Assembly (NCBI GenBank): GCA_963749155.1
Contig: CAVVLO010000003.1
Coordinates: 320,001-384,000 of the forward strand
From: an uncultured Armatimonadia bacterium
Lineage (GTDB): Bacteria; Armatimonadota; Zipacnadia; CAVVLO01
Direction: 5' to 3'
DNA length: 64,000 bases
Shown: piece by piece, positions 1 to 64,000 of the stretch
Layout: every line of letters begins with the position of its first letter
How positions within the stretch are numbered: the first letter of the stretch is position 1
Notes under the pieces: generated by a model
Told to the model about the DNA's origin: nothing
Databases searched by the model: none
What the model saw: only the letters and a program-made list of their open reading frames with translations
Position numbers and translations under genes: made by a program

Positions 1-1
1 G

Positions 2-631
2 CGGCATCAGCCCGACACTCACCAGGTGCGCCAGCTTGAGGTCGGCCAGCTCGTAGTAATCGGGATTTATAGAGGCGAATTCCTCTGTGAAAGGATAACC
101 TGCCTCGTTGAAGTTGCGCTCATCGAAGGGCGGCATATCGGGATACGGCCCGCCGACTATCTGCACCACGCTGAAGCCTTTCTCCACGCGGTCAGCGGCT
201 AACTCCTTGAAGCCTTTCGGCCAGTCCAGCCGCGCCGAGAGGCCCATCCACCAGGTGTCACCGAGCCAAAAGAAGGGCGTGCCATCTTCGTGCTCGAAAT
301 GACGCTTGTCCTCGGCCACGAGCAACCGGCCGTGCAGGCCGAAATAGCCTTCGCCAAGCCGCGGTAGCACCTCTACCTCGCCCTTCTGGGCGTGCAGTCC
401 CGAGTTGGTCGTATCGGAGCAGACCGTACGCCAGGCATAAAGACCTGGCTCTCTGGCCGAGAAGCGCACCGACCATTTTTCGCCGCCACGCCAAAAGCCA
501 GGCATCGCAAACTCGGCGCCATCGGGGCCGGTGAAGATAACATCAAGTTCCACCTCATTGTAGGGGTCAGTGGAGTTGACTGTTGAGGCGAAATTCCATT
601 CTGTGACCTGGTTGCGAGCTACCTTGTACAT
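2..631 (-). CDS. DUF5060/DUF4038 (apiosidase-like) putative glycoside hydrolase, runs off the window edge
   Basis: Hand-translated and absent from the ORF track: ATG at 631 with AGGAG RBS; MYKVARNQVTEW...DPYNEVELDVIFTGPDG...GFWRGG...HFEHEDGTPFFWLGDTWW...RVEKGFSVVQ. Confidence 0.8.
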   Translation of the reverse strand, partial: MYKVARNQVTEWNFASTVNSTDPYNEVELDVIFTGPDGAEFAMPGFWRGGEKWSVRFSAREPGLYAWRTVCSDTTNSGLHAQKGEVEVLPRLGEGYFGLHGRLLVAEDKRHFEHEDGTPFFWLGDTWWMGLSARLDWPKGFKELAADRVEKGFSVVQIVGGPYPDMPPFDERNFNEAGYPFTEEFASINPDYYELADLKLAHLVSVGLMP

Positions 632-656
632 TCGGCTTTCCTCCTGATGGCAAGCA

Positions 657-690
657 AAGAGCGACCCACCGAAGTGAGTCGCTCTCAATT
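657..690 (-). terminator. Intrinsic terminator-like hairpin
   Basis: Minus strand GAGCGACTCAC-TTCG-GTGGGTCGCTC followed by TTT, just downstream of the 718 stop. Confidence 0.6.
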
Positions 691-717
691 TGGCTAGTCG
701 GGCTGGTTATCCTGCCG

Positions 718-1488
718 TTATTTGACGCAACCTGCGCCTTTCAGCCAGGCGATGCTGTGAGCGGCGCTGGCGATCGAAGGGATCTTCCAGCTATCCTGCT
801 CGACGATTATCCATTCGGCGCCGATTTCCTTTGCCGTCTCCAGCACTCCACAAATATCAATTGTGCCGTTACCGACCTCGGTAAAATCGCCGGCCTCGTC
901 CATATCCTTCAGGTGGATCTGAGGGAAGCGACCAGGATACTTTTTAAGATACGGCACGGGGTCTACGCCGCCCTTCTTCAGCCAGAAAACATCAGGCTCG
1001 CCTTTCACAGTCTCGGCGCAGGTGCCTTCGTAGAGGATATCCAGCGCGTATTTGCCGTCAATCTCGGCAAGCTCCTGAGAGTGGTTGTGATAGGTGAAGG
1101 CGATGCCCTTGCTCTTCGCAACCTTGGCAACTTCCTTCACGCGCTCGATTATGGGCAGCCAGTTGCTGGCTACATCACCCGCGAGGCTGGTTGTGACGTA
1201 TTTCACGCCAAGGGCCTCGACATAAGCGTAAAGCTGGCTATCGGGATTGCCAATCTCATCGAGGCCGGTATGGATGCCGCAAGCTACGACGCCAATCTCA
1301 TCGAGGAAGCTCTTGAGCTCGCAAGGGGTCATCCCACCATAATTGCCTGCGAACTCGAAGCCTTTGTAACCCAGATAAGCCAGGGCCTTGCAGGTGGCCT
1401 TGAAGTCCTGCTCGCACACATCGCGCACGGTGTAAAGCTGAATACCAATCGGCAGATTTCCAGAACAACAGCAGCAACAGTCTCCCAT
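718..1488 (-). CDS. Sugar phosphate isomerase/epimerase (xylose isomerase-like TIM barrel)
   Basis: IGIQLYTVRD, GYKGFEFAG, YHNHSQE, IHLKD, EVGNGTID and IVEQD motifs. Confidence 0.9.
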   Translation of the reverse strand: MGDCCCCCSGNLPIGIQLYTVRDVCEQDFKATCKALAYLGYKGFEFAGNYGGMTPCELKSFLDEIGVVACGIHTGLDEIGNPDSQLYAYVEALGVKYVTTSLAGDVASNWLPIIERVKEVAKVAKSKGIAFTYHNHSQELAEIDGKYALDILYEGTCAETVKGEPDVFWLKKGGVDPVPYLKKYPGRFPQIHLKDMDEAGDFTEVGNGTIDICGVLETAKEIGAEWIIVEQDSWKIPSIASAAHSIAWLKGAGCVK

Positions 1489-1627
1489 CGGGTAGTGCCT
1501 CCCGTTACGGTTATTTGGCGGCGCATCGCGCCGGTCTTGCAGGGGATTATACGGCTAGCCGCGAGTTCCTGCCAGAGAAAAATCGTATTCTTGGGTCTTT
1601 ATCAAAGCTACTCATAAGTATTTACAA

Positions 1628-2335
1628 CTACCAGAGGGGTGGCGCTGAATAGACAAGATAGGCAGCCCCCAGCACCAATAGTATTCCGCAGGCCGCTCGC
1701 AAGCCAAGAGCCGTCTTCGACTTGCTATTCCAGTCAACCAGTTTCTGCACCAATACCACCGAGCTGCCCACTGCAACCAGCACCAGGCAATGCCCGAGGG
1801 CAAACGCCAGTGTGAGCAGAGCGCCCCTGGCAAGACTGACTGCGCCTGCCTTTGCCGATAAAGCGAGCACCGGTGCCAGATAAGCGAAGGTACAGGGGCC
1901 AAGGGCAGCGCCAAAGAAGAGGCCCAAAATCAGAGCGCCAAGCGCCCCGGTGAGTTTCAGCCTGGTCGGTATCGTTTGTCCCCATTCCAGTGGGATAACC
2001 CCGAGCAGGTGCAGACCGACTGCTACCAGTACGAGTGCGGCTGCATAATTGACAAGCCCGCCAACGTCGCCGGCCAGCCTGCCGAGAGCCGCGCAAATCA
2101 TTCCCAGCAAGCCAAGCACGATAAAGTTACCCAGGCCAAACAGGGCAGAAAGCCCAACCGCGCGCTTTGTGGTCAGTTGCTGCTGTCCCGCCAGAAAAGC
2201 CACCAGCAGGGGGAGGCTGGCCAGATGGCAGGGACTAAGCACCACGCTGAGCAAGCCCCAGAGCAGCGAAGCACCAAGAGCCAGGCCCAGGGAACCTTCG
2301 ACCGCCGCGGTCAGTGTGGCGAAAAGCTCTCCCAC
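1628..2335 (-). CDS. ccdA: Cytochrome c biogenesis CcdA/DsbD-family membrane protein
   Basis: Multi-TM protein with LSPCHL and GPCTF conserved cysteines. Confidence 0.85.
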   Translation of the reverse strand: MGELFATLTAAVEGSLGLALGASLLWGLLSVVLSPCHLASLPLLVAFLAGQQQLTTKRAVGLSALFGLGNFIVLGLLGMICAALGRLAGDVGGLVNYAAALVLVAVGLHLLGVIPLEWGQTIPTRLKLTGALGALILGLFFGAALGPCTFAYLAPVLALSAKAGAVSLARGALLTLAFALGHCLVLVAVGSSVVLVQKLVDWNSKSKTALGLRAACGILLVLGAAYLVYSAPPLW

Positions 2336-2338
2336 TAC

Positions 2339-2815
2339 TTATTCAACCTCTGAGGCTGTAGCAGCTTTTACGAGTCCCAATTCTTCCAGCTTGGTGATGA
2401 TCTCGTCTTCTGCCCAGAAGCCTTTATGACGGAAGACTTCCTTGCCTTCTGAATCAATCAATATCTGGGTCGGGATAACCTGGATATCATACTCGCTAGC
2501 CGCCTCGTGATTCTCATTCACGTTGATAAAGCGCACTATAAGAGCTTCTCCATAACGGGCGCGCAGTGAGTCCATCACAGGTACCATCTGCTTGCAGGGG
2601 ATGCAGGTCGTCGAACCCAGATCAATGAACATCGGCGTCAGGCTGGAAGCGCTGGAATCATCTGCCTCACTTGCGGCCTGGGGCGCTTCAAGGGGGGGAG
2701 GTTGCACAACAACCGGCTCGGGCTGTGAGGAGCGGTTGCCCTGCTTCAAAGCCAGGGCTGCTGCAAGGATGCCTAGCACCAGAATAACGATAATCAGTTT
2801 GCTTGATTTACCCAT
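2339..2815 (-). CDS. Membrane-anchored thioredoxin-family protein
   Basis: N-terminal TM helix, DLGSTTCIPCKQM (CxxC), IPTQILID...FRHKGF. Confidence 0.9.
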   Translation of the reverse strand: MGKSSKLIIVILVLGILAAALALKQGNRSSQPEPVVVQPPPLEAPQAASEADDSSASSLTPMFIDLGSTTCIPCKQMVPVMDSLRARYGEALIVRFINVNENHEAASEYDIQVIPTQILIDSEGKEVFRHKGFWAEDEIITKLEELGLVKAATASEVE

Positions 2816-2875
2816 CAGTGTACCTCGGTTTTATTGAGTTCGCTCAGCCTGTCTGAAACTGCCCCTGCAATCAGT

Positions 2876-3135
2876 GCGCCTTCCTTCTGGCGTGTATCGG
2901 GACAAACCAGGTGGCGTGTATCGGGAGCTTGCTCCCGATACCAGGCCCCTCTGAGCACAAAGGCTGGGTGGGTCTCAGACCCGCCCCTACATCGAGCCGA
3001 TGGCCAAAAGGAAGGTTTTGGGAGCAGACTCCCGAACACCTGAAAGCGAAAGGCAAGGGCGGGCTTGCGCCCGCCAATTTATTGGTAAAGCTTAAGGCGA
3101 AAATCGCGGGGGCATCGCCCCCACACCCCCACTAG
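2876..3135. repeat. Mosaic palindromic intergenic repeat, copy 1
   Basis: GTATCGGGAGCTTGCTCCCGATAC; GTAG-type REP (minus strand GTAGGGGCGGGTCTGAGACCCACCC); GGGAGCAGACTCCC; GGCGGGCTTGCGCCCGCC; GGGGGCATCGCCCCCACACCCCCACTAG. Modules recur at 6.0, 7.5, 17.1, 26.9 and 30.7 kb. Confidence 0.85.
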
Positions 3136-3380
3136 TTGGTCTGCTCTGCAATCCATTCCTTTACCTGAGCCTGCGTTGGGATCTTGCCAGCCAACACGAC
3201 CTTACCGTCCACCGCTACAGCCGGTGTACTCATAATCCCGGCCTTCACAATCTCGGCGATGTCTTCGACTTTCTGTATGTCCAGGGCAATACCCAACTCG
3301 GATGCTGTATCAATTACCACCTGAAAAGTCTGCTTGCAGCGGGGACAGCCTGTCCCGTAGATACGTACTTCTTTTGCCAT
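3132..3380 (-). CDS. Small redox-active disulfide protein (MTH895/thioredoxin-like)
   Basis: IYGTGCPRCK...KVEDIAEI...GIMSTPAVAVDGKV, typical next to arsP. Confidence 0.9.
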   Translation of the reverse strand: MAKEVRIYGTGCPRCKQTFQVVIDTASELGIALDIQKVEDIAEIVKAGIMSTPAVAVDGKVVLAGKIPTQAQVKEWIAEQTN

Positions 3381-3389
3381 ATTGGCCTC

Positions 3390-4472
3390 CTACATAACAA
3401 TATTGAACAGATATCCTACAATCAGAATGCCGCAACCAACGATGGCAGCGAAAACAACAATCAGTTTGGCTTTCAGCACCTTGCGCAGAATCAGGAATTC
3501 AGGCAGCGAGAGCGCAATTACTGCCATCATAAAAGCCAGTACCGTGCCCAGCGCTGCGCCTTTCCCAAGCAGCGCCTCGACGATGGGGATAATCCCCGCC
3601 GCGTTGGAATACATCGGGATGCCGATGAGGACTGCCAGTGGCACCGACCACCAGGCGTCTTTGCCCATTATCGATGCCAGAAAGTCCTCCGGAACCCAGC
3701 CGTGGATGCCAGCGCCTACCGCAATCCCTGCCAGGATATAGGGCCAGACTTTGCCCACTATTTCGCGGACCGCCTCTAGCCCCTTATCGAACCGCTCGGG
3801 CCAGGCAAGCTTCTCTTCAAGCCCGCCTTCGCCCAGTTCGGTCGCATAGACCCACTCTTCAACCCAGCCTTCCAGCTTCAGCCGACCGATAACCCAGCCA
3901 GCCAGCATCGCAAGCGTCAGACCAAAGCCCAGGTAAAGCCCGGCCACCTTCCATCCAAACAGCGCAAACAGCAGCGCCAGGGCTACCTCGTTAACCATCG
4001 GGGCCGAGATAAGGAAGCTGAAGGTGACCCCAAGCGGTACTCCACTGGTCACAAACCCGATAAAAAGGGGTATCGCAGAACAGGTGCAGAAGGGCGTCGC
4101 GATGCCAAGCAGCGAGGCAAGCACATTGCCGGTCCATTCGGCGCGTCCAGCCAGCAGCCGTCGGGTGCGTTCGGGTGAGAAGAAACTGCGCAGGATGCCG
4201 ACGAAGAAGACGATAAGCGTCAGCAGCAGCAGCACTTTCGGCACATCGTAGCAGAAGAAGGCGACCGCCTCGCCCAGGTGAGACTTTGGTTCCAGCTTGA
4301 GCAGTCCAAAAGCAACCCAGTCGGCTGCATCTTTTAGTTCACGATATAAGATGACCCACAGTGCCAGAGTAGCGACAAGCCCTGTTAGCCAGAGGCGAAG
4401 CGAGGCGCCACTGTTAACTGGCTCAGGTGTCTCGCAAGCACAGGATTGCTCAGTCGGCTCGAGGGTAGTCAT
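3390..4472 (-). CDS. arsP: ArsP-family permease (DUF318)
   Basis: TPFCTCSAIPLF, SFLISAPMVNEVA, PMYSNAAGIIP and LSLPE motifs. Confidence 0.88.
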   Translation of the reverse strand: MTTLEPTEQSCACETPEPVNSGASLRLWLTGLVATLALWVILYRELKDAADWVAFGLLKLEPKSHLGEAVAFFCYDVPKVLLLLTLIVFFVGILRSFFSPERTRRLLAGRAEWTGNVLASLLGIATPFCTCSAIPLFIGFVTSGVPLGVTFSFLISAPMVNEVALALLFALFGWKVAGLYLGFGLTLAMLAGWVIGRLKLEGWVEEWVYATELGEGGLEEKLAWPERFDKGLEAVREIVGKVWPYILAGIAVGAGIHGWVPEDFLASIMGKDAWWSVPLAVLIGIPMYSNAAGIIPIVEALLGKGAALGTVLAFMMAVIALSLPEFLILRKVLKAKLIVVFAAIVGCGILIVGYLFNIVM

Positions 4473-5557
4473 CAGGTTACACTCTCCGCGGTCAGAGGGT
4501 CTTGCTTAGCGAAGAACCGCTTCTTCGCCCACAGCGCCACATATACCAGCCCTATGAGCGCCGGCACCTCAATCAGTGGCCCGACGACCGCCGCCAGTGC
4601 CTGGCCCGAGCTGATGCCGAACAACCCAACCGCCACGGCGATGGCCAGCTCGAAGTTGTTGCCTGCGGCAGTGAAGGCGATGGAGGTCGTGTCCTCATAG
4701 TTGCAACCCGAAGCTTTGGCCAGCAGGAAGGCCAGGCTCCACATCAACGCAAAGTAGGTAACCAGCGGCAGAGCAATGCGCACGACATCAAGAGGCAGTT
4801 CGATTATCTTTTCGCCCTGCATCGAGAACATAAGCACGATGGTGTAGAGCAGTCCAACAAGCGCCGTAGGCCCGAGTTTCGGCATCAACACGTTGTCATA
4901 CCAGTCGAGCCCGCGCCGTTTGACCATTATTTTGCGCGTCAGATACCCCGCGACCAGGGGGATACCCAGGAAGACCAATACGCTCTTGGCTATCTGCCAC
5001 ATCGAAACCTCGAAGGCAGCGCTATCTGCGCCAAGCCAGCGGGGCACGACAGTGATGAAGAAGTAGCCCAGCAGCGAATACATCGCTACCTGGAAGACCG
5101 AGTTGATGGCCACCAGCACCGCCGCAAGCTCATTGCTGCCGCGCGCCAGCATATTCCATACCAGCACCATCGCAATGCAGCGCGCAAGCCCGACGAGGAT
5201 GAGTCCAGTGCGATATTCGGGCAGGTCGGGCAGCATCAACCACGCCAGCGTGAACATCAATACAGGACCGAGAATCCAGTTGAGGAAGAGCGACAGGCCG
5301 AAACTCTTTGGGTGACCGGCGAGCTGACCAATCTTCTCATACCGCACTTTGGCAAGCACCGGATACATCATCCACAGCAGGCCAATCGCTATTGGGACCG
5401 AGACATCAGCCAGCTTCACACTGTCGAGCGCAGAGCCGAGTCCAGGGAAGACCTTCCCCAGTCCGACTCCCAGTGCCATAGCCGCGAAAATCCACAGTGG
5501 AAGGTATCTGTCCAGCCAGGAAAGGTTCTTGTATACACTTGTGCCCACAGTTACCAC
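4472..5557 (-). CDS. acr3: ACR3-family arsenite efflux transporter
   Basis: LDRYLPLWI, GLLWMMYP, GLARCIAMV, AAGNNFELAIAVA, VVGPLIEVP. Confidence 0.95.
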   Translation of the reverse strand: MVTVGTSVYKNLSWLDRYLPLWIFAAMALGVGLGKVFPGLGSALDSVKLADVSVPIAIGLLWMMYPVLAKVRYEKIGQLAGHPKSFGLSLFLNWILGPVLMFTLAWLMLPDLPEYRTGLILVGLARCIAMVLVWNMLARGSNELAAVLVAINSVFQVAMYSLLGYFFITVVPRWLGADSAAFEVSMWQIAKSVLVFLGIPLVAGYLTRKIMVKRRGLDWYDNVLMPKLGPTALVGLLYTIVLMFSMQGEKIIELPLDVVRIALPLVTYFALMWSLAFLLAKASGCNYEDTTSIAFTAAGNNFELAIAVAVGLFGISSGQALAAVVGPLIEVPALIGLVYVALWAKKRFFAKQDPLTAESVT

Positions 5558-5571
5558 TTGCCTCGCAACAT

Positions 5572-5621
5572 ATATGCGCTACTACGCATATGTATATATG
5601 CGCATATACGCATATTGTCAA
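5572..5621 (-). promoter_or_regulatory. acr3 promoter with tandem ArsR-type operators
   Basis: TTGACA -35 on the minus strand (5621-5616) followed by two ATATGCG-N6-CGCATAT inverted repeats (5596-5615 and 5572-5591). Confidence 0.8.
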
Positions 5622-5631
5622 GAGGGCAAGG

Positions 5632-5982
5632 TTATTTCGCGCAGCGGAAGTTGATCGAGGCGAGGCGTTCGCGGGCGCGAACGACCTGGGGAGAGACCTC
5701 CCAGACGCCGGCGAGGGCTTCCAGCGCTGGCCGCCAGCGCCTGTCGGCCTCGTCTGTGAGGCGATAAATCGCGAAGGTACCATCCTTCTCATCCTGCACC
5801 AGGCCGGCTTCGCGCAGTACAGACAGGTGGCGCGAGATTTTGTATTGCGGCTCTTCGAGGGCGCCCACCAGCTCGCACACGCAGCACGGCCGTACCAGCA
5901 GCAGGCGGATAATCCGCAGTCTGGTAGCATCGGCCAGCGCCTGGTGTAGTCCGGTAAGCTCCTCGAGGCTGGGCGTTTTCAT
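5632..5982 (-). CDS. arsR: ArsR/SmtB-family transcriptional regulator
   Basis: ALADATRLRII...PCCVCELV...ISRHLSVLREAGLV; start moved to ATG 5982 because the longer ORF runs through a repeat. Confidence 0.9.
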   Translation of the reverse strand: MKTPSLEELTGLHQALADATRLRIIRLLLVRPCCVCELVGALEEPQYKISRHLSVLREAGLVQDEKDGTFAIYRLTDEADRRWRPALEALAGVWEVSPQVVRARERLASINFRCAK

Positions 5983-6021
5983 ACCGAGAGTATCGCTGAG
6001 AAATTGTTGAAGGTCAACTTT

Positions 6022-6200
6022 GGAAGGTTTTGGGAGCAGACTCCCGAAACACGTGAAGGCAAAAGGCAAGGGCGGGCTTGCACCCGCCTTTATAAAGGAA
6101 AATCTAAAGGCAAAAAACCAGGACAGAAGACGTGGGGGTATTACCCCGCACCCCCCATACTGGGCCTGCGGCGCGAAGCGAATCCGGGAGTGCAGAGGGG
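6022..6200. repeat. Mosaic palindromic intergenic repeat, copy 2
   Basis: GGAAGGTTTTGGGAGCAGACTCCCGAAACAC...AAAGGCAAGGGCGGGCTTGCACCCGCC...GGGGGTATTACCCCGCACCCCCC, closely similar to 3009-3075. Confidence 0.8.
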
Positions 6201-6218
6201 CCTCTGGTATTTGTGGTG

Positions 6219-7502
6219 ATGAAGATGGCAGATGGTATCCAGCTCGGTGTGTTTTTAGGCCTTTCGGCCCTCTTCCTGTTCGGCGTGGCAAGCGCCGATG
6301 TGCGCACCTTCACGACCGGTGGCCTGACCATATCGCATAACAACGCCGATGAGGGGCTTTATTTCGCCACCTCGCCCGATCAGGTCGCGTATAACGTTCA
6401 AATCATCCGCACCGAGCACGACACCTACTACACCATCGCCCACACCGAGCCGCGCAAGCCCGCCGAGTTGCACTATCCCGGCGATGCCATCAAGACCGCC
6501 TTTGCCTCAGGCCCTTTCACCTACACGATGCCGCCGAACCTTGACTATCGCCTTTATGGCACCCCGACAGATACCGAATCGCTCCTCTACAGCCCCGAAG
6601 CCCACGGCATACTGGGCTGGGGCGGCACTGGCAATCCGATGGTCGTGAAAGGGAAGCCTGGGGATGACTACTTTTATGCTTTCTTCCTGGCAGTCGCTGA
6701 CGATGACCGTGACCGAGAACTCGAGGAACCCGACTTCCGCCACTATATTTGCCAGGCGCGCACGCTGGATATGCTCCACTGGGAGCTACGCACCGAGGTG
6801 GACGGCCAGTTCGACCTGGAAGCCCTTCAACGATGAGGTGCCAATCGAGTGGCGCCGACCGCGCCCAGTCGAGGACGTGGACGGCAATCCAATCCGGGGT
6901 CTGCGCGGCACCTGATTTCGAGCGGTACGCAAGGGCTGATAGGCTCCATCTGTCGCGTGAGCGACCTCTATTACTTCTTCTACACGGACGTCGCGCCCGA
7001 TGGCACCTCGGCCCTCTACTACCGCACCTGCCCCGACCTGACGCTCGAGAGAGGCTGGTCGGCCGCGGTCAAGCTTTCAGGCGACCTGATGGTCGGCACG
7101 CTCATCCGCGTCGCCAAGGCTCACGCTCTGGATCGCTGGGTTGTCCTCTACAACGGCTACAAGCGGCGCCCGGACGGGACTCTGGCGCAGGATCTCTTCC
7201 TGCAATACACCGAGAATCTGGACCTCACTGGCCCAGGCAGCCTCTCGGAGCTAACCTATTTCGACGAGTTCGTCGAGGCCGGCAAGTATCGCCACGGCCT
7301 CAGCAAACATTATCTGGGCCTGACCAGCGGCACGGGAGTCTTCGCGCAGCATTACTTCCTGACCGACGAATACGGCAACCTCACCGTGCCTGATTGTGAA
7401 GCGCAGGACTCAAGCCGCGGTGGGTTGCTGACCTGGGCCGCCCTCACGCGCAGTGTCTACGGCGATGACGTCTACCGTGCCGGCTGGGATGTCACCCAAT
7501 AG
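6219..7502 (+). CDS. Secreted hypothetical protein, possibly a beta-propeller glycosidase-like fold; frameshifted at about 6815-6915
   Basis: Signal peptide (FLGLSALFLFGVASA); consecutive ORFs with similar composition (GNPMVV, YFYAFF, YYFFYTD). Confidence 0.55.
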
Positions 7503-7535
7503 CCATAAAAACCATAAGCCAGATCGGCGAAGCCA

Positions 7536-7566
7536 CTAGTGGGGGTGCAGGGGGTATTACCCCCTG
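7536..7566. repeat. Terminal module of the repeat family, copy 3
   Basis: CTAGTGGGGGTGCAGGGGGTATTACCCCCTG between convergent genes. Confidence 0.7.
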
Positions 7567-10500
7567 TGACTTTCAGAGCTTATCGCGTAACCATACAGGA
7601 GCCGGTTGCCCTCCCAGATCGGGGCAGCAGGTTGGAGCCTGCCCTTCCCCACTGGGAACTCGACACGAGCGCTCTCAGCCCGCAGGAGGGCAAGCTCAAG
7701 ATCCTCTGCAACAAACACCGGCCGCCGCATACTGCCCTTCACCTCGGCGAAACGCAGATTCTGCATCTCGGCAACCTGCAGGGTTACAGCCTTGCCAGTT
7801 GGAAGCGCCGGCTTCATCTACAACTTCCACATACGGCTTGCCCTGGAATCGCATTACGCGGAAGAGGGGCTCCAGTTCGTTTGGCTGCAAGCCCAATCCG
7901 GCAGCGAGATCCGCCAGGACGACCTCTTCCGGCCTTGCCTGAAGCAGGAGCTGTGGGCCTTCGACATACTGCTTCAGACCCGCGTTCGCACTGGTGGATA
8001 TACCGGAGATGGCCTGTGGCGCGGGCCACGCGCAGAGCACGGTCGAAGGCCGCCTGGGCCGTCTCGAACTTGCCCGCAAGGCCCCACACCTGCCCAAGGC
8101 GATGGTGGTCGTAGGCCAGCCGGTAGTTGTAACGCCCCTCGGAACGTTTCTCTAGCGACTCCATAAAATAGCGCTCTGCCAGCCCCAACAATTTCTTTTC
8201 TGGTTCTGCGAGTTCAAGATACAGGATACCAAGATGGTGTGCAGCAGACTGCTGCTGCCAATAGTTGGAGCAGTCTTCGCGCACCTCTTGCAGCACTTTG
8301 CGCGCTTCGTCATAACGTCGGGCACGGCGCAGCAAGATGCCCTGATGGTAGAGCGCCCACCAGCACTCTGACGCCGATCTGTCGCTGGCCAAAGGCAGGT
8401 TCTCACGGAGCTCTTGAATACGTTCCAATCCCTCTTCCACCCGGTCGAGATGCTCCAGCACCATTGCCCCTTTAATCATTCCGGCGCAATATTCCTTTGG
8501 CGTGTCATCACGAGCCAGGTCGCGCAGCTTGTCGAAGACGGCAAGCGCCTCCTCGAACTTGCACTCGTTATCGAGGGTCTCGCCCCAGAAGTGTAACAAC
8601 GAAAAGCTTTCGCAACTGGAAAACGCTGTATATAGAGCCTCAGGCCAGCTGTCAGAGAGACCGAAATGCTCTACCAGGGCGCCTCCAAGTCTTATCCTGA
8701 AGCCAGGGCCATCCAGCTCTGTCCAGACTGCCATCAGCGCGTCAGCAACCTCTCGCGTGAACAAGCCAGCCTGGGCCAGTCCACGCAGATCGAAAATCAA
8801 ATTGGAAAACTGCTCTACATCACCTGTTGTTTCAGAATCACCGATCCCGGCACAGCGTTCTCTCAGGTAACGCTGATCTGTCATCAGGCTCAGCAGTCTC
8901 CTGGTATCACCCAGGGCAAGCAGATAGGCAGGCAAGTGGGCGGGAGCGGGTGCCTGCCCTGTGTGCCAGGCCTCCTCTTCCACGTTCGCAAGCCTCAACA
9001 GGCCAGCTTCGATATCCACCCAGAAGCGCCCAGCAGCCTGTTCATCTGTCAACCATTCGGCGAACGAACGATGGAAAGGCTGGAATCCTGCCGCAGTCTC
9101 GAGAAGCAGGGCACCGACGGCTCGCCTGAAGGCAGTAACGTTTTACGAGGCCAACCAAGTAGTTGGCCAACTGGACACTGTCCAAAGGTTCTGAACGGCG
9201 GCAAGAATGAGTTCCAGGGCAGGTTGCCTATAGCTTCATACTGGGCCTGGTCGGGGAATTGTCTTTCGACATACGCAAGCAAAGCGATATCCATTCCGCG
9301 AGGAGTGTTCTGTACGAACTCGACCAGTTCCTCAGAAGTTGTGTCTTCTGGTAGTTTCAGGACATTACTCGCCCAGAGGAAGCTGCCTTCGGCTGCTTCG
9401 GCAAGCTCAGAGAGGACAACTCCCTCGTCTTTACCGAGGCGCACCTCGAAATAACGCTTCAGATCCGCCTGGGTATTCTTATCAGGCAGCAGCTCTATTG
9501 GCTCAACACACCCGGCAAGCCATTGTTTTACCTCGACATGGGGTCTGCTGCTGACTACGAAACGCAGCCAGGAGGGGAGCGAGTCCTGTTTCCTTGCCAG
9601 TAGAGAGGCCAGCTCGTTATTGCCCTGCCGGCTGGCTTCATCCAGCGCGTCAATCACTATTACACGCGACTCGTTAGTGTAGGTCGCCGGTTCGACACAC
9701 GCTCCCCCGACTTTACCACCCTTCCAGGAGGGTAGACTTGGGGCGAAGGGTTGTACCAGCAACTGGTCAAATAGTGTTTCGGTATTACATTCATTTACAA
9801 GACTGGCTAGTTGCAAGCCTGCCAGATGGGCGCTGTAAAGAGGTTCCTGAGAAGCCAACTGGTATGCAAGAGACATAACACAGCGGTTGGGCTTGGACTT
9901 CAGGTCATCTCCCCATCTGCAAAAATGTATAGCTTTTACAGCTTCGCAAGTGCTTGCAATCCAGGCAAGGAAGGCGCTCTTGCCAGTGCCTGGCCCACCC
10001 GAAAGCCAGAAGATGCGCTCCTTGCTCTCCGCAAGCCATTCGTCCACTTTCTCTTCGAGCCAGGGACGCGCTACATAATTCTCAAGATGAGGAGCGAGAT
10101 CTGCTTGATAGGGCAGTGGCTGGAGCACCTTGCGCAGGTTGCTGGTCTGGCTGGTCACAGCCGTCTGGGCAGAGCCTGGAGAGGCAGGTTCTTTCAAATG
10201 CAGGGCATCGCGCAATTGCTGCAAGGCTCGAGTGTATTCTTCCTGGCTTTCATCAGGCGGGAAACACTGCGACATATCAAGCCACTGGATATCACAAACG
10301 AGCAGAGGGGGCGTCACATCGCTGACGACTTTCACTGGTAGAATATGCACTTTCATATTGGATGCATATACAAGCTCTTTCAAACAGAAACTTGGCGGTT
10401 TTTTACAGACAGAATGGGGAGTCATCAGATAAACGACTCGTCCACCTTCTGAATCCTGGGCGACAATATCCAGCTCTGATTCCAACTGGATAGGCCATTC

Positions 10501-10647
10501 GAAGCCTACACGAAGCTGCTTGTCGTAAAAGACACGGTGCCCATCAGCACTCAGATCCTCGGCAAGTCGCTCTGTGAGTTTTGCATACTCGTCATGCCCA
10601 TAACTGATGAAGATGGTGAGGTGAGAGGCTGGCTGGTTTGCTTCCAT
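7557..10647 (-). CDS. TIR-NACHT(STAND NTPase)-TPR protein with a C-terminal extension; split by frameshifts near 9.1-9.2 kb, 7985 and 7810
   Basis: ATG 10647 after GGGGGAGA; TIR motifs IFISYGH, YLMTPHS, FCLKEL; Walker A GGPGTGKS; Walker B VIVIDALDE; the bridging frame reads FQPFHRSFAEWLTDEQAAGRFWVD; TPR helices follow. Confidence 0.85.
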
Positions 10648-10801
10648 GAGTTCTCCCCCGAACCGATGTAGAAGCTGGTGGAGGGATTCGACAGTAAGAG
10701 GTGTGGCCCTGCTTTTCAAGGACGCTTCTCACAGGGGGAAACTCTTCTCATAAGTCGAAATCCAGAGCGCATCGTGAAGCAAGTCTCTGGGAGGAAGCCC
10801 T

Positions 10802-13765
10802 ATGCCACTGCCGGAAAAGTTCGTTACGGAATTCGCTGGGCCTAACGCCGAGTATCGCCCCCAGCTTATGTGGTTCTGGGATGCGCCGCTTGAAGAAGAA
10901 GAGTTGCGCAGGCAGGTCAGAGGCTTTCACGAGCAAGGAATTGTCACTTTCTTTGTGCATCCGATGTTTGGCTTTCCGGTGGATTATCTGGGCGCGGAGA
11001 TGCTTCAGGCGCTGGGCTGGGCGATTGATGAGGCCAAAAAGTACGATATGCGCTTCTGGATTTACGATGAATACAACTGGCCGAGCGGCGTGGCGGGTTG
11101 CTATGTCATCAAGGACCAGCTCGAGCGCAGGCAGCTTATCCTGGTGAAGTCGGAATGGAAGGCTGGCGAGGAGGCGCCCCAGCTCGAGGGACGGCTTGTC
11201 GGGCGCTATGAGAAGGAAGGCCAGATGACTGATTTCTGGGAGGTGCCTCAGGGGGGCGTCTGCCCCTTTGCGCAGTGGTCGCCCTTCTGCTGGGATCAGG
11301 AAGGCTATGCCGATATCTGCGATGCCGAGACGACCAAGGCCTTTCTTGATTACACCTTCGACAGGTATCAGGGCGCCTTTGGAGAGGACTTTGGCAAGAC
11401 TCTGGGGGGCGTGTTTACCGATGAGGCCTCCTACTGCATCGCTGGCCCTTACGGGCAGTCGTATTCACCCATCGCGTGGAGCCACGGCTTCGGGGAAGAA
11501 TTCCTGCGCCGGTATGGCTATGACATCACCACTCAGCTTGTCTCGCTTTTCGAGCAGGTCGGAGAGTGGCGCAAGGTCAGGCTGGACTACTGGCGCCTGC
11601 TGACCGACCTGCTTTCAATCAACTACTACAAGCAGTATGCGGAGCGCTGTGATGAGCTGGGCATCCAGCTCACCGGGCATGTCTCGGGCGAGGAGCACTT
11701 CCGCTGGCAACTGCTGATGTACGGCGACCCGTGGCTAACCCTCAAGTGGATGCATCAGCCGGGTATAGACAGCATATTTCCCCGGATGAACCACGATGCC
11801 GACTATTTTATGACCGCGGCCAAGATGGGCTCGGCGGTGCTGAGATACTCAGGACGCGAGCGACTGCTCTGTGAAACCTACACCGGCAGTGGTTGGGAAC
11901 TAACTCCAGCCGATATGAAGCTGATTTGCGACAAGCTGGTGCTTGGCGGGGTCAACCTCATCCAGTATATGGGCGCGTACTACTCGGTTGCGGGGATGCG
12001 CAAAGTGCTGCTGACAGGCTATCCGCCCTCGCATAGTTTCCAGCAGGCCTGGTGGCCTTACTATCACCTGTTTGGTGATTATGTGGGACGTCTTTGCCAC
12101 ACGCTGGTGGCCACGAAGCCCACCGCCAAAATCGGCCTGGTCTACCCCACCTCGACCGCATATGTAGAATGGCAGGGCACCGCAGCCGATTTGTGGGGTG
12201 GAGCGGTCAGTCCCGAGCGCCTGGAGCGCTTCCAGCTTGTCTTCCACGCGCTTACGAACGTGCTGCTGGAGCTTGGCTTCGATTACGAGTATCTCTTCGA
12301 GGAAGTCTTCGCCCAGGGCCAGGTGGCCGAAGGCGTTTTGAAAGTCGCAAATGCCCAGTTCGACACCTTGATTGTGCCGGCTGCGACCGCTTTGCCCGCC
12401 GAGGTAGCCAGGCGCCTTGCCGAGTTTGCAGCAACCGGAGGCCAGGTGGTGTTCGTCAACTATCTGCCCGAGTGGGCTGATGGCGACAGCGAGGCGCTGG
12501 CGCTGGTAGAGGCCCTGACCGGCCAGCCCGGCGAGGCCGCCAACACCGAAGTGGACGCTCGCATCAACGCGGGCGCGGGCACCGAAATAAAAGAGAACGG
12601 CAAGTGTACCTGGCTTGTCTCGAGTGATATTGCCGTCGAAAACAGGCAACCCTTTGCCGAAGCGCTGAAGAGTATCCTCCCCGCTGGCAGCCTGGCCTTG
12701 CCAGCGTTGCCCGAGGGCGTGAGGGCTACCCGCAGGACCTTTGAGGGCGCGCCAGTGGTAATGGTCTACAACCTGGGCGATGAGGCGCGCGCGGTCGGGC
12801 TGACAGCAGACCTCAACGCGGCGCTTGACCCGGAAACTGGGGATTGCTTTGCCGTGTCCGGCAATATCGAGCTGGCTGCGAGGCAGTCGCTTGTGCTCAC
12901 TCATCTTGGCGCTGCTCCAGAGCTTGAGGCCTGCGCGCCCAGCAAGTCGCTCGAGCTTGGCCAGGCGAAATTCGAGACCACTCAGCCCAACCTGTTTGCA
13001 GCTTCCTGGCGCTTCCGTAAAGAGGGCGAGGACTGGGTCGCGCTGGATGGGCACAAGACGCCTAATGAGCAACTGCTGGAGGGCGGCGAGGCTTACGAGT
13101 GCGCCTGGGAGTTCATCCTGGGCGATTTCGATGGGTCACTTGAGCTTGTAGTCGAAGAGCTGGGAGAGCCCTTCGAGCTGATTCTGAATGGCCAGCCTGT
13201 CACTGGGCCCCAGCGCTGTCATATCTGGGACTGGCTGAATCTCACGACCGACGTGACAGGGCTTGTAAAGCCCGGCGTGAACGAAGTGCGCTTTAGCAGT
13301 CGCGCGCCCGCGTGGAAGTGCATCCACCAACCCCCGCTGCTTGCGCTCAGGGGGCGCTTTGCGGTCGTTGATGGGGCGATTGCCAGCGAAACCGGGACCA
13401 TCGAACCTGGCTCCTGGGCAGAGCAGGGCTATCCCCATTATGTCGGAACAGGCGCCTATACCTGGACTTTCGAGGCGCCCGAGGAGGCTGGGCGAGTCTT
13501 CCTCGAGACTGCCGAGGCTGCTGTGGTGGCCTCGGTAACCTTGAATGGCCAGCGCCTGGCGACCAGGCTGTGGGCGCCTTACCGCTTCGAACTGACCCAG
13601 GCGTTGCAGCCAGGCCAAAACACTCTGACCCTGGAAATCACCAGCACCTCGGTCAACCTGCTTGGCTGGAACGACCCGTGGAAGTTAATCCACTGGCAGT
13701 TTCCCAGTGGGCGCACCGAAGGCCAGCCGGCCGGTTTGCTTGCGCCGGTTCGGTTGCGATGGTGA
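10802..13765 (+). CDS. GH106-like glycoside hydrolase (alpha-L-rhamnosidase type)
   Basis: YRPQLMWFW, WIYDEYNWPSG, GVFTDE, LTGH, PGID, CETY, GSWAEQGYPHYVG, LWAPYRF. Confidence 0.85.
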   Translation: MPLPEKFVTEFAGPNAEYRPQLMWFWDAPLEEEELRRQVRGFHEQGIVTFFVHPMFGFPVDYLGAEMLQALGWAIDEAKKYDMRFWIYDEYNWPSGVAGCYVIKDQLERRQLILVKSEWKAGEEAPQLEGRLVGRYEKEGQMTDFWEVPQGGVCPFAQWSPFCWDQEGYADICDAETTKAFLDYTFDRYQGAFGEDFGKTLGGVFTDEASYCIAGPYGQSYSPIAWSHGFGEEFLRRYGYDITTQLVSLFEQVGEWRKVRLDYWRLLTDLLSINYYKQYAERCDELGIQLTGHVSGEEHFRWQLLMYGDPWLTLKWMHQPGIDSIFPRMNHDADYFMTAAKMGSAVLRYSGRERLLCETYTGSGWELTPADMKLICDKLVLGGVNLIQYMGAYYSVAGMRKVLLTGYPPSHSFQQAWWPYYHLFGDYVGRLCHTLVATKPTAKIGLVYPTSTAYVEWQGTAADLWGGAVSPERLERFQLVFHALTNVLLELGFDYEYLFEEVFAQGQVAEGVLKVANAQFDTLIVPAATALPAEVARRLAEFAATGGQVVFVNYLPEWADGDSEALALVEALTGQPGEAANTEVDARINAGAGTEIKENGKCTWLVSSDIAVENRQPFAEALKSILPAGSLALPALPEGVRATRRTFEGAPVVMVYNLGDEARAVGLTADLNAALDPETGDCFAVSGNIELAARQSLVLTHLGAAPELEACAPSKSLELGQAKFETTQPNLFAASWRFRKEGEDWVALDGHKTPNEQLLEGGEAYECAWEFILGDFDGSLELVVEELGEPFELILNGQPVTGPQRCHIWDWLNLTTDVTGLVKPGVNEVRFSSRAPAWKCIHQPPLLALRGRFAVVDGAIASETGTIEPGSWAEQGYPHYVGTGAYTWTFEAPEEAGRVFLETAEAAVVASVTLNGQRLATRLWAPYRFELTQALQPGQNTLTLEITSTSVNLLGWNDPWKLIHWQFPSGRTEGQPAGLLAPVRLRW

Positions 13766-13876
13766 GCAACGACGAAGGGTGCAGGGCTTTCCTCTTGTGG
13801 CTTACGTTAGCGCCGCCCCTGCGAATTGCCTCGCGGCACGGTATACTGGGAGGGATGCTATTGCGGGAGGCTACCT

Positions 13877-16800
13877 ATGCCAGCTACGGATGCCGTACTT
13901 GCTTATCTGAAGGACATCAAAACCAGTTTCAAAGGCGATATCGCCACCGAGCACACCTATCGCCCGGCGCTCAAGAAGCTGCTGGACACTCTCAGTCCGC
14001 AACTTGTCGCGGTCAACGAGCCCCAGCATGGCCTGGCGGGCGCGCCTGACCTCGTTGTAACCTCCAAGCGCGGCAATCTGCCTGTGGGTTATGTGGAAAC
14101 CAAGAAGCCAGGCGAGAATCTCTCCGAAATCGAGAAATCCGAGCAGCTCAAGCGCTATCGCAAGCATCTGGAGAACCTCATCCTCACCGATTATCTGGAG
14201 TTCCGCTGGTATGTAGACGGCGAACTGCGCGGCTCTGCGAGGCTTGGGCTGGTCAGCGGGGGTAAATTGCTGGAGGAGAAGTCCGGTGCCGAGGGCGTCC
14301 TCAATCTGCTGGCGGGGTTTATCGAGCACGAGGGCATCAAAGTCGGCTCTCCCAAGGAGCTCGCCGAGCGGATGGCTCGCCTGGCGCATTTTATCCGCGA
14401 CAGGGCCATCACAATCTTCAGCACAGAAGGCGATAAAGGCCCTCTCCACGGCCAGTTCGAGGCCTTCAGGAAGGAGCTGCTGCACGACCTGACGCCCGAC
14501 CGGTTCGCCGATATGTATGCCCAGACGCTGGCCTACGGGCTTTTCTCGGCGCGCGCGACCAGTCCCAGCGCCGAGTTCACCCGCAACACCGCCTGGGAGC
14601 ATCTGCCCAAGACCAACCCCTTCCTCAGAGAGTTCTTCTATCAGGTGTCAGGCCCTAGCCTGGATGCCCGCCTGGCGCCTTATGTAGATGATCTGGTCGG
14701 GCTGCTTGGCCGCGCCAATATGCACGCCATCCTGACCGATTTCGGCAAGCGCACCCGGCAAGAAGTATCCGGTCGTGCATTTCTACGAGACCTTCCTCTC
14801 CGCCTATGACCCGGCGATGCGCGAGAGTCGCGGCGTCTACTATACGCCCGAGCCAGTCGTCAGCTATATCGTGCGCAGTGTGGACTGGCTATTGCGCACG
14901 CGCTTCGACAAGCCGAAGGGGCTGGCGGATGAGAGCGTCTACGTCCTCGACCCCGCCGACCGGCGCCGGCCACCTTCCTCTATTTCGTCATCAGGCAGAT
15001 CTACGATTATCTGCAAGAGACAGGCCAACTGGGCAGTTGGAACAGTTATGTGGCCGACCACCTGCTGCCCCGGTTGTTCGGCTTCGAGCTGCTGATGGCC
15101 CCTTACGCGGTGGCGCATCTCAAGCTGGGCTTGCAATTGCAGGAGCTGGGCTACAAGTTCACGGGCGATGAGCGGCTGGGCGTCTATCTGACCAACACGC
15201 TGGAGGAGGCCCAGGAGCTACCCCAGGACCTTTGGCAGCAGTGGATAACCCAGGAGGTCGCCGCCGCAAACGAGGTAAAGACGACCAAGCCGATTATGGT
15301 TATCCTAGGCAATCCACCTTATTCGGTGACGTCCTACAATACAGGAGACTGGATCACCGACTTGGTGAAAGGTGCATACTACAAGTTAGATGGGCACCCA
15401 CTGGATACAGCCAATCCCAAGGTCTTACTCGACGACTATGTGAAATTCATACGGTATGGAGAACACAGACTCGGTAAGACAGGCCACGGGGTGCTGGCGA
15501 TGATCACCAACCATGCATGGATAGACAGCACAACGTTTGCTGGGATGAGACAGCACCTGATTGACCATTTCTCTGAGATCTTTGTGCTAAACCTGCAAGG
15601 CAACAGCAAACGTGGTGGCCAACTCAAAGGTGCGGAGATTGACGAGAATGTGTTGGACATCCAACAGGGAGTGGCCATCAGCCTCTTCGTAAAGCAGCCC
15701 GGTGCGCCTTGCCCTGCCAAGGTCTACTACGCCAATATCTGGGGGCCACGTGAAGAGAAATATGAAGCACTATTTGCCAATATGGTGCAGACAACTGACT
15801 GGGTACCGATACAGTTGAGCCAGACACCGCACTATCTATTCATGCCTGCGGACTATGCCGTTGAGGAAGAATACCTCGGTGTTCCAAGCGTGGGCAAGCT
15901 CTACGGACTCTTCAGTACAGGCGTGAAGACTCACCGTGACAGCTTTGTCTTCGAGTTTAACAAGGCGGAGCTTGAACGAAGAATCGCTAACTTTGTGGCA
16001 CCTGAATTGACCGATGATGAAGCTGCAGAAAGTTTTGGGCTTAGTGACAACCGCGACTGGAAGCTATCAGATAAAAGGAAGCTCCTTCAATGCGACGTCA
16101 ACTGGAGTACCACTCTTCAGCCTGCGCTGTATAGGCCCTTCGATACAAGGTGGCTGCTCTACCATAAAGACGCGATCGACTATGGTCGTCCCGAGGTCAT
16201 GCAGCATCTGCTCGCGGGGCCGAATCTGGCATTGATAGTGCCCAAGCGAGTAGAACCACTAGGTGGCTGGCAGCACCCCTTTGTAACACATGACGTTGTC
16301 GACCATGTGGCAGTCTGCCTCAAGACTATCGACTATGTCTTCCCCCTCTATCTCTACCCGACGGAGACAAAGACAAAACTGATTGACGCAGGGCATGAGT
16401 GGGAGGCGGGCAAGGACGGGCGGCGGCCGAATCTCGATTTCAAGCTGATGCAGGACTGGAGCCAGCGGCTGGGGCGGCCCTTCCGCTCGGAGCCGGCCTT
16501 CGATGCGGACGCCGACCAGCCAGTGGCCGCGCGCGACTGGTTCGGACCGGAGGACGTCTTCGGCTATCTCTACGCTGTGCTGCACAGCCCCACCTACAGG
16601 GAGCGGTATCGGGACTTCCTCAAGCTGGACTTCCCCCGCGTGCCGCTGACGGGCGACTGGGAGTTGTTCTGCCAGCTTACTGCCCTGGGCAACCAACTGG
16701 TGGCGCTGCACCTGCTGGAATCGTCCGAGGTCAAGGACCCGGCGGGTTGGATAACCACCTTCCCCACCGGGGGCGACAACGTGGTGGAGAAAGGCTTCCC

Positions 16801-17050
16801 CAAGTGGCACGAGACTACCGGGCGCGTCCAGATCAACCTGCACCAGGCCTTCGAGGGCGTGCCGAAGGCGGTCTGGGAGTTTATGGTCGGCGGCTATCAG
16901 GTCGCCGAGAAATGGCTGAAGGACAGGCGCGGGCGGGCGCTCTCCCATCAGGATATAGAGCATTATCAACAGGTCATCCTGGCCCTCTCCCGCACGCGAG
17001 AGCTGATGGCGGCCATCGACGCAGCGATACCCGGCTGGCCGCTGGAGTAA
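13877..17050 (+). CDS. Single-chain restriction-modification enzyme (PD-(D/E)xK nuclease + N6-adenine MTase + type ISP/LlaBIII-like specificity region, no helicase)
   Basis: APDL...GYVETK; FYETFL..YDP..R..RGVYYTP; LDPA-TG-AG-TFL; GFELL..PY; ILGNPPY; YRPFD; DFPRVP; GGYQV.EKWLKDR. Three single-base insertions (about 14771 and 14957-14970) restore the original frame. Confidence 0.9.
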
Positions 17051-17067
17051 AGGCAGGGGGGGGCCGT

Positions 17068-17305
17068 CCTTCTGGCGTGTATCGGGATAAATCAGGTGGC
17101 GTGTATCGGGAGCTTGCTCCCGATACCTGTTCCGGGCCAGTGCCCAAGGTTTCGGGAGCGGAGACTCCCGAAACACGCGGCCGAGGGGGCCTTCCTTCTG
17201 GCGTGTATCGGGATAAATCAGGTGGCGTGTATCGGGAGCTTGCTCCCGATACCTGTTCCGGGCCAGTGCCCAAGGTTTCGGGAGCGGAGTCTCCCGAAAC
17301 ACGCG
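17068..17305. repeat. Tandem pair of ~112-bp repeat units (126-bp period), copy 4 of the family
   Basis: CCTTCTGGCGTGTATCGGGATAAATC...CTCCCGAAACACGCG at 17068 and 17194 with one visible mismatch; between convergent genes. Confidence 0.92.
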
Positions 17306-17358
17306 ACTTGCGGAGCAAGCTGACTCGCCAGCAAGCCTGTAAAGCTGGAAATAATGTA

Positions 17359-18120
17359 CTAGAGAGGCGCGAGCACCAGGTCGGTAACCTCTTGCAGGCG
17401 CTCTCGCCACTCCCGGGGCAGCTTCTCGTCGGTAACAAGGTGATCAAGTCGCGCGAGTTCGCAGACCTGGGCCAGCCCGCGCTCGCCGAATTTGCTGGAA
17501 TCCACTACCAGGATGACTTCGCTCGCAGCCCGCAACATTGCCTGTTTGACCGGCACGGTGAGAGAACTGCGCTCCATCAGGCCTTGCTCGGTTATCGCAT
17601 CAGCGGCCAGGAAAAGCTTGTCAACCGTAAGCGAGTCCAGCAGGCGTTCGGTCTCGGGGCCTATGACACAGCGATGCGGAGTGCTAAGCGTCCCGCCAAG
17701 CAGATGGCTTTGAGGATGATGCCGCGCGCAGAGCTCGAGCCCAATGGGCAGATCGTTGGTTATGAGAGTGATCTCGGGCCGCGTAGCAAGCTGGCGCGCA
17801 ACCTCGAGAGTCGTGCTGCCGGTGTCGAGGAGGATCAACTCGCCTGGCTTTGCAAAATTAGCCGCCAGACGCCCGATTGCGGCTTTCTCTGCGGCGTTGA
17901 CAACGGCTCGGTGAGCATAAGGCAACTCGCTCTGGGGCACTTTGACCGCCCCGCCGTGAGTGCGTATGAGTTGTCCGGCGGCTTCCAGTTCGGCCAGGTC
18001 GGCTCGCAAGGTCACCAGCGAGACTCCGAAGCGCTTGTGCAGCTCACTCAGGCGCAGCGAGGTCTCCTCATCAAGCAATTTTAGTATCTCGGCCTGACGC
18101 CAGGCGCGTTGGGTTCGCAT
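17359..18120 (-). CDS. DeoR/GlpR-family transcriptional regulator
   Basis: FGVSLVTLRADLAELE...RTHGGA; AEKAAIG; LDTGSTT; DSSKFG; AAGGAG RBS before ATG 18120. Confidence 0.93.
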   Translation of the reverse strand: MRTQRAWRQAEILKLLDEETSLRLSELHKRFGVSLVTLRADLAELEAAGQLIRTHGGAVKVPQSELPYAHRAVVNAAEKAAIGRLAANFAKPGELILLDTGSTTLEVARQLATRPEITLITNDLPIGLELCARHHPQSHLLGGTLSTPHRCVIGPETERLLDSLTVDKLFLAADAITEQGLMERSSLTVPVKQAMLRAASEVILVVDSSKFGERGLAQVCELARLDHLVTDEKLPREWRERLQEVTDLVLAPL

Positions 18121-18180
18121 CGCAAGCGGCTCCTTTGGCATTACTGCTGCTAAAGGTTAGGACGCGCTGCATCAGATGTC

Positions 18181-18260
18181 AACTAGTCGCAAGTTATTGC
18201 CTTGGAAATATCTTGCGTTTCGCAAGTTTTATTGGCATAATTCTTACTAATCGCAAGTTT
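18181..18260. promoter_or_regulatory. Putative DeoR operator array in a divergent promoter
   Basis: TCGCAAGTT at 18187, 18220 and 18251; the middle site forms the palindrome CTTGCG-TTT-CGCAAG. Confidence 0.7.
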
Positions 18261-18276
18261 AGAGGAGGCTGTCCTT

Positions 18277-19614
18277 ATGGATAATCCCGCAAACCTTGGC
18301 CCTGATCCCGCGGCAGCAAGAGCCCAGGCTGGTCATCTGATGCTCGGAGGCGGCACGCCAGGCCCAATGCTCGTGCGAGGCAAGGGCGTGCGCGTATGGG
18401 ACGAATCAGGCAAGGACTATCTGGACTGCACCTCTCAAAGCTGGGCGCTTTACCTGGGCCATTGCCATCCAGAAATCAACGCCTGCATAGGCGAGCAACT
18501 GGAACGACTCGGCCACGTGCACCAGGGCTTTGATACGCCTCTGCGTTATCTGTTCGCCGCGAAACTGGCGGAGCTCGCGCCCGAGGGGATGAATCGGGTT
18601 TCTTTTACGGTGGGCGGCGGGCCGGCCATCGAAGCCGCGATGAAGCTGGCAGTGCGCAACAATCCTGCGGCCAGCCAGTTCGTCTGCCTCTACGACGCCT
18701 ATCACGGCACGACACTTGGCACAATGGGCGCAAGCTGGATATCTACCGCCGCGCGCGGCCATTACGGCGGAGGGGCCTTCTACACCCAACTCACCAGGCA
18801 GTTCATCCGCGTTCCAAACGCATATTGTTATCGTTGCCCGCTGGGCTGCAAGCGCGAAAGCTGCAATCTCGCCTGTGCCGAAGTCCTGCGCGAGACCCTT
18901 CAGCGGGGCATAAATGGGCCATGCGCGGGGGTCATCGTCGAGCCGCTGCAGGCAAGCGGCGGGCAGATACCGATGCCTAAGGACTACCTTGTCCGGATCC
19001 GCGAGCTCTGCGATGAGTTCAGTGTGCCGCTGATTTTCGATGAGATCCAGACTTATATGCGTATCGGAGAGGTTTATGCGGCAGGCTATTACGGCGTGAA
19101 ACCCGACATCATCTGCCTGGGCAAGGGGCTTGGGGCAGGGATGCCTATCGCCGCAGTCCTAGTCGGCGACCACCTCGAAGGGTTTGGTCCCGAAGCTGAA
19201 GAACTGCACACCTTCGCCAACAATCAGGTCTCCCAGGCGGCTGGTTACAAGCTGATTGAGATCGTAATGAGAGACCAGTTGCTTGAGAACACGCGCGCTC
19301 AGGGCGCGTGGTTCAAAGAGCAGCTCCAGGGGCTGCAGGCAGAATTTCCCGAGATCGGCGATATCCGGCAGGTGGGCTTGCATGTGGGTATCGAATTTGT
19401 CGCTGACCCCGAAAGCAGGCGCCCGCTCGAGGACGAGACAGTCGCTATCCGCAAAGAGGGGATGGCCAGAGGAGTGCTTTTCGGCCTGGGCGGGGTCAGG
19501 CGCAACGTGCTCAAAATCAAGCCGCCGCTGATAATAAACCGGGGCGAAGCTGAAGAAGTGATGGAGAAATTCGTCGGGGCGATGACCGCGGTCTTGCGCG
19601 GTCAGGGGGCGTAG
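18277..19614 (+). CDS. Class III PLP-dependent aminotransferase
   Basis: GKDYLD, LGHCHP, AYHGTT, IVEPLQ, LIFDEIQT, PDIICLGKGLG, KIKPPL. Confidence 0.93.
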   Translation: MDNPANLGPDPAAARAQAGHLMLGGGTPGPMLVRGKGVRVWDESGKDYLDCTSQSWALYLGHCHPEINACIGEQLERLGHVHQGFDTPLRYLFAAKLAELAPEGMNRVSFTVGGGPAIEAAMKLAVRNNPAASQFVCLYDAYHGTTLGTMGASWISTAARGHYGGGAFYTQLTRQFIRVPNAYCYRCPLGCKRESCNLACAEVLRETLQRGINGPCAGVIVEPLQASGGQIPMPKDYLVRIRELCDEFSVPLIFDEIQTYMRIGEVYAAGYYGVKPDIICLGKGLGAGMPIAAVLVGDHLEGFGPEAEELHTFANNQVSQAAGYKLIEIVMRDQLLENTRAQGAWFKEQLQGLQAEFPEIGDIRQVGLHVGIEFVADPESRRPLEDETVAIRKEGMARGVLFGLGGVRRNVLKIKPPLIINRGEAEEVMEKFVGAMTAVLRGQGA

Positions 19615-19617
19615 GCA

Positions 19618-20394
19618 ATGTGGAGTATTGACTTCCAGGGTCAGGTCGCGCTGGTTACGGGCGGGGCGCGCGGGATTGGCGCGGCATGCTGTCGAGCGCT
19701 TGCCGAGGCCGGCGCCAGGGTCGCGGTGGGCTATTCGGGCAGCCAGCGCGGCAAACAAGCGGGAGAAGCTTTGGTAGCGCAACTCGAAGGCCAGGGCGCC
19801 AAGGCGCTGCTTGTGGCAGGCGATGTCAGCAAGGAAGATAAAGTCGAACAGGTCTTCCAGCAAGTGGAAGCAGCCCTCGGCCCAGTCAGCCTGCTGGTTC
19901 ACAGCGCTGGCACCACCTCTCGCCGGACGCTTGCGGAACTCGATGCAAAAGAGTTCCGGCGCATCCTCGATGTGAATCTGACGGGCGCCTTTCTTGTGGC
20001 AAAACGCGCCGCAGCGGGGATGCAGCGACTCGGCGCAGGCAGTATGGTGCTTATCGGCTCGCAGGTCTCCCTGACCGGCGGAGGGGGCGGCGCGCATTAT
20101 GCGGCTTCCAAAGCTGGCCTTGAAGGCCTGGTGCGCCATCTCACGCGCGAGCTGCTGCCGACCATCCACGTGAATGCGGTCTTGCCCTCGGCTACGGACA
20201 CCGAACTCTTCCGGGAGCGTTATCCCGACGAGGCCGAACGATTGAAAGTCGCCTCCCAGATACCCGCCAGGCGTCTCGGCAAGCCAGAGGATATCGCCGA
20301 TGCGGTGGTTTTCCTGCTTTCACAGCGCGCGTCGTATATCTGTGGCCAGAGCCTGCTGGTCGACGGCGGACGGACATTTTCGGTAAGTGTTTGA
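19618..20394 (+). CDS. SDR-family oxidoreductase
   Basis: TGGARGIG, YAASK, LLVDGG. Confidence 0.93.
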   Translation: MWSIDFQGQVALVTGGARGIGAACCRALAEAGARVAVGYSGSQRGKQAGEALVAQLEGQGAKALLVAGDVSKEDKVEQVFQQVEAALGPVSLLVHSAGTTSRRTLAELDAKEFRRILDVNLTGAFLVAKRAAAGMQRLGAGSMVLIGSQVSLTGGGGGAHYAASKAGLEGLVRHLTRELLPTIHVNAVLPSATDTELFRERYPDEAERLKVASQIPARRLGKPEDIADAVVFLLSQRASYICGQSLLVDGGRTFSVSV

Positions 20395-20562
20395 TTGCCT
20401 GCCGCGGAAGCTGCTGGTCTAGAGCGATGGCTGGTCGACGGCGGACGACGATGTTTCGGTAAGTGTTTGATTGCCTGCCGCGAAGCTTGCTGTGTCTATA
20501 AGCGATGGCTGGTCGACGGAGGACGGACATGTTTCGGTAAGTGTTTGATTGCTTGCCGCGGA
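20349..20562. repeat. Imperfect tandem triplication (~75-78 bp) of the SDR 3' end
   Basis: GCTGGTCGACGG...TTTCGGTAAGTGTTTGATTGC.TGCCGCG at 20355, 20430 and 20508. Confidence 0.88.
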
Positions 20563-20628
20563 AAAACGCCCAGGCGATAGGCTTGCCAGTTCTGGGGGAG
20601 TCCGCTTGTCAGGAGAGAATAATCCTCA

Positions 20629-22086
20629 ATGAGCCTGATTGGGCTGGATTTGGGCACCTCTCGGTGCAAGGGCACGCTGTATTCGGAGGACGGCCAGGAG
20701 CTGGCCTTCGCAAGTCGCGAGGGCTTGCGCACGACTGGCCCGGCTGGCCGTTCGGAGCTTGACGCGCGAGAAGTGGTAGCGCTGGTCAATTCGATTGTCG
20801 AGGAACTCTCGGCAATTGAGCCCCCTTCGGCCATCGCCGCCAGCACTTTTGGAGGCGCGGCTTGCCTGCTGGATGAACAAGGCGCGCCCCTGACCCCGCT
20901 GATAAGCACCACTGACCCCCGCGCCGAGGCACTGATTGAGCGATGGCAGCAGGAACTCGGCCCTGGGAGGCTGCGCGAGCTGACTGGGCTGCATCCGCAC
21001 TGCAGCTATGCACTGGGCAAGTGGGCCTGGCTACGAGAGAATCTGCCCGAGGCGGCTGGAGCCACTCGCTATGTCGCCACGTCGGCAGAGCTCGTGCTGG
21101 CAGGGCTTGGGGCAAGTCCGGCCTGCGACCTGGCTACGGCTTCGACCACAATGGCGCTGGACATCGCCTCCGGCGCATGGTCGGAGGAGCTGCTGCAGCT
21201 TGCGAAGCTCCCCCCCGAGTGGTTGCCGCCGCTTGTTGAAAGTGGCGCCCTCGTTGGGCAGACTCCAACTGGTTGCCTGCTGGTGGCGGGCGGGCATGAC
21301 CAGCAGGTCTGCGCGCTTGGCGCCGGCGTCTCGGGCGGAGGCCAGGCGGCCCTCTCGCTGGGCACAGTCGAATGCGCAACGGCGGTATTCGAGCAATCCA
21401 GCGCGCTCGCAGGGCTTGCCCTGGCGAAATATCCCCTGCTGTTTCATGCCTGGGACAGGCTGCGCGCGGTGCTGGGCTATCATTATTGTGGCTCTGACCT
21501 TTGGGCCTGGGCCGAGCATTGTTTGCGTCTTGACGCACTGGAAGAGGCAATGCCGCTGGCCTGCAAGCGGGCGCTCGAGCTGCCCGAGAGCGCGCTAGCC
21601 CTTCCCCATTTCGCAGGCAGCGGGCTTCCCGATATGGAACCCGCAGCAAGAGGGCTGCTGGCCGGGCTTTCCCTTACGGATGAGCCGATTGATTTGCTTG
21701 CGGCGCTAGTGCGCGGGCAGACGCTGGAAATCGGCAGGTGTCTTGCCGACTGGGCGATGGCTGGCCTTCAGGTTAACGAACTGGTCGCCTTTGGCGGAGG
21801 GGCGCGCTGGCCCGAGTTGCTGCAACTCAAAGCCGACCTGCTCGGGATTCCGGTGCGGAAGGCAAACCGGCCAGAGCCAGGCTGCTTCGGGGCCTTTCTG
21901 CTTGCACTGAAAGCGCTTCGCGGCGCCAAGGCCGCAGAGGCCTTGCTGGAGGCGGAAAACCAGCCTGCAGCAGTTGCCTGTTACTATCCGAGGGCCGAGT
22001 ACGCAGCCCTGGCCTCAGCCCTCAAACGGCGTTATACCGCTTTAGCCAGAGCGAGCCAGCAATTTCTTAAGGAGTCCTCTTCATGA
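20629..22086 (+). CDS. FGGY-family carbohydrate kinase
   Basis: IGLDLGTS, AGGHDQ, SLGT, LPHFAGS, GGGAR. Confidence 0.9.
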   Translation: MSLIGLDLGTSRCKGTLYSEDGQELAFASREGLRTTGPAGRSELDAREVVALVNSIVEELSAIEPPSAIAASTFGGAACLLDEQGAPLTPLISTTDPRAEALIERWQQELGPGRLRELTGLHPHCSYALGKWAWLRENLPEAAGATRYVATSAELVLAGLGASPACDLATASTTMALDIASGAWSEELLQLAKLPPEWLPPLVESGALVGQTPTGCLLVAGGHDQQVCALGAGVSGGGQAALSLGTVECATAVFEQSSALAGLALAKYPLLFHAWDRLRAVLGYHYCGSDLWAWAEHCLRLDALEEAMPLACKRALELPESALALPHFAGSGLPDMEPAARGLLAGLSLTDEPIDLLAALVRGQTLEIGRCLADWAMAGLQVNELVAFGGGARWPELLQLKADLLGIPVRKANRPEPGCFGAFLLALKALRGAKAAEALLEAENQPAAVACYYPRAEYAALASALKRRYTALARASQQFLKESSS

Positions 22087-23655
22087 CGCCGGAAATCGCC
22101 TTGAAGACCAGTCTTGAAGCGGCCATAAAGTCCCTTGCGGCCTTCGATGTGAATTGCTGGGCCGAGAGCCCTGACTCAGCCGTTGACCAGGCCTTGCAGG
22201 TCGCATGGCGGTGGGGCTTCGGGGGAATGGTAATGACGACCCCTGCGGCCCTCTCAACCGCGCTTGCCTCCAATACAAGCCTGTTCAGACAAGTGAAGAA
22301 AGCCGAAGTCGAGGGGCTGCAGGTGGCGATGATAATCAAGCCGCAGCTGCCAGAGCCCCTTACCAGGTCGAAGACACGCGGCACTCGGCTGGTGCGACTA
22401 TTTCCCAAAATCCACGATTATGCCCTGGATTCGCCGGCGGCGCGAGGGGTGCTTGCTGCTTGCCTGCAAGAAGACCTTCCGGTGATGATCTCTCACACCC
22501 AGACGACCTGGGAGGCTTTTGAGGCGCTGCTGCAAGCCTGGCCAAAGCTCACGATTATACTTGAGGGGAGCGACCAGAAGCTTTTCTATCACGCGTCAAC
22601 GGTAGAGACACTGCTGGAGCGATATCCCAACCTGCTACTCGAGACTCACAACGTGGTCGGCTTCGGCTGGCTTGAGCGGCTGGCAGGCAGGTTTGGCGGC
22701 GAGAGGCTGCTATATGGCTCCAACTGGCCTCAACGCAATCCGGCCGCCTCGCTTGGGATGATTGCGCTTGCCGATATCCCGGACGAGGCCAGACTCGCCC
22801 TTGCCGGCGGCAACTGGCGCGCTATCAGTGAGTATGGCGCAGGCCCGGCCAGGGCGCTGCCAGTAGACCTTCCGACTGGCGCCGGCTGGGTAGACGCGCA
22901 TATCCATATCGGCGAACTTGCTGGCGCAGGACTTCCAGCTAGGCAGCGCGGCAGAGATTCTGTCCAGGCTCGAGAGGCTTGGATTCGAACGCTTCATCAT
23001 CACCCATCACGCTGATTTGCTTGAAAGCCCTCTGGCTGGGAAGGACGACCTGGAGGCGGCCTTCGAGGCAACCGAAGGGCGGGCACGGGCTTTCTGTGTC
23101 TTCGATCCCAGGCGCCCAGAGGCCGCCAAGGAGTGCGAGCAGTTGCTCCAAGGCCCCGTCTACGCGGGCATCAAACTGCATCCCACGATGCACGCGACAC
23201 CCGCTGACAGTCCAGCGTATGGGCCGGCTTTCGCGCTGGCAGCAGCGGCCGGCGTGCCAGTGATGAGCCACACCTGGTATCGCTCGCCCTACAATCCGCC
23301 GCAAGAGCTATCCCTCCCGAGTCGTTTCCGAACCCATCTGGAGCGTTATCCGGAGGCAATCTTCGTGATGGGTCACGCGGGCGCTGGCAAAGATGGCCTG
23401 ACCGAGGCGCTCGAGCTGCTGCTCGATTTCCCAAACGTCTATGCCGACCTGGCAGGAGATGTCTATGAGCCTGGCTTCATCGAAGCGTTGGTTAGGGCTG
23501 GCGGGCCAGAGCGAGTGCTCTATGCAAGCGATGCGCCGTGGCTTGACCCAGCGCCGCAGCTTGCCTGCGTGCTGACCGCCGATGTACCCGAAGCCGCGCT
23601 GCCACTTATTCTTCGCGACAATGCGGTCAGGCTGTTCAAACTGGAGGAGACCTGA
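22083..23655 (+). CDS. Tandem amidohydrolase_2-family protein; frameshift at about 22915
   Basis: First domain degenerate (RLLYGSNWP); second has VDAHIH, GIKLHP, MGHAG, RVLYASDAP. Confidence 0.78.
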
Positions 23656-24630
23656 TGCCCGAAGATCTTAGGATTGACGCCGCTCTGACGGCCTTTAGCA
23701 CCTGCGCTGACCGCTTCGTGCGCGAGGGATACCGCCCCGCTGAGTCGCTGGAAGTGATGGTCGAGCGCGCCGGCAAGATACGCGGTCTCAAGGCCCTTGC
23801 GATGGATTATCCCACTACTTTCTCGGACCCGGATGTTGCGCTCGCAACCCTCGGTAGCGCGGGCCTCGGCGTCGGGATGGTAGAGGTGGACCTTTACAGC
23901 AGTCCCCAGTGGAAACTTGGCTCCTTCACCGCGCCGTATGAAGCGACGCGGAAGGAGGCTTTGCGACTGGCGAAGGAAGCGATGGACTTCTGCGCGGCCA
24001 CAAACGGCGCCGATGTGCAGCTTTGGCTGGGGCAGGACGGCTACGATTATGGTTTCCAGGTGGACTATGCCGCAAGCTGGGAGCGACTGCTAGAGGCCAT
24101 CCGCGAGGTGGCCGAATACCGCCCCGAGGTGAAGGTGACGGTCGAATATAAAATCAAAGAGCCGCGCAACAAGTGCCACATCTCGACTGTCGGGCGGGTC
24201 TGGGCAATCATCGAGACCCTCGGGCTGCCCAATGTCGGCGCCACGCTCGATGTGGGGCACTCGTTGATGGCGCAGGAGAATCCCGCCGAGGCCGCGGCCA
24301 TCCTCGGGCGGCTGGGCAGGCTGTATCATCTCCATCTCAATGACTGTTACCGGGACTGGGATCACGATATGGCGCCCGGTTCGGTCAATTTCTGGGAAAC
24401 TATTGAGCTGTTTTACTGGTTGGAGGAGCTAGGTTTCGAGGGCTGGTGGGGTATTGATATCTATCCCTACCGCGAGGATGGCGCTACGGCGCTGCAACTG
24501 GCGGTGGATTCGGTCTACTGGTTCCGCGAACTGGCATGGCGAGTGCGCGAGGCGGGGATAGGCGAATACCTGGTAGCCCACGATGCCCTCGGCGCGCAGC
24601 AACTGTTGAGGCGAGGTCATCTGCAAGTAG
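23655..24630 (+). CDS. Xylose isomerase-like sugar isomerase; indel near the 3' end
   Basis: WLGQDG, VEYKIKEPR, LDVGH, HLHLND, WDHD, DIYPYRED; plausible stop TAG at 24628-24630. Confidence 0.85.
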
Positions 24631-24655
24631 TTCGCTTGGGGAGGGAGTGGTCGGT

Positions 24656-26862
24656 TTGGCAAGAGAAGCGCTGCTGGTGATGTTGCTCGTGGGGATTGCC
24701 GGGATGACCTTTGCCGCCTCGCTTGGGGCGCGCGCGGCCCTGGTGGAAGGGGTCGGCGAGATTGCCGCTCCCGGCTGGCCTGGGCAGCTTTGCGTTTTCG
24801 GACCGCAGGCCGAGGCGGTTGTGGTCGGTAAGACGGGCGATGCGCAAGCGCCAGTCGTCGCTGCGGCCCAGCTTGGTGCTGGCCGCCTGGTGCTGTTCGG
24901 CCATGATGGTTATTTTGGCCGCGAGGCGCTCGAGACCGGCGACACGGGCAGACTGCTGCTGAACGCCCTCCACTGGGCGTCGGACAAGACTGCGCCCAAG
25001 GCGCTCGTGGTCGAGTGGCCCGAGGTAGTGGACTGGCTGCGCGAGCAGGGGCTTGAAGCCATCGATGCAACTTTTGCAAGCTACCCGGCGCTGCTCTCGC
25101 AGGCTGATATCGTCCTCACGCATCACAATTGGCTTGCCGGCGAGGCGGGCAGGCAGGTCAGCGCCTTCGTGAAAGCCGGCGGCGGGCTTATCTCGGGCGA
25201 CACGCCCTGGGGCTGGCTGCAGCTCAACCCTGGCAAAAACCTGCTGACCGACCATCCTGGCAATGCCGTGGTAGCCGAAGCGGGCGTGGTATGGGCCGAT
25301 GGCGGACTCGACCGCACCTCGGAGGTCGGCTTTAACGCAAACCTTGAGCCCTCCCTCTACGTAAAGGCCTCAACCGCCCTGGATGCGCTGCTTGGGGACA
25401 CCGTACTTTCCGAGGAAGAGCAGAAGCAGGTAGGCGCCACGCTCACAACGGCGGCGCGCGGCTTGCCGGAGAGCGACACACTATTGAGGCCAAGGCTCAA
25501 GGCGCTGGAGGCAGAGGCGGATTCCATCCCCTCGCCTGACCATCCGCTGACTCTCGATAATCCAAAAGGGCGACTGGCGCTGACCTTGAAACTCGAAGAG
25601 CTTAACCGGCTGCCTCTTGACCAACGACCCGCTCACCCCTCGGCGCAGTTCTTCCCAGGGGCTGTGCCTAACGATACGCCCCGCGTCGAGAGGACCATCC
25701 TGGTGGATACGAGGGCGCCAGGCTGGCACAGCACGGGGCTGTACGCGGCGCCCGGCGAGGCGATCACTCTCTTCGTGCCGGAAGCGGCGGCCGGCAAGGG
25801 ACTGGGCGTCAGGATTGGCGCTCACACCGACGCCCTCTGGCATCTGCCCGACTGGCAACGCGCGCCCGAGATAAGCACCTGGGCGCCGCTCGATGAGCCA
25901 GTTACGCGCCTGAGTTCCGCCTTTGGCGGGCTGATTTATGTTGATGTGCCAGATGGCTGCGATTTGCGGACTGTAGGCGTCACTATCGAAGGTGGCCTCG
26001 AAGCGCCTTTCTTCCAGCTTGGGAAGACGACCAACACCGAGTGGACGACGGGTATACGCGACCTGCCCGCCCCCTGGGCAGAGCTTGCTTGCGAGGGGGT
26101 CATCCTGACGCTGCCCTCAGAGTTCGTGCGCGAGCTGGACAATCCCACCGCGTTGATGACTTTCTGGCAGTCGGCCCTCGATGCCTGCGCCGATTTGGCG
26201 ACCATCGCGCGCGTCCGAGCCCGCCCGGAGCGCTACACGACCGATGTGCAGATAAGCGCGGGGTATATGCACAGCGGTTATCCGATAATGACTTTCCTCG
26301 ACATCGCGCCTGTGATGACGGATTTGCCCAGGCTTAAGGCCAACCAGCACGGAGGCATCTGGGGTCTTGTGGCATGAGATGGGCCACAACCATCAGTCAG
26401 GCGACTGGACCTTCGAGGGCACTGGCGAGGTGACAGTAAACCTCTTCACGATGTACGTGCTGGAGCAGGTTTCGGGCATCACGACAGAGGGTCATCCCGC
26501 GCTCAACCTGGCCGAGAGGGCGGGGCGCGACAAGGCTCATCTGGACGCGGGCGCGCCCTTCGACAAGTGGAAGTCCAACCCCTTCCTCGCGCTGGATATG
26601 TATATCCAGCTCAAGGACGCCTTCGGGTGGGACGCTTACAAGCAGGTGTTCGCGGAGTATCGCGGGCTCTGCGCCTGAAGAACGGCCTCAGACGGACACC
26701 GAGAAGCGCGATCAGTGGCTGGTGCGGTTCTCGAAGGCGGTCGCGCGCAACCTGGGCCCCTTCTTCGAGCTTTGGGGAGTGCCCACCTCGGAGGAGGCCC
26801 GCGCCTCCATCGCCGACTTGCCGGGCTGGCTGCCGGAGGAGCTGGCGGAGTACAGAAACTAG
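24656..26862 (+). CDS. Secreted M60-family (enhancin/TCAF-like) zinc metallopeptidase; frameshifts at about 26365 and 26670
   Basis: WHSTGLYAAPGE, FGGLIY, APWAEL, DVQISAGYMHSGYP, WG..HEMGHNHQ (HExxH), EVTVNLF, NLGPFFELWG. Confidence 0.9.
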
Positions 26863-27122
26863 CGAAGGTTTGGGAGCGAAGCTCCCGAAACACGCGAAAA
26901 ATCATGGTCAGCGTGTTCGGAAAAAATATGGCGTATCGGGAGCTTGCTCCCGATACCTGCTTTGAAAAACTGAAAAGCAGGCGGGCTATGCCCGCCAATT
27001 GGAGAACAAAGGCGAAAGGCAACTTCAAGGGCGGGCTGACGCCCGCCTTTTTATGGGAAAAGCTTAAGGCTGAAGTGCCAAGGCATAAAGGCGTGGGGGC
27101 ATCGCCCCCACACCCCCACTAG
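26859..27122. repeat. Mosaic palindromic repeat, copy 5, with CTAG at both ends
   Basis: Fills the whole gap between two convergent genes; each terminal CTAG contains the TAG stop of the flanking gene. Confidence 0.88.
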
Positions 27123-30100
27123 TGGTTCAGCCGTTGTTGCAAGTCTTCGATGGCGTCCGCAATAGCCCGCTTCAGGCGCATCACGGTATCAGGATCCGGC
27201 AAGATGGACGTCGAGACGCGCCCGCCCGCGTTCGGGATTGGCACGAGCGCTCTCGCTTCTTCGATAAGACGCTTGCCCTCTGCTGCGTCCTTCCCCGCCG
27301 CGTCTGCCTTTTCAACAAGCGAGGCCAGCAGTTGCAGGTACAGCCAGTCCTCTACCCCCTCGCGCGCCGCCTCGAGCCTTATACTGCTGCATGGAGCCTC
27401 AAAGCCCTGCGTCCAGCCTGGGTATATCAGGAAGCCATCACCGTTGGGATAGCGCACCCAGCTCCGCTCCCCCGGCTCGCCGCTCTGATCAATGAAACTG
27501 TGCCACCCAAATTGCCACGGGTCGTAGGTCAGCCAGTCTGCGCCCCAGAACTCATAAGCCTCTACCCCGTACCGGAAGCAATACCAGGGCAGCAACCGCT
27601 CGCAAGCCAGATAAGGCGTGTCGGTGCACATCTGGCCGTCCGTGGTGAAGCGCAATCGGTCGCCTTCAGCCTTTCTCTTCGCCATCTCATCGGTCGAGAA
27701 GACGCCATATTGGCCTACTCCCCAGACATCGAGATAACCGTCCCAGGCCGCTTGATGGCCCCAGGTGCTGCAGTAGATGGGGATCGAGGCGTCCACCTCG
27801 TGGATCAGGTCGCACAAGGCCTTCATCTGGTCCTGGATGGAGACGCGGTCCATCCAGGGCTCATCGCTGATATACAGGACGAAACGATCGGCCCAGCCCT
27901 TCTCCTTTAGATGGTCCCAGAACGCCGCAAGAGCTTCCTGATAGACCCGCACGAAGCCTGGCGCGAGTTTGGAGCGGTCAGCTTCGGTAAAGGGATATTC
28001 TCCCTCATACGGTGGCTGGCCCCATTTGTCACCTGGCGGATGCCCCCAGCCAAACAGGTAGAACAGCCACGGGGTATAGCTGTGAGGGAAGTCGAATTCG
28101 CCAAAGTAGACCTCGCAAGCGGCGTCAAACTCGGCAAAATCGAAAACCAGCTTGCCGTCCACAAGGTCTATCCGCGGCGCGGCGACGGGTTGCTGGGGCA
28201 AGTGCGATGGTCCGCCATCACTTTGTATATTGCGCGTTCGGCCTCCTCGCGAGTGCCTCCGGCTGGGATCCAGTGGCCATCCACGCGCACATCGTAGATA
28301 GCCGGGAAGGTCGTCTCGGTGGGCAGAGAGAAGTCCGGCACGCGCACCGAATAGGGATATTCGGCCACTGTTTGGCCGCCCGAGAGCAACCTGACCGTGC
28401 CTGTGTAGTTGCCGGGCGCGGCCTCGGCAGGCGCCTTGAAGGTTAGCCATACGGCGCGCGTCTCGAAGGGTTTTAGTTCGAAGGTGGTCTCAGGCCTTAG
28501 CGGATCAGGCCACCAGCCTGCCCAACCATCGCCTGAGGGGGTGTTGGGAGGTAGCTTGCGTTCCCAGGCTTCCCCTTTCCAGGTGTAGTAATTGGTCTTC
28601 ACATCGCAAGGTACGTAGCCGACAATCTCGATAGCAGGCGCTGGCAACGCACCAGCTGGTCCTGTCGGCGCAGAAGCCTCGACTGTGACCTCTGGAAGCG
28701 CCTCAGGGCCTCTCAGGGCAAGCTGGAGCGGCTCTGCTTCGTTGCGCGCGCAGACGAGAGCTGCCGCAGCAACGGGGTCTCCACCAGGCAAAGTGTCGGG
28801 GAAGACCTTTACCACGGGATTCACAGGCCAGACGGTAAGCCCAGAGGCATCGGTCGGAGCCTCGAGCGCGCCAGGTATCGTCTCCTGCGCCTCGGCAAGC
28901 AGCACGCCGTCGTGATAGAGCGCGCCTGTTGCGAGCATCGTGAGGTGAAGCTGGATTTGTTCGCAGTCGGAGGGCGTGGTGATGAGGCCGGAGAGGAGCG
29001 TCCAGTCGTTGGTGCCCCCGATCGCAGGGCCTACGCTCCCATAACCACCCACCTCGCACAGGGTGCCGTCAGCCTGGAGATAATGCGTGTGGAGTTGCAC
29101 GGTGCCCTTTTCGATGTTCTCGGTCTTCAGCCAGGCGCTGAAGACATAACTTGACCCAGGTCGCGCAGGGACAATCTGGCGCCAGCCGGTCCAGGCGGGC
29201 GTGACGTCATCTGGAATCGCAAGCCGGGCACAGTAATCGCCGAAAAGGCCCTGACTGGCACGGCTCATCTCGGCCTGGGGCATCCGCTCGCCCTCGGTGC
29301 CTCCTTCCCATTCGGAAGGCAAGGCTTCGCCTGCTTCGAAGCTGGCATTACGCGCGAGGTTGAAGTCTGAATCCACTAGTTGCTGATAACCCGCTCGGTC
29401 AAGCACGGACGCCTCTCTTTCCCCAGGCGCAAAATACACATAGCAGGTGACACGGGAGGTCGGCGGCAGGGTCACTTCGAAGAGGAGCTTGCCCGCAAGC
29501 AAAGTGTGAGGACAGACGCCAGCCGGGCCGATAACCTTGAGCTTGCTGGCATCCAGCCTGCCGAAAGTTGCTGCGGTGAGGCGCGCGATATCAACCAGGG
29601 CAAGCGCGTGACGGTCAGCGCCGGCCTCGGGATTATAAAGCCGGACTGGCATCCTCTGCTCGAAGCCTGAAGCCTCGCTCCAATCGGAGGAGGCTTTTAC
29701 CTCATCGAAAGCGAAGCGTTCCACCTCGCCAACCGACACCGTGTATTCTGCCGCGGCGCTTGTGGTCAGGCTGGCTTCATCGAACCACGCCGTGCCAGTG
29801 CCCCACAGCACCGTCCCGAGGTCTGCCCGATTGGCATCCGCCGGCGCGTCGAATTCGGCTGTTACCCTGGTCCAGCCATAAGTGCCGCCCCCCGCCATCG
29901 CCATCGGGGAGGTGATCATATAGTCGCGGTCATTGCCCAGGTGGATATACCAACCCGCCTCGCCCTCGACGTTTTCAGCGCGCACCCAACCTTCGAACAC
30001 GTAATGCGCGCCGCCTTCGATACCGAGGCCTCCCTGGCGGGTAGAGATCCAGGTGCGCTCGGCGCTCGGGGTGACGGTGAGCTTCAAACAGTGTTCTCCC

Positions 30101-30639
30101 GAGTAGGGAGCTTCAGTGACCCATTCCGCTTTGTGGTCGGCATCGCCCTGGTCGTGGGTCCAGCCAACAGGAATAACGCCTGACCCGCCTTCCACCCCTC
30201 CATTGACCAGCCCCGAGCGCCCTGTGAAGAAGTCGGGGACTGCCCAGGCAGCGCTATTGTCGAAATAGAGCCAGCAGGTGGTAGTGGCGTTGGGTTCGCC
30301 CACAGCGGGAACAAGCAGCCTCATCCCAGGCTGGACGAGGCCTTCTCGGATGGGCGCACCGGTGGGGGTCGTGAGCTCCCAGAGCAGTTCGACACCGAGT
30401 TCGCTAACGAGGCGAAGTTCCTGGACACGGGCGCCAGCGATGGGGAGCTCGCCCTGACCGGTGCCGACTGTCAGCTCTGTGGCAACGCCAGCGAGGGGCT
30501 TCTCCCCAGGATTGGTGAAGGTGATGGGTACCCTTGCCCGCCAGTAATCGCCCCCGCCGACATACAGGTTGGTGTGCCAGGTGGGCGCGGCGGAAAGGAA
30601 GCTGCCCAGCAGCAGCAAGAGGCAGGCGAGGATACGCAT
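27119..30639 (-). CDS. Large secreted protein with two CBM4/9-like modules and a GH123-like/DUF4091 region; frameshift at about 28185
   Basis: Signal peptide; NGGVE and NASFE module starts; ARNEAEPLQL; WWPDPL; YISDEP; PNGDGFLIYPG; SSIRLEAAREGVED. Confidence 0.8.
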
Positions 30640-30732
30640 AGTGATACCTCCCAGTATCGGCTGCAGAAAAACTTCGACCCGGCAAGAGTAGAACCTGCCG
30701 GTTTGCGCTCCTGTTAGCGCTACGGCAGTCCA

Positions 30733-31164
30733 CTAGTGGGGGGGTGGGGGCGATGCCCCCACGCTTTTACGTCTTGGAACTTCAGCCTTTTGCCGTTCCC
30801 TTCAAAAAGGCGGGTGCAGCCCGCCCTTGCCTTTCGACCTACCGCTTCAGCCTTTTGCTGTTCCCTAAAAAAGGCAGGCGCAGCCTGCCCTTGGCTTTTT
30901 TGTTTAATAAAACAGGTTTCGGGAGCGGAGACTCCCGAAACACGTAGCCGAAGGAGCAGTGCACCCCTTCCTTTTGATGTATCGGGAGCTTGTTCCCGAT
31001 ACCTGCTGCGCGCTAATCTAGTGTTTCGGGAGTCTTCGCTCCCGAAACCTGCTGTGCAAGAGCTAAAAGCCAGGCGGGCTGTGCCCGCCATTATTTTTGG
31101 AAAAGCATAAGGCTGAAATTCCACGGCGAAAGGCATGGGGGCATCGCCCCCACACCCCCGCTAG
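30733..31164. repeat. Mosaic repeat, copy 6; MITE/BIME-like with inverted termini
   Basis: Left CTAGTGGGGGGTGGGGGCGATGCCCCCACGC versus reverse complement of right end CTAGCGGGGGTGTGGGGGCGATGCCCCCATGC; internal hairpin modules arranged roughly symmetrically. Confidence 0.88.
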
Positions 31165-31176
31165 TTTACTCTTACG

Positions 31177-33003
31177 CTACTGCTCCCGATATACGTAAGC
31201 GAACCGGCCCGTCGGAGCTGTGTCGCCATTGATCAGCCAGTCCTCCGCCGTGTTCTCCTGCATGTTGTCCGACCACTTGAACCGGAAATTGAGGGGCCTT
31301 CCTGGCGCCAGACGTAGCGCAGCGCGAGGGATGGCAAGCTCCAACTCGCTTCCCTTGACCTGGAAGGTCACCTCGCCCACCTTCTGCCAGTCCCAGCCCG
31401 TTCTGGTCGCTTCAATCGTTGCCCGGCTCCCGCTCAGCACAGTGCGGTTTATCACGAAATTGAATCCCTGCCAGCCTGTCGCCGGGTCAAGATCGGTGTC
31501 CAGGAAGAGCAACATCCAGTTGGGATCGCTGAAGTGGCTGATGTCTGCGGCGCACTTCGCGTAGAAGTAAAGGTTCTCCTCGTCCTGAGTGACCTTCAAA
31601 ACTTCGAAATCGTTGCGGCCAGTTGCGTTGACGTAGTCGTACCTGCCGAAGCCAATATGGTCGCGGTGGAAGGCGTCGCCCTTGTGGTCGCGATATTCGG
31701 GCATCACCTCTGCCCACTTTTCGAAATTGCCATCCATCGTCATTGACCTCGGCTGGCTAGCGACAGGAGCAGGCCTTGCGCCTTTGAAGCGCCGGATGTT
31801 GTCAACAAGCTGCCAGTAATAGTTGTCAGTGTGACCGCCAAGCATAGGCTCAATGTCGCGGCTGTATTCCTGGCTCCAGGTGTCCACGAAGAAGGACTCC
31901 CCCGCCTTCAGAGGCCGGCCGCACATCGAAAGCTGGCCGTCACGCTCCGTGACGAAGCGCTGGGCCACCCATTCGTTCCAGCCAGTAACGAAAATGAACT
32001 CGGGGTCTACCTCGAGCGCGCGGTCCCATTGCTCCTGGAAGTAGATGCCCTGCTCAGGCTTCTGCTGGGCAGGTGGCGGCTGCACTCCCTGGCTGTGGCT
32101 GCGGCCCAGATTACTGGTCGGGTGCTGGGCTACCGCAACTGCGATCTGCTCAGGCGCCTCGGGCGACTCGTGCCAGCCATACTTCTGAGGGGTACTCTCG
32201 AGCCAGGGCCACTTGTCCTTCCCATCGCCGAACCAGCCGTTGGGGTCGCTCCAGGCCCAGCTCTGGCGGAAGGTGAAGAAACTGGCCATCGGCTCCGGTA
32301 CGTCCTGCGGGTTGGCCATTATCAGTGGCTTGCCCTTCCACATAAACCAGAGGTCAGGATAGAGATTCTGGCTGTAGAACTCCTCGTAAAGCTTCTGCAC
32401 GACCGCTGGATGGTTGGAATTCGCCAGGAAAGCGATCTGGGGGGTCTTCTCCCCTACCGCCCGCAGCTCTGTGTAGACGCGGCAGATAGCCATATAGACG
32501 CCCGTGTAAGTCAGGCCATTGGTTACGTCCATCACAATGACGTCCACGCCGGCATCCGAAAGCAGTTGGGCGTTTTTGCGGATGACCCAGGGATCGTCAG
32601 CGACATAATAACCCCAAAGCGGCTCGGTCCAATAGTGGAAAGCCCCATGCGGGCCCCATTGGGGATTATCGGGGTTCTCGGCCAGCAGCTTTGTGATGTC
32701 GTAGGGGCTCTTGTAGTCGCCCGGAGGCTTCGGCACCACGCCCTGGTCGGGCTGCATAGGGGCGCCCGCGTCATAGCCGTGGGGCCCCTGCCAGGTGAAG
32801 TAGAAAATGCCCACGAACTTGTCGTCCTTGGGCGCGCCGACCTCATCAGCGGTTGGAGTCGTGCGTCCAAGCGCATCGGTAGCTACCCAGGTGTCAGCCT
32901 GGACGTCCCAATCGGGTGCAGAATCGTTCTGTGCCACAGCGCATCCACTCCCCATTAGCAGCAGCGCCAGTCCCAGCCAGCGCAGTTGAAATAGCTTCTT
33001 CAC
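31177..33003 (-). CDS. Secreted GH99/GH71-like glycoside hydrolase with a C-terminal beta-sandwich
   Basis: Signal peptide; VGIFYFTW, EPLWGYY, LSDAGVD, FVTGWNEW, SRDIEP. Confidence 0.65.
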   Translation of the reverse strand: MKKLFQLRWLGLALLLMGSGCAVAQNDSAPDWDVQADTWVATDALGRTTPTADEVGAPKDDKFVGIFYFTWQGPHGYDAGAPMQPDQGVVPKPPGDYKSPYDITKLLAENPDNPQWGPHGAFHYWTEPLWGYYVADDPWVIRKNAQLLSDAGVDVIVMDVTNGLTYTGVYMAICRVYTELRAVGEKTPQIAFLANSNHPAVVQKLYEEFYSQNLYPDLWFMWKGKPLIMANPQDVPEPMASFFTFRQSWAWSDPNGWFGDGKDKWPWLESTPQKYGWHESPEAPEQIAVAVAQHPTSNLGRSHSQGVQPPPAQQKPEQGIYFQEQWDRALEVDPEFIFVTGWNEWVAQRFVTERDGQLSMCGRPLKAGESFFVDTWSQEYSRDIEPMLGGHTDNYYWQLVDNIRRFKGARPAPVASQPRSMTMDGNFEKWAEVMPEYRDHKGDAFHRDHIGFGRYDYVNATGRNDFEVLKVTQDEENLYFYAKCAADISHFSDPNWMLLFLDTDLDPATGWQGFNFVINRTVLSGSRATIEATRTGWDWQKVGEVTFQVKGSELELAIPRAALRLAPGRPLNFRFKWSDNMQENTAEDWLINGDTAPTGRFAYVYREQ

Positions 33004-33019
33004 GAGTGCCTCCTTCGAA

Positions 33020-35061
33020 TCAATCGAGCAGTGCGGCCTGCATACGCAGTGTCTCGGCGCGTTTCAGAATCACTTCGGCCAGCTTATGAGAGTTGGTCTC
33101 CAGCCGCGCCAGGGAGCCTGGGCTGAAGAGCTTTACCCATTCGGCCGGGACGTTACCGGCGCCGGAAAGGGTACCCGCGAACATCGCCGCGCGCCCGCAG
33201 GTGGTGTCCGCATCACGGCCGATATTGGCCCCGCCGATTGCTGCCTGCCTGACATCGCCCTTCGAGATAAGCAACATCGCAAGCGACAGGCCAAACAGCT
33301 CGAGCGGGTCAATGTGATGGTACATTAGACACTTCTCGTACAGCTCTGGTCGCGCCGCCAGGGGGTCATCGTAGCGAACGGCGATGTTCAAAACACTCTT
33401 CCAGATAATCGTAGGCGCTGTTGAAGCGGGTCTTGTAGAAGACTTGCAGCGGCTCTTTGGGTGCAAAACGCAATATGGTGTTGCAGACGTCCGCAACAGT
33501 CGCGCCAGGCTGCATCGCCCTGGCAACACCTGCCGCAAGGAGCGAGGCGGCCAGGTTGTCGAGGCCTCTCTGGTACATATACGAGATGCACCTGGCTTCG
33601 TAGAAAGCCGCTTCCGGGTCACCTGCGTTGAAGAGGCCGACAGGCTCCATACACATCACGGTAGAGCCGGTCACCTGTGTCCAGTGGCCAGTGATACGCG
33701 GATCCCAGCCAGCCTTGATAAGGTCGTAGCAGTGGCCCATACAGTTGACGAAGAAATGGTCTCGGTTGAGTCTGTCGCGCCAGGTCTTGCCGAAGTCGCG
33801 AGCCATTATTGGACGGTCACAATCGATATAGGTCTCCACCAGGTGCATGGCCATCTGGTTGTCGTCTTCGGACTCCAGCCGTGAGGGGTCGAGGATACCC
33901 TGGATACCACCAGGATACTTCTCATCCACTTCCCACCAGAAGGCGCCCTCGACAGGAGAGCCCATCGCATTGCCAATCGCACCCGCCAAAAGGCAGCCGT
34001 AGACCTTGTCGAAGAGCAGCGTCTCGCCTTCGGGGAGGAGTTCTTCAAGTTCGGTCACAGTCTCGGTGACGATTCCAGCTCCCTGCAACCGCGCGCGAGC
34101 AACTGTCTCAAGAGGCATCCACCCGGCGGCCAGCGGTTCGCCCCACTCTCGCCACTCGGCAGGTAACCCTTCAAGGCCATGCAGCGCGCCAAGGGCGGCG
34201 CCCGCGATGACGGCGCTAACCTCACAGGTGCTCTGAGGCGGCCCGGTCAGGACGCCCATCAGTTCAGTTGGAGAGTCGCCATACAGCCACATCACAGGCA
34301 GCAGCTGGCCGATGGGATCAGGATCCCAATAGCCTTTCAGGGCCGGATTACCGAGGGTCGCGCCATTAGCGAGCCAGCGCGCCAGGAAGCCGCCCTCATC
34401 GTTCACCGCGCCCCACTTGAAGGGGGTGTCCAGCTCGTAGAAAAGGTCGCCGCAGAACTCTCGCGCAAGCTCGAGGACGGTCTTCACCATCCCTTTGGGG
34501 GTAGCGCCAGGCACGAAGGCAGCCGCGATAAGGGCGGCCGAGAGGCCCGCCCAGTCAGCGCCGAGGCGCGGGGCGGTCGTGGAAGCGATTTCCACCCCGT
34601 CGAGATACGCCAGGCACCGGGTCCCCCGCATGGAAAAGTCCAATAGCGGGCATCGCAGCGGTGATATGACCCGAGGGCACGTTGCCGTGACCGACCAGGC
34701 GCGGATTCATCCCCTCGGCGAGCAGTTCCTGGCTGGTATGGAGCATATCCCAGGCAAAGACCGGGCTGGCGACGCCTTCATCGGTTGCGAACACGCGCCC
34801 GAAGTCCTCGGGGGTAAGCCTGCCGTTCGAGGCCAGGCAGGCTGTGATGGCAACGTCGATGAGGGGAGTCATCGGAGCGGACCACTGGCGGTTCGCTTCG
34901 GGCTTCCAGTCGAAGTTGGGCTTCAACTGAAGGCGCTTCATATCTGCTGGAGCCGTGATGTTATACTGCGGCCCCCCAAGAGTGCGGGCAAAACCGAGCT
35001 GCGCGCCAATGGCAGCGCCCACGAGCGCGCCTTTGGCTCTGTCAGAGAAGTCTTTTACCAA
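33020..35061 (-). CDS. ADP-ribosylglycohydrolase-family protein with a degenerate N-terminal copy of the domain; frameshifts at about 34620 and 33375
   Basis: RAKGALVGAAIG; KVYGCLLAGAIGNAMGSPVE; SEDDNQ; NIGRDADT; TTG start at 35061 after GGAGGT. Confidence 0.8.
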
Positions 35062-38000
35062 GTTATTTCGTACCTCCCGGCGCCGGCGATCCCGGCTGTA
35101 AAGGTGAGCCAATCCTGGCTTATTTCGAATTGGACCGGCCCAAGGTCGGCTTGATCGCCTGCGGCAAGCGCCCGCAGCTTCACACTGGCAGGGGCAGGCT
35201 CTCCAGCCAGCTCTGCCAGGTTGAGTCGTATGGTGAAGGCTTTCTCGCGCGGGTAAGGGAAGAGGACCAGCTTGCGGTCGCTCTTGCTCAGCTTGAAGGA
35301 GCCATCGGTCGCGACTTTGCCGAAGTCAACCAAGGTGCCTGCGGGGTTGAGCCCCTCGGTGAAGTCAAGAGTAGCTTTGCCAAGGGCCGCCTTTGCCTCG
35401 AGCGCTGGATCCAGTTGGATATCGGTGATCTGGCCGGCTTCGCGCGTCACCAGCAGGTTGCCCAGCAGCACGCGCCCGCCTGGCAGCACGGGACCTGAGA
35501 GGTTGAGGCGTTCGCCAGAATGCAGGCCGATAACAAACTCGTAGCTGGTATTGGTATCTGCCTCAGGCGCCTCGATGATATACGGCCCGTCCTGGATTAT
35601 ATCGCCTGGCTTCCACTGGCTGGTAGGCACAGGCGGGTCATGGTCCTGCTGGAAGATAATGGTTTCGCGCGCCTCTTTGCGGTCTGACAGGAAGTGCACG
35701 AAACTGTGAAAGTCACGCGGAATCGTATCGTTCACGCGCCATTCATAAACGACCTGGAAGCGGTTGCCCCCCAGATACTGGAAATCCGCGAGCACCGGCT
35801 CGATTTGCTTCGGCGGATGGGCGTAGGGCATATCGAAAGAGGTCCTGGCGTCCGCGAACAGGAAATCGGGGCACTCGGAATAATCAGCCAGCACGCTGCC
35901 ATGCAGGCCCGAGAAGACCTCCGTGCCAGGCCCGAGGGCCAGGATACCCCCACTGGGGCAAGGCGCGCCCTTCGACTTGCCAGGACTCCTGGTTCCAGTT
36001 GACCCAGAGGATAAGCCCACTGTCGTAAGTGATACGCTGGCGGCTGGTGTCGCCGAGGGCCAGGGCGATCTCAATCGGCACCAGTTGGCCCTGCACTTCA
36101 TAGCTGATATCGGTGACTTTGGCCGTCCCATAGAGCCGCTGGGCAGGATGCATCATATGATGCTCTTTGGCGACCCATTGCACATCATCGGTCACCTGGC
36201 TGCCGACGAAGCCAGCGTGGCCATAAGCCAGCTCCTGGGCGCGGTATTTGTCCACCTGGCGCGGGGTGCCCACATTGAAGCCCCACTGGCTGGAATAGCC
36301 CTGGCTGAACCAGCGCTCGTAATAGCCCATCCCGTGGTTGACCATCTGGGGATGTACCTTGAGCAAATCAAAGTCCAGCAGCGGATTATGATGCTCTCCC
36401 CCGTTCACCTGAGCCTCGGTGCCGTCCACAACCCCTGCCCAATAGGCGTGCTGGTTGCCCTCGCCGAACAGCGGCCCCTGGTGAGTGTCGCGTTCATACT
36501 GGAAGAGCTCCGAGTCGCGCAGCACCTTGAGCTGACACATCGCAGCCATCGGCTGGGAAGCCTCGTGATCAAGCTGATGCCAGGGGGGCACGCAACTGTG
36601 GACATCGAGATAGGCGGCAGTAGTCTTGTAGGTGTCGTGGATATAGGGAGAGTTCTCCATCGCGTAGCCAAGCGCGCGATTACACTTCAGCCCAAAGCTT
36701 TGGCACCTGGGTGCCCTCGTTGAACCAGGCGAGTGAGTTGGAACCATCTTCTCGCAGCACAATTGCGCTCGGATCATAGGAGGGCGCATCGGGATAGAGG
36801 TCTATGTAGTTCTCGTGCAGAGAATTCAGATAGCCCACTTCGAGCGCGGCGTTGCCGTATTCGATCATCGCCTCTTCAGGCCCGAACTGCGGATCGGCAG
36901 GGATGTGATCCGGCAGTTTTACGTCGTAGCCATAACGCTGCCAGACGTGATTTATGATCACGGCGTGGTCTACGCCATTGTCTTTGAGGTCGCGCAGATT
37001 GGCCGCATCGCCAATGTAGGTGCCCTCGTGGTGCTTCCAGATATCCAGCATGATGCAGGGGCCGAGGGTAGCAAGATAGGTCGAAGGCTGCCAGGGGATA
37101 TTGGGCAGCACCTCGGCAAGCCGGGGCGAAACAGCGATGTAGCCTTCCTCGTGCAGGGGATTGCGGTTGCCCTCGGTCGTCTTGTCATAGTAGGCAATAT
37201 CTTGCGGACAGTGGGAGGAGCTAGTCTTCGTCCAGTCCAGATAACGGCAGGCAAAGGCTGACTCCGAGAGCAGCATATCCACTTTGCCAATCGGCATATA
37301 AGGCACATAGAACTGCCTGCGCATCCCAATCCCGGCGGTATTGCCCAGGCCAAAGGCGCGGATACGGGCATCTTCGGTGTCGGCAACAACAGTCAGGGCT
37401 TTGCCCTCGATGCCGAAAGTCCAGGTTAGCTCGAGGGGAGTTGCCCCGCACTTGTATTCCCAGACTGCGACCAGTTTTTCACCCTCAGGAGCGGCCTGAC
37501 AGGATATGAGTCTGGCATCGGAGGCCGCCTCGAAAGTGTCGGGCTTATCCGGGTCAGGGGCAAAGAGCAACTGGGCGCCCGCCATAGGGCGGAAGGTCGC
37601 GCCTTCGCCCAGGCGACATGTGAAGTCCTCCAGCCGACCTGTAGTTGGCACGTAGGTATAGACGAGGTTGCAATCGGCGCCCTGGTAGGCGAACTCCCAG
37701 GTCTCGCCCACCTGCCTTAGGGTGCTTGTATGCTCAAGCAAGTTGCCTGGAAAGATGCTGCCTGGCCGATTTGCGCAGGGCACCAGGCTCGCGTTGCGGG
37801 TAGCTTGAAGGGCCTTGCTATCCATAAGCTGAGCCAGCAGCGCTGCCTCGCCGGTTTTCTCGGAGCCTATCGTCAGCTTCGGAGTGCCAAAATAGGAATA
37901 GTCCCAGCTCGCATTGTTATCCGGCCCAGGCTCAACCTGCAGGCGCAGGCCAATCGTGCGCCCAGCATAATCGGACAGGTCGAAGGAGTAGTCTTTCCAC

Positions 38001-38461
38001 TCGGCCTCGACCTGGTGATAACGCATCAGCTCCTGCTCTGTGCCCTCTGCGACCAGATATGCGCTGAAGGTAACGCCATCGCTGCGGTCTGGCACGGCGA
38101 CATCGGCCCTCATTGCGATGCCGAAGCTGAGAGCAATCGGCGTCACGTCCGGCAGGCTCACGGTGTATTCGACGAACATCCGGCCCGGTGGGACATGCCA
38201 CGGAGAGTGCAGAAGCAGGCTCTGGCGCCCCTGCACATAGTCCGAGGGCACATACGAGATGCCTGTCTCGGTCTCGAAATGGCCCGTCCAGTCGGGTGGC
38301 ATCAGCACAGTCTGCTGACCATATGACTGATAGCCGACCGTATACTGGCCGATATCACCTAGAAACACTTCGCCTGGCGGCAGAGGGACAGGCGCAGAGA
38401 GCGCCGCTGAGGCGAAGAGGAGAATCAGCAGGCAAAGCGCGAGTGGGGCACTAGCTGACAT
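35055..38461 (-). CDS. Large secreted hypothetical glycoside hydrolase (DUF5696/GH129-like region); frameshifts at about 36705 and 35945
   Basis: Signal peptide after AGGAGG; HVWQRYGYD..LPDH.P, LHENYID.YPD, AYLDVHS, GPLFGEG. Confidence 0.6.
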
Positions 38462-38533
38462 AAGAGCTTCCTCCTGGGGCAGCAGTAGCTGGCCGAAGCC
38501 AAATTGGACATACAAGCTGCCTTTCCTGCCGCC

Positions 38534-41500
38534 TCAGGTGTCAAGCAAGCGCGAAAGCCTCAGGCAGAGAGCAGGCTCAAGCTCCTTGAGCTGATGGTCT
38601 TCAAGCAGCTGGAAAGCTTGCGAAGCGAGCTGGAAGGCCGCTTCTCTTTCGCCAAGTGCCTCGGCTACCTCCGCCTGGCCTGTAAGGGCGAGGGTTTGCT
38701 CTTCTATATAACCGTTGGCCAGCGCAAGCTGGAGAGCCTCGGAGAGAGGCGGAAGGGCCTCCGAAAAACGCTGCCAGCCGATGAGAAGCGAAGCCTGATG
38801 GAGCAGCGCAAGGGCGATGCCCCGGGCGTTATGCGCTTCTCGAGCCAGGGCGAGTTGCTGTTCGTGCAATAGCCAGGCTTCCTCGGGTTGCCCCAGGCGC
38901 GCCAGCACTTCGCCGCGGTTGCCAAGCGAGCGTACCAGACCCCGCTTGTTGCCGAGTCGTCGGCAGAGGGCTTCTTCCTCTTCGTGGAGGGCAAGCGCCT
39001 CTTCCAGCAGGCCAATTTTCGCCAAAGCCATCGCTCTGGTGCCGAGGGCCATCCGAAGGCCCTCCAGGTGACCGAGCCGGCGGCAAAGCTCCTCCTGCTC
39101 GCCTAGCAAAAAGAGCGCGGCATCTTCCTGCCCTAGTTGCAGAAGCACCAGGGCCTGTTCATGCAAGGCCGATTGCAGCTCTGCCGGGCCGCCAAGCTTC
39201 CGGGCGAGGGCTTCTTCTCTTTCGAGCAAGGCAAGCGCCTCGCGCAGTCTGCCCTGCCTGGAGAGCAGCCTTGCCTGGTCGCCAAAGCAGGCGAGCAATC
39301 CCCGCTCATCGGCCAGTTGCTCGCACAGGGACTGCTGGCGCTGAAGGAGCTGCCAGGCAGAAGCCACATCGCCCCTGGTATAGTGCAGCAAAGCTTCATG
39401 GCCAAGCGTGGCCTCGAGTTCGGGCAGGCGTTTGGCGCGTCTCGAAACGTTGTTCCAGTTCGGCGAGCAGGGCAAGTGCCTCATCTGGATGGCCGAAGTC
39501 ATCGAGGAGATGGGCCGCAGCGTGCAGCACGCCTTCTGCAAGAGCTTGCCTGTTATCAAGGAGAGGGGCAAGTGAGGCAACCAGGTCGCCCTCTCCAGAG
39601 GCTTCAAGGCGAGCCCAATAGCCTTTGAGCTCGAATTCGTCCCTTGCCCAGGTCGCTTCGAGGATATCCGGCTGTGCGAGCAGGCGCGCGAGTCGTTTGC
39701 CCTGTCCGGCGCGATCGAGTTGCCAGGGCAGTTCCTCTACCTGTCTGTCGTCCAGAGGGCGCGCCTCGAACCAGTCGGCCAGTGAGAGTCGCCACCCAAG
39801 GCCAGCGTCTATTGCCCAATAACGCTGTTCGACGGCGGTTTTGAGCGCGCGATGATAGTAGTCTACCTGTCGGCCTCGTCTCAGTAGCCAGGGGCGAAGC
39901 TGACGCAGGATGACCTGGAGTTCGCCCCGGTCGTCTTGCTGAGCGGTCAGCGAGGCAAGCTCCATCTCGGAAAGACCCGCGCGCGAAGCGGCCAGCAGGC
40001 AGGTCAGCGCCTCCACCAGGGGGGCTCGGAAGTCAAGCTCCAGTCGCTCCAGCACCTGCCCGAACAACCCAGTGACATCAGAGGCCTCGGCGAAGCGATG
40101 GAGGCGCGATTCCAGTTGCTCGAAGGAACCAAAACCACGCAGCTCTTCGAGCGCAACCTGCAGGTAGAGTGGATTGCGCGCGCCAGTATTCGCAAGCAGC
40201 AACGCTTTCTGTCCTTCTTCCAGCGTCTTGGCCGAGAGAGAAGGCAATTCCGCAAGCAGGATTGCTGCCTCTGGCTGGGCAAGTGGGGCAAGCTCGAGCA
40301 CTTCCGCGCCTCTTTTCCTTGCCTCTTCGACAAGAGGGCCCGAGGTACAACTCGCCAGGAGCTTCACGTTGGGAGGCAGCACTTCTGGAAGCCACGGCAA
40401 TCCCAGTTCGAGGTCCCTCTGGTCGAGTTGATCGAGGCCATCGATAATCAGCAGCACTTTTTCGCTCTCGGCCACCAGTCCAAGCGCAGTGCGGAAGGCT
40501 TCCGGCAGGCGCGCGGGGTCTTCAGGCACTTCCATTGGAAGACCGAGAACCTCAACCAGTTCTTGCGTGAGGCGCGCAAGCAATCTCGGCAGGCTGGTAG
40601 ATGCCGCGCTGGCGCCAACAAAATGGGGCACAACGAAAAAGTCAGGCTTATACGCAGCCCAGTCTACATAATGGCGAGCGAGAAGGGCCGACTTGCCAAC
40701 GCCAGCTTCGCCCGTGACAAGCAGAGGCTGAGCGGCCTCGCTGGCGCAAAAGGCAGCAAGTTGCGCAAGCGGCTCCTCCCTCCCCACAAAGACACGCAAG
40801 AGGGCCTCCGCAAAGAGTGAATGAGCGGCGAGTTCACCCGCAAGGGGCAGTTCTGTAATCTCGCCAGTCGTCCCTGCTACCTCGGGGTACCGTGCCGAAA
40901 TGGCCGACCAGAGGTCGTTTTCGACCCTTGTGCCGAATTCTTCGAGGCCGGACAATAACAGTGAGCCATGTTCGAGGAGAGGACTTCGGAGGGCGGCGGG
41001 CAGGGCCTGCCATTCTGCGGGAGAGATAGTCCCATCGCGCGCAAAGGCTTCAAGCCCCTCCAGTTGCGGAGTTGAAAGCAAAGGAGCCACGAGGCGCCAG
41101 TCGAGTTTGAAACCCGCCCAATGGGCTGTATAGCCCTCCATCAGAGGGAAGCCTGACTCGCGCAACCGCTCCTTAAGAACGGCAAGCTTGGCGCGCGCGG
41201 CTGGCTCCTCATCTCTCAGGAGGGGAAGCGCCTCCGCAGGCACCTCGTCCAGCAAGGCCGGATCACGCAGGTAGAAGAAGCTTTGCCCCTTCATTGGGGG
41301 ATTGAGCAGCACGCCATAGACTATCTCGAGCGCCGTAATCGAGCTGCCAGAATAGTCTTGCACCCAGGAATACCGCTGCAGTGTTTCGGGATTTACCCGG
41401 TTCGGCAACCAGCCATAACGCTCACCCAGCAGGCCCAGGAAGTAGGGACGCGTATCACTGGCCTCGGGACGGCAGCGGTCTATCTCGGCAAGGCAAAGCT

Positions 41501-41693
41501 CCAGGACTTCATCTTTCTCGGCTTGCTGACGAGTAACACCCCACCGCAGGTCAATATCGGTGAAGTAGATACGATGAGCAGCGAGACGCTCGCGCAACTT
41601 GGGAAAGACAACCTTCACCAGCCAGTCACGTTCCGCGTGCATATCGCGGAACGTTGAGCTGATGAAAACGCGCACCTCTCGCCAACGCGCCAT
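38534..41693 (-). CDS. DUF4062 (TIR-like)-NACHT/STAND ATPase-TPR protein of NPHP3/TEP1/NWD-like type; frameshift at about 39420
   Basis: VRVFISSTFRDMHAERD, IDLRWGV, CLAEIDRC, LLGERYGW, SITALEI; Walker A GEAGVGKS; Walker B LIIDGLDQ; NPLYL; ~40-aa TPR repeats (LCRRLGNKRGLVRSLGNRG). Confidence 0.9.
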
Positions 41694-41716
41694 CGGCGCC
41701 TCCTCGATGTGAGAGG

Positions 41717-42304
41717 TTAGCCTTCCGGCAGGTTGTGGATTACCAGGGCGCCCTGCTCGGGCCCGAGGCTGGTGGGAGTGCTGGTGCCAGGGATGCGGTT
41801 GCCAGCCTTTATGTGGAGCACTGGTTTACCGGCAGCAAGGGCTTTGGCGACGATCTCGCCAGTGCCTCCCTGCCCCTGAGCGCCCTGGCCATCCCAAATC
41901 GCCACCAGCACGTCCGAGTGTTCGAGGACATACTCGCCCGCCCTCGCATAACCTTCGTTGCGTTCAGCCGCCTCGGGCATCACGACGACCTCGCGGGCGT
42001 GTTCGAGTAGCCTGTCAAACTCGGCCAGGGATTCAGGAGTCTCGAAATCCTGCTCGTATTCCATCTGATCGAAGGGCAAGACGGCTACAAGGCCGCCCCC
42101 AGGGCGATCAATTACCGCCTCGGCGACCAGCCTGTCGGCGCCTTCGGCCAGGGAGGAAAGACAAACAAGTTCGCTGCCCCGGAAGGTGTCTTCCAGCAGG
42201 TCGAGCGCGCGTTCGAGACTGGCCAGCAGTCTGGGCAATTCGGCCAGGAACCGATGGCCGGTGATACCGACATACAAGGATCCAGTAACTTGTTGCATCG
42301 TCAC
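41717..42304 (-). CDS. Stand-alone SLOG (SMF/DprA-LOG, YpsA-like) nucleotide-binding protein
   Basis: VGITGHR, SSLAEGADRLVAE, AVLPF, YARAGEYVLEHSDVLVAIWDG, GGTGEIV. Confidence 0.8.
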   Translation of the reverse strand: MTMQQVTGSLYVGITGHRFLAELPRLLASLERALDLLEDTFRGSELVCLSSLAEGADRLVAEAVIDRPGGGLVAVLPFDQMEYEQDFETPESLAEFDRLLEHAREVVVMPEAAERNEGYARAGEYVLEHSDVLVAIWDGQGAQGQGGTGEIVAKALAAGKPVLHIKAGNRIPGTSTPTSLGPEQGALVIHNLPEG

Positions 42305-45084
42305 TTATGGGCCTCCGAGGGCAGTTTTACCAGGTGGTAACGCAATTCGGCCAGCAGCCCGGGCAGGTTGCGTTCGAGCTGCAGGCTTTTCTCTTTTAAC
42401 TTCTGAGGCAGCGCGTCCTTGCCACACGGCTCAATAAAGCCAGGGCAGTTGTGAGTAAGCCAGTCATCAACCGGTTCGCACCAGGCGCGCAAGTACTCAT
42501 TGAGCTTCGACGTCTTGTCAGGCACAGGAGCAAACTTCCAGCCATCAGCCAGCTTGGCTCTCATCCAGCGGATATGTTCGAGTTCGGCAAGCCTGTCGAC
42601 ATCGTCGTCGGGAAGAGCTTGCGGCGACTGGCCTTCACGTGCGGGTACGATGACATAACCTACTGCTCTCAGGCGGCGCGTCAGATTACGCACTGATTCT
42701 CGATTGGCTTCTTTATCCGCTTCGCCAAGTTGCGCCCAATCAGGATAAGCCCTGGCACCAGATTGAAATACTTCACGATAGTTCTCGTGGGACATCCTGG
42801 CCAGTTGTTCGAGCACCTCGCCGCGTATTTCCAGTGAATCTGCCAGAGCCAGGAACTCGGTGCCATCAACGTGGAGATTAAGCTGCGACTCGAGAGGCAA
42901 GCTCGAACGCTCGAACTTGCGACGCGACGCGAGCAGGCTCATATTGATGAGGGCCTCCAGGCTGCGCACGCCATGGTAGTACTTGCTGACTTCAAGGAAA
43001 GCTCCGAGCACACCCAGGTCCATGTTGAGCTCACCTTTACCTTCAGGTTGCTCGAACAGATGGGCAGCGTTGATTTTGAGCAGCTCGCGCAGAGTGACAG
43101 CCCTGCGGATGACATGGTAGGGGTCTCCCCCATCATGGGTGCGATTCGGCCCCATTATGTCAACATAGCCGCGCAACCGGCTCACAAAGTCAGGCCCTTT
43201 AACCTGGCGGAAGGCTTCATCGCCCCCTTCGAGATTCTGACCGAATTCTGCCATCTGATGACAGGTGCCCCCCGCGAAGACGAAGATGGCCGGCCCGATG
43301 GGATGGGTAATCTGGCCCTCCTGGAAGCTGCCATCCTGCATCGGTGAGAGGAAATAGCGCAACCAACCCAACGGCTGATCGTTGAGGCGGGTGTCGAACT
43401 CGTCCCAGAAGACGAGAGGGACTTTACCGGAGAGTGAGACATCTCTTACCTGATGCAGGGCGTCAAGCAGTTGCTCGGGATCGTTGAACTGCGAAAGATT
43501 GAAAGTCTTTTCTTCCAGTTTGTCCTTCGCAAGTGCGCGCGCAAGCTGCTTGATGCCGAAGGACTTGCCCGAACCAGGAGGGCCAAACACCGCCAGATTG
43601 AGCGGTGGGCTCTTGGGCTTGTCGCAATAACTCCGGATAAGCGAAGCAAGCACGCGATAACTCTCGATTTCGCGCCTGTCTACCACTGTCAATTTGCCAA
43701 AGGTAGCTGTAGGCACGCCTGCAAGCCTGTTGCCCAGGCCGTTCAATACTATCCCCCTGGCGACATCCAGCAAGGGGCTTCCTGATCCGCGAGGTTGCTC
43801 TGGGTCTTCGGAAATCTCTTCGCAACTGGCCTGAAGCAAAGTCCAGTAACCATGCCCTGAGCGAAAGCGTTCGGTTTCTGACCAGGCGATAATCGGAGGC
43901 TGCTCTTTGGTTGGGACGACTTGCGAACCTTGCACCCCACCAAACTGAAGCTCGAGTTCCTCCCTGGGCAAAGTCAGATGGCGCACAGGGTCAGCAATCG
44001 GGGCGACCACAAACGCTTCGGCCGGCTGGCTTACGGTATCCGCGACAAGCTGGAGAGGAAAGACCAGCCGGTCAACATCCCCAGGTTGCTTAACAAGCTG
44101 ATAACCTTCGAGATGCAATTTGCGCATGGCGGCCAGTCCACCTTTTATGGCGGCAGGCCAATCTGGGGTGCTGGTCCTCAGCAACTCCCGGGTGACTGCA
44201 GCTGCCAGGCAGGTGTTATATCCGATTATCCTGCCTTCGAAGCCGGCCTCCCAGGAGCCTTCGATGTTATGCGGATCGAAAATCAGCTTGCACAAGGAAC
44301 TGCCATCCGGCTGCCGCACAAGCAAGAGGCACCCAGCAGCCCGGAAGGTGACGATGACAGCGGCACACTTGGACAGACTGCTGATATCACGGTTATGAGT
44401 GAGCTCCCAGAAGGCATCCTGAGCTGTGCGCTCCCAGGAAAGGGCCCGCGATAACTGCATGCCCGAGGCGCGCAGATCATCTGCAGTCACCAGGACAACC
44501 AGCCGGTCGGCATACGCAGGCACCAGTCGCTCCCAAAGAGGCCCCTGGGCAACCGGGTCAGAGAGCTTGAGCAAGATTGGCCCTTTATACTGCTTGCTGC
44601 TCAAGGCAAGAGGCCAGAGCTCGGGTCGCCTCCTGAAATCGAAACCGGCATCGTCAAGCACAACCAGAGCCGGATCCGGCACATCGTCAACTAACCCACG
44701 CCAACCAGCCAACTCGCTAGTTTCGACATCGCAGCAGTCATCAACTCCAAGCAATTCGTCTACGCGCCAGACGCTAACTCTGGAACCGTTTTCCTTAGGG
44801 TAAGGCTTCCACATTGCGAAGGCATGATGATGATCGGGATCGCCCGGGGCGATTGCAGTCAGCGGCGCCTGAGGTTGACGAAGCTCAAACTTCCCTGGCA
44901 GGCTTGCTGCAACCAGTTCGATGACATCAGCCAGCAAGGCGGCGCCACCTCGCTGCCAACAGGCCCGGATGCCCTTGAAGCCCTCAAGCCTGGCCTCGCC
45001 ACTGGGACAACGCATCATATTCCAGTCCATCGTGACATCGCCCGTTACAACGCAAAGGCGGGCAGCATCCTTACGCTTGCGCAT
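42301..45084 (-). CDS. PfkB/ribokinase-like domain + AAA+ ATPase + tandem RyR repeats
   Basis: VVTGDVTMDW and GGAALLA; Walker A GPPGSGKS; Walker B VFWDEFD; PDFVSRL; HGVRSLE; RyR motifs LARMSHENY and LAELEHIRW...GWKF. Confidence 0.82.
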   Translation of the reverse strand: MRKRKDAARLCVVTGDVTMDWNMMRCPSGEARLEGFKGIRACWQRGGAALLADVIELVAASLPGKFELRQPQAPLTAIAPGDPDHHHAFAMWKPYPKENGSRVSVWRVDELLGVDDCCDVETSELAGWRGLVDDVPDPALVVLDDAGFDFRRRPELWPLALSSKQYKGPILLKLSDPVAQGPLWERLVPAYADRLVVLVTADDLRASGMQLSRALSWERTAQDAFWELTHNRDISSLSKCAAVIVTFRAAGCLLLVRQPDGSSLCKLIFDPHNIEGSWEAGFEGRIIGYNTCLAAAVTRELLRTSTPDWPAAIKGGLAAMRKLHLEGYQLVKQPGDVDRLVFPLQLVADTVSQPAEAFVVAPIADPVRHLTLPREELELQFGGVQGSQVVPTKEQPPIIAWSETERFRSGHGYWTLLQASCEEISEDPEQPRGSGSPLLDVARGIVLNGLGNRLAGVPTATFGKLTVVDRREIESYRVLASLIRSYCDKPKSPPLNLAVFGPPGSGKSFGIKQLARALAKDKLEEKTFNLSQFNDPEQLLDALHQVRDVSLSGKVPLVFWDEFDTRLNDQPLGWLRYFLSPMQDGSFQEGQITHPIGPAIFVFAGGTCHQMAEFGQNLEGGDEAFRQVKGPDFVSRLRGYVDIMGPNRTHDGGDPYHVIRRAVTLRELLKINAAHLFEQPEGKGELNMDLGVLGAFLEVSKYYHGVRSLEALINMSLLASRRKFERSSLPLESQLNLHVDGTEFLALADSLEIRGEVLEQLARMSHENYREVFQSGARAYPDWAQLGEADKEANRESVRNLTRRLRAVGYVIVPAREGQSPQALPDDDVDRLAELEHIRWMRAKLADGWKFAPVPDKTSKLNEYLRAWCEPVDDWLTHNCPGFIEPCGKDALPQKLKEKSLQLERNLPGLLAELRYHLVKLPSEAHK

Positions 45085-45100
45085 AGGTTTACCTCCAGAA

Positions 45101-46888
45101 TCAAGCCTCAGGCTTTGAGCACTCGCAGTTCGGTGCTCCAGACCGGCAGAGTTCCAGGCCGACGGTGCCCAGCAGGCGCGGCAGGCCCCTTATGGCAGCG
45201 CGATTCTTCTCGCGAGTGGTTTCCTGAAGTTCTCCCCATTCCAGCAGGTCGGGATGAGTCTTGCGTCGAGAGTCCTTGGGACCAGGGGCATACTTCCAGC
45301 CCGACTCTTCACGTTCCTTGCGCCAGCGAGAATGCTCCTTTTGGGCCACTTGCTCAAGTGTTGCTTCATCCAGCCGATACTGGCCGGCATCCAGCCTGGT
45401 CAGAGCGCGGATCCCAAGCCCTGCCTCGGCAAGCAACTGACCAAGCGCGTCGGCCTGGGTGCGGTTGGAGTCCTGCAGTCGTTCGGGCAACTGGCTCCAG
45501 GGCACGAGGGAGGAGTTGGTCTCGGGCGTATCGCCAAGCTTCAGGGCCTCGGCGACATATTGCTCGTGCAGGGCCCTTGCTAGCAGCTCATGGCCGCTTG
45601 AAAGCAGCTGCTCGGGCGTGCAGGCGCGTTCCAGCAAGCCGAAGACCTGCAGCCGATAAGCTTTATGATCGGGCGTACTGACCCGCAGCAGAGCAGCCAG
45701 GCCGTTTTCTTCCTCAAGCCTCACGATGATGGGGGCATCAGATTCGGGCAGCTTGGGCTCGAGTCTTAATGCGGCAGAGACTGCAAGCGGTTCATCGTCC
45801 AGGCATATGAACACCGAGGTCAGTTTGACGCCAGGCTGGGTAGTGAGGAATTCGGCCCTGTGGAACTCGACCGATTCGAGACTAAAATCGCGCGTTGTGA
45901 TCTCGAGGACTTCCTCAACCAGAGGCAGCCGGGTCACCAGGGCGGTCAGACGTTCGGTTGCGTATCTGTCTATCAAGGTTACGAAAGGCTTGGGAGCGCC
46001 TTCCGGCGCCAGAGCTTGCCACTCTATCGCGAGCTGGGAAAGCAGGCTCTGTCCAAACTGACCGAAGCCAACAATCACAAGCGCTGGCCTGGTTGGCAGG
46101 TCCATCGGTAAGGGGCGCGTCTGGCTGAGCAGCACGCGGGCGCCTGCCTCAAACAGATTGAAATACTCTATCCTCAGGCCACTTTCGGCAATTGTGTTGT
46201 AACTCTGCTCGCGCAATAACTCGTAGAGCAGTGGATCGGAGATATGGGCAAAGCAGGTCGCGCGCGGCCCGGAGTTTTTCAGGACCAATTCTCGGCATCT
46301 AAGGGCAATTTCGGCGTTAGAGCCCGCAGGGCCGCAGACAGCGAGGATGTAGCGCGCCCTGGCAACGCGCGCCTTGCGCAGCAGCTCGGGCTCGGTCGCA
46401 TCGCCGTGCAATACGATGGCCCCCGCGTGCCTTGCGGCTTCAATCCGGTCGTTGGCTTCATCTCGCTCGATAATGACAACTCTGAGGCCATCTTTCAGGA
46501 AGGCGCGCGCCCAGAGCAGCCCCTTGCGTCCCAGGCCACAGATGACTATATGGCCAGAATAACGACGCAGGCGCAGGAAAGCGAGTTCCTCGGAGAAGAG
46601 CAACGCCACAGCTTTTACAGCAGTGAAGCCAGCTACAAGCGGAGCAAGCCAGCGAGCCAGTTCAAGCAGAGGCGGGATGGGTCCTTCCAGCGAGCCGGAT
46701 TCGAGCACGAAGAGCTGCAGGGTAAGGTAAAAAGCGCCTGCCAGCGAGTAGGGAGTGCCGGCCTCGAGCCCCTGCTCCAAAAATCCCACTAGCCCAGCAA
46801 GCGTGGCAATCCCCCAGACGAGGGCGACCAGCCACCCCTGCAGGTCGCGCACGAACTCCCAGAAGCCCCCGAGGCGGCCGCTAGCCAA
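45101..46888 (-). CDS. 2TM channel-like protein with two RCK/TrkA_N domains and tandem RyR repeats
   Basis: TM1, pore-helix-like AFYLTLQLF, TM2; HIVICGLGRKG, GDATEPELL; LVIVGFGQFG; LARALHEQY...LVPWSQL...SNR; AQKEHSRW...GWKY...KTHPDLLEWGEL. Confidence 0.87.
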   Translation of the reverse strand: MASGRLGGFWEFVRDLQGWLVALVWGIATLAGLVGFLEQGLEAGTPYSLAGAFYLTLQLFVLESGSLEGPIPPLLELARWLAPLVAGFTAVKAVALLFSEELAFLRLRRYSGHIVICGLGRKGLLWARAFLKDGLRVVIIERDEANDRIEAARHAGAIVLHGDATEPELLRKARVARARYILAVCGPAGSNAEIALRCRELVLKNSGPRATCFAHISDPLLYELLREQSYNTIAESGLRIEYFNLFEAGARVLLSQTRPLPMDLPTRPALVIVGFGQFGQSLLSQLAIEWQALAPEGAPKPFVTLIDRYATERLTALVTRLPLVEEVLEITTRDFSLESVEFHRAEFLTTQPGVKLTSVFICLDDEPLAVSAALRLEPKLPESDAPIIVRLEEENGLAALLRVSTPDHKAYRLQVFGLLERACTPEQLLSSGHELLARALHEQYVAEALKLGDTPETNSSLVPWSQLPERLQDSNRTQADALGQLLAEAGLGIRALTRLDAGQYRLDEATLEQVAQKEHSRWRKEREESGWKYAPGPKDSRRKTHPDLLEWGELQETTREKNRAAIRGLPRLLGTVGLELCRSGAPNCECSKPEA

Positions 46889-46939
46889 GGTCCCCCCTCC
46901 CTGCTGGCAGATTCGCCAGCGCGGGAGGGATTCCTGCTA

Positions 46940-49609
46940 TCAGTCTTCCAGCATGAAACTCGGCTTGGCGAGGCTTTGGCTGCGCCAGGTTTGGTCAGGC
47001 TGTTCGAGCCCCTGGGCGCGCGCCTTGCGAGCTTCGGGGGTGCTCAGGGCTTGCTCCAGTTGCTTGCGGAAGAGCTTGAGCTCGCGCGCCTGGGTCTCCG
47101 TCACATAGCCATCGCATTGATAATCAGCCCAGAGGATGCCGGGCACCCCGCCGTTCTCGTAGACCGCTTTGAACCAGGGATAAGCGGCAGTGAGGACGTG
47201 CATCATCGCGCCCTGGCGAGGTTCAGGCAGATTGTAGGCGATGCGATAATCGGTGCCCCAGCGCTCGTTAATCGCGATATCGCGCATATTGTCGAACTGA
47301 GGGAACCAGCAGGGCACGATGCCCTGTTCCACGGCCTGCGAGGTCAGCCAGGCGACTTCACTAGGGGTATAAGGGATTGTCGTGTAGTCGCTGTGGAAAG
47401 CGATGAGGCCCGAGGCTTGAAGCTGCTCCGCAATCGCGCCGGTGCGCCGCTGGCTGTACCAGATATGGCGCAGATGGGGATTAGGGTCCTCCGGATTGAG
47501 GCCTGAGACCATCACGTTGGCGCCTTCGGTGCGCAAGGTGATCTTCGCCCCAGGCACCACGCGCCGGAAGCGCTCCAGCGTATCGGCATAGTTCTTCAGG
47601 CGCAAGTCAGTGCGGAAGGCATCCCAGTCCAGCACGGCCTGGTTCCAGTCGTGGAAGGGATGGGCCGGGTCGGTGTATTCCCAGAGATGCCCGAAGGCAT
47701 TACGTACCTGATTTGCCTCGGGGTCGATCTCTTCAAGGCTGGCAAATTCGGTGTCCCAGGCGGCATTGATGCCGGCAAGGTCGCCATACTTCTGCTCGGC
47801 CCACTTGCGGAACAGCTTGATGACCGAAGTGCCCTCTGGATAACGCGTATTCACATCCTGACGCATCCAGCCGCGGCTGTCCTCGACGCTGATGGGCACT
47901 GTGCCGTCTTCGAGCTGGAAGTAGAGATCGCCCCAGCGGCGGAAGTTGTAGCGCCACATAACATCGGTGGCGAGAATCAGGTTGCGACTGGCGTGGCTTG
48001 CCTGGATGCCTTGTCGCTCCATCGGGAACTGACGGCCAGAAATCCACTCGGCGATAGGGCCAATGTTGTAGCGATCAAAGGGATAACTGCCCCAGCCTTC
48101 GACCTGCAGCCCCTCGCGACGGGCCTGGTCGAGGAAGTACTTCAACCCGTCAGCCCACTGGTTGGAGCGTTCCTCTCCCCCATCCACCTGCCAGGTCTCA
48201 CCGAAGTCTTCATAAAGCCAGGGCATACTGGTCGTCGCGACCACGTTTATCCCACAGTCGCGCATCTGTCTGAGCGAAGCCAGCAGGTGTTGCTCTGGAT
48301 ACGGCCCAAGCTGGACGTTCTGGCGCATATCCGACATCGTCTGGCTGTAGATAGCCGGATAACGCAGGCCGTCCTGGATGACATTGGCCTGGTGGTCAGG
48401 ATCGAAAGTAACCCTCAGGCTGGCGTCGCTGACATCAACAGGCAGCGCGAGGCTCTTGCACGCCACTGGCCCAGTCGTAACGAGCTTCACCACAACGTGT
48501 TTGGTCCAGGGGGCGACCTGAAGGCCCAGCGTGCCGGAAATCGAGTGGACGGCCGGGTCTTTGGGGGCGGCAAGCTGGCCCTCGAAGGTGGTCATAAACT
48601 CCTCGAAGCTGTGGATCCACCGAGTCAGCTTGTCCTCCTCTCCCCCGTTGCTGAGGGTCTCTTCAATAGGCGCAACAGGCGTTTGACGGGCTTCTTTCTC
48701 AACTGTGAAAGGCAGCTCGTGGAAGGTCATCCAGGCGCCTTCCCACATATTGAGCATCCAGTTTTCGTCTTTGTAGCGCCGATATTGGGACCGGAAGCGC
48801 AGCTTGTACTCGCCAGGCGCCAGGCCGAGGTTTTGAGGGGTCTCTTTGGCGCCCTGAGTAACAATCGAGACCCAGGTCTCGTGCGATTCGCCAGGATAGA
48901 GATACTCCAAATCACGGATATAGAGGTTGTAATGCTGCCCGAGGAACCTGAATTCGCCGGCTTCGTCCTTGCGCAGCAGCTCCGGGTTGAGCAGCCAGGC
49001 GCCAAAGCCTTCCGGATCGAGGATTGTGTCACCGGTATTGGTGAACCGAAACTTGAACCAGACCAGATCGCCGGCCTCGACTACGCCGGAACGCGTCAGA
49101 GGGCGGGTATCGAAGCTTGGATAGTGGCCAGGCTCATCGGAGAAGTCCGGTTTCATCACATTGCGTCTGCCGGGGACGATGTGAGCTGTGACAGAGCCGA
49201 GATACTCGACATCCAGCGCGAGCTTGCCGGGCAGCGCCAGGTCGAACAGATCTCGTCCCTTACGGCGAGAGTTGTCCTCGAAAGCGGTGGCCTCGACATA
49301 GACGGGGAAAGCGGGCTGGCTGCCTTCTTCCCAGGAAAGGGTGTAGTTGGAGGGGCACCGTGTCATAGGCCTGCGCTTTTCGCGGCGGTTGAAGGTGAGC
49401 TTGTAGCCGGCGGCTTCGAGGGTGGCAGAGCGCATCGGTACGTTCTCATAGAGGGCCCACTGGCCGGTCTTCTGCGCCTCTCTGGTCAGTGGTTTGTAGA
49501 CAAGCCCACCATCTTCAGCCAGGGGGTATTCCCAAACGGGGGCGGGCCTGGGCACTGCGGCCACGGCAAACTGGGCAAGCGCGAGCAAAAGTATCACTAG
49601 AAAGGGCAT
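46940..49609 (-). CDS. Secreted protein with a GH42 (beta-galactosidase)-like catalytic region
   Basis: Signal peptide from ATG 49609; MRDCGINVV; FRKWAEQKYGDLAGINAAWDTEFASLEEI; LDWDAFR. Confidence 0.65.
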   Translation of the reverse strand: MPFLVILLLALAQFAVAAVPRPAPVWEYPLAEDGGLVYKPLTREAQKTGQWALYENVPMRSATLEAAGYKLTFNRREKRRPMTRCPSNYTLSWEEGSQPAFPVYVEATAFEDNSRRKGRDLFDLALPGKLALDVEYLGSVTAHIVPGRRNVMKPDFSDEPGHYPSFDTRPLTRSGVVEAGDLVWFKFRFTNTGDTILDPEGFGAWLLNPELLRKDEAGEFRFLGQHYNLYIRDLEYLYPGESHETWVSIVTQGAKETPQNLGLAPGEYKLRFRSQYRRYKDENWMLNMWEGAWMTFHELPFTVEKEARQTPVAPIEETLSNGGEEDKLTRWIHSFEEFMTTFEGQLAAPKDPAVHSISGTLGLQVAPWTKHVVVKLVTTGPVACKSLALPVDVSDASLRVTFDPDHQANVIQDGLRYPAIYSQTMSDMRQNVQLGPYPEQHLLASLRQMRDCGINVVATTSMPWLYEDFGETWQVDGGEERSNQWADGLKYFLDQARREGLQVEGWGSYPFDRYNIGPIAEWISGRQFPMERQGIQASHASRNLILATDVMWRYNFRRWGDLYFQLEDGTVPISVEDSRGWMRQDVNTRYPEGTSVIKLFRKWAEQKYGDLAGINAAWDTEFASLEEIDPEANQVRNAFGHLWEYTDPAHPFHDWNQAVLDWDAFRTDLRLKNYADTLERFRRVVPGAKITLRTEGANVMVSGLNPEDPNPHLRHIWYSQRRTGAIAEQLQASGLIAFHSDYTTIPYTPSEVAWLTSQAVEQGIVPCWFPQFDNMRDIAINERWGTDYRIAYNLPEPRQGAMMHVLTAAYPWFKAVYENGGVPGILWADYQCDGYVTETQARELKLFRKQLEQALSTPEARKARAQGLEQPDQTWRSQSLAKPSFMLED

Positions 49610-49696
49610 AGGTGGCACCTCATCCATCAGGCTGGGCTGATTATACAAGAGGGAGACCCCTCCTGAAGAGCGAAGTTGCGGCAAACCAGGGGAGTG

Positions 49697-50417
49697 ATGA
49701 ATATGAAACAGAATTTCCCCATATGGGCGTTTGCTTGCCTCCTGCTGCTGGTTGGGCTGGTACTAGCCCTTGCGCTGGCTCAGGAAACCACACCAGCTGC
49801 AGAGGTTCAGCAAGGCCAGCTAATCAGCCTACCGGTACCCGACACGCAGGGCACGATGCCGCTTGAGACAGCGCTTATGAAGCGCCGGTCGGTGCGGGCC
49901 TATTCCGATCAGGGGCTCACGCTGTCCCAGGTTGGTCAGCTTGTCTGGGCGGCCCAGGGGATTACCGAACCGAACCGCGGCCTGCGGACCGCACCTTCGG
50001 CGATAGCGATGTATCCACTTAAAGTCTATGTCATCGTGAAAACCGCCGAAGAACTGGCGCCTGGGGTCTGGCGCTATGTGCCAGCTTCTCATTCGCTGGA
50101 GCGTGTCAGGGGCGCTCTCTCAACCGAAGAAGCCGCTCGCGCGCTGCCCCAGGGGGCTATGAAACAGGCTCCGGTAGTCGTTGCGATCACCGGCGATCTC
50201 TCGATTATAGGGCAGCGCGTGCCTGACAGGGCGCTCGAATGGACGGCAATAGAGGTCGGGCATGTGGCGCAGAACGTCCTTCTGGAGGCTGTCGCGCTGG
50301 GGCTGGCCTCGGTGCCTGCCGCAGGTTTCGATCCCGCCTCGGCGCTTGCCGGCGATGGGCCTGGCCGCTCCCGAGCAGCTTTTCTACCTGCTGCCAGTTG
50401 GTTATCAGAAGCAGTAA
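49697..50417 (+). CDS. SagB/ThcOx-type nitroreductase-family protein with signal peptide; indel at about 50345
   Basis: LETALMKRRSVRAY, WAAQGIT, RTAPSA..YPL, EVGHVAQN; corrected C-terminus LFYLLPVGYQKQ*. Confidence 0.88.
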
Positions 50418-50427
50418 GAGCGCCTAC

Positions 50428-51528
50428 TCAGGCTCGGAAAGCGCCTTGTGAAGCCTTGCGGCCTCCTCGGTGAAGGCCGTCCAGCCGGGCTTGGGTTCTA
50501 CCTTTCTCGTTGAAAAGGCCAAGCGAAGTCAGATAATGCATAAAAGTGTCGTCCGCCAAGAGCTCGGGAGCCAGCAAGCCTTCGAGGGCTATCTTAGTGC
50601 CGTCCCAGGGCCAGTCGTTAAGCGACAGCCACGAAGCGCCAAGCAAGCGTCCGCGATTGCGTTCAAGCCAGGCGAACAGCTTGTGGATGAACTCGGCCTG
50701 CACCTCGGGCGAGGAGCCGAGGCTCTCGTGGCTTGCACAGCCAAGCTCTTGCAGGTAGACGGGCTTGTCCCTGGCGGCCTTCAACACCGCATCAAGGGTC
50801 TTCTCAAAGTAGAAAGGACTGTCGGGATTTAGCCCCTCGGTCGTCGCGGGGCCGCCAAACATCTTGCAGGGCATATAGTAGGTGGCACTGAGCACATCAC
50901 AGAAAGGTTCGAAGCGCGGCCACCAACGCTCAACAGAGCCGGCGGTCAGGGTAACGCCTACGGCGATGTCAGGATGCAGGCGCCGAATAATCTGAGCGCC
51001 TTCTTTGAAGAGGACCAGATAGTCTTCCAAAGCCTGCTCGGGCCTTGCGCCGAAGTAGGTATCCACCTCGTTGCCGATAACAATCAGGTCGACCAGGTCG
51101 CCATACCGGGCCACCCAGGCCTCGATATAGGCGCGCCAGCGCGCCAGAGTGAGGGGGTCGGCGAAGCCCCGGTCTTCAAGCCCGGCAGGCAGATGGGCGT
51201 GATCCATATGGACCACATCGCAGAAAAACTGGACATAATACCCGCGTCGCTTGAGTTCGGTCAGGTAGACCCGATACAGGTCCTCTGCCGGGTCTTTGGG
51301 GAAGTAGTACTCGCCCTCGGCGCTCTCGCCCCAGGGAAACATCAGATGGATGGTCTTAAGCCCGAGCTGCTCGGAGAGCGGCCATTCTGTGTCTTTGCCA
51401 GGGCCAGGTATCCCATCAAGGCCAAGGGGCAACGGGCCGGTCAGAGGGCTAGCCGCCTCCTCGGGAAACGCGCAGCCAGCAAATATCACGACGAATAACA
51501 AAAGGCCAACTAGCAGAAGGCTTGGCAT
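50428..51528 (-). CDS. Lipoprotein, clan GH-A-like glycoside hydrolase
   Basis: FAGC lipobox; IVIGNEVD acid/base motif and KPVYLQELG nucleophile motif. Confidence 0.7.
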   Translation of the reverse strand: MPSLLLVGLLLFVVIFAGCAFPEEAASPLTGPLPLGLDGIPGPGKDTEWPLSEQLGLKTIHLMFPWGESAEGEYYFPKDPAEDLYRVYLTELKRRGYYVQFFCDVVHMDHAHLPAGLEDRGFADPLTLARWRAYIEAWVARYGDLVDLIVIGNEVDTYFGARPEQALEDYLVLFKEGAQIIRRLHPDIAVGVTLTAGSVERWWPRFEPFCDVLSATYYMPCKMFGGPATTEGLNPDSPFYFEKTLDAVLKAARDKPVYLQELGCASHESLGSSPEVQAEFIHKLFAWLERNRGRLLGASWLSLNDWPWDGTKIALEGLLAPELLADDTFMHYLTSLGLFNEKGRTQARLDGLHRGGRKASQGAFRA

Positions 51529-51555
51529 AAGGCACCTCCAGGACGACTACTGGTA

Positions 51556-52068
51556 TTACTCCTCGCCGGCCTCTTGGGTTTCATCAAACGACTCCCGTCC
51601 AAGCAAGGCGCTAATCAGGCTGGACTGTTTCAAAGTGAGGGTATGCAATTCGGCCACTTCGCCCCGCAGATGGTGCAACTGATGGTGCAGCTTGGCTATT
51701 TCGTGTTCGGCCTTGCGGTTGACTTCATAGTCCTCTTCGTCCCTTAGCCTGTCGCGCGATTCCGTTCGGTCCTGGCTCATCATAATGACGGGCGCCTGGA
51801 TAGCGGCCATACACGAGAGCACCAGATTGAGCAGAATGAAGGGGTAGGGATCGAAGCGTCCCCGGCCAGTTGTCAGAGAGTTGTAGACCATCCAGACAAT
51901 CAGAACGGCCAGGAAGCTCAGGATGAAAACCCAACTGCCAGCAAAGGCGGCCAGTCGATCCGCCATCTTCTGGCCAAGGGAGAGCTTCTCGTCATGCAAC
52001 TGGGCAATATTTCGGGTCGTCTGTTGAAAATCGGGTGGCAAGTGGTTTTCGTTTTCCTGGACGGGCAT
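51556..52068 (-). CDS. DUF1003 membrane protein
   Basis: ADRLAAFAGSWVFI, FDPYPFILLNLVLS..AAIQAPVIMMSQ. Confidence 0.92.
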   Translation of the reverse strand: MPVQENENHLPPDFQQTTRNIAQLHDEKLSLGQKMADRLAAFAGSWVFILSFLAVLIVWMVYNSLTTGRGRFDPYPFILLNLVLSCMAAIQAPVIMMSQDRTESRDRLRDEEDYEVNRKAEHEIAKLHHQLHHLRGEVAELHTLTLKQSSLISALLGRESFDETQEAGEE

Positions 52069-52140
52069 AGTGCGCGACCTCCCTGGCTTCGCGCAGGAGA
52101 GCCGGTCTGGCAGGCGAATCTCCGGCGCGAGGTGAAGTTA

Positions 52141-54012
52141 GTGACCAGATATGGACTTATTCTACACCGATTGGCACTTGGTATGACCTTGATGCTTGGA
52201 CTAGTCGGGCCAGCCCAGTGCGCCCCGCTGGAGGAGATAAACGTGGAAAGTCGTGCTGCTGCCCAACTGAACTGGAGCCCAGCGCCCCCTGTAATCGAAG
52301 CTCCGCATAGTTTCGGAAAGCCGGTGGTAAAGCTAGCGGATTTCGAACAGAAGGGCGTCTCGACCTGGCAGGCTTTCGAGAACGCCATCGAGGCCTGCAG
52401 GCGCGAGGAGGCCGGCGCGCTGGTGCTGGAGCCAAAACGCTACCTTTTCGATGATCCGGCTGCTGCCGGCAAGCAAGCCCATCTCCTCTTCGAGGGACTG
52501 CATGACCTGGTTATCGAGGGCAACGGGGCGGAGCTTATCTTCCACCACATCAAACCGGGCATCTACTTTCTGAACTGCCAGCGAGTGGCACTGAAGCAGG
52601 TCAGCATCGACTGGGATATCCGGCTTGCTTCGGCAGGCGTGGTAGAGCTGGATGCCGAGGGCAGGCGAGTCATCAAGGTGCTGGACGAGTTTCCCGTGAC
52701 GCCCGAGATGCCGGTGACTGCCTTTACGGAGTATCACATTGAGCAGCGCAGATGGGCGCTGGATCCGGCAGAGCAGTACAATCCGGCAGGTGTCGAGCTC
52801 ATCGCCCCGCAGACCTACTATTGCCCTGGGCTGGTCGGTGTCTTCACGCCTGGGAAGGAAGTGCTCATCCGCCACTATGTTTACCAGGCCATCGGGATTG
52901 GTTTTATGGGCCTCGAGACCAGTGATATAGCTTGCGAGGACGTGACCATCTGGCAGTGCCCGAGCCACGCTTTCCTCGCCGCGATGTGCGAGGGGGGCAT
53001 CCGGCTGACGAGGTGTCGCATCCAGCGCAAAGACGAGCCTGACCGGCTTATCAGCGCGACCGCCGATGGAGCGCATTTTATGAGCCTCAAGGGCGACATC
53101 CTGATTGAGGACTGCGATTTCTCCTACCAGGGAGACGATTCGGTAAATATCCACGGGATGTGGTGTCAGGTCGCAGAGATTGTGGACGACCACACAGTGA
53201 AGCTTGCGGGCAAATTCGTCGAAGGCACCGCGATAACAGCCAGCCCCGGCGATGAGATCAAATTTTGCAAAGCCGCCAACCTGGCCGAGTTAGGTCGGCT
53301 TGCACTGGATCATATAGCCCTCGGCGCCGATGGCAAGAGCCTCTTGCTGAAGACTGTAGAGGCGCTTCCTGAAGGCCTCGAACTGGGAGACTTCCTCGGC
53401 AATATGAATCGCGCCTGCAATCGGTATATCATCCGGGGCAACTACTTCCACGACCACAGGGCGCGCGGGATGCTCATCCAGGCGAAGGACGGGCTGATTG
53501 AGAACAACCACGTCGCGCGGACAATGGCGGGGGCGCTCAACCTCACCGTGGACTGCAACTACTGGACCGAGGGCTTCGGCATCGAGCGCCTGATTGTCCG
53601 CGGCAACACCTTCGAGACCTGCAACTGGGCCGGCTGGGAGCGCCATGGCAGCGGCGTGCATATGGGGATGGTCTCCCTCGCTGTAGACACCAAAACCGGA
53701 CCTGGCGATTATCCCGTTCATCACCAGGTGCTGTTCGAGAACAACACTTTCATCGACACGCCCGGACTGGCGCTGTTCCTCTCGGGCTGCGAGGACGTCG
53801 TAGTCCGCAATAACCGCCTGGTGGGCTGCAATGCAGAGCCCTTCCCCGGCACGGGCAGGAACGTGGGCGTAGAGGCCCAGGGGTCTATCTTCATCGCGCG
53901 CGCCTCGAAGGTGACTGTGTATGGCACCACCCAGGAAACCCCTGGTGGAAGCTTCGCAAGCGGCGTGGTGGCGCAGGAAGGCAGCACTAGCGACATCGTG
54001 ATTGAGGAGTAG
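52141..54012 (+). CDS. Right-handed beta-helix protein, GH110 alpha-galactosidase-like
   Basis: ISATADGAHF, IEDCDFSYQGDDSVNIHG, RARGMLI; GTG start after GAGGTG. Confidence 0.8.
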   Translation: MTRYGLILHRLALGMTLMLGLVGPAQCAPLEEINVESRAAAQLNWSPAPPVIEAPHSFGKPVVKLADFEQKGVSTWQAFENAIEACRREEAGALVLEPKRYLFDDPAAAGKQAHLLFEGLHDLVIEGNGAELIFHHIKPGIYFLNCQRVALKQVSIDWDIRLASAGVVELDAEGRRVIKVLDEFPVTPEMPVTAFTEYHIEQRRWALDPAEQYNPAGVELIAPQTYYCPGLVGVFTPGKEVLIRHYVYQAIGIGFMGLETSDIACEDVTIWQCPSHAFLAAMCEGGIRLTRCRIQRKDEPDRLISATADGAHFMSLKGDILIEDCDFSYQGDDSVNIHGMWCQVAEIVDDHTVKLAGKFVEGTAITASPGDEIKFCKAANLAELGRLALDHIALGADGKSLLLKTVEALPEGLELGDFLGNMNRACNRYIIRGNYFHDHRARGMLIQAKDGLIENNHVARTMAGALNLTVDCNYWTEGFGIERLIVRGNTFETCNWAGWERHGSGVHMGMVSLAVDTKTGPGDYPVHHQVLFENNTFIDTPGLALFLSGCEDVVVRNNRLVGCNAEPFPGTGRNVGVEAQGSIFIARASKVTVYGTTQETPGGSFASGVVAQEGSTSDIVIEE

Positions 54013-54021
54013 AGGCACAAG

Positions 54022-55368
54022 ATGAGAGAGAAGTTTGTATTGGTAGGCGCGGGAAGCGTCTCCTTTACTCGCGGATTGGTCGTGGATCTGGTCCAGCGCG
54101 GCGCAGAAGGCGAACTGGCCCTGGTGGATGTCTCTCCGGAGGCGCTTGCTATCGCGGAGGGGTTCGCGCGCAAAGTTATCGAAGCAGGTGGGTCAAAACT
54201 GAAGCTTTCCGCCACGACAGACCTGCGGAAGGCCCTTCCGGACGCCACAGCGGTCATCTGCACCATCGCAGTGGGCGGGCGCAAAGCCTGGGAGACTGAC
54301 CTCCTGTTGCCGCGCAAGTGGGGCATCTGGCAACCGGTTGGCGATACCTCGATGCCGGGCGGCACCTCGCGGGCGCTCAGGATGATCCCGGCAATGGTAG
54401 ACATCGCCCAGGCGGTCGTCGAGCTGGCCCCGAAGGCGCTGTTCTTCAATTATGGCAACCCGATGGTGCCTGTCTGCACGGGCATCAGGAAAGCCACCGG
54501 TGCAAACGTCATCGGGCTTTGCCACGGGGTCTTCCACGTCGCCGGGATGCTGGCCGAGGTGCTTGGTGTACCTGGAGATGAGTTGGTCTACACAGCGCTC
54601 GGTTATAACCATCTGACCTGGTTCACCGAGTTGCGCCATCAGGGCCAGGACCTGCTGCCGAAGCTGAAGGCCCTCGGCAAGGAGAAACTCGCCCAAGTGC
54701 CGGCGGCGCTTGGCAAGCAGGAAGTCGCAGGCCTCAATCCCTTCACCTGGCATATGCTGGAGCTGTTCGGCGGCTTCCCCGCGGTGCTGGACAGGCATAT
54801 CTGCGAGTTCTTCCCCGCTTTCTTTGCGGACGGCGCGTATTATGGCATCCAGTTTGGGAAGGACGTCTACACCACCGAGGAGCTAATCGAAGGCGGCGAT
54901 GCGGGCTTTGAGGAGATGCGCCAGGTGGCCCTGTCATTGGAGCCACTTTCGGACGACTATTTCAAGCGCATCGGAGGCGAGCACGAGCAGGTCGTGGACA
55001 TCATCGACTCTATCAGGCGCGACCTGGGCACAATCTACAGCGTAAACGTGCCAAACGAGGGACAAGTCACCAACCTGCCGCGGGGAGCAGTTATCGAGTG
55101 TCCCGCGATGGCCACGGCGGCTGGGCTTCGGCCTATTCAGTGCGGCGCGATGCCGCAGGGGATGGCCGCAACGCTGGCTTCGCGCTTTGCCTGGGTGGAC
55201 CTCACCGTTGAGGCGGCTCTCGAAGGCGACCGAGGCAAGTTCGTGCAGGCCCTCGTCGTAGACGGCAGTGTGAGAGAGCCCCTCCGATGCGGAAGCGCTG
55301 GCCGATGCCCTGCTGGAAGCGCACAGCCGAGTGGCTGCCCCAGTTTCGGAAGGGGGCGAATTAGCTGA
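54022..55368 (+). CDS. GH4 NAD-dependent glycosidase; indels near the 3' end
   Basis: LVGAGSVSF, GDTSMPGG, NYGNPM, GLCHG, GYNHLTW, NLPRGAVIECP. Confidence 0.9.
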   Translation: MREKFVLVGAGSVSFTRGLVVDLVQRGAEGELALVDVSPEALAIAEGFARKVIEAGGSKLKLSATTDLRKALPDATAVICTIAVGGRKAWETDLLLPRKWGIWQPVGDTSMPGGTSRALRMIPAMVDIAQAVVELAPKALFFNYGNPMVPVCTGIRKATGANVIGLCHGVFHVAGMLAEVLGVPGDELVYTALGYNHLTWFTELRHQGQDLLPKLKALGKEKLAQVPAALGKQEVAGLNPFTWHMLELFGGFPAVLDRHICEFFPAFFADGAYYGIQFGKDVYTTEELIEGGDAGFEEMRQVALSLEPLSDDYFKRIGGEHEQVVDIIDSIRRDLGTIYSVNVPNEGQVTNLPRGAVIECPAMATAAGLRPIQCGAMPQGMAATLASRFAWVDLTVEAALEGDRGKFVQALVVDGSVREPLRCGSAGRCPAGSAQPSGCPSFGRGRIS

Positions 55369-57161
55369 AGAAGGTACTGCCCATCTTTCTGCTGCTTTTG
55401 GTACTGCTAACCCTGGGGGTAGACGCCTCAACTGGAGGCTCTGGCGTGCTTTATACTTACGAACTGAAGCTGGACCGAGATACCGAGTCCTGGGACAGGG
55501 CGCTTGCGGTCGCTTGTCTGCAGGGGCTTATCAACAGAGAGGCGCCCTCGCTGTATGTGTTCGCGCCGCCAGGCAGCTACAACCGGCCTGCCTCTGACTG
55601 GTGCGAGGGCTGGGCGCGCGCCGACAGCACAGCCTACTGGTGGGAGCTCTTCCGTGGGCCGGGCGGTTGGCTGGCTGACCGGACAGTCCAGGAGATACCT
55701 GACCTTGAGGGCCTGCTGAAGCTGGCCGGAGACCGAGTCAAGGGAGTCATCATCTGGGACCCGGAAGTACCAGCAACCGTGAACGTCGCCACTACCATCG
55801 CAGGAGTCCGCGATGGAGTCGTGCTTAGTCCCGAGCTTGCTGAGGAGTTGCTTCCCAGGTGGAAGCTGCCTGTGATTGAAGACCTGCGCGGTCGCTTTAC
55901 AGGGCTTCAGACGGGCAGCAAGAAGAACGACGCCTATCGCTGGGCGATGCGCGAATATCTCTACAAGGGCAAGTGCTCCAGTCGCTTCCTCGCCTGGTAC
56001 CCCGACGCCTTCGTGACCCGCGAGAAAGGCGCCTGGGACTACATCGTATGCCGAGATTGGGCTGTCCAGAACAGGCTGTTCTGTTTCAGCTTGTGGCCCT
56101 GGGCCGATGAACCCGCAGCCGACGAGCCAGACCAACCCTCTGGCACTGATTACGAGACTTTTACCCGGATCCTGACCGAAGTGAAAAGGCAGGCCGGCGG
56201 CAAGCATATGACCGAGCTTGCGGGCTTCTTCGCCTTCTACGATGGACCAATGTGGACCGGCGCCCTCAAGACCCTCCACCCAGATGGCGTGTATACCGAA
56301 TGGGAGACAGTCTGGCAGATTAGCGCATATGACACGTATCAGAATACTGCCTGCGACCTCGTCTACAATCAGTCTCTGCATAGCCAGGCGCCCTTCAAAC
56401 CCCTGAAGCAGTCGAGGCCAGTTGGAGAGCCGCCCCTCGAGAACAAGACCTATATATGTCTGCTGATGGCTGATTATGACTCCACCAAGCCCCTGTATGC
56501 TTTTCTGAGGCAGTGCTGGGATGATCCTGCGCGCGGGAAGCTGCCACTTGCCTGGGGCATCGATCCCAACCTGGTAGACATGCTGCCGGACCTGCTCACT
56601 TACTTCTACGAGACGGCAACCCCTAACGACTTCTTTGTCAGTGATGCAAGCGCAGCGGGATATTTCAATCCGAATCGCATCCAGGAGGCTTCCTGGCCCC
56701 TCTTCATCCGCCACAACAAATACTATTTCGATCTGCTGGATATGAGCATCGCGGGGATGGTACTCGATTTCGACCAGCCGAAGCCTGCCACGAAGGACGC
56801 CTTCAGCCAGTTCGCGCCTGACGGTTATGCCTGTATCACCTGGGACCAGCATGGGACGGGCGGGAAGGCTCCTTCCCCCCAGGTCTGGAAGGGGATGCCG
56901 ATAATCGAGATGACCGGAGGCGCTTCCAGCCTCGAGGCGCCGGAGCAGGCGGCCGAGGCGCTGCTGCGCTCGATGCCTCAACGCCAGCAGGATAAACCCT
57001 ATTTCCAGTATTTCCGTATTGTCTATACGCCGCCCTCACTTGTTGCGGAGACTATTGACCGACTTCGCGCCTTGCGGCCAGAGCTTGACCTGGAAGTGGT
57101 AGATCCGTATACCTTCTTCAGGCTATACAAGCGTCACCTTCAGGGAGGCGCTTCCTCGTAA
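55365..57161 (+). CDS. Secreted GxGYxYP-family putative glycoside hydrolase
   Basis: LQGLINR, IIWDP, NVATTIAG, NQSLH, LENKTY, RGKLPLAWGIDP, SAAGYFNP; the signal peptide begins at an in-frame CTG at 55365. Confidence 0.75.
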   Translation: MKKVLPIFLLLLVLLTLGVDASTGGSGVLYTYELKLDRDTESWDRALAVACLQGLINREAPSLYVFAPPGSYNRPASDWCEGWARADSTAYWWELFRGPGGWLADRTVQEIPDLEGLLKLAGDRVKGVIIWDPEVPATVNVATTIAGVRDGVVLSPELAEELLPRWKLPVIEDLRGRFTGLQTGSKKNDAYRWAMREYLYKGKCSSRFLAWYPDAFVTREKGAWDYIVCRDWAVQNRLFCFSLWPWADEPAADEPDQPSGTDYETFTRILTEVKRQAGGKHMTELAGFFAFYDGPMWTGALKTLHPDGVYTEWETVWQISAYDTYQNTACDLVYNQSLHSQAPFKPLKQSRPVGEPPLENKTYICLLMADYDSTKPLYAFLRQCWDDPARGKLPLAWGIDPNLVDMLPDLLTYFYETATPNDFFVSDASAAGYFNPNRIQEASWPLFIRHNKYYFDLLDMSIAGMVLDFDQPKPATKDAFSQFAPDGYACITWDQHGTGGKAPSPQVWKGMPIIEMTGGASSLEAPEQAAEALLRSMPQRQQDKPYFQYFRIVYTPPSLVAETIDRLRALRPELDLEVVDPYTFFRLYKRHLQGGASS

Positions 57162-57172
57162 AGGAGACCAAT

Positions 57173-58681
57173 ATGAGACTGAACAGAGCTGAGTATCGCG
57201 ATAAAGTGCTGGCCTGCTGGCTTGGCAAGAACATCGGAGGCACGCTTGGAGCGCCCTTCGAATGGCAGCGTCAGGTGAACAAGGTAAGCTTCTACACCCA
57301 GGACCTTGGCGGCGAGCCGATGCCCAACGACGATCTGGACATCCAGCTTTTGTGGCTGGTGGCGATGGAAGAGCGCGGAGTGGACCTCGACGCTAACGAC
57401 CTGGCCGAGTATTGGACTTTGTATGTCACTCCGCACTGGTCCGAGTACGGCATCGGCAAGACCAATATGCGTATGGGCCTTCAACCGCCCCTGTGCGGCA
57501 CTCTCAATAACCCATATAAGGACAGTTGCGGGGCGTTCATCCGCGCCGAGATCTGGGCCTGCATTGCGCCAGGCTCGCCGCAGGTGGCAGCGGCCTATGC
57601 CTATAATGACGCCATTCTCGACCATGGCAATGGCGAGGGCACCTATGCCGAAGTGTTCGTCGCGGCTCTTGAGAGCGCAGCTTTCGTCATAAGTGACTTG
57701 CGCAAACTGATTGATATTGCGCTGTCCTATATCCCCGAGTCATGCGGGGTCGCCGGGGCTGCGAATCTGGCCGTCGAGTGCTATGAGAGCGGCAAATCCT
57801 GGCTCGAGGCGCGCAACCTGATTCTTGACAAGCATCGCGGGCGGCTTGCCTGGCCGACTACTTCGAAAGAAGACATCGAGCGCGGCTTTGATACGGGCCA
57901 GGTCGGCTATGATGTGCCGAGCAATATCGGGATGCTGCTGATAGGCTTGCTGTACGGCGAGGGCGACTTCGCCAAGAGCCTGTGCACGGCCGTCAACTGC
58001 GGCGAGGACACCGACTGCACGGGCGCGACGGCTGGGTCCATCTTCGGCATCCTGCACGGGACGGCAGGCATCCCCGAAGAATGGATTGCTCCCATCGGGC
58101 GCAGCATCAAGACGGTCAGCCTGAACCTGGGCGAGCTTGGGTATTTCGGCAACCAGCTTGCCCTGGACGTGGACACGCTGACGGCGCGCACCGCTAGTAT
58201 CCAGCAGCAGGTGGCGGCGCGCAAGCCGCTACGCCTGGGGGTTGGCGAGGAAGCAACCGACCTGTCGGATGTAAATCCGGACAGCTTCTACGTTGGCTCG
58301 AAGTGGCGGATGGCCTTCTACGCCAATCTGGATGCGCCGGTATACCGCTTCCTCGACTTCGACGTGGCTGTTGATTACGGCAAGGAAGGGCCCGCCATCA
58401 CTACCGGAGAAGCCCGCACCGTGAAGCTGCGCATCACCAACAAGTACAAGACAATGGCAAACCTCAATGTGCAGTGGTACGCGCCCGACGACTGGACCAT
58501 CACGCCTCCCAATGGCCTGATATTTTCCTGGAACACAACCGGGATCGCAGAGGCAGAGTTCTCCGTCGAGGTTGACGACCTGGTAGAGCCAGTGGCGCGC
58601 GCTGTCATCGAGATAACAAGCCCAGGCAGGCCGACTACACTGCTCGTGCCGGTCACTTTTGTGAACGGGAGCCTGCTCTAA
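57173..58681 (+). CDS. ADP-ribosylglycohydrolase-family protein with a C-terminal Ig-like domain
   Basis: DKVLACWLGKNIGGTLGAPFE, PNDDLD, GAFIRAEIW, NCGEDTDCTGATAG. Confidence 0.88.
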   Translation: MRLNRAEYRDKVLACWLGKNIGGTLGAPFEWQRQVNKVSFYTQDLGGEPMPNDDLDIQLLWLVAMEERGVDLDANDLAEYWTLYVTPHWSEYGIGKTNMRMGLQPPLCGTLNNPYKDSCGAFIRAEIWACIAPGSPQVAAAYAYNDAILDHGNGEGTYAEVFVAALESAAFVISDLRKLIDIALSYIPESCGVAGAANLAVECYESGKSWLEARNLILDKHRGRLAWPTTSKEDIERGFDTGQVGYDVPSNIGMLLIGLLYGEGDFAKSLCTAVNCGEDTDCTGATAGSIFGILHGTAGIPEEWIAPIGRSIKTVSLNLGELGYFGNQLALDVDTLTARTASIQQQVAARKPLRLGVGEEATDLSDVNPDSFYVGSKWRMAFYANLDAPVYRFLDFDVAVDYGKEGPAITTGEARTVKLRITNKYKTMANLNVQWYAPDDWTITPPNGLIFSWNTTGIAEAEFSVEVDDLVEPVARAVIEITSPGRPTTLLVPVTFVNGSLL

Positions 58682-58701
58682 GGCTCTCCCCTTGCTCCAC
58701 T

Positions 58702-58747
58702 AAGAGGCGAGGTTCTTCCGGAATATCCGGAGGAATCTCGCCTTTTT
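58702..58747 (+). terminator. Intrinsic terminator
   Basis: GGCGAGGTTCTTCCGGA-ATA-TCCGGAGGAATCTCGCC followed by TTTTT, 20 nt after the stop. Confidence 0.85.
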
Positions 58748-58765
58748 GCTTGCGCAAGTACGGAC

Positions 58766-58780
58766 TGGCACGTTTCTTGC
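58766..58780 (+). promoter_or_regulatory. Sigma54 (-24/-12) promoter
   Basis: TGGCACGTTTCTTGC matches TGGCACG-N4-TTGC with exact GG/GC spacing, directly after a terminator. Confidence 0.7.
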
Positions 58781-58796
58781 CATCAGGTAGTAAGCA

Positions 58797-58928
58797 GGAT
58801 TGCCTGGGAATAAGGGCGGCGAAGAGGCCAGAAAGCTTTTTCCTTTCCTTCGGGAGGAATATGATGAGATTTACCGAAAGGGAAAGAACTGCCTTCTCAG
58901 CCCATTATCCTACCGCAGCCAGGCATCC
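58797..58928 (+). ncRNA. Putative structured leader or small RNA (long imperfect hairpin)
   Basis: Nested pairings GGATTGCCTGG/CCAGGCATCC, GGAATAAGGGC/GCCCATTATCC, GAAGAGGC/GCCTTCTC and TTCCTTTCCTTCGG/CCGAAAGGGAAAGAA. Confidence 0.45.
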
Positions 58929-58979
58929 AGTTTGACCGCCAGGCCTTGCCGTCACATACTCAGGGAGGAGAACACCGAA

Positions 58980-59305
58980 ATGGCAAACGAACCGCTCCAG
59001 CTCAAGCCAGGAATGAAGACACCGGCAGCGGGCACCTACGTGCTGCTTAATGAAGCCGGTGTCGAAGTCAAACGGGTAGTGTACGAAGCGGGCCGCAGGT
59101 TCCCGCCTGGGCCCAAGGGCGGCTACTACGTACTGGAGGCCGACGCGCCTGCCGTGCCTGCTGCGCCCGCCCCCGAGGTAGCCCCTGAAGCGGCTCCCGA
59201 GAAAGTAAACCCAAGAAAGAGAAGAAGGACAAGAAGTGCAAGAAGAAGGACAAGAAGAAAGACAAGAAGAAGGACAAGAAGAAGGATAAAAAGAAGGGCA
59301 AGTAG
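58980..59305 (+). CDS. Small protein: YjzC-like N-terminus, Ala/Pro linker and Lys-rich (KKDKK)n tail; indel at about 59210
   Basis: GGAGGAG RBS; LKPGMKTPAAGTYV...GRRFPP; 15-nt AAGAAGGACAAGAAG repeats read KKDKK to TAG at 59303-59305 in the shifted frame. Confidence 0.7.
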
Positions 59306-59332
59306 GCCTTTTAGCCTCTCGAGGAGTAACAG

Positions 59333-62300
59333 ATGAGGCCTGCGCCGCTGCTTGTCCTCCTGGCACTGTTTGGGGCGCTCTGTCAGGCTGGCTCGCCAGT
59401 TCCGATTGAGCGCGTCTGGTCACTTGGCGATTTCACGAGCTTCGGCTGGAACTGGGATGCCGAGTCCGTGGAAGCCAGGGGCGGCTACCTGCAAGTGAGC
59501 GAGTCGCTCTACGACAAAGGCCTTTATGCTCCCGTTTGGGCAGAGGGCGATTTCACGCTTTCGCTTCGCTTCAGGGCCCTCGAAACGCGCGCCTGGGGCG
59601 GTTGCGGGCTCTTCTTTGGCCTGACCACTCCCACTGGCGCAAGAACTGGCCATATGGCGCGCGTGATGGCCGGCAATCAGGTGCTTGCCGGCAGCCTGCT
59701 CGCCACCCAGTTTGCGGACCAGGGAGTCACAGGGTGTCCTGATATTGGCCGCGGCTGGCACACTTTTGAAGCGCAGGTTAAGGCCAGTCAAAAGACCTGG
59801 TCAATCGCCCTCGATGGCAAGGTCTATCTGGCCGACCTGCCCCTCAAGCAGCTCGCTGGCTATATTGGCGTGGATGTCTGCGATGGGACCTTCCAGCTTG
59901 CAGAACTAAAGCTCATACAAATCTCACCCGCCAAACCTGACAAGACGCCAAAACACCTGGCCGCGCTTGCGGCAGAACCCTCCGGAGCCTTTTACACCCC
60001 TCTTCCTGGCCATAAAGGCGTCGGTTATTTCTCGCCGGAAGGCAAGCTCGAACGGATTATCAGGCTTGAGGGCTTCTCGGAAGAACAAGCCTGGGCAGGA
60101 CTAAGCGAAGGCGAAGGCCTGGTATGGGCCTTCCTGCCTCTTCCAGAGGGCAAGACGCGCCTCTTTCGACTTTCGGAAGGGCGTCTCCTGGAGACGCACG
60201 AGGTTGCGGGCAATTTCTGGCAGGCAACTGTCCTTGGACCTGACCGACTCGCCCTCCGCGAGCCAACTGGTCGAATAGTCGTTATCCAGACCAGCCGCGA
60301 AGGGACAGAGGCCCTAATCGAAGCAACACTTGGCGGACGTGACTCTCGGATTACTGGCTTGTTCGACCGCCTCGCGCTCGCATCGAAAGACCACCTCGAT
60401 ATATATTCGATGTCGGTAGAACCGGAAAGCTTCGACTTGCCAGGCCTTGGCCAGCCAGAACAGGTGCTGGCGCGGAGCGAGGGCATCTATATTGTGGCCT
60501 CAGGCAAGGTCAGCCTCTTCGATTGGGAGGGGAAGCCTAAGGCCAGCTTCGAGGGAAAGAGGCTAGAAGGCTTTTCGGCGGCCTCTTTCGCCTTCGGAAA
60601 GCGACCTCTGGTGGGCGATGCGGCCTCTGGCGCCTTGATTGCGATTGACAACCACCTCGACGAGTTCACCCCCAGAGTAGAGACGACCTCGGAGGGCTCC
60701 TGGATTAGCTGGCAGACCGCCACTCCGCAGCGCGGCAAGGTCCTGCCTAGAGTCTGAAGACGGTTCTCAAAAGGCCTTCGAAGAGGCAACCGCGGTAGCA
60801 GAGCACTCTCTACTGCTTGCCGGGCTTGCGCCAGCCCAGCGCTACAAGGCCTATCTGGAAGGGGGCCTCGAAGTCGTCACCGGCCCCAGGCCTTCCCTGA
60901 AGCCAGTCAGGTTCGTCTCCCCGGCGCCGAAGGGCCAGCTTGCCTATATCCGGTATCCAGTTGCAGTCTGCTTCCTGCCCAATGTGCCTAGATGACCGGA
61001 GCCCTGCCAAAGAGGGGCAACCGCACTTTCCAGCCTGCCTCCGAGGCCGAGATTGCGCGCGTAAAACACGAGCTGGAACAGGCCTTCCGGTTCTACTGGA
61101 TCCATTCCCATTTTGCTTTCTGCGTGGAACCCACCTGGCTGGTGGACGAGACGGTTTTCAAGCGCTCGGAAGTCTATGAAGAGGGCGATACCTACCATCC
61201 ACGAAGCGAAGTGATGGAGCGCCTGGGCGCAAGCGTTGGAAAAACGCCGGACGACTTTCCTGCGATCCTCTTCCTGGGCGCGACGACTGGCTGGGATGAG
61301 GGGCGGGGCGCCTGGCGGTGGAGCGGGCGCGGAGGCGGGTGGACTTACGGCGTGCCCGCTGCCGAGAGGGGCCATGGCCTTTCCTGGTGGGAGCCGACTC
61401 CACTCGATTATATGGTGCCTAATAGCTGGCTGTTTATCCACGAGTTCAACCATCAGGTGGATGGGCTCTTCCAGGCGGCGGGCTATGAGGACTACTGGTT
61501 CAACCATTACGCGCCTAGTGAAGGCAATACTGGCGATTTTGGCGAGTGGATGGACGCCGACCGATTTGTTTTGCGCCATTGGCCTCATGAAAACTGGCTG
61601 CTTGCTCCGCGCGGCCAGGTGGCAACGATGGCCGATGCCGATGAAGACGGCCTTCCTGATTCTGATGCCAAAATCTGGTTCGATGAAGCGCGCTTTGGCA
61701 GTGCTCCCACCTTGAAAGACACGGACGGGGATGGGCTTTCTGATGGCGAAGAGGTCGCCCTCGGGCTTTGGATACGCCAGGGCATACGCGATGACTACTG
61801 GGCAGGCGGCCTGACGCCGAATCCGGCTGACTCCGACACTGACGGAGATGGCCTGGGCGATGCCGAAGACCCACTGCCTCTGTATCCGGTCGACGCTATT
61901 CTCCCGGCTGTCGAAGACCCAGACGCTGAACTCGCAAAGCCAGTTGGGCCAATGTTAATCGAGCTGGCCGATCCCCAGGTGGAGGCCAGGCTTTACCTGG
62001 CGCAGTCGGACGGTTATCTGTGGATTTCCTGCTCGGCCGACCGCCCCTTTGAGCTGCACGCCCAGTTTGACTGCGGGCTTGATGGCTGGTTCGCAGGCAG
62101 TGACAACTGGGATGTATGGCTTGAGAGCGAGGGAGAAGCGTCACCCAAAACGCGGCTCTTCGATGCCGGCTCGCTTACCGAGTGGCCCAGGGACGACTGG
62201 GAAAGCCTGAAGTCGCTCGCCTGGCGCTATGCTCGCGGCACAATTGATGGGCAGCCCTATGTCGTGGTTGGGATTCCAGAAGCCCCGCGTTATGGCCTGG

Positions 62301-62422
62301 TGCTGAAGCAAGGCCAGCAACTGAATCTGAGACTTGGCGTACGAGTAGCAGTAAACAAGTTTGGCGATGTGCGGGAACTTGGCCCCTTCGAGCCGAATAC
62401 TTTCGCCAAGTTTACCTTCTGA
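59333..62422 (+). CDS. Large secreted multidomain protein (lectin-like N-terminus, HExxH motif, DxDGDG Ca-binding repeats); frameshifts at about 60745-61000
   Basis: Signal peptide; FIHEFNHQVD; DADEDGLPD, DTDGDGLSD, DTDGDGLGD. Confidence 0.6.
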
Positions 62423-62432
62423 GGAGAACTGG

Positions 62433-63476
62433 ATGGAGCAAAGCGAGCATCCCAAATACGCTGCGCCCCGATTCTACGTGCTAAGACGGGCCTTCCAGGC
62501 GCGCGAGTTGCTTATCCTGGGCGTGCTGATACTCGAGCTTATCGTCTTCGCACTCGTGGATCGCAGTTTCGTGACCGCGAGCAACCTGATGGACGCGGCC
62601 AGATTCGCGGCTATCGTCGGCGCGGCGGCGATCGGCGCCTGCCTCGTTATCCTGCTGGCGGGTATTGACCTCTCTTCGGGCGCTCTCTACGGGCTGGTTG
62701 GCTGCGTTGCGATGCTGCTGATGACAAGTCCAGACCATCCGATGAACGCCTGGCTTGCGCTGGCAGTTGCGATGCTGGTGGGGCTGGCCTTCGGCCTCAT
62801 AAATGGTTTCTGCATTGGCTATATCAAAATCCCCCCCTTCATCGTGACCCTCGGGACGATGTCAGCGGCAAGCGGTACGGCCATCCTCATCACCAAAGCC
62901 GAGCATATGCCATCGGCCTCTCGCCCGCTGCCAGAGGCTTCGCTGCAAGTACTGCAACTGATGGACACCCACCTGGGCAGGACCGCCGAAGTCTCGGGAT
63001 TGCATATCTCGGTGCTTATCGTAATCGTCCTGGCCATCCTGACCGCCCTGTTCCTGGTCGGAACGAAAGGGGGCAGATACATCTTCGCTATCGGCGGGGG
63101 CGAGGAAGCCGCCGAACATGCGGGGATAAACGTCGCCAAGGTCAAACTTTGGACTTACGCCGCGGCAGGTTGCTTCTCGGGACTGGCGGGACTTTTCTAC
63201 GTGGCGCGCTTCAAAGGAGTGAACAGCGGCGTCGGACTTGGCGATGAGCTCAACATAATCGCGGCCGCTGTCGTCGGGGGAGTAAGCCTGTCCGGCGGCA
63301 AGGGCAGTCCGATTGGCACCATAATCGGCGCAATGATAGTCAAGCTGCTGCGCGATGGGCTGGTCTATAACGAGGTGCCGGAAAGCGGCGCCAAGATAGC
63401 CGTCGGCAGCTTCATAATACTGGCAGTGCTTGTGGATCGACTGCTCAAAATCGCGGGGCGCAAACGCGCTTCGTAA
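62433..63476 (+). CDS. Sugar ABC transporter permease (RbsC family)
   Basis: GIDLSSG, IPPFIVTLGT, GRYIFAIGG, ELNIIAAAVVGGVSLSGGKG. Confidence 0.93.
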   Translation: MEQSEHPKYAAPRFYVLRRAFQARELLILGVLILELIVFALVDRSFVTASNLMDAARFAAIVGAAAIGACLVILLAGIDLSSGALYGLVGCVAMLLMTSPDHPMNAWLALAVAMLVGLAFGLINGFCIGYIKIPPFIVTLGTMSAASGTAILITKAEHMPSASRPLPEASLQVLQLMDTHLGRTAEVSGLHISVLIVIVLAILTALFLVGTKGGRYIFAIGGGEEAAEHAGINVAKVKLWTYAAAGCFSGLAGLFYVARFKGVNSGVGLGDELNIIAAAVVGGVSLSGGKGSPIGTIIGAMIVKLLRDGLVYNEVPESGAKIAVGSFIILAVLVDRLLKIAGRKRAS

Positions 63477-63496
63477 AAGACTTCGGAGGTGCAGTG

Positions 63497-64000
63497 ATGA
63501 AACGCGCGATATTAGTTTTGCTGGTGGCCCTGGTGGCGCTGCTGGTGCTGGCTGGTTGTGGCCAAAAAGAGGCTGAGGAGCCTGCCCAGATAGCTCCCCC
63601 GGCGACGGCTCCCCCGACTGAGAAACTGACTTACGCCATCATCCCCAAGATGCTGAACAATCCTGTCTTCACGCTGGCCAAGCGCGGCGCTGAAAAAGCC
63701 GCCAAAGAGCTTGGCGCAAACGTCGAGGTCATCTATCAGGCCTCCGAGACAGGCAAAGCCGCCGAGCAGGAAGAGGTAATCCGCAACCTGACCAACAAGG
63801 GTGTAACCGGGATGTCCATCTCGGTGGTGGACGCGAATGCCGTGCGCGAGGGCATCGACATCGCTGTGGACCGGGGCATCATAACGATGACCTTCGACTC
63901 TGACTGCCCAGATTCGAAGCGCGCGTGCTTCTACGCCGTCTCGGACGATGGCATCGGCCAGGAACTGGGTCGCCAACTGGTCGAGGCTTGCGGCGGCAAA
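63497..64000 (+). CDS. Sugar ABC transporter substrate-binding lipoprotein (RbsB-like), runs off the window edge
   Basis: Hand-translated: MKRAILVLL...LAGC; IIPKMLNNPVF; GAEKAAKELG; MTFDSD. Confidence 0.88.
   Translation, partial: MKRAILVLLVALVALLVLAGCGQKEAEEPAQIAPPATAPPTEKLTYAIIPKMLNNPVFTLAKRGAEKAAKELGANVEVIYQASETGKAAEQEEVIRNLTNKGVTGMSISVVDANAVREGIDIAVDRGIITMTFDSDCPDSKRACFYAVSDDGIGQELGRQLVEACGGK

Follow-up and report, generated by a model that had tools for sequence, protein, structure and literature searches.

In animals, ryanodine receptors (RyR, R12 repeat domain) and TRPM2 are channels gated by cADPR or ADPR, and the N-terminal SLOG/MHR1-2 region of TRPM2 binds ADPR. For nucleotide-centric conflict systems, Burroughs et al. 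(2015, NAR) reportedly predicted that SLOG proteins of the YpsA clade act as sensors or processors of NAD/ADPR-derived signals. This study is cited in the accessible part of PMC6459960.

According to the available text of a recent survey, Thoeris systems (types I-XI) combine a TIR protein, ThsB, with a signal-activated effector; type I uses the SIR2-SLOG protein ThsA and 3'cADPR, while type X has a predicted ion channel, ThsK, and a signal given as unknown (bioRxiv 10.64898/2025.12.03.692087). TIRs inside Avs proteins were explicitly left out of that survey. A second group of defence proteins, including NIR-Avs2, Vulcan, Vesta, Swarozyc and NIR-NLR-like proteins, carries the NIR (DUF4062) domain, an NADase described in the accessible parts of two preprints as producing ADPR and nicotinamide (bioRxiv 10.64898/2026.09.04.749371; 10.64898/2026.05.01.722283). 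Phage RyR-domain proteins with anti-Thoeris activity, such as RyDEP, are described in the available text as small counter-defence enzymes or sponges that bind or cleave 2'/3'cADPR and hold linear ADPR (PMC13232231); the 100-aa "putative ryanodine receptor" structures from Bacteroides (3nrt, 6uag) belong to the same PF02026 family. No description of host RyR receptors was found in the literature searched.

Organization of the locus

The stretch of DNA analyzed here (the window, 64,000 nt) comes from an uncultured bacterium and contains four neighbouring co-oriented genes in a tight cluster on the minus strand. The features are as follows.

45101..46888, minus strand: membrane protein, 595 aa, with about 2 TM segments and a re-entrant-like segment, tandem Rossmann/RCK domains and C-terminal tandem RyR repeats (R12-like)
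46559..46837, minus strand: TM region of the putative channel, aa 18-110 (family alignments)
46205..46549, minus strand: RCK/TrkA_N domain, aa 114-228 (Pfam PF02254, E 1.6e-20)
45152..45367, minus strand: second RyR repeat of the putative channel, aa 508-579 (Pfam RyR)
42301..45084, minus strand: ATPase, 927 aa, with a PfkB/ribokinase-fold N-domain, an AAA+ core and C-terminal tandem RyR repeats
43990..45060, minus strand: PfkB-like domain, aa ~9-365 (model and Foldseek)
42304..42837, minus strand: tandem RyR repeats of the ATPase, aa ~750-927 (alignment and column counts)
41717..42304, minus strand: stand-alone SLOG protein, 195 aa, YpsA-like clade (AF2 model and Foldseek)
38534..41693, minus strand: DUF4062 (NIR, TIR-like NADase)-NACHT-TPR sensor, STAND/NLR-like, in ORFs 39396-41693 and 38534-39607 (Pfam DUF4062, NACHT, TPR_12)
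41382..41672, minus strand: DUF4062/NIR domain, aa 8-104 (Pfam, 50.3 bits, cut-off 24.7)
40251..40727, minus strand: NACHT NTPase domain, aa 323-481 (PF05729, 48.3 bits, cut-off 26.7)
39437, minus strand: single-base frame break in the NLR gene (sequence, tblastn frame switch, contig of run X4)

The membrane-protein gene has TTG as its start codon, with GGAGG ahead of it, and is separated from the ATPase gene by 16 nt containing GGAGG; the ATPase stop and the SLOG start overlap in GTGA, with GGAGG upstream, and 23 nt with GAGGAGG separate the SLOG gene from the sensor gene. These junctions, each with a ribosome-binding site, confirm in the sequence what a preliminary description of this DNA had reported. 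The glycan-gene surroundings noted there were also found: the flanks include glycoside hydrolases, besides a nitroreductase and an ADP-ribosylglycohydrolase, and none of the flanking genes has a homologue among the 80 related loci described below. A promoter and terminator scan gave no signal above shuffled expectation. The putative channel gene is single copy and the cluster is the sole RyR locus of its genome. PADLOC returned no system match for the cluster, and no match to a Thoeris model, in agreement with the earlier view that this is not a named system.

Comparison with described systems

Among Thoeris, types I and X appear closest to the system of the window. Thoeris and the system of the window alike place an NADase-fold signal generator beside effectors that carry a domain for ligand sensing. 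As far as the available text of the survey goes, reading of 3'cADPR by SLOG is documented, many effectors are membrane or pore proteins, and Thoeris islands likewise hold several TIR genes per locus. However, the generator of the window is fused to a STAND/NLR (NACHT-TPR) moiety and has DUF4062 instead of TIR, its putative receptors include RyR-R12, and its PfkB-fold/AAA+ ATPase has no counterpart; "RyR" occurs 0 times in the main text of the survey, and "ATPase" and "AAA" 0 times in its available text (bioRxiv 10.64898/2025.12.03.692087).

The window sensor has the architecture described for NIR defence proteins, with N-terminal DUF4062, STAND NTPase and C-terminal repeats, and upon activation it would be expected to convert NAD+ to ADPR and nicotinamide, since this activity was shown for the family in the DUF4062 preprints. 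Whereas the published proteins are single genes, or occur with a phosphatase, and act via NAD+ depletion, the NIR gene of the window belongs, as an exchangeable sensor, to a larger RyR/SLOG module; RyR, SLOG, TrkA and channel partners have 0 mentions in the accessible text of either preprint (bioRxiv 10.64898/2026.09.04.749371; 10.64898/2026.05.01.722283). As to the animal receptors, the R12 and SLOG ligand-module folds occur here together with a predicted NADase, although the pore domain (2TM + RCK, collinear with MthK) is unrelated and, unlike in TRPM2, SLOG is a separate protein.

Domain composition of the encoded proteins

All four domain calls of the preliminary description were borne out by Pfam, models and Foldseek, including the SLOG and pseudo-PfkB folds. 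The membrane protein matches Pfam TrkA_N (74 bits) and RyR (50.2 bits, in 2 stretches), and Atlas clusters of its relatives bear the name "RyR/TrkA-N domain-containing protein". PDB profile matches of its RCK domain are the RCK domains of TrkA, MthK, KefC and GsuK, and profile positions 18-193 are collinear with MthK residues 23-196. The TM region has the family consensus YLTLQL..LESG..GP.PWEL..ARFL.P; TVGYG or a K+ selectivity filter is absent from it in the family alignments, Ion_trans_2 matches 0/21 family members and the TM region searched alone against PDB gave no sequence match. Because of these three results, the RCK/RyR membrane protein called an ion channel earlier stands as such a membrane protein, while its pore is something we infer: it is a predicted ligand-gated pore or channel effector.

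The AAA+ core of the ATPase has the Walker A GPPGSGKS and Walker B VFWDEFD motifs and gives weak matches to the classic-AAA P-loop. Homologues with E <= 0.001 number 554, the 120 listed having 42-46% identity over 95-100% of the query. For the N-terminus, modelled with a pLDDT of 89.6, the top 50 Foldseek matches were all PfkB/ribokinase-family kinases (E ~1e-9); homologue alignments show many invariant polar residues, including a SWERTAQD motif, and no GAGD catalytic motif is evident in this domain. Search of 2.9 million viral contigs found no relatives of the ATPase.

The SLOG protein has no Pfam match; its AF2 model (pLDDT 95.8) retrieved YpsA 2nx2 at E 1e-7, followed by DprA, ShosA, LOG and TRPM2/4/5, the matches including ADPR-bound TRPM2 structures. 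It is fused to the ATPase in two other loci (L115 and L118).

In the sensor, an alignment of 19 sequences gave the invariant DUF4062 pattern FxSSTFxD...ER...DLRWG...GxRxGW and a semi-conserved candidate catalytic Glu, E103; the NACHT region also matches AAA_16 (56 bits). Its two ORFs are two frames of one gene with a 1-nt frameshift near 39437: in the tblastn alignment of the homologue L065, a single ORF, frame -2 ends at 39483 and frame -3 takes over at 39382, and in run X4 a single contig (98% identity, depth ~4) has one base fewer at 39437 and no frameshift.

RyR repeats and their predicted ligand pocket

By phmmer, the RyR repeat of the putative channel matches human RyR3 R12 (E 3e-13) and chain 35tm_A, query 96-141 against chain 74-118. 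Residues H519, W522, H545 and N562 fall at the positions of RyDEP H75, W78, H100 and D117, a mapping that relies on alignment end-points and spacing rather than on a residue-by-residue alignment and assumes that the PDB chain numbering is shifted by +1. In the family the columns are H 20/20, W 17/20 and N 15/20 or D 5/20, and in repeat 2 of the ATPase H 73/73, W 69/73, H 59/73 and D 73/73. Thus the repeats share PF02026 and the H/W/H/D spacing with the phage proteins, and keep residues predicted to be those by which RyDEP, in the available text, holds ADP-ribose ligands (PMC13232231). The ATPase family retains the catalytic His/Asp dyad, while the channel family has mostly Asn, like the non-catalytic binders; with Asn for the catalytic Asp, the channel repeat would therefore bind and not cleave.

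The ATPase of the window itself scores 23.2 bits for Pfam RyR, under the 27.4 cut-off, although the family profile matches RyR repeats at E 3e-21. Its repeat 1 has a 16-aa deletion and its repeat 2 has N and S where homologues have H (59/73) and D (73/73), so that equivalents of RyDEP H100 and D117 are missing, which counts against a signalling role of the Thoeris kind. Given this pocket and the frameshifted NLR gene, the copy in the window may be partly degenerate.

The RyDEP findings and the residue conservation make the repeats most likely signal receptors; their presence in two genes was correctly described before, and their reading as a shared curiosity is not kept. In contrast to the phage proteins, the domain is encoded here by the host as part of a membrane protein and of an ATPase, and would act as a receptor.

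Gene linkage across genomes

We surveyed the best 80 of at least 536 contig matches to the ATPase, from many phyla; all are the query's nearest relatives, most are MAGs, and they cannot be counted as independent. A SLOG gene was present in 49/80 (within 300 nt of the ATPase in 46/80), a full-length channel homologue in 26/80 and at least one TIR or DUF4062 (NIR) gene in 52/80, no farther than 5 kb away in 51 of them. The ATPase had all three partners in 13/80 loci and none in 10/80; where the sequence extends 9 kb or more to either side (31 loci), the counts were SLOG 18, channel 10, TIR/NIR 21, all three 6 and none 4. The four gene families are thus genomically linked across phyla. The preliminary description had named failure of the homologues to co-occur as grounds against its proposal, and strong co-occurrence was found instead; its linkage of four genes therefore holds, but not as a fixed unit, the system being modular.

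Blastp clustering of 1,034 neighbour ORFs gave no other family in more than 6 of the 80 loci. Proteins of the STAND cluster begin with DUF4062 or TIR_2, the rest being WD40 fragments and one sigma factor, and 18/18 further TIR-HMM matches checked were Pfam TIR_2. Every sensor adjoining the module has an NADase-type domain, TIR or DUF4062 (NIR), at its N-terminus. The DUF4062-NLR sensor proposed earlier is right for the window; across the loci, canonical TIR proteins with diverse C-terminal domains fill this role as frequently as DUF4062-NLRs do.

As a control, five whole genomes were searched: 6/11 TIR_2/DUF4062 matches lay inside the loci, which make up ~0.6-1.1% of each genome (3/3, 1/1, 2/2 and 0/4 per genome, the fifth having no match). 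In 3/5 genomes every TIR_2 gene, or both DUF4062 genes, lay within the 22-kb locus; one genome with TIR genes outside the locus and one without any count against the Thoeris-like reading proposed below.

An independent, channel-centred sample of 20 loci from the phylum of the window had a SLOG domain in 13/20, TIR or NIR in 11/20 and small single-repeat, RyDEP-sized RyR proteins in 9/20; a true ATPase was found in only 2/20, both times as an in-frame fusion to SLOG. Domain swaps include SLOG-SLATT fusions, which belong to the SLOG/SLATT/TIR framework of Burroughs et al. 2015, and the position of the SLOG gene is elsewhere taken by RelA/SpoT-TPR-SLOG or RelA/SpoT-TPR-RyR proteins. The distribution is patchy (11/40 other genomes of the same class), the channel occurring in 23/400 other genomes of the phylum. 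Among flanking proteins, 13/131 matched PADLOC (E <= 1e-10), a count made without a control set; clear RM/Ssp/HerA-type genes flank only 3/13 loci, the flanks being mostly non-defence.

Proposed mechanism and alternative explanations

The locus is probably a modular, Thoeris-like system of NAD-derived signalling, most likely antiviral; this reading is the best one given the NADase activity of DUF4062 and the binding or cleavage of cyclic ADP-ribose signals by phage RyR proteins, both from 2026 preprints. TIR or NIR sensors would make an NAD-derived ligand, and RyR and SLOG modules would read it. Upon recognition of a trigger by the TPR arm, NACHT would oligomerize and the N-terminal NIR domain would cleave NAD+ to ADP-ribose or a derivative; such a ligand would bind the 2TM-RCK protein in its R12-type RyR pocket, and a pore would open and depolarize the cell. 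The PfkB-fold/AAA+ ATPase, in whose family the His/Asp dyad is complete, could read the same ligand through its RyR module and might cleave it; together with the SLOG protein, to which it is translationally coupled, the ATPase would form a second effector or a signal-processing or reset unit. The interpretation given in the preliminary description is therefore partly supported, although the relay from SLOG and the PfkB/AAA protein to the channel is not supported in the order in which it was written. If true, the pathway is possibly a bacterial forerunner of the animal cyclic-ADP-ribose/ryanodine-receptor pathway. Counting against it, the accessible text of the two DUF4062 preprints treats the domain as an NAD+-depleting effector acting alone, not a signal maker (bioRxiv 10.64898/2026.09.04.749371; 10.64898/2026.05.01.722283). 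Further points against it are that 28/80 ATPase loci, many of them short contigs, have no TIR/NIR gene and 10/80 no partner of any kind, and that the flanks are mostly non-defence, those of the window being glycan enzymes.

The same biochemistry might serve, instead of immunity, a physiological second messenger, with TIR/NIR proteins sensing environmental or cell-state cues through varied ligand-binding arms and setting ion flux or dormancy via RyR/SLOG-gated membrane proteins; we regard this as unlikely. Several TIR partners carry solute- or carbohydrate-binding domains (SBP_bac_5, DctP, CBM, GH43_C2/ConA-like, choline-binding and LVIVD domains were seen), which fit environmental sensing as well as immunity, and the mostly non-defence flanks and the lack of ATPase relatives in the viral contigs point the same way. 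The patchy distribution speaks for defence, however, and so do features characteristic of conflict systems: sensors multiplied and diversified within a locus, STAND/NLR architectures and fusions to SLATT pores; moreover, in the available texts, the DUF4062 and TIR proteins tested so far work in phage defence (bioRxiv 10.64898/2026.09.04.749371; 10.64898/2025.12.03.692087).

Less probable still is that two unrelated units adjoin by chance, a self-sufficient, NAD+-depleting Avs-like DUF4062-NACHT-TPR gene and a separate channel/ATPase/SLOG triad. Defence genes do tend toward clustering, and besides the loci lacking a TIR/NIR gene, three plasmid-borne ATPase homologues of cultured bacteria are solitary, without partner genes, which also counts against the Thoeris-like reading. 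Published NIR-Avs, Vulcan and Swarozyc, as far as the accessible text goes, need no partner effectors (bioRxiv 10.64898/2026.09.04.749371; 10.64898/2026.05.01.722283). Yet every partner is a TIR or NIR protein, which differ in NADase fold, with no other recurring defence family, and in 3/5 control genomes all TIR_2 genes or both DUF4062 genes sit in this one locus; in the window, the 23-nt junction carries a ribosome-binding site, and the putative effectors contain domains of two types for which binding of TIR products is known. A housekeeping K+/ion-homeostasis module, in which an RCK channel with an accessory ATPase would be regulated by NAD(H) or adenine nucleotides, draws on the RCK/TrkA_N domain, the collinearity with MthK and the binding of NAD(H) or ATP by RCK domains of Trk/Ktr systems, but is already disfavoured and very improbable in view of the missing K+ filter and Ion_trans_2 matches, the rarity of the channel in the phylum, its single copy in the only RyR locus of the genome, and the linkage to TIR/NIR and SLATT genes.

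Organization of the cluster

The four genes that had been put forward as a candidate immune or signalling system were located on the window as follows, all of them as open reading frames (ORFs):

45101-46888, minus strand: gene 1, putative channel, 595 aa
42301-45084, minus strand: gene 2, ATPase, 927 aa
41717-42304, minus strand: gene 3, SLOG protein, 195 aa
39396-41693 and 38534-39607, minus strand: gene 4, DUF4062-NACHT-TPR sensor, one gene in two frames

Gene 1 starts with TTG and has GGAGG upstream, and the junctions agree with the preliminary description: 16 nt containing GGAGG separate genes 1 and 2, the stop of gene 2 and the start of gene 3 overlap in GTGA, and 23 nt containing GAGGAGG separate genes 3 and 4. 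Scanning the cluster for consensus sigma-70 promoters and terminators yielded nothing exceeding shuffled sequences. An imperfect inverted repeat (CCCTCC...GCTGGC / GCCAGC...GGAGGG, 46893-46935, minus strand) without a T-run follows the stop of the upstream glycosidase-like gene and precedes the ribosome-binding site of the channel gene.

The flanking products are glycoside hydrolases, a nitroreductase and an ADP-ribosylglycohydrolase. The window neighbours (ORFs of 611, 301, 358, 608, 914 and 366 aa, and the ADP-ribosylglycohydrolase) were rejected as parts of the system, since none has a homologue in the 80 related loci described below; the cluster is thus an insert-like unit among unrelated genes.

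Domain content of the four proteins

In gene 1 an N-terminal hydrophobic region is followed by Pfam TrkA_N (74 bits) and by RyR in two stretches (50.2 bits, cut-off 27.4), and over positions 18-193 the channel profile runs collinear with residues 23-196 of full-length MthK. The channel has in common with RCK-gated K+ channels of the MthK/Kch type an RCK domain after a 2TM pore; however, those channels have a TVGYG-type filter, where the consensus of the channel family is LESG. Moreover, Ion_trans_2 matched none of the 21 family members at E <= 1, and a profile of the TM part had no PDB match at E <= 10, so that the product of gene 1 is at most a putative RCK-regulated pore. A CNG-like "GE" filter was considered and dropped, as no tool supported it. 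A 260-aa protein with TM segments and TrkA_N, devoid of RyR repeats, is found after the SLOG gene in related loci L003, L010, L013 (13189-13968), L024, L034 and L079, and resembles a channel reduced to its minimum.

The ATPase represents a widespread and entirely uncharacterised PfkB-fold/AAA+/RyR family: 554 homologous proteins were found at E <= 0.001, the 120 listed covering 95-100% of the query at 42-46% identity. A confident model (pLDDT 89.6) was obtained for the first 400 residues of the ATPase, which are predicted to share the ribokinase-like fold of PfkB/ribokinase kinases, the top-50 Foldseek matches in the PDB being all ribokinase/PfkB-family kinases (E ~1e-9, TM-score 0.37-0.59). 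Pfam PfkB had no match in the protein, and the family consensus reads PGGMIGYTSCL at the expected place of GAGD, as judged by eye against the catalytic GAGD and NXXE motifs of these kinases. Walker A (GPPGSGKS) and Walker B (VFWDEFD) are invariant in an alignment of 20 sequences; AAA-type Pfam matches were all under their cut-offs, and the AAA region gave P-loop-level matches only in the PDB. The C-terminus is a tandem RyR repeat, with the family profile matching RyR2 at E 2.8e-21; the window ATPase alone scores 23.2 bits against Pfam RyR, under the 27.4 cut-off, and has a 16-aa deletion in repeat 1. When the SLOG protein was paired with ATPase residues 400-927 in a complex prediction, the score was 0.00 in a run without controls, which weighs neither way.

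The model of the SLOG protein (pLDDT 95.8) matched YpsA, DprA, LOG, the MoCo carrier and TRPM with a Foldseek probability of 1.00, and its fold matches also include ShosA and the SLOG domains of TRPM2/4/5. The Rossmannoid fold, the Gly-rich N-terminal loop and the GGTG-type C-terminal motif of the SLOG superfamily are all present, the family motifs GxTGHR and GGTG being invariant or nearly so. Pfam returned no match for this protein, either to SLOG families or to any other, and its alignment profile found nothing meaningful among PDB sequences.

Gene 4 encodes DUF4062 (50.3 bits, cut-off 24.7), NACHT (48.3, cut-off 26.7) and TPR_12 (47.6, cut-off 30.1), which is the architecture of NIR-NLR/Avs-like proteins, with an N-terminal DUF4062 (renamed NIR in recent preprints), a central STAND NTPase and C-terminal repeats. 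The conserved catalytic Glu of tested NIR proteins falls between E98 and E108; E103 of gene 4 is inside this range but is semi-conserved only, the invariant Glu of a 19-sequence alignment being E21.

Regarding the two frames of gene 4, the single-ORF homologue of locus L065 (1,039 aa) matches the window in one frame as far as 39483, and in a different one from 39382. In a 383-nt contig from an unrelated sediment sequencing run (X4), which is 98% identical, a single letter is missing at 39437, besides 7 other differences, and by our reading of the sequence one base fewer at that position joins both frames. X4 was the only informative run, contig cover of the site being absent or partial in X1-X3, and one contig at a depth of ~4 makes the evidence no more than suggestive; either a strain polymorphism or an error of assembly may explain the frame break. 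Two further same-strand ORFs without Pfam match, 35055-36131 and 35884-36789 (minus strand), overlap within 35055-36789 and may represent a frame break too, a hint of indel errors in the assembly of the window.

Conservation of the gene neighbourhood

An alignment of 20 ATPases was searched in one-genome-per-species contigs, giving at least 536 relatives, of which the best 80 loci were kept. According to their record titles these belong to Chloroflexota, Acidobacteriota, Planctomycetota, Actinomycetota, Gemmatimonadota, Ignavibacteriota, Bacteroidales, one Deltaproteobacteria and two archaeal MAG records. Clustering of 1,034 greedy ORFs recovered as recurrent neighbours the SLOG protein, in 33 short and 9 long forms, the channel (23 loci) and a cluster of STAND/WD40 proteins (34 loci), the remaining recurrent families being only two minor ones (6 and 5 loci). 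Partner genes were then counted with profile HMMs on stop-to-stop ORFs.

Partner genes in ATPase-centred loci (all 80 loci; the 31 loci with at least 9 kb on both sides)
SLOG: 49/80 (46 within 300 nt of the ATPase); 18/31
Channel: 26/80; 10/31
NIR: 29/80; 14/31
TIR: 32/80; 10/31
NIR or TIR: 52/80 (51 within 5 kb; 43 with one on the same strand); 21/31
All three partner types: 13/80; 6/31
No partner: 10/80; 4/31

The co-occurrence anticipated in the preliminary description is therefore borne out for the ATPase, SLOG, channel and TIR/NIR genes across these 80 loci, although 28 of them had no TIR/NIR gene found, which counts against strict linkage. Proteins of the STAND cluster have DUF4062 or TIR_2 at their N-termini, the rest being WD40 fragments and one sigma factor. 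All 18 further TIR-HMM matches that were checked are Pfam TIR_2, and their C-terminal parts include TPR, WD40, LVIVD, SBP_bac_5, DctP, CBM and ConA-like domains.

The channel was found in 23 of 400 other genomes of the phylum of the window, and 20 channel-centred loci were fetched from this phylum. A SLOG domain is present in 13 of these 20 (8 of them 660-780-aa forms), TIR in 10, NIR in 2 and one or the other in 11; a true ATPase was present in just 2, both times in one frame with SLOG.

Cultured strains of Clostridium, Methylobacterium and Streptomyces carry plasmid-borne ATPase homologues that stand alone (3/3) in the annotation of PLSDB, which is incomplete. On one of these plasmids, pA of Methylobacterium sp. 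FF17 (L134), a very large annotated SIR2-family protein (1-6022) lies 1.4 kb from the solitary homologue, with a transposase and an HTH gene in between. Searching viral contigs with the ATPase alignment gave 11 pattern matches and 0 relatives.

Exchange of RyR and SLOG modules

ATPase and SLOG occur in one open frame in L115 (10837-14391, 1,185 aa) and L118 (11991-14612, 874 aa), and in the latter SLOG stands in place of the RyR module of the ATPase; SLOG-SLATT fusions are also present in the ATPase-centred set. RelA/SpoT-TPR proteins directly follow the ATPase, in the place of the small SLOG gene, in L007 (17706-19490), L008 (12722-14785), L012 (12810-14690), L031 (12700-14733) and L046 (3270-6155), which suggests an alarmone-synthetase output; their C-terminal end has a weak LSDAT-type SLOG match in 3 of the 5 and a RyR domain in L046. 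Given these swaps and fusions, RyR and SLOG behave as interchangeable sensor modules.

Residues of the RyR pocket

Phage proteins with a RyR domain (PF02026) are shown in a recent preprint to cleave or sequester 2'/3'cADPR, and in the crystal structure of one of them, the anti-Thoeris protein RyDEP, linear ADPR is held by H75, W78, H100 and D117, with H75 and D117 as catalytic dyad (PMC13232231). These positions were mapped onto repeat 2 by spacing and by phmmer alignment end-points to chain 35tm_A, assuming an offset of +1 in chain numbering.

Residues of RyR repeat 2 at the positions of RyDEP H75, W78, H100 and D117
73 ATPase homologues: H 73/73; W 69/73; H 59/73; D 73/73
20 channel homologues: H 20/20; W 17/20; H 8/20; N 15/20 and D 5/20
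Window channel: H519; W522; H545; N562
Window ATPase: H; W; N; S (S unique among 74)

These residues suggest a binder in the pocket of the channel and a possibly catalytic pocket in the ATPase family, together with some decay in the ATPase copy of the window. The window's copy of the system is possibly impaired. In the genome of the window RyR was found in this cluster only, and among 50,697 phage records tblastn gave no match to the RyR repeat of the channel. Small single-repeat RyR proteins (~100-146 aa) were detected in 9 of the 20 channel-centred loci, namely L114, L121-L125, L127, L128 and L130 (e.g. L125:6549-6848 and L127:11061-11498), and the 3 tested all score 110-125 bits against PF02026. 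Being the size of phage RyDEP, these host proteins may be signal buffers or degraders.

Relationship to known systems

We regard the system as real and modular, conserved, and as yet uncatalogued. As had been supposed beforehand, it does not correspond to a named one in PADLOC (v2.0.0): no Thoeris model was matched at E <= 0.01, a weak mad8 P-loop match and a generic TPR match being all that was returned. In Thoeris a TIR-domain protein, ThsB, makes an NAD-derived signal, whereas the generator in the window is DUF4062, of TIR-like fold, fused to NACHT-TPR; canonical TIR_2 genes hold this position in 32 of the 80 related loci. Thoeris effectors carry a signal-binding domain (SLOG, Macro, others), a role that here would fall to the SLOG fold of gene 3 and to RyR-R12, the RyR repeat domain, of genes 1 and 2. 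The system is thus best filed with TIR/Thoeris-type NAD signalling, as a variant with RyR-R12 and SLOG receptors.

In its available text, a survey of Thoeris lists 29 putative types, among them type X (TIR plus "ion channel", signal unknown), and leaves out TIRs inside Avs proteins; "RyR", "ATPase" and "AAA" are absent from what is available of its main text (bioRxiv 10.64898/2025.12.03.692087). Two preprints show DUF4062 to be a TIR-like NADase yielding ADPR and nicotinamide, and describe it as acting by NAD+ depletion in Avs2, NLR-like proteins, Vulcan, Vesta and Swarozyc; RyR, SLOG, TrkA and channels go unmentioned in their available parts (bioRxiv 10.64898/2026.09.04.749371; 10.64898/2026.05.01.722283). 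Host-encoded RyR effectors are likewise not discussed in the available text of the RyDEP preprint (PMC13232231). Among the matches listed for literature since 2019 on the RyR domain or PF02026, the RyDEP work alone concerns prokaryotes or immunity, and pairing "SLOG domain" with "RyR" retrieved nothing.

Proposed mechanism and alternatives

On the linkage, domains and conserved residues observed, the TPR arm would recognise a trigger and NACHT would oligomerise, after which the NIR domain would cleave NAD+. The RCK membrane protein would sense an ADPR-type product through its RyR pocket and so open or perturb the membrane, while the ATPase/SLOG pair may read the same product, either as second effector or as signal processor or reset unit.

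The main alternative keeps this chemistry but assigns it to physiological signalling instead of immunity. As to the surroundings of the system, 13 of 131 flanking proteins, from 13 loci and counted with no control set, match PADLOC at E <= 1e-10, and clear RM, SspH-like or HerA genes occur in 3 of these 13 flank loci.

Chance juxtaposition of two systems is a lesser alternative, and the chance control consisted of searching TIR_2 and DUF4062 in the whole genomes of the first five full-flank loci. In one genome 3 of 3 TIR genes and in another 1 of 1 are inside the locus, as are 2 of 2 DUF4062 genes in a third; in the fourth 0 of 4 matches are inside, the nearest being ~7 kb past the locus edge, and the fifth had no TIR_2 or DUF4062 match. 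Over the five genomes, 6 of 11 matches thus fall within stretches amounting to ~0.6-1.1% of each genome. For the genome of the window itself the case is weaker: 1 of 4 DUF4062 matches is in the cluster and 1 of 4 TIR_2 matches is in the window, 28 kb off. A housekeeping ion module is also a lesser alternative.

If the reading as NAD-based immune signalling is right, host-encoded RyR-R12 domains would be a new class of immune-signal receptor, Thoeris-type signalling would reach NLR-fused and DUF4062 generators, and the RCK-RyR pore and the PfkB-fold/AAA+/RyR machine would be two unstudied effector types. A wider joint reading, which we put forward tentatively and hold to be rather doubtful, runs from a bacterial NADase through an ADP-ribose-type messenger to a RyR-gated channel: R12 of animal RyRs and SLOG of TRPM would be inherited receptors of TIR/NIR nucleotides, NLR-like NIR proteins (human TEP1, NWD1, NPHP3) would be signal generators feeding dedicated receptors and not only NAD+ depleters, and the RyR module of the ATPase, whose His/Asp dyad is intact, would serve the host as a signal-clearing glycosidase. 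Were it true, R12 would be the likely long-debated cADPR/ADPR site of animal RyRs. The system offers a testable bacterial model for two open questions, where cADPR/ADPR acts on animal ryanodine receptors and whether eukaryotic NLR-like NIR domains signal or merely deplete NAD+.

Two other genes of the window were noted. Two overlapping ORFs (33366-34643 and 33020-33622) make up the ADP-ribosylglycohydrolase (33020-34643, minus strand), which may have a frameshift as well and is located 4 kb from the cluster on its downstream side; it suits the ADPR theme, yet it is among the genes without homologue in the 80 related loci. The TIR_2-domain protein 28 kb from the cluster has 556 aa (9049-10719, minus strand; TIR match 10255-10614), and of all the loci fetched it is L046 that has its closest relative, a TIR-STAND protein (E 1e-44).

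Follow-up and report, generated by a model that had tools for sequence, protein, structure and literature searches.

What is the function of a protein in which a domain resembling sugar kinases is joined to an AAA+ ATPase and to RyR repeats, and which is encoded next to a channel-like protein? The gene in question lies within the window, i.e. the whole stretch of 64,000 nucleotides that was analysed, and the first-pass annotation had described its product as a possible regulator of a ligand-gated channel. According to the ORF list and the translation, the boundaries given for P0001 in Table 1 are exact (start codon ATG), and the three-part layout of ribokinase-fold domain, AAA+ ATPase and RyR repeats is real. 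More than 554 full-length relatives show an identity of 42-46%; the family is large and patchily distributed over bacteria and archaea, and we found no published description of it in the literature. We consider it about evenly probable (around 50%) that this protein forms the conserved ATPase core of a Thoeris-like module, which comprises several genes, has spread horizontally and signals with NAD-derived nucleotides in conflict, such as anti-phage defence.

Table 1. Coordinates of the 927-aa protein, its domains and the neighbouring genes (positions within the window)
Feature	Position	Strand	Description or basis
P0001, whole gene, 927 aa	42301..45084	-	ribokinase-fold domain, AAA+ ATPase and tandem RyR repeats
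Ribokinase/PfkB fold with lid, residues 6-365	43990..45069	-	AF2, Foldseek, VIA, hhalign, family invariants
Linker, residues 366-454	43723..43989	-	residues 382-406 low-confidence
AAA+ ATPase, residues 455-745	42850..43722	-	invariant columns; weak Pfam AAA-type and PDB matches
Two RyR repeats, R12-like unit, residues 746-927	42304..42849	-	profile against PDB; residue counts in 46 sequences
Channel-like gene, 595 aa	45101..46888	-	upstream; Pfam, hydropathy, alignment of 19 sequences
SLOG-fold gene, 195 aa	41717..42304	-	downstream; AF2, Foldseek, junction sequence
DUF4062 (TIR-like NADase domain) and NACHT STAND NTPase, 765 aa	39396..41693	-	Pfam
TPR ORF, other frame	38534..39607	-	Pfam TPR_12

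The motifs on which a PfkB-like N-terminus had been proposed (VVTGDVTMD, residues 12-20; GGAALLA, 46-52; VVLDD, 141-145) and the IGYNT noted at the GAGD position (287-291) are all present in the translation. Models of Pfam, NCBIfam and PADLOC gave no match N-terminal to residue 475 at E <= 0.1, and Pfam PfkB (PF00294) had none in the protein at this threshold. The proposal was borne out by structure search: the AlphaFold2 model of residues 1-460 (pLDDT 87.7, pTM 0.88) recovered only PfkB-family kinases as top matches when compared with the PDB by Foldseek (7c1x_B, E 4e-9, prob 1.00; 369 matches at E <= 1e-3), and VIA-align gave a Z of 19.9 for residues 9-369 against 7c1z_A (286 residues aligned, rmsd 4.8 A) and a Z >= 8 for 460 of the 999 chains re-aligned. 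With kinases like E. coli RbsK (1RKD), pseudouridine kinase (7C1Z) and HldA (4E84) the domain shares the entire fold with its beta-sheet lid (Z 18-20 across ~270-290 residues), the Asp after strand 1 (D16) and the GG dipeptide (G46-G47), which together with the retained D144/D145 were counted as sugar-side residues. Unlike these kinases, it has ~13 additional residues ahead of the GAGD position and is fused to an AAA+ module. A profile-profile comparison (hhalign) with eight PfkB kinases from the same genome, not significant alone (E 0.083) and co-linear over 278 columns, paired GG with G46-G47, NXXE with T200..D203 (thus T-x-x-D) and GAGD with G288-Y-N-T291. The loss of the catalytic Asp of GAGD, which had been noticed before, is confirmed; within the family the position reads G-Y-[N/T]-[T/S], the Asp aligning to Thr/Ser, and neither the alignment nor the AlphaFold2 model shows helix 289-303 to begin with an acidic residue. 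To our knowledge, the GAGD Asp is the catalytic base in all characterised PfkB kinases. The N-terminal domain is the best-conserved part of the protein: in 109 sequences whose identity to the query is no higher than 31-45%, G15 and S216-W217-E218 are invariant and D16, D20, R107, D145, R151, R205, D270 and E275 nearly so.

The linker that follows contains residues with a pLDDT below 50 (382-396 and 402-406) and an insertion of ~25 residues that is absent from most relatives (alignment columns 461-500). In the AAA+ module the motifs reported earlier (GPPGSGKS, 501-508; MQDG, 582-585; PDFVSRL, 631-637; HGVRSLE, 704-710) were found as described, with intact Walker A (G501-S508) and Walker B (D561-E562 within VFWDEFD, 558-564), conserved Arg residues (R636, R660/R661, R707) and, as had been stated, neither GAFTGA nor an HTH in the 927-aa protein. 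The assignment to a Clp/NtrC clade could not be confirmed; weak matches (E 0.009-0.09) to Hsp104 and to AAA proteins of the classical clade were the sole relatives detectable in the PDB, and PF00004 is the Pfam family carried by the nearest named clusters of the Atlas. The module resembles the classical clade (Vps4, Rpt subunits, Cdc48 D2) in its Walker A GPPGSGKS and Walker B DE, the 'MQDG'-type segment ahead of sensor 1 and the conserved Arg in 'SRL', but it differs in that all Pfam AAA models score weakly and below cut-off and in that the pore-loop-1 segment, by sequence reading, is short and lacks the aromatic-hydrophobic-Gly motif.

The order of these domains invites the alternative that the core protein is itself an effector enzyme, with RyR as sensor, AAA+ as switch and a ribokinase-fold domain that is active via non-canonical residues and modifies (e.g. 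phosphorylates) a nucleoside, ADPR or NAD precursor, yielding a messenger read by SLOG or draining a metabolite. STAND and Avs-type immune proteins usually have an N-terminal output, a central NTPase and a C-terminal sensor, and the layout found here matches. The conservation of the N-terminal domain, the acidic D203 at the aligned NXXE Glu position, relatives of ~700 aa that retain the ribokinase-fold domain and AAA+ without a RyR match, and the absence of the membrane partner at some loci with the core protein point the same way. On the other hand, the GAGD Asp is replaced, no acidic residue opens helix 289-303, PfkB is unmatched, and the high conservation would be explained equally well by a pocket that binds an invariant messenger, which makes an enzymatic role unlikely, albeit the strongest of the alternatives.

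The preferred reading, that of a core ATPase in a nucleotide-signalling module, draws on the genomic context. In the window, four co-directional genes form an operon in which the channel-like gene and the 927-aa gene are separated by 16 nt (containing GGAGG), the GTG start of the SLOG gene overlaps the TGA stop of the 927-aa gene (GTGA) and the DUF4062-NACHT gene begins 23 nt downstream of the SLOG gene. The 595-aa neighbour consists of TM1, a conserved pore-loop-like segment, TM2, RCK (TrkA_N, 74 bits), a second Rossmann-like region and tandem RyR (50.2 bits), with hydrophobic segments at 16-39 and 80-99 according to hydropathy. The SLOG-fold protein (AlphaFold2 pLDDT 95.9) has YpsA as its best Foldseek match (2nx2, E 1.1e-7), followed by DprA, ShosA, LOG and TRPM. 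In the 765-aa protein DUF4062 and NACHT scored 50.3 and 48.3 bits, respectively; its relatives have the TPR part as C-terminal sensor of the same protein, and homologues of 1011-1131 aa align across both frames, with a switch near 39440-39490. PADLOC assigned no known defence model to the four proteins and gave one P-loop-only match. The module is flanked by glycoside-hydrolase and carbohydrate-metabolism genes, and no obvious defence island was seen there.

The conservation of this context was evaluated over 80 loci; these were taken as the top tblastn matches instead of being sampled at random, and the related loci among them are not independent. A recognisable core ORF was present in 79 of them, 70 of which had at least 4 kb of total flank and serve as the denominator. 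A SLOG-fold protein recurs in 37/70 loci, the 2TM-RCK-RyR channel in 24/70, DUF4062 in 24/70, a TIR_2-like domain in 31/70 and at least one of the latter two in 49/70; at 65/70 loci at least one of SLOG, channel, TIR/DUF4062 or an extra RyR gene was present. TIR/DUF4062 was not found within the flank at 21/70 loci, and at 5/70 the flank held no partner gene at all. Among the 72 loci with at least 700 nt of downstream sequence, 29 had a same-strand SLOG domain that started no more than 300 nt downstream. The gene set is kept while its order varies, the channel gene being upstream in the window and downstream of SLOG elsewhere. RCK is present at 15 of the 27 loci with a stand-alone SLOG, versus 1 of the 12 with a fusion of SLOG and a SLATT-like membrane part; the RCK channel was not found in the other 11, and fusions of SLOG with a SLATT-like pore are frequent among the loci that lack the channel. 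The proposed regulation of a channel thus survives in part: the channel does co-occur with the 927-aa protein, in two gene orders, but it is not the main partner. The stronger recurrence of SLOG and TIR/DUF4062 is what points to a Thoeris-like signalling module, and away from a dedicated channel regulator, as the context.

These counts also bear on a housekeeping role, in which the core protein would regulate a cation channel, sensing ATP, ADP, NAD(H) or sugar together with the RCK-RyR protein to tune the flow of ions, while the genes for TIR and STAND proteins would just happen to lie nearby. In K+ transport, NAD(H) or ATP/ADP are the classical ligands of RCK/TrkA_N domains, and the carbohydrate-metabolism genes around the module in the window would suit such a role. 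The same holds for the adenine nucleotide binding described for animal RyR R12 in the available text of PMC13232231. However, the channel occurs at only a third or so of the loci (24/70), SLOG-SLATT-like fusions replace it at others, and among 41 genomes from the class to which the window belongs, just 11 gave a match to the core protein. In addition, the window's genome (4.17 Mb) contains only four TIR_2 and four DUF4062 matches, or ~0.04 per 18-kb stretch, a rough chance level from one genome that is far below the 49/70 observed. Finally, the channel family lacks a K+ filter: in the pore-loop-like segment of its 19 aligned sequences, L-E-S-G takes the place of the TVGYG signature of K+ channels. 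A housekeeping function is in our view rather improbable.

The RyR unit provides the candidate sensor. In the PDB, the family profile of residues 746-927 found RyR R12/R34, matched in both halves (E 1.1e-38), as well as the bacterial proteins 3NRT/6UAG (E ~2e-16), although the single local sequence scored 23.2 bits with Pfam RyR, under the cut-off of 27.4. That the 927-aa protein and the channel-like protein have these repeats in common was correctly noted before, whereas the homotypic RyR-RyR docking derived from it found no support, each protein having its own complete two-repeat unit. The other earlier suggestion, a common nucleotide ligand, fits the description of phage RyR-domain proteins that either bind 2'/3'cADPR with an affinity in the nanomolar range or cleave it, the residues involved being H75, W78, H100 and D117, of which H75 and D117 form the catalytic glycosidase dyad of RyDEP (available text of PMC13232231). 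When these residues were placed on the 927-aa family by motif and spacing, without structural superposition, repeat 2 had the first His in 46, Trp in 43, the second His in 29 and Asp in 45 of 46 sequences. The local copy keeps H837 and W840, but the second His is Asn, the Asp is Ser (the sole case among the 46), and repeat 1 misses ~17 residues. Given these degenerate repeats and the frame switch in the NACHT-TPR gene, the local system may, as far as its sequence can tell, be partly decayed. The unit belongs to the same domain family (PF02026, R12-type) as RyDEP; whereas RyDEP is a small, single-repeat, homodimeric anti-defence protein of phages, the unit found here consists of two repeats in tandem and forms the C-terminus of large host proteins encoded in an operon with NADase genes, which places it on the defence side.

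The conserved dyad raises the option that the core protein terminates or resets the signal, its RyR unit cleaving cyclic ADPR signals like RyDEP and thereby setting a threshold or turning off the SLOG and channel effectors, with less self-damage as a result. Yet dyad residues do not predict catalysis, as 7 of 8 further RyDEP homologues tested did not cleave the signal despite well-conserved sequences (PMC13232231, available text). Moreover, this role leaves the AAA+ module and the ribokinase-fold domain unexplained, the mapping depends on motif spacing, and the window's copy has Ser at the Asp position; we regard it as slightly less probable still than the housekeeping role.

Returning to the Thoeris-like reading, all recurrent partners (TIR/DUF4062 NADases, in many cases as fusions with STAND NTPases that carry TPR or WD40 sensors; the SLOG-fold protein; RCK; RyR repeats) contain domains known to make or bind ADP-ribose-type nucleotides, and the membrane partner is either the 2TM-RCK-RyR protein, as in the window, or a SLATT-like pore fused to SLOG. 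The reading leans on preprint reports of 2'/3'cADPR binding or cleavage by RyR domains and of DUF4062 acting as a TIR-like NADase (the latter in 10.64898/2026.05.01.722283 and 10.64898/2026.09.04.749371, as far as their available text goes); in our own profile comparison DUF4062 and TIR were not significantly related (prob 2.3%). The available text of a Thoeris preprint (10.64898/2025.12.03.692087) describes canonical cADPR as a bacterial TIR signal, the SLOG domain of the SIR2-SLOG protein ThsA of type I as a 3'cADPR sensor, a SLATT effector with cADPR in type VII and an ion-channel effector in type X. As in Thoeris (TIR ThsB with a signal-sensing effector), TIR-type NADase genes here adjoin SLOG nucleotide sensors and SLATT-like or channel-like membrane effectors, and the distribution is patchy and horizontal. 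In contrast to the TIR and one effector described there, the constant member here is the ribokinase-fold/AAA+/RyR protein with SLOG separate, the candidate sensor is a RyR unit present on two proteins, and the NADase is often DUF4062 or a TIR joined to a STAND NTPase; the words RyR, AAA, ATPase and kinase do not occur in the preprint's main text. This widely shared gene set, with NAD-cleaving immune sensors, SLOG and a channel-like protein, suggests a so far undescribed branch of immunity by nucleotide signals.

In such a module, infection would lead the STAND-linked TIR/DUF4062 enzyme to convert NAD+ to ADPR or a cyclic ADPR isomer, which would be bound by the C-terminal RyR unit of the core protein and by that of the channel. 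Some family members may also cleave the nucleotide, in view of the His/Asp pair of the family consensus that resembles the RyDEP dyad. The AAA+ module would turn binding into an ATP-dependent assembly or switch, with the ribokinase-fold domain as a second ribose/nucleotide site or an output surface, and the assembly, together with the translationally coupled SLOG protein, would control the membrane effector, resulting in depolarisation and abortive infection. DUF4062 proteins have also been described as self-contained NAD-depleting effectors that yield plain ADPR (same two preprints, available text), so their adjacency might reflect defence-island clustering instead of signalling. The broader form of that argument, that the core protein acts by itself in defence or stress and only shares an island with its neighbours, draws on such stand-alone action of DUF4062 and TIR-STAND proteins, on the 5/70 partner-less loci and on a solitary plasmid copy, but it is the least probable explanation considering the translational coupling with SLOG, the tight same-strand spacing, the RyR unit shared by two operon genes and the complementary membrane partners.

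The 80 loci derive from Chloroflexota, Acidobacteriota, Planctomycetota, Bacteroidota, Bacillota, Actinomycetota and Pseudomonadota, and include a CPR lineage and two archaeal MAGs. The core protein was also matched on three plasmids. Judging from the plasmid copy and the partner-less loci, it can exist without the module or has its partners elsewhere. One plasmid copy is flanked by chemotaxis and two-component genes.

The gene of the core protein (P0001) was recovered by ORF calling and translation as a single open reading frame with an ATG start, and the translation contained all motifs quoted in the first-pass annotation, which had described the product as a fusion of a pseudo-ribokinase, an AAA+ ATPase and RyR repeats that might act as a ligand-gated channel regulator. 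In the Pfam search the RyR match (residues 829-867, 23.2 bits against a cut-off of 27.4) and the P-loop and AAA matches around residues 475-570 were all sub-threshold, and N-terminal of residue 475 there were no Pfam, NCBIfam or PADLOC matches at E <= 0.1. A word-indexed search yielded at least 554 related proteins at E <= 1e-3. The 120 matches listed show 42-46% identity at 95-100% query coverage, have a length of 864-961 amino acids and carry source names like 'ATPase', 'RyR domain-containing protein' and 'hypothetical protein'. When residues 1-460 were searched exhaustively, 1511 cluster representatives passed E <= 1e-3, and 292 of them also passed E <= 1e-30. To specify the length variants, 30 cluster representatives of unusual length were inspected. 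All seven proteins of 1047-1193 amino acids (P0126, P0146, P0163, P0183, P0202, P0248 and P0265, with around 170-270 extra residues) contained an RyR match, and none of the 16 proteins of 680-778 amino acids (found among P0145-P0274), which carry the ribokinase fold and the AAA+ module, did so at E <= 1e-3. Given that the short forms lack the RyR match and the long forms have it, what is constant in the family appears to be the ribokinase fold together with AAA+.

Of 41 genomes of the same class (the own genome counted), 11 contain the family, as do 7 of the 33 genomes of better quality; in the genome of the window the gene is single-copy. Members were found on three plasmids, and a tblastn search of the phage collection gave no matches to the core protein. 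The relative on plasmid NZ_CP086241.1 (locus L089, Table) lies between a gene for a chemotaxis receptor and genes for histidine kinases, and the features listed for this plasmid, in a gene table that is possibly incomplete, include neither a SLOG nor a TIR gene. We found no account in the literature that combines an RyR domain with a bacterial TrkA domain, with a ribokinase or with SLATT, and a term look-up in two comparative genomics studies (PMC7159879 and PMC7824862) returned none of RyR, ribokinase, PfkB, DUF4062 and TrkA.

The N-terminal domain is the best-conserved part of the core protein. Across 109 sequences with no more than 31-45% identity to the query, there is no variation at G15 and S216-W217-E218, and next to none at D16, D20, G46, G47, R107, D145, R151, R205, D270, E275, G284 and G288. 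The AlphaFold2 model of residues 1-460 (120 aligned rows) had a pLDDT of 87.7 and a pTM of 0.88, with disorder only at 382-406. A Foldseek search of the PDB with this model gave 369 matches with E <= 1e-3, with PfkB-family kinases throughout the listed ranks and a pseudouridine kinase as the best (7c1x_B, E 4e-9). VIA-align matched model residues 9-369 to 7c1z_A with a Z of 19.9 (286 residues, rmsd 4.8 A) and gave Z 17-19 for ribokinase, adenosine kinase, tagatose-6-phosphate kinase, ketohexokinase and HldA; 460 of the 999 re-aligned chains had Z >= 8, and all chains listed were PfkB-family kinases. On the basis of these structural matches the ribokinase alpha/beta fold, including the beta-sheet lid, is confirmed for the modelled domain.

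The PfkB family HMM (PF00294) did not match the core protein at E <= 0.1. When aligned by hhalign in local mode to eight PfkB kinases of the same genome, a shallow alignment recovered strand 1 alone (E 0.39), and a deeper one was co-linear over 278 columns at a non-significant E of 0.083 and was used solely for motif placement, which fits the topology of the model. In this placement the GG dipeptide falls on G46-G47 and the sugar-binding Asp of strand 1 on D16; both are kept, are invariant or nearly so, and fit the strand-helix topology of the model. The NXXE site falls, in the same non-significant alignment, on T200-A-D-D203, and D203-L204-R205 is nearly invariant. The GAGD anion hole with its catalytic Asp is absent: the core protein reads G288-Y289-N290-T291 at this position, where the alignment is weak and agrees with the modelled helix start at 289. 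The family consensus here is G-Y-T-[T/S]-C, thus the catalytic Asp is missing throughout the family. The loss of the catalytic residue, as proposed at first for the N-terminus, is thereby borne out. A kinase fold of which the sugar side is kept and the catalytic base lost suggests a new use of the ribokinase fold, that of sensing ribose or a nucleotide. The alternative that survives best is that the domain is an active enzyme of a non-canonical type; its strong conservation would be in line with this, and the family-wide loss of the GAGD Asp makes it rather unlikely.

The AAA+ module (residues 455-745) has an intact Walker A (GPPGSGKS, 501-508) and Walker B (VFWDEFD, 558-564). Within the alignment of 46 sequences G501, P503, G504, G506, K507, S508, D561 and E562 are invariant, as are R636, R660/R661 and R707, among which an Arg finger or sensor 2 might lie. 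The translation contains no GAFTGA loop, and neither Sigma54_activat nor an HTH was matched in Pfam, which agrees with the initial description of these features. The accompanying Clp/NtrC clade label found no support, considering these absences and the fact that the AAA+ profile gave weak matches only in the PDB (E 0.009-0.09; Vps4/SKD1, Rpt subunits, Cdc48 D2, Mpa and Hsp104), all of which span Walker A to Walker B. The PF00004 score of the core protein (16.2 bits) lies below the cut-off of 21.2, which is passed by some relatives (e.g. P0152 with 27.6 bits), and the nearest named Atlas clusters bear PF00004 (scores 0.96 and 0.94).

A family profile of residues 746-927 matched animal RyR1/2/3 with an E of 1.1e-38, and the Bacteroides 'putative ryanodine receptor' structures with an E of around 2e-16. 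Both repeat halves are aligned, to R12 and R34, and this C-terminal region is thus a complete two-repeat RyR unit. As stated in parts of a preprint of May 2026, some phage RyR-domain proteins cleave 2'/3'cADPR and others bind it with nanomolar affinity (PMC13232231). The phage glycosidase RyDEP is described there as an inverting enzyme with the dyad H75/D117, in which the adenine is stacked by W78 and the phosphates are contacted by H100, and in the human RyR3 R12 domain the same residues touch adenine ligands (PMC13232231). We mapped these residues by motif and spacing, independent of the RyDEP sequence itself: the counterparts of H75 and W78 would lie in the 'EH.RW' of repeat 2, that of H100 would be the 'K[LT]H' His, and the 'EKDR' Asp, 17 residues C-terminal of this His, would stand for D117. 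The mapped positions hold the first His in all 46 family sequences, the Trp in 43, the second His in 29 (Asn in 14) and the Asp in 45. The sole sequence without the Asp is that of the window, which keeps H837 and W840, has an Asn at the second His and a Ser at the Asp, and is also without around 17 residues of repeat 1; its RyR unit may be losing its pocket. Repeat 2 of the adjacent channel reads EHSRW...KTHPDL...EKN, i.e. His, Trp, His, Asn, as in the animal R12 domain. The initial observation that both proteins share RyR repeats therefore stands, and of the two explanations offered for it a common nucleotide ligand is plausible, whereas RyR-RyR docking is unsupported.

Coordinates of the genes and domains discussed (window positions, unless a locus or plasmid is named)
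Feature	Position	Strand	Remarks
TIR_2 match	about 10255-10614 (G000:C3:330255-330614)	-	50.1 bits, in a 559-aa open frame
ADP-ribosylglycohydrolase gene	33366-34643	-	PF03747, 75.9 bits
ORF	35055-36131		no Pfam match
ORF	35884-36789		no Pfam match
ORF	36680-38515		no Pfam match
TPR repeats	38534-39607	-	other frame than the DUF4062-NACHT gene
DUF4062-NACHT gene	39396-41693	-	Pfam; 23 nt downstream of the SLOG gene
DUF4062-NACHT-TPR gene, whole	38534-41693	-	frame switch near 39440-39490
SLOG gene	41717-42304	-	195 aa; GTG start overlaps the core TGA stop as GTGA
Core gene	42301-45084	-	927 aa
RyR unit of the core gene	42304-42849	-	two repeats
Channel gene	45101-46888	-	595 aa; two hydrophobic segments, 16-39 and 80-99 (hydropathy); Pfam TrkA_N 74 bits, RyR 50.2 bits
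GH42-like gene	46940-49684	-	
Further flank	49676-57161		
Stand-alone RyR protein, L046	7673-7957	+	95 aa; single full RyR domain, 115.8 bits; directly upstream of core; same cluster in L059
RelA/SpoT-TPR protein, L011	10722-12785	+	adjoins core; clustered with L008 and L039
Core relative, L089	23700-26264		plasmid NZ_CP086241.1 (45.6 kb, Clostridium estertheticum); annotated 'Ryanodine receptor Ryr'

In the window the channel, core, SLOG and DUF4062-NACHT genes run in one direction and are tightly packed, with a 16-nt gap containing GGAGG between the first two. A promoter/terminator scan of 38000-50000 gave one promoter-like and eight terminator-like sites, which is not above shuffles and is uninformative as to where the operon ends. 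The layout of the channel protein resembles that of a 2TM pore-loop channel plus an RCK ring, as judged from hydropathy and domain matches. Between its hydrophobic segments lies a stretch that is conserved among 19 relatives (...Y.t.QLf.LESG...), and we take this pore-loop-like segment to be without the K+ signature. The SLOG protein has no Pfam match and its family profile gave no meaningful match to PDB sequences (best E 0.71), so that the fold was seen by structure alone. Its model (pLDDT 95.9) has YpsA as the best Foldseek match (2nx2, E 1.1e-7, TM 0.64/0.70), and a YpsA cluster was likewise indicated by the Atlas (score 0.89). Further matches include DprA, ShosA, LOG, the Moco carrier protein and the N-terminal domains of TRPM2/4/5/8; by its model this neighbor is a SLOG-fold protein. 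A complex prediction of core residues 1-745 with the SLOG protein scored 0.00 in a run without controls and is uninformative either way.

Relatives of the DUF4062-NACHT protein of 1011-1131 amino acids run on into TPR repeats, whereas in the window these repeats lie in another frame, which points to a frameshift in the local gene, a split of it or an error of the assembly. The local copy of the module shows signs of decay. According to parts of two preprints, DUF4062 is a TIR-like NADase that yields ADPR and nicotinamide, and Avs-type STAND proteins are among those that use it as their effector domain (10.64898/2026.05.01.722283; 10.64898/2026.09.04.749371). Its TIR-like nature is taken from these sources, because our own hhalign comparison of DUF4062 with the TIR_2-like domains of the loci was non-significant (probability 2.3%, E 0.021) and does not argue for kinship.

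When one genome per species was scanned, at least 554 relatives of the core protein were confirmed, of which the best 80 loci were analyzed; being best matches, these are a non-random sample, and related loci are not independent. They stem from Chloroflexota, Acidobacteriota, Planctomycetota, Ignavibacteriota, Bacteroidales, Bacillota, Actinomycetota, Deltaproteobacteria, Alphaproteobacteria, Gemmatimonadota and Cloacimonadales, from one Dojkabacteria MAG and from two archaeal MAGs. After ORFs had been called anew in the loci and 812 of them clustered, the largest non-core clusters were SLOG (28 loci), TM-RCK-RyR (21), DUF4062-NACHT (19), WD40 (16) and a protein of around 590 amino acids (12), which combines this SLOG domain with a C-terminal part that has four hydrophobic segments and weak SLATT_3/DUF4231 matches. 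The core ORF was recognizable in 79 loci (all except L074), and 70 of these had at least 4 kb of total flank. Within this set a domain-level search recovered SLOG in 37, TM-RCK in 24, DUF4062 in 24, TIR_2-like domains in 31 and either TIR or DUF4062 in 49 loci. At least one SLOG, TM-RCK, TIR, DUF4062 or extra RyR gene was present in 65 of the 70, the five loci without a partner being L044, L048, L062, L075 and L080. For TIR_2 and DUF4062, around 0.04 would be expected by chance per 18-kb stretch, as roughly estimated from one genome, that of the window (4 TIR_2 and 4 DUF4062 matches in 4.17 Mb).

The gene order is variable: core-SLOG-channel in most loci and channel-core-SLOG in the window. 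Of the 72 loci with at least 700 nt of downstream sequence, 29 have the start of a SLOG domain no more than 300 nt downstream in the same orientation, and an RCK domain was found in 15 of the 27 loci with a stand-alone SLOG versus 1 of the 12 with the SLOG-SLATT-like fusion. Other recurrent neighbors include TIR domains fused to ConA-like, PPC, TPR or STAND parts, sigma-54-type AAA proteins, stand-alone RyR proteins and a protein with a RelA/SpoT nucleotidyltransferase, TPR repeats and a weak match to LSDAT_prok, the SLOG of TRPM. In some loci the latter may provide another way of making a nucleotide signal. The stand-alone RyR protein of L046 compares in size with the phage RyDEP proteins, yet is host-encoded.

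The recurrent partners all make or bind ADP-ribose-type nucleotides, and on this ground we consider the core protein to be, with a probability of roughly one half, the ATPase at the core of a module resembling Thoeris, in which the domains, the operon and the gene set are observed and the mechanism is inferred. As in Thoeris, a TIR-type NADase gene is nearby (DUF4062-NACHT in the window), and, as in Thoeris effectors, there is a domain of a signal-binding class, SLOG, which is fused to a SLATT-like region in 12 loci. An ADPR-derived signal would be made by a STAND-linked TIR or DUF4062 enzyme and bound by the RyR units of the core protein and the channel, possibly with cleavage in some members. 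The AAA+ module would turn the binding into ATP-dependent assembly, with the ribokinase-fold domain as a second ribose/nucleotide pocket or as an output surface, and the coupled SLOG protein and membrane effector (the channel in the window, a SLATT-like pore elsewhere) would cause depolarization. The main text of a preprint that lists 29 putative Thoeris types, including type VII with SLATT effectors and canonical cADPR and type X with an ion-channel effector and an unknown signal, does not contain the terms RyR, AAA, ATPase or kinase, although overlap via its figures and tables is possible (10.64898/2025.12.03.692087). In PADLOC, the core protein gave only a mad8 match restricted to the P-loop (E 5.9e-4), the channel and SLOG proteins none, and the NACHT protein just two (E 0.04-0.056). 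Against the Thoeris-like reading, besides this lack of a matching PADLOC model, 21 of the 70 loci are without TIR or DUF4062 in the flank, solitary core copies exist, and DUF4062 has been published, in the parts of the preprints consulted, as an NAD-depleting effector and not as a signal maker (10.64898/2026.05.01.722283; 10.64898/2026.09.04.749371).

The initial interpretation is partly supported, but a channel regulator is too narrow as an account of the family, considering that the channel is found in only 24 of the 70 loci. For the same reason a housekeeping regulator of the channel is improbable. Even less weight is given to the core protein as a signal terminator, for which cleavage by phage RyR proteins could be cited and against which the loss of the pocket Asp in the window could be held. 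That the genes are mere island neighbors is the least probable.

If the Thoeris-like reading is true, the system would be TIR/NAD-derived nucleotide signaling, thus of a known kind, and what is new would be the uncharacterized core family and the host-side candidate RyR sensors. A large and widespread family would join TIR/NAD-derived immune signaling, and the ATPase, with two candidate nucleotide pockets, would make up a third component in addition to effector and signal maker. It would also place RyR repeats on the host side; to our knowledge, the RyR proteins characterized so far in NAD-derived immune signaling are phage anti-defense proteins only. More explicitly, and with considerable doubt, host R12-type RyR units might be the receptors (and some of them hydrolases) for the ADPR-derived signals of TIR/DUF4062 enzymes, directly gating the 2TM-RCK channel and driving the ribokinase-fold/AAA+ ATPase. 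In animals cADPR is linked to ryanodine-receptor channels, and such an arrangement would be the equivalent in prokaryotes, from which the animal link might even have evolved. The binding of cyclic ADPR by animal ryanodine receptors has long been debated, and the family would offer RyR units of bacterial origin that are small and soluble, as well as a channel of simple build with RyR repeats, with which the binding of cyclic ADPR isomers to R12-type domains can be tested.

With respect to the surroundings, the upstream side of the module holds GH42-like, GH4, GxGYxYP and beta-helix glycoside-hydrolase-type genes and a nitroreductase gene (46940-57161), therefore the module is not in an obvious defense island. 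The GH42-like gene was considered as a module part and dropped, as none of the 80 loci contains a relative of it. The ADP-ribosylglycohydrolase gene, which lies around 8 kb downstream on the same strand and is suggestive of ADPR metabolism, was also left out of the module, as it did not form a recurring cluster in the loci; the three ORFs between it and the module are listed in the Table. The TIR_2 match around 30 kb from the core gene is one of only four in the genome. Finally, the GC content falls to 0.569 at 42001-44000, compared to 0.59-0.62 on both sides.
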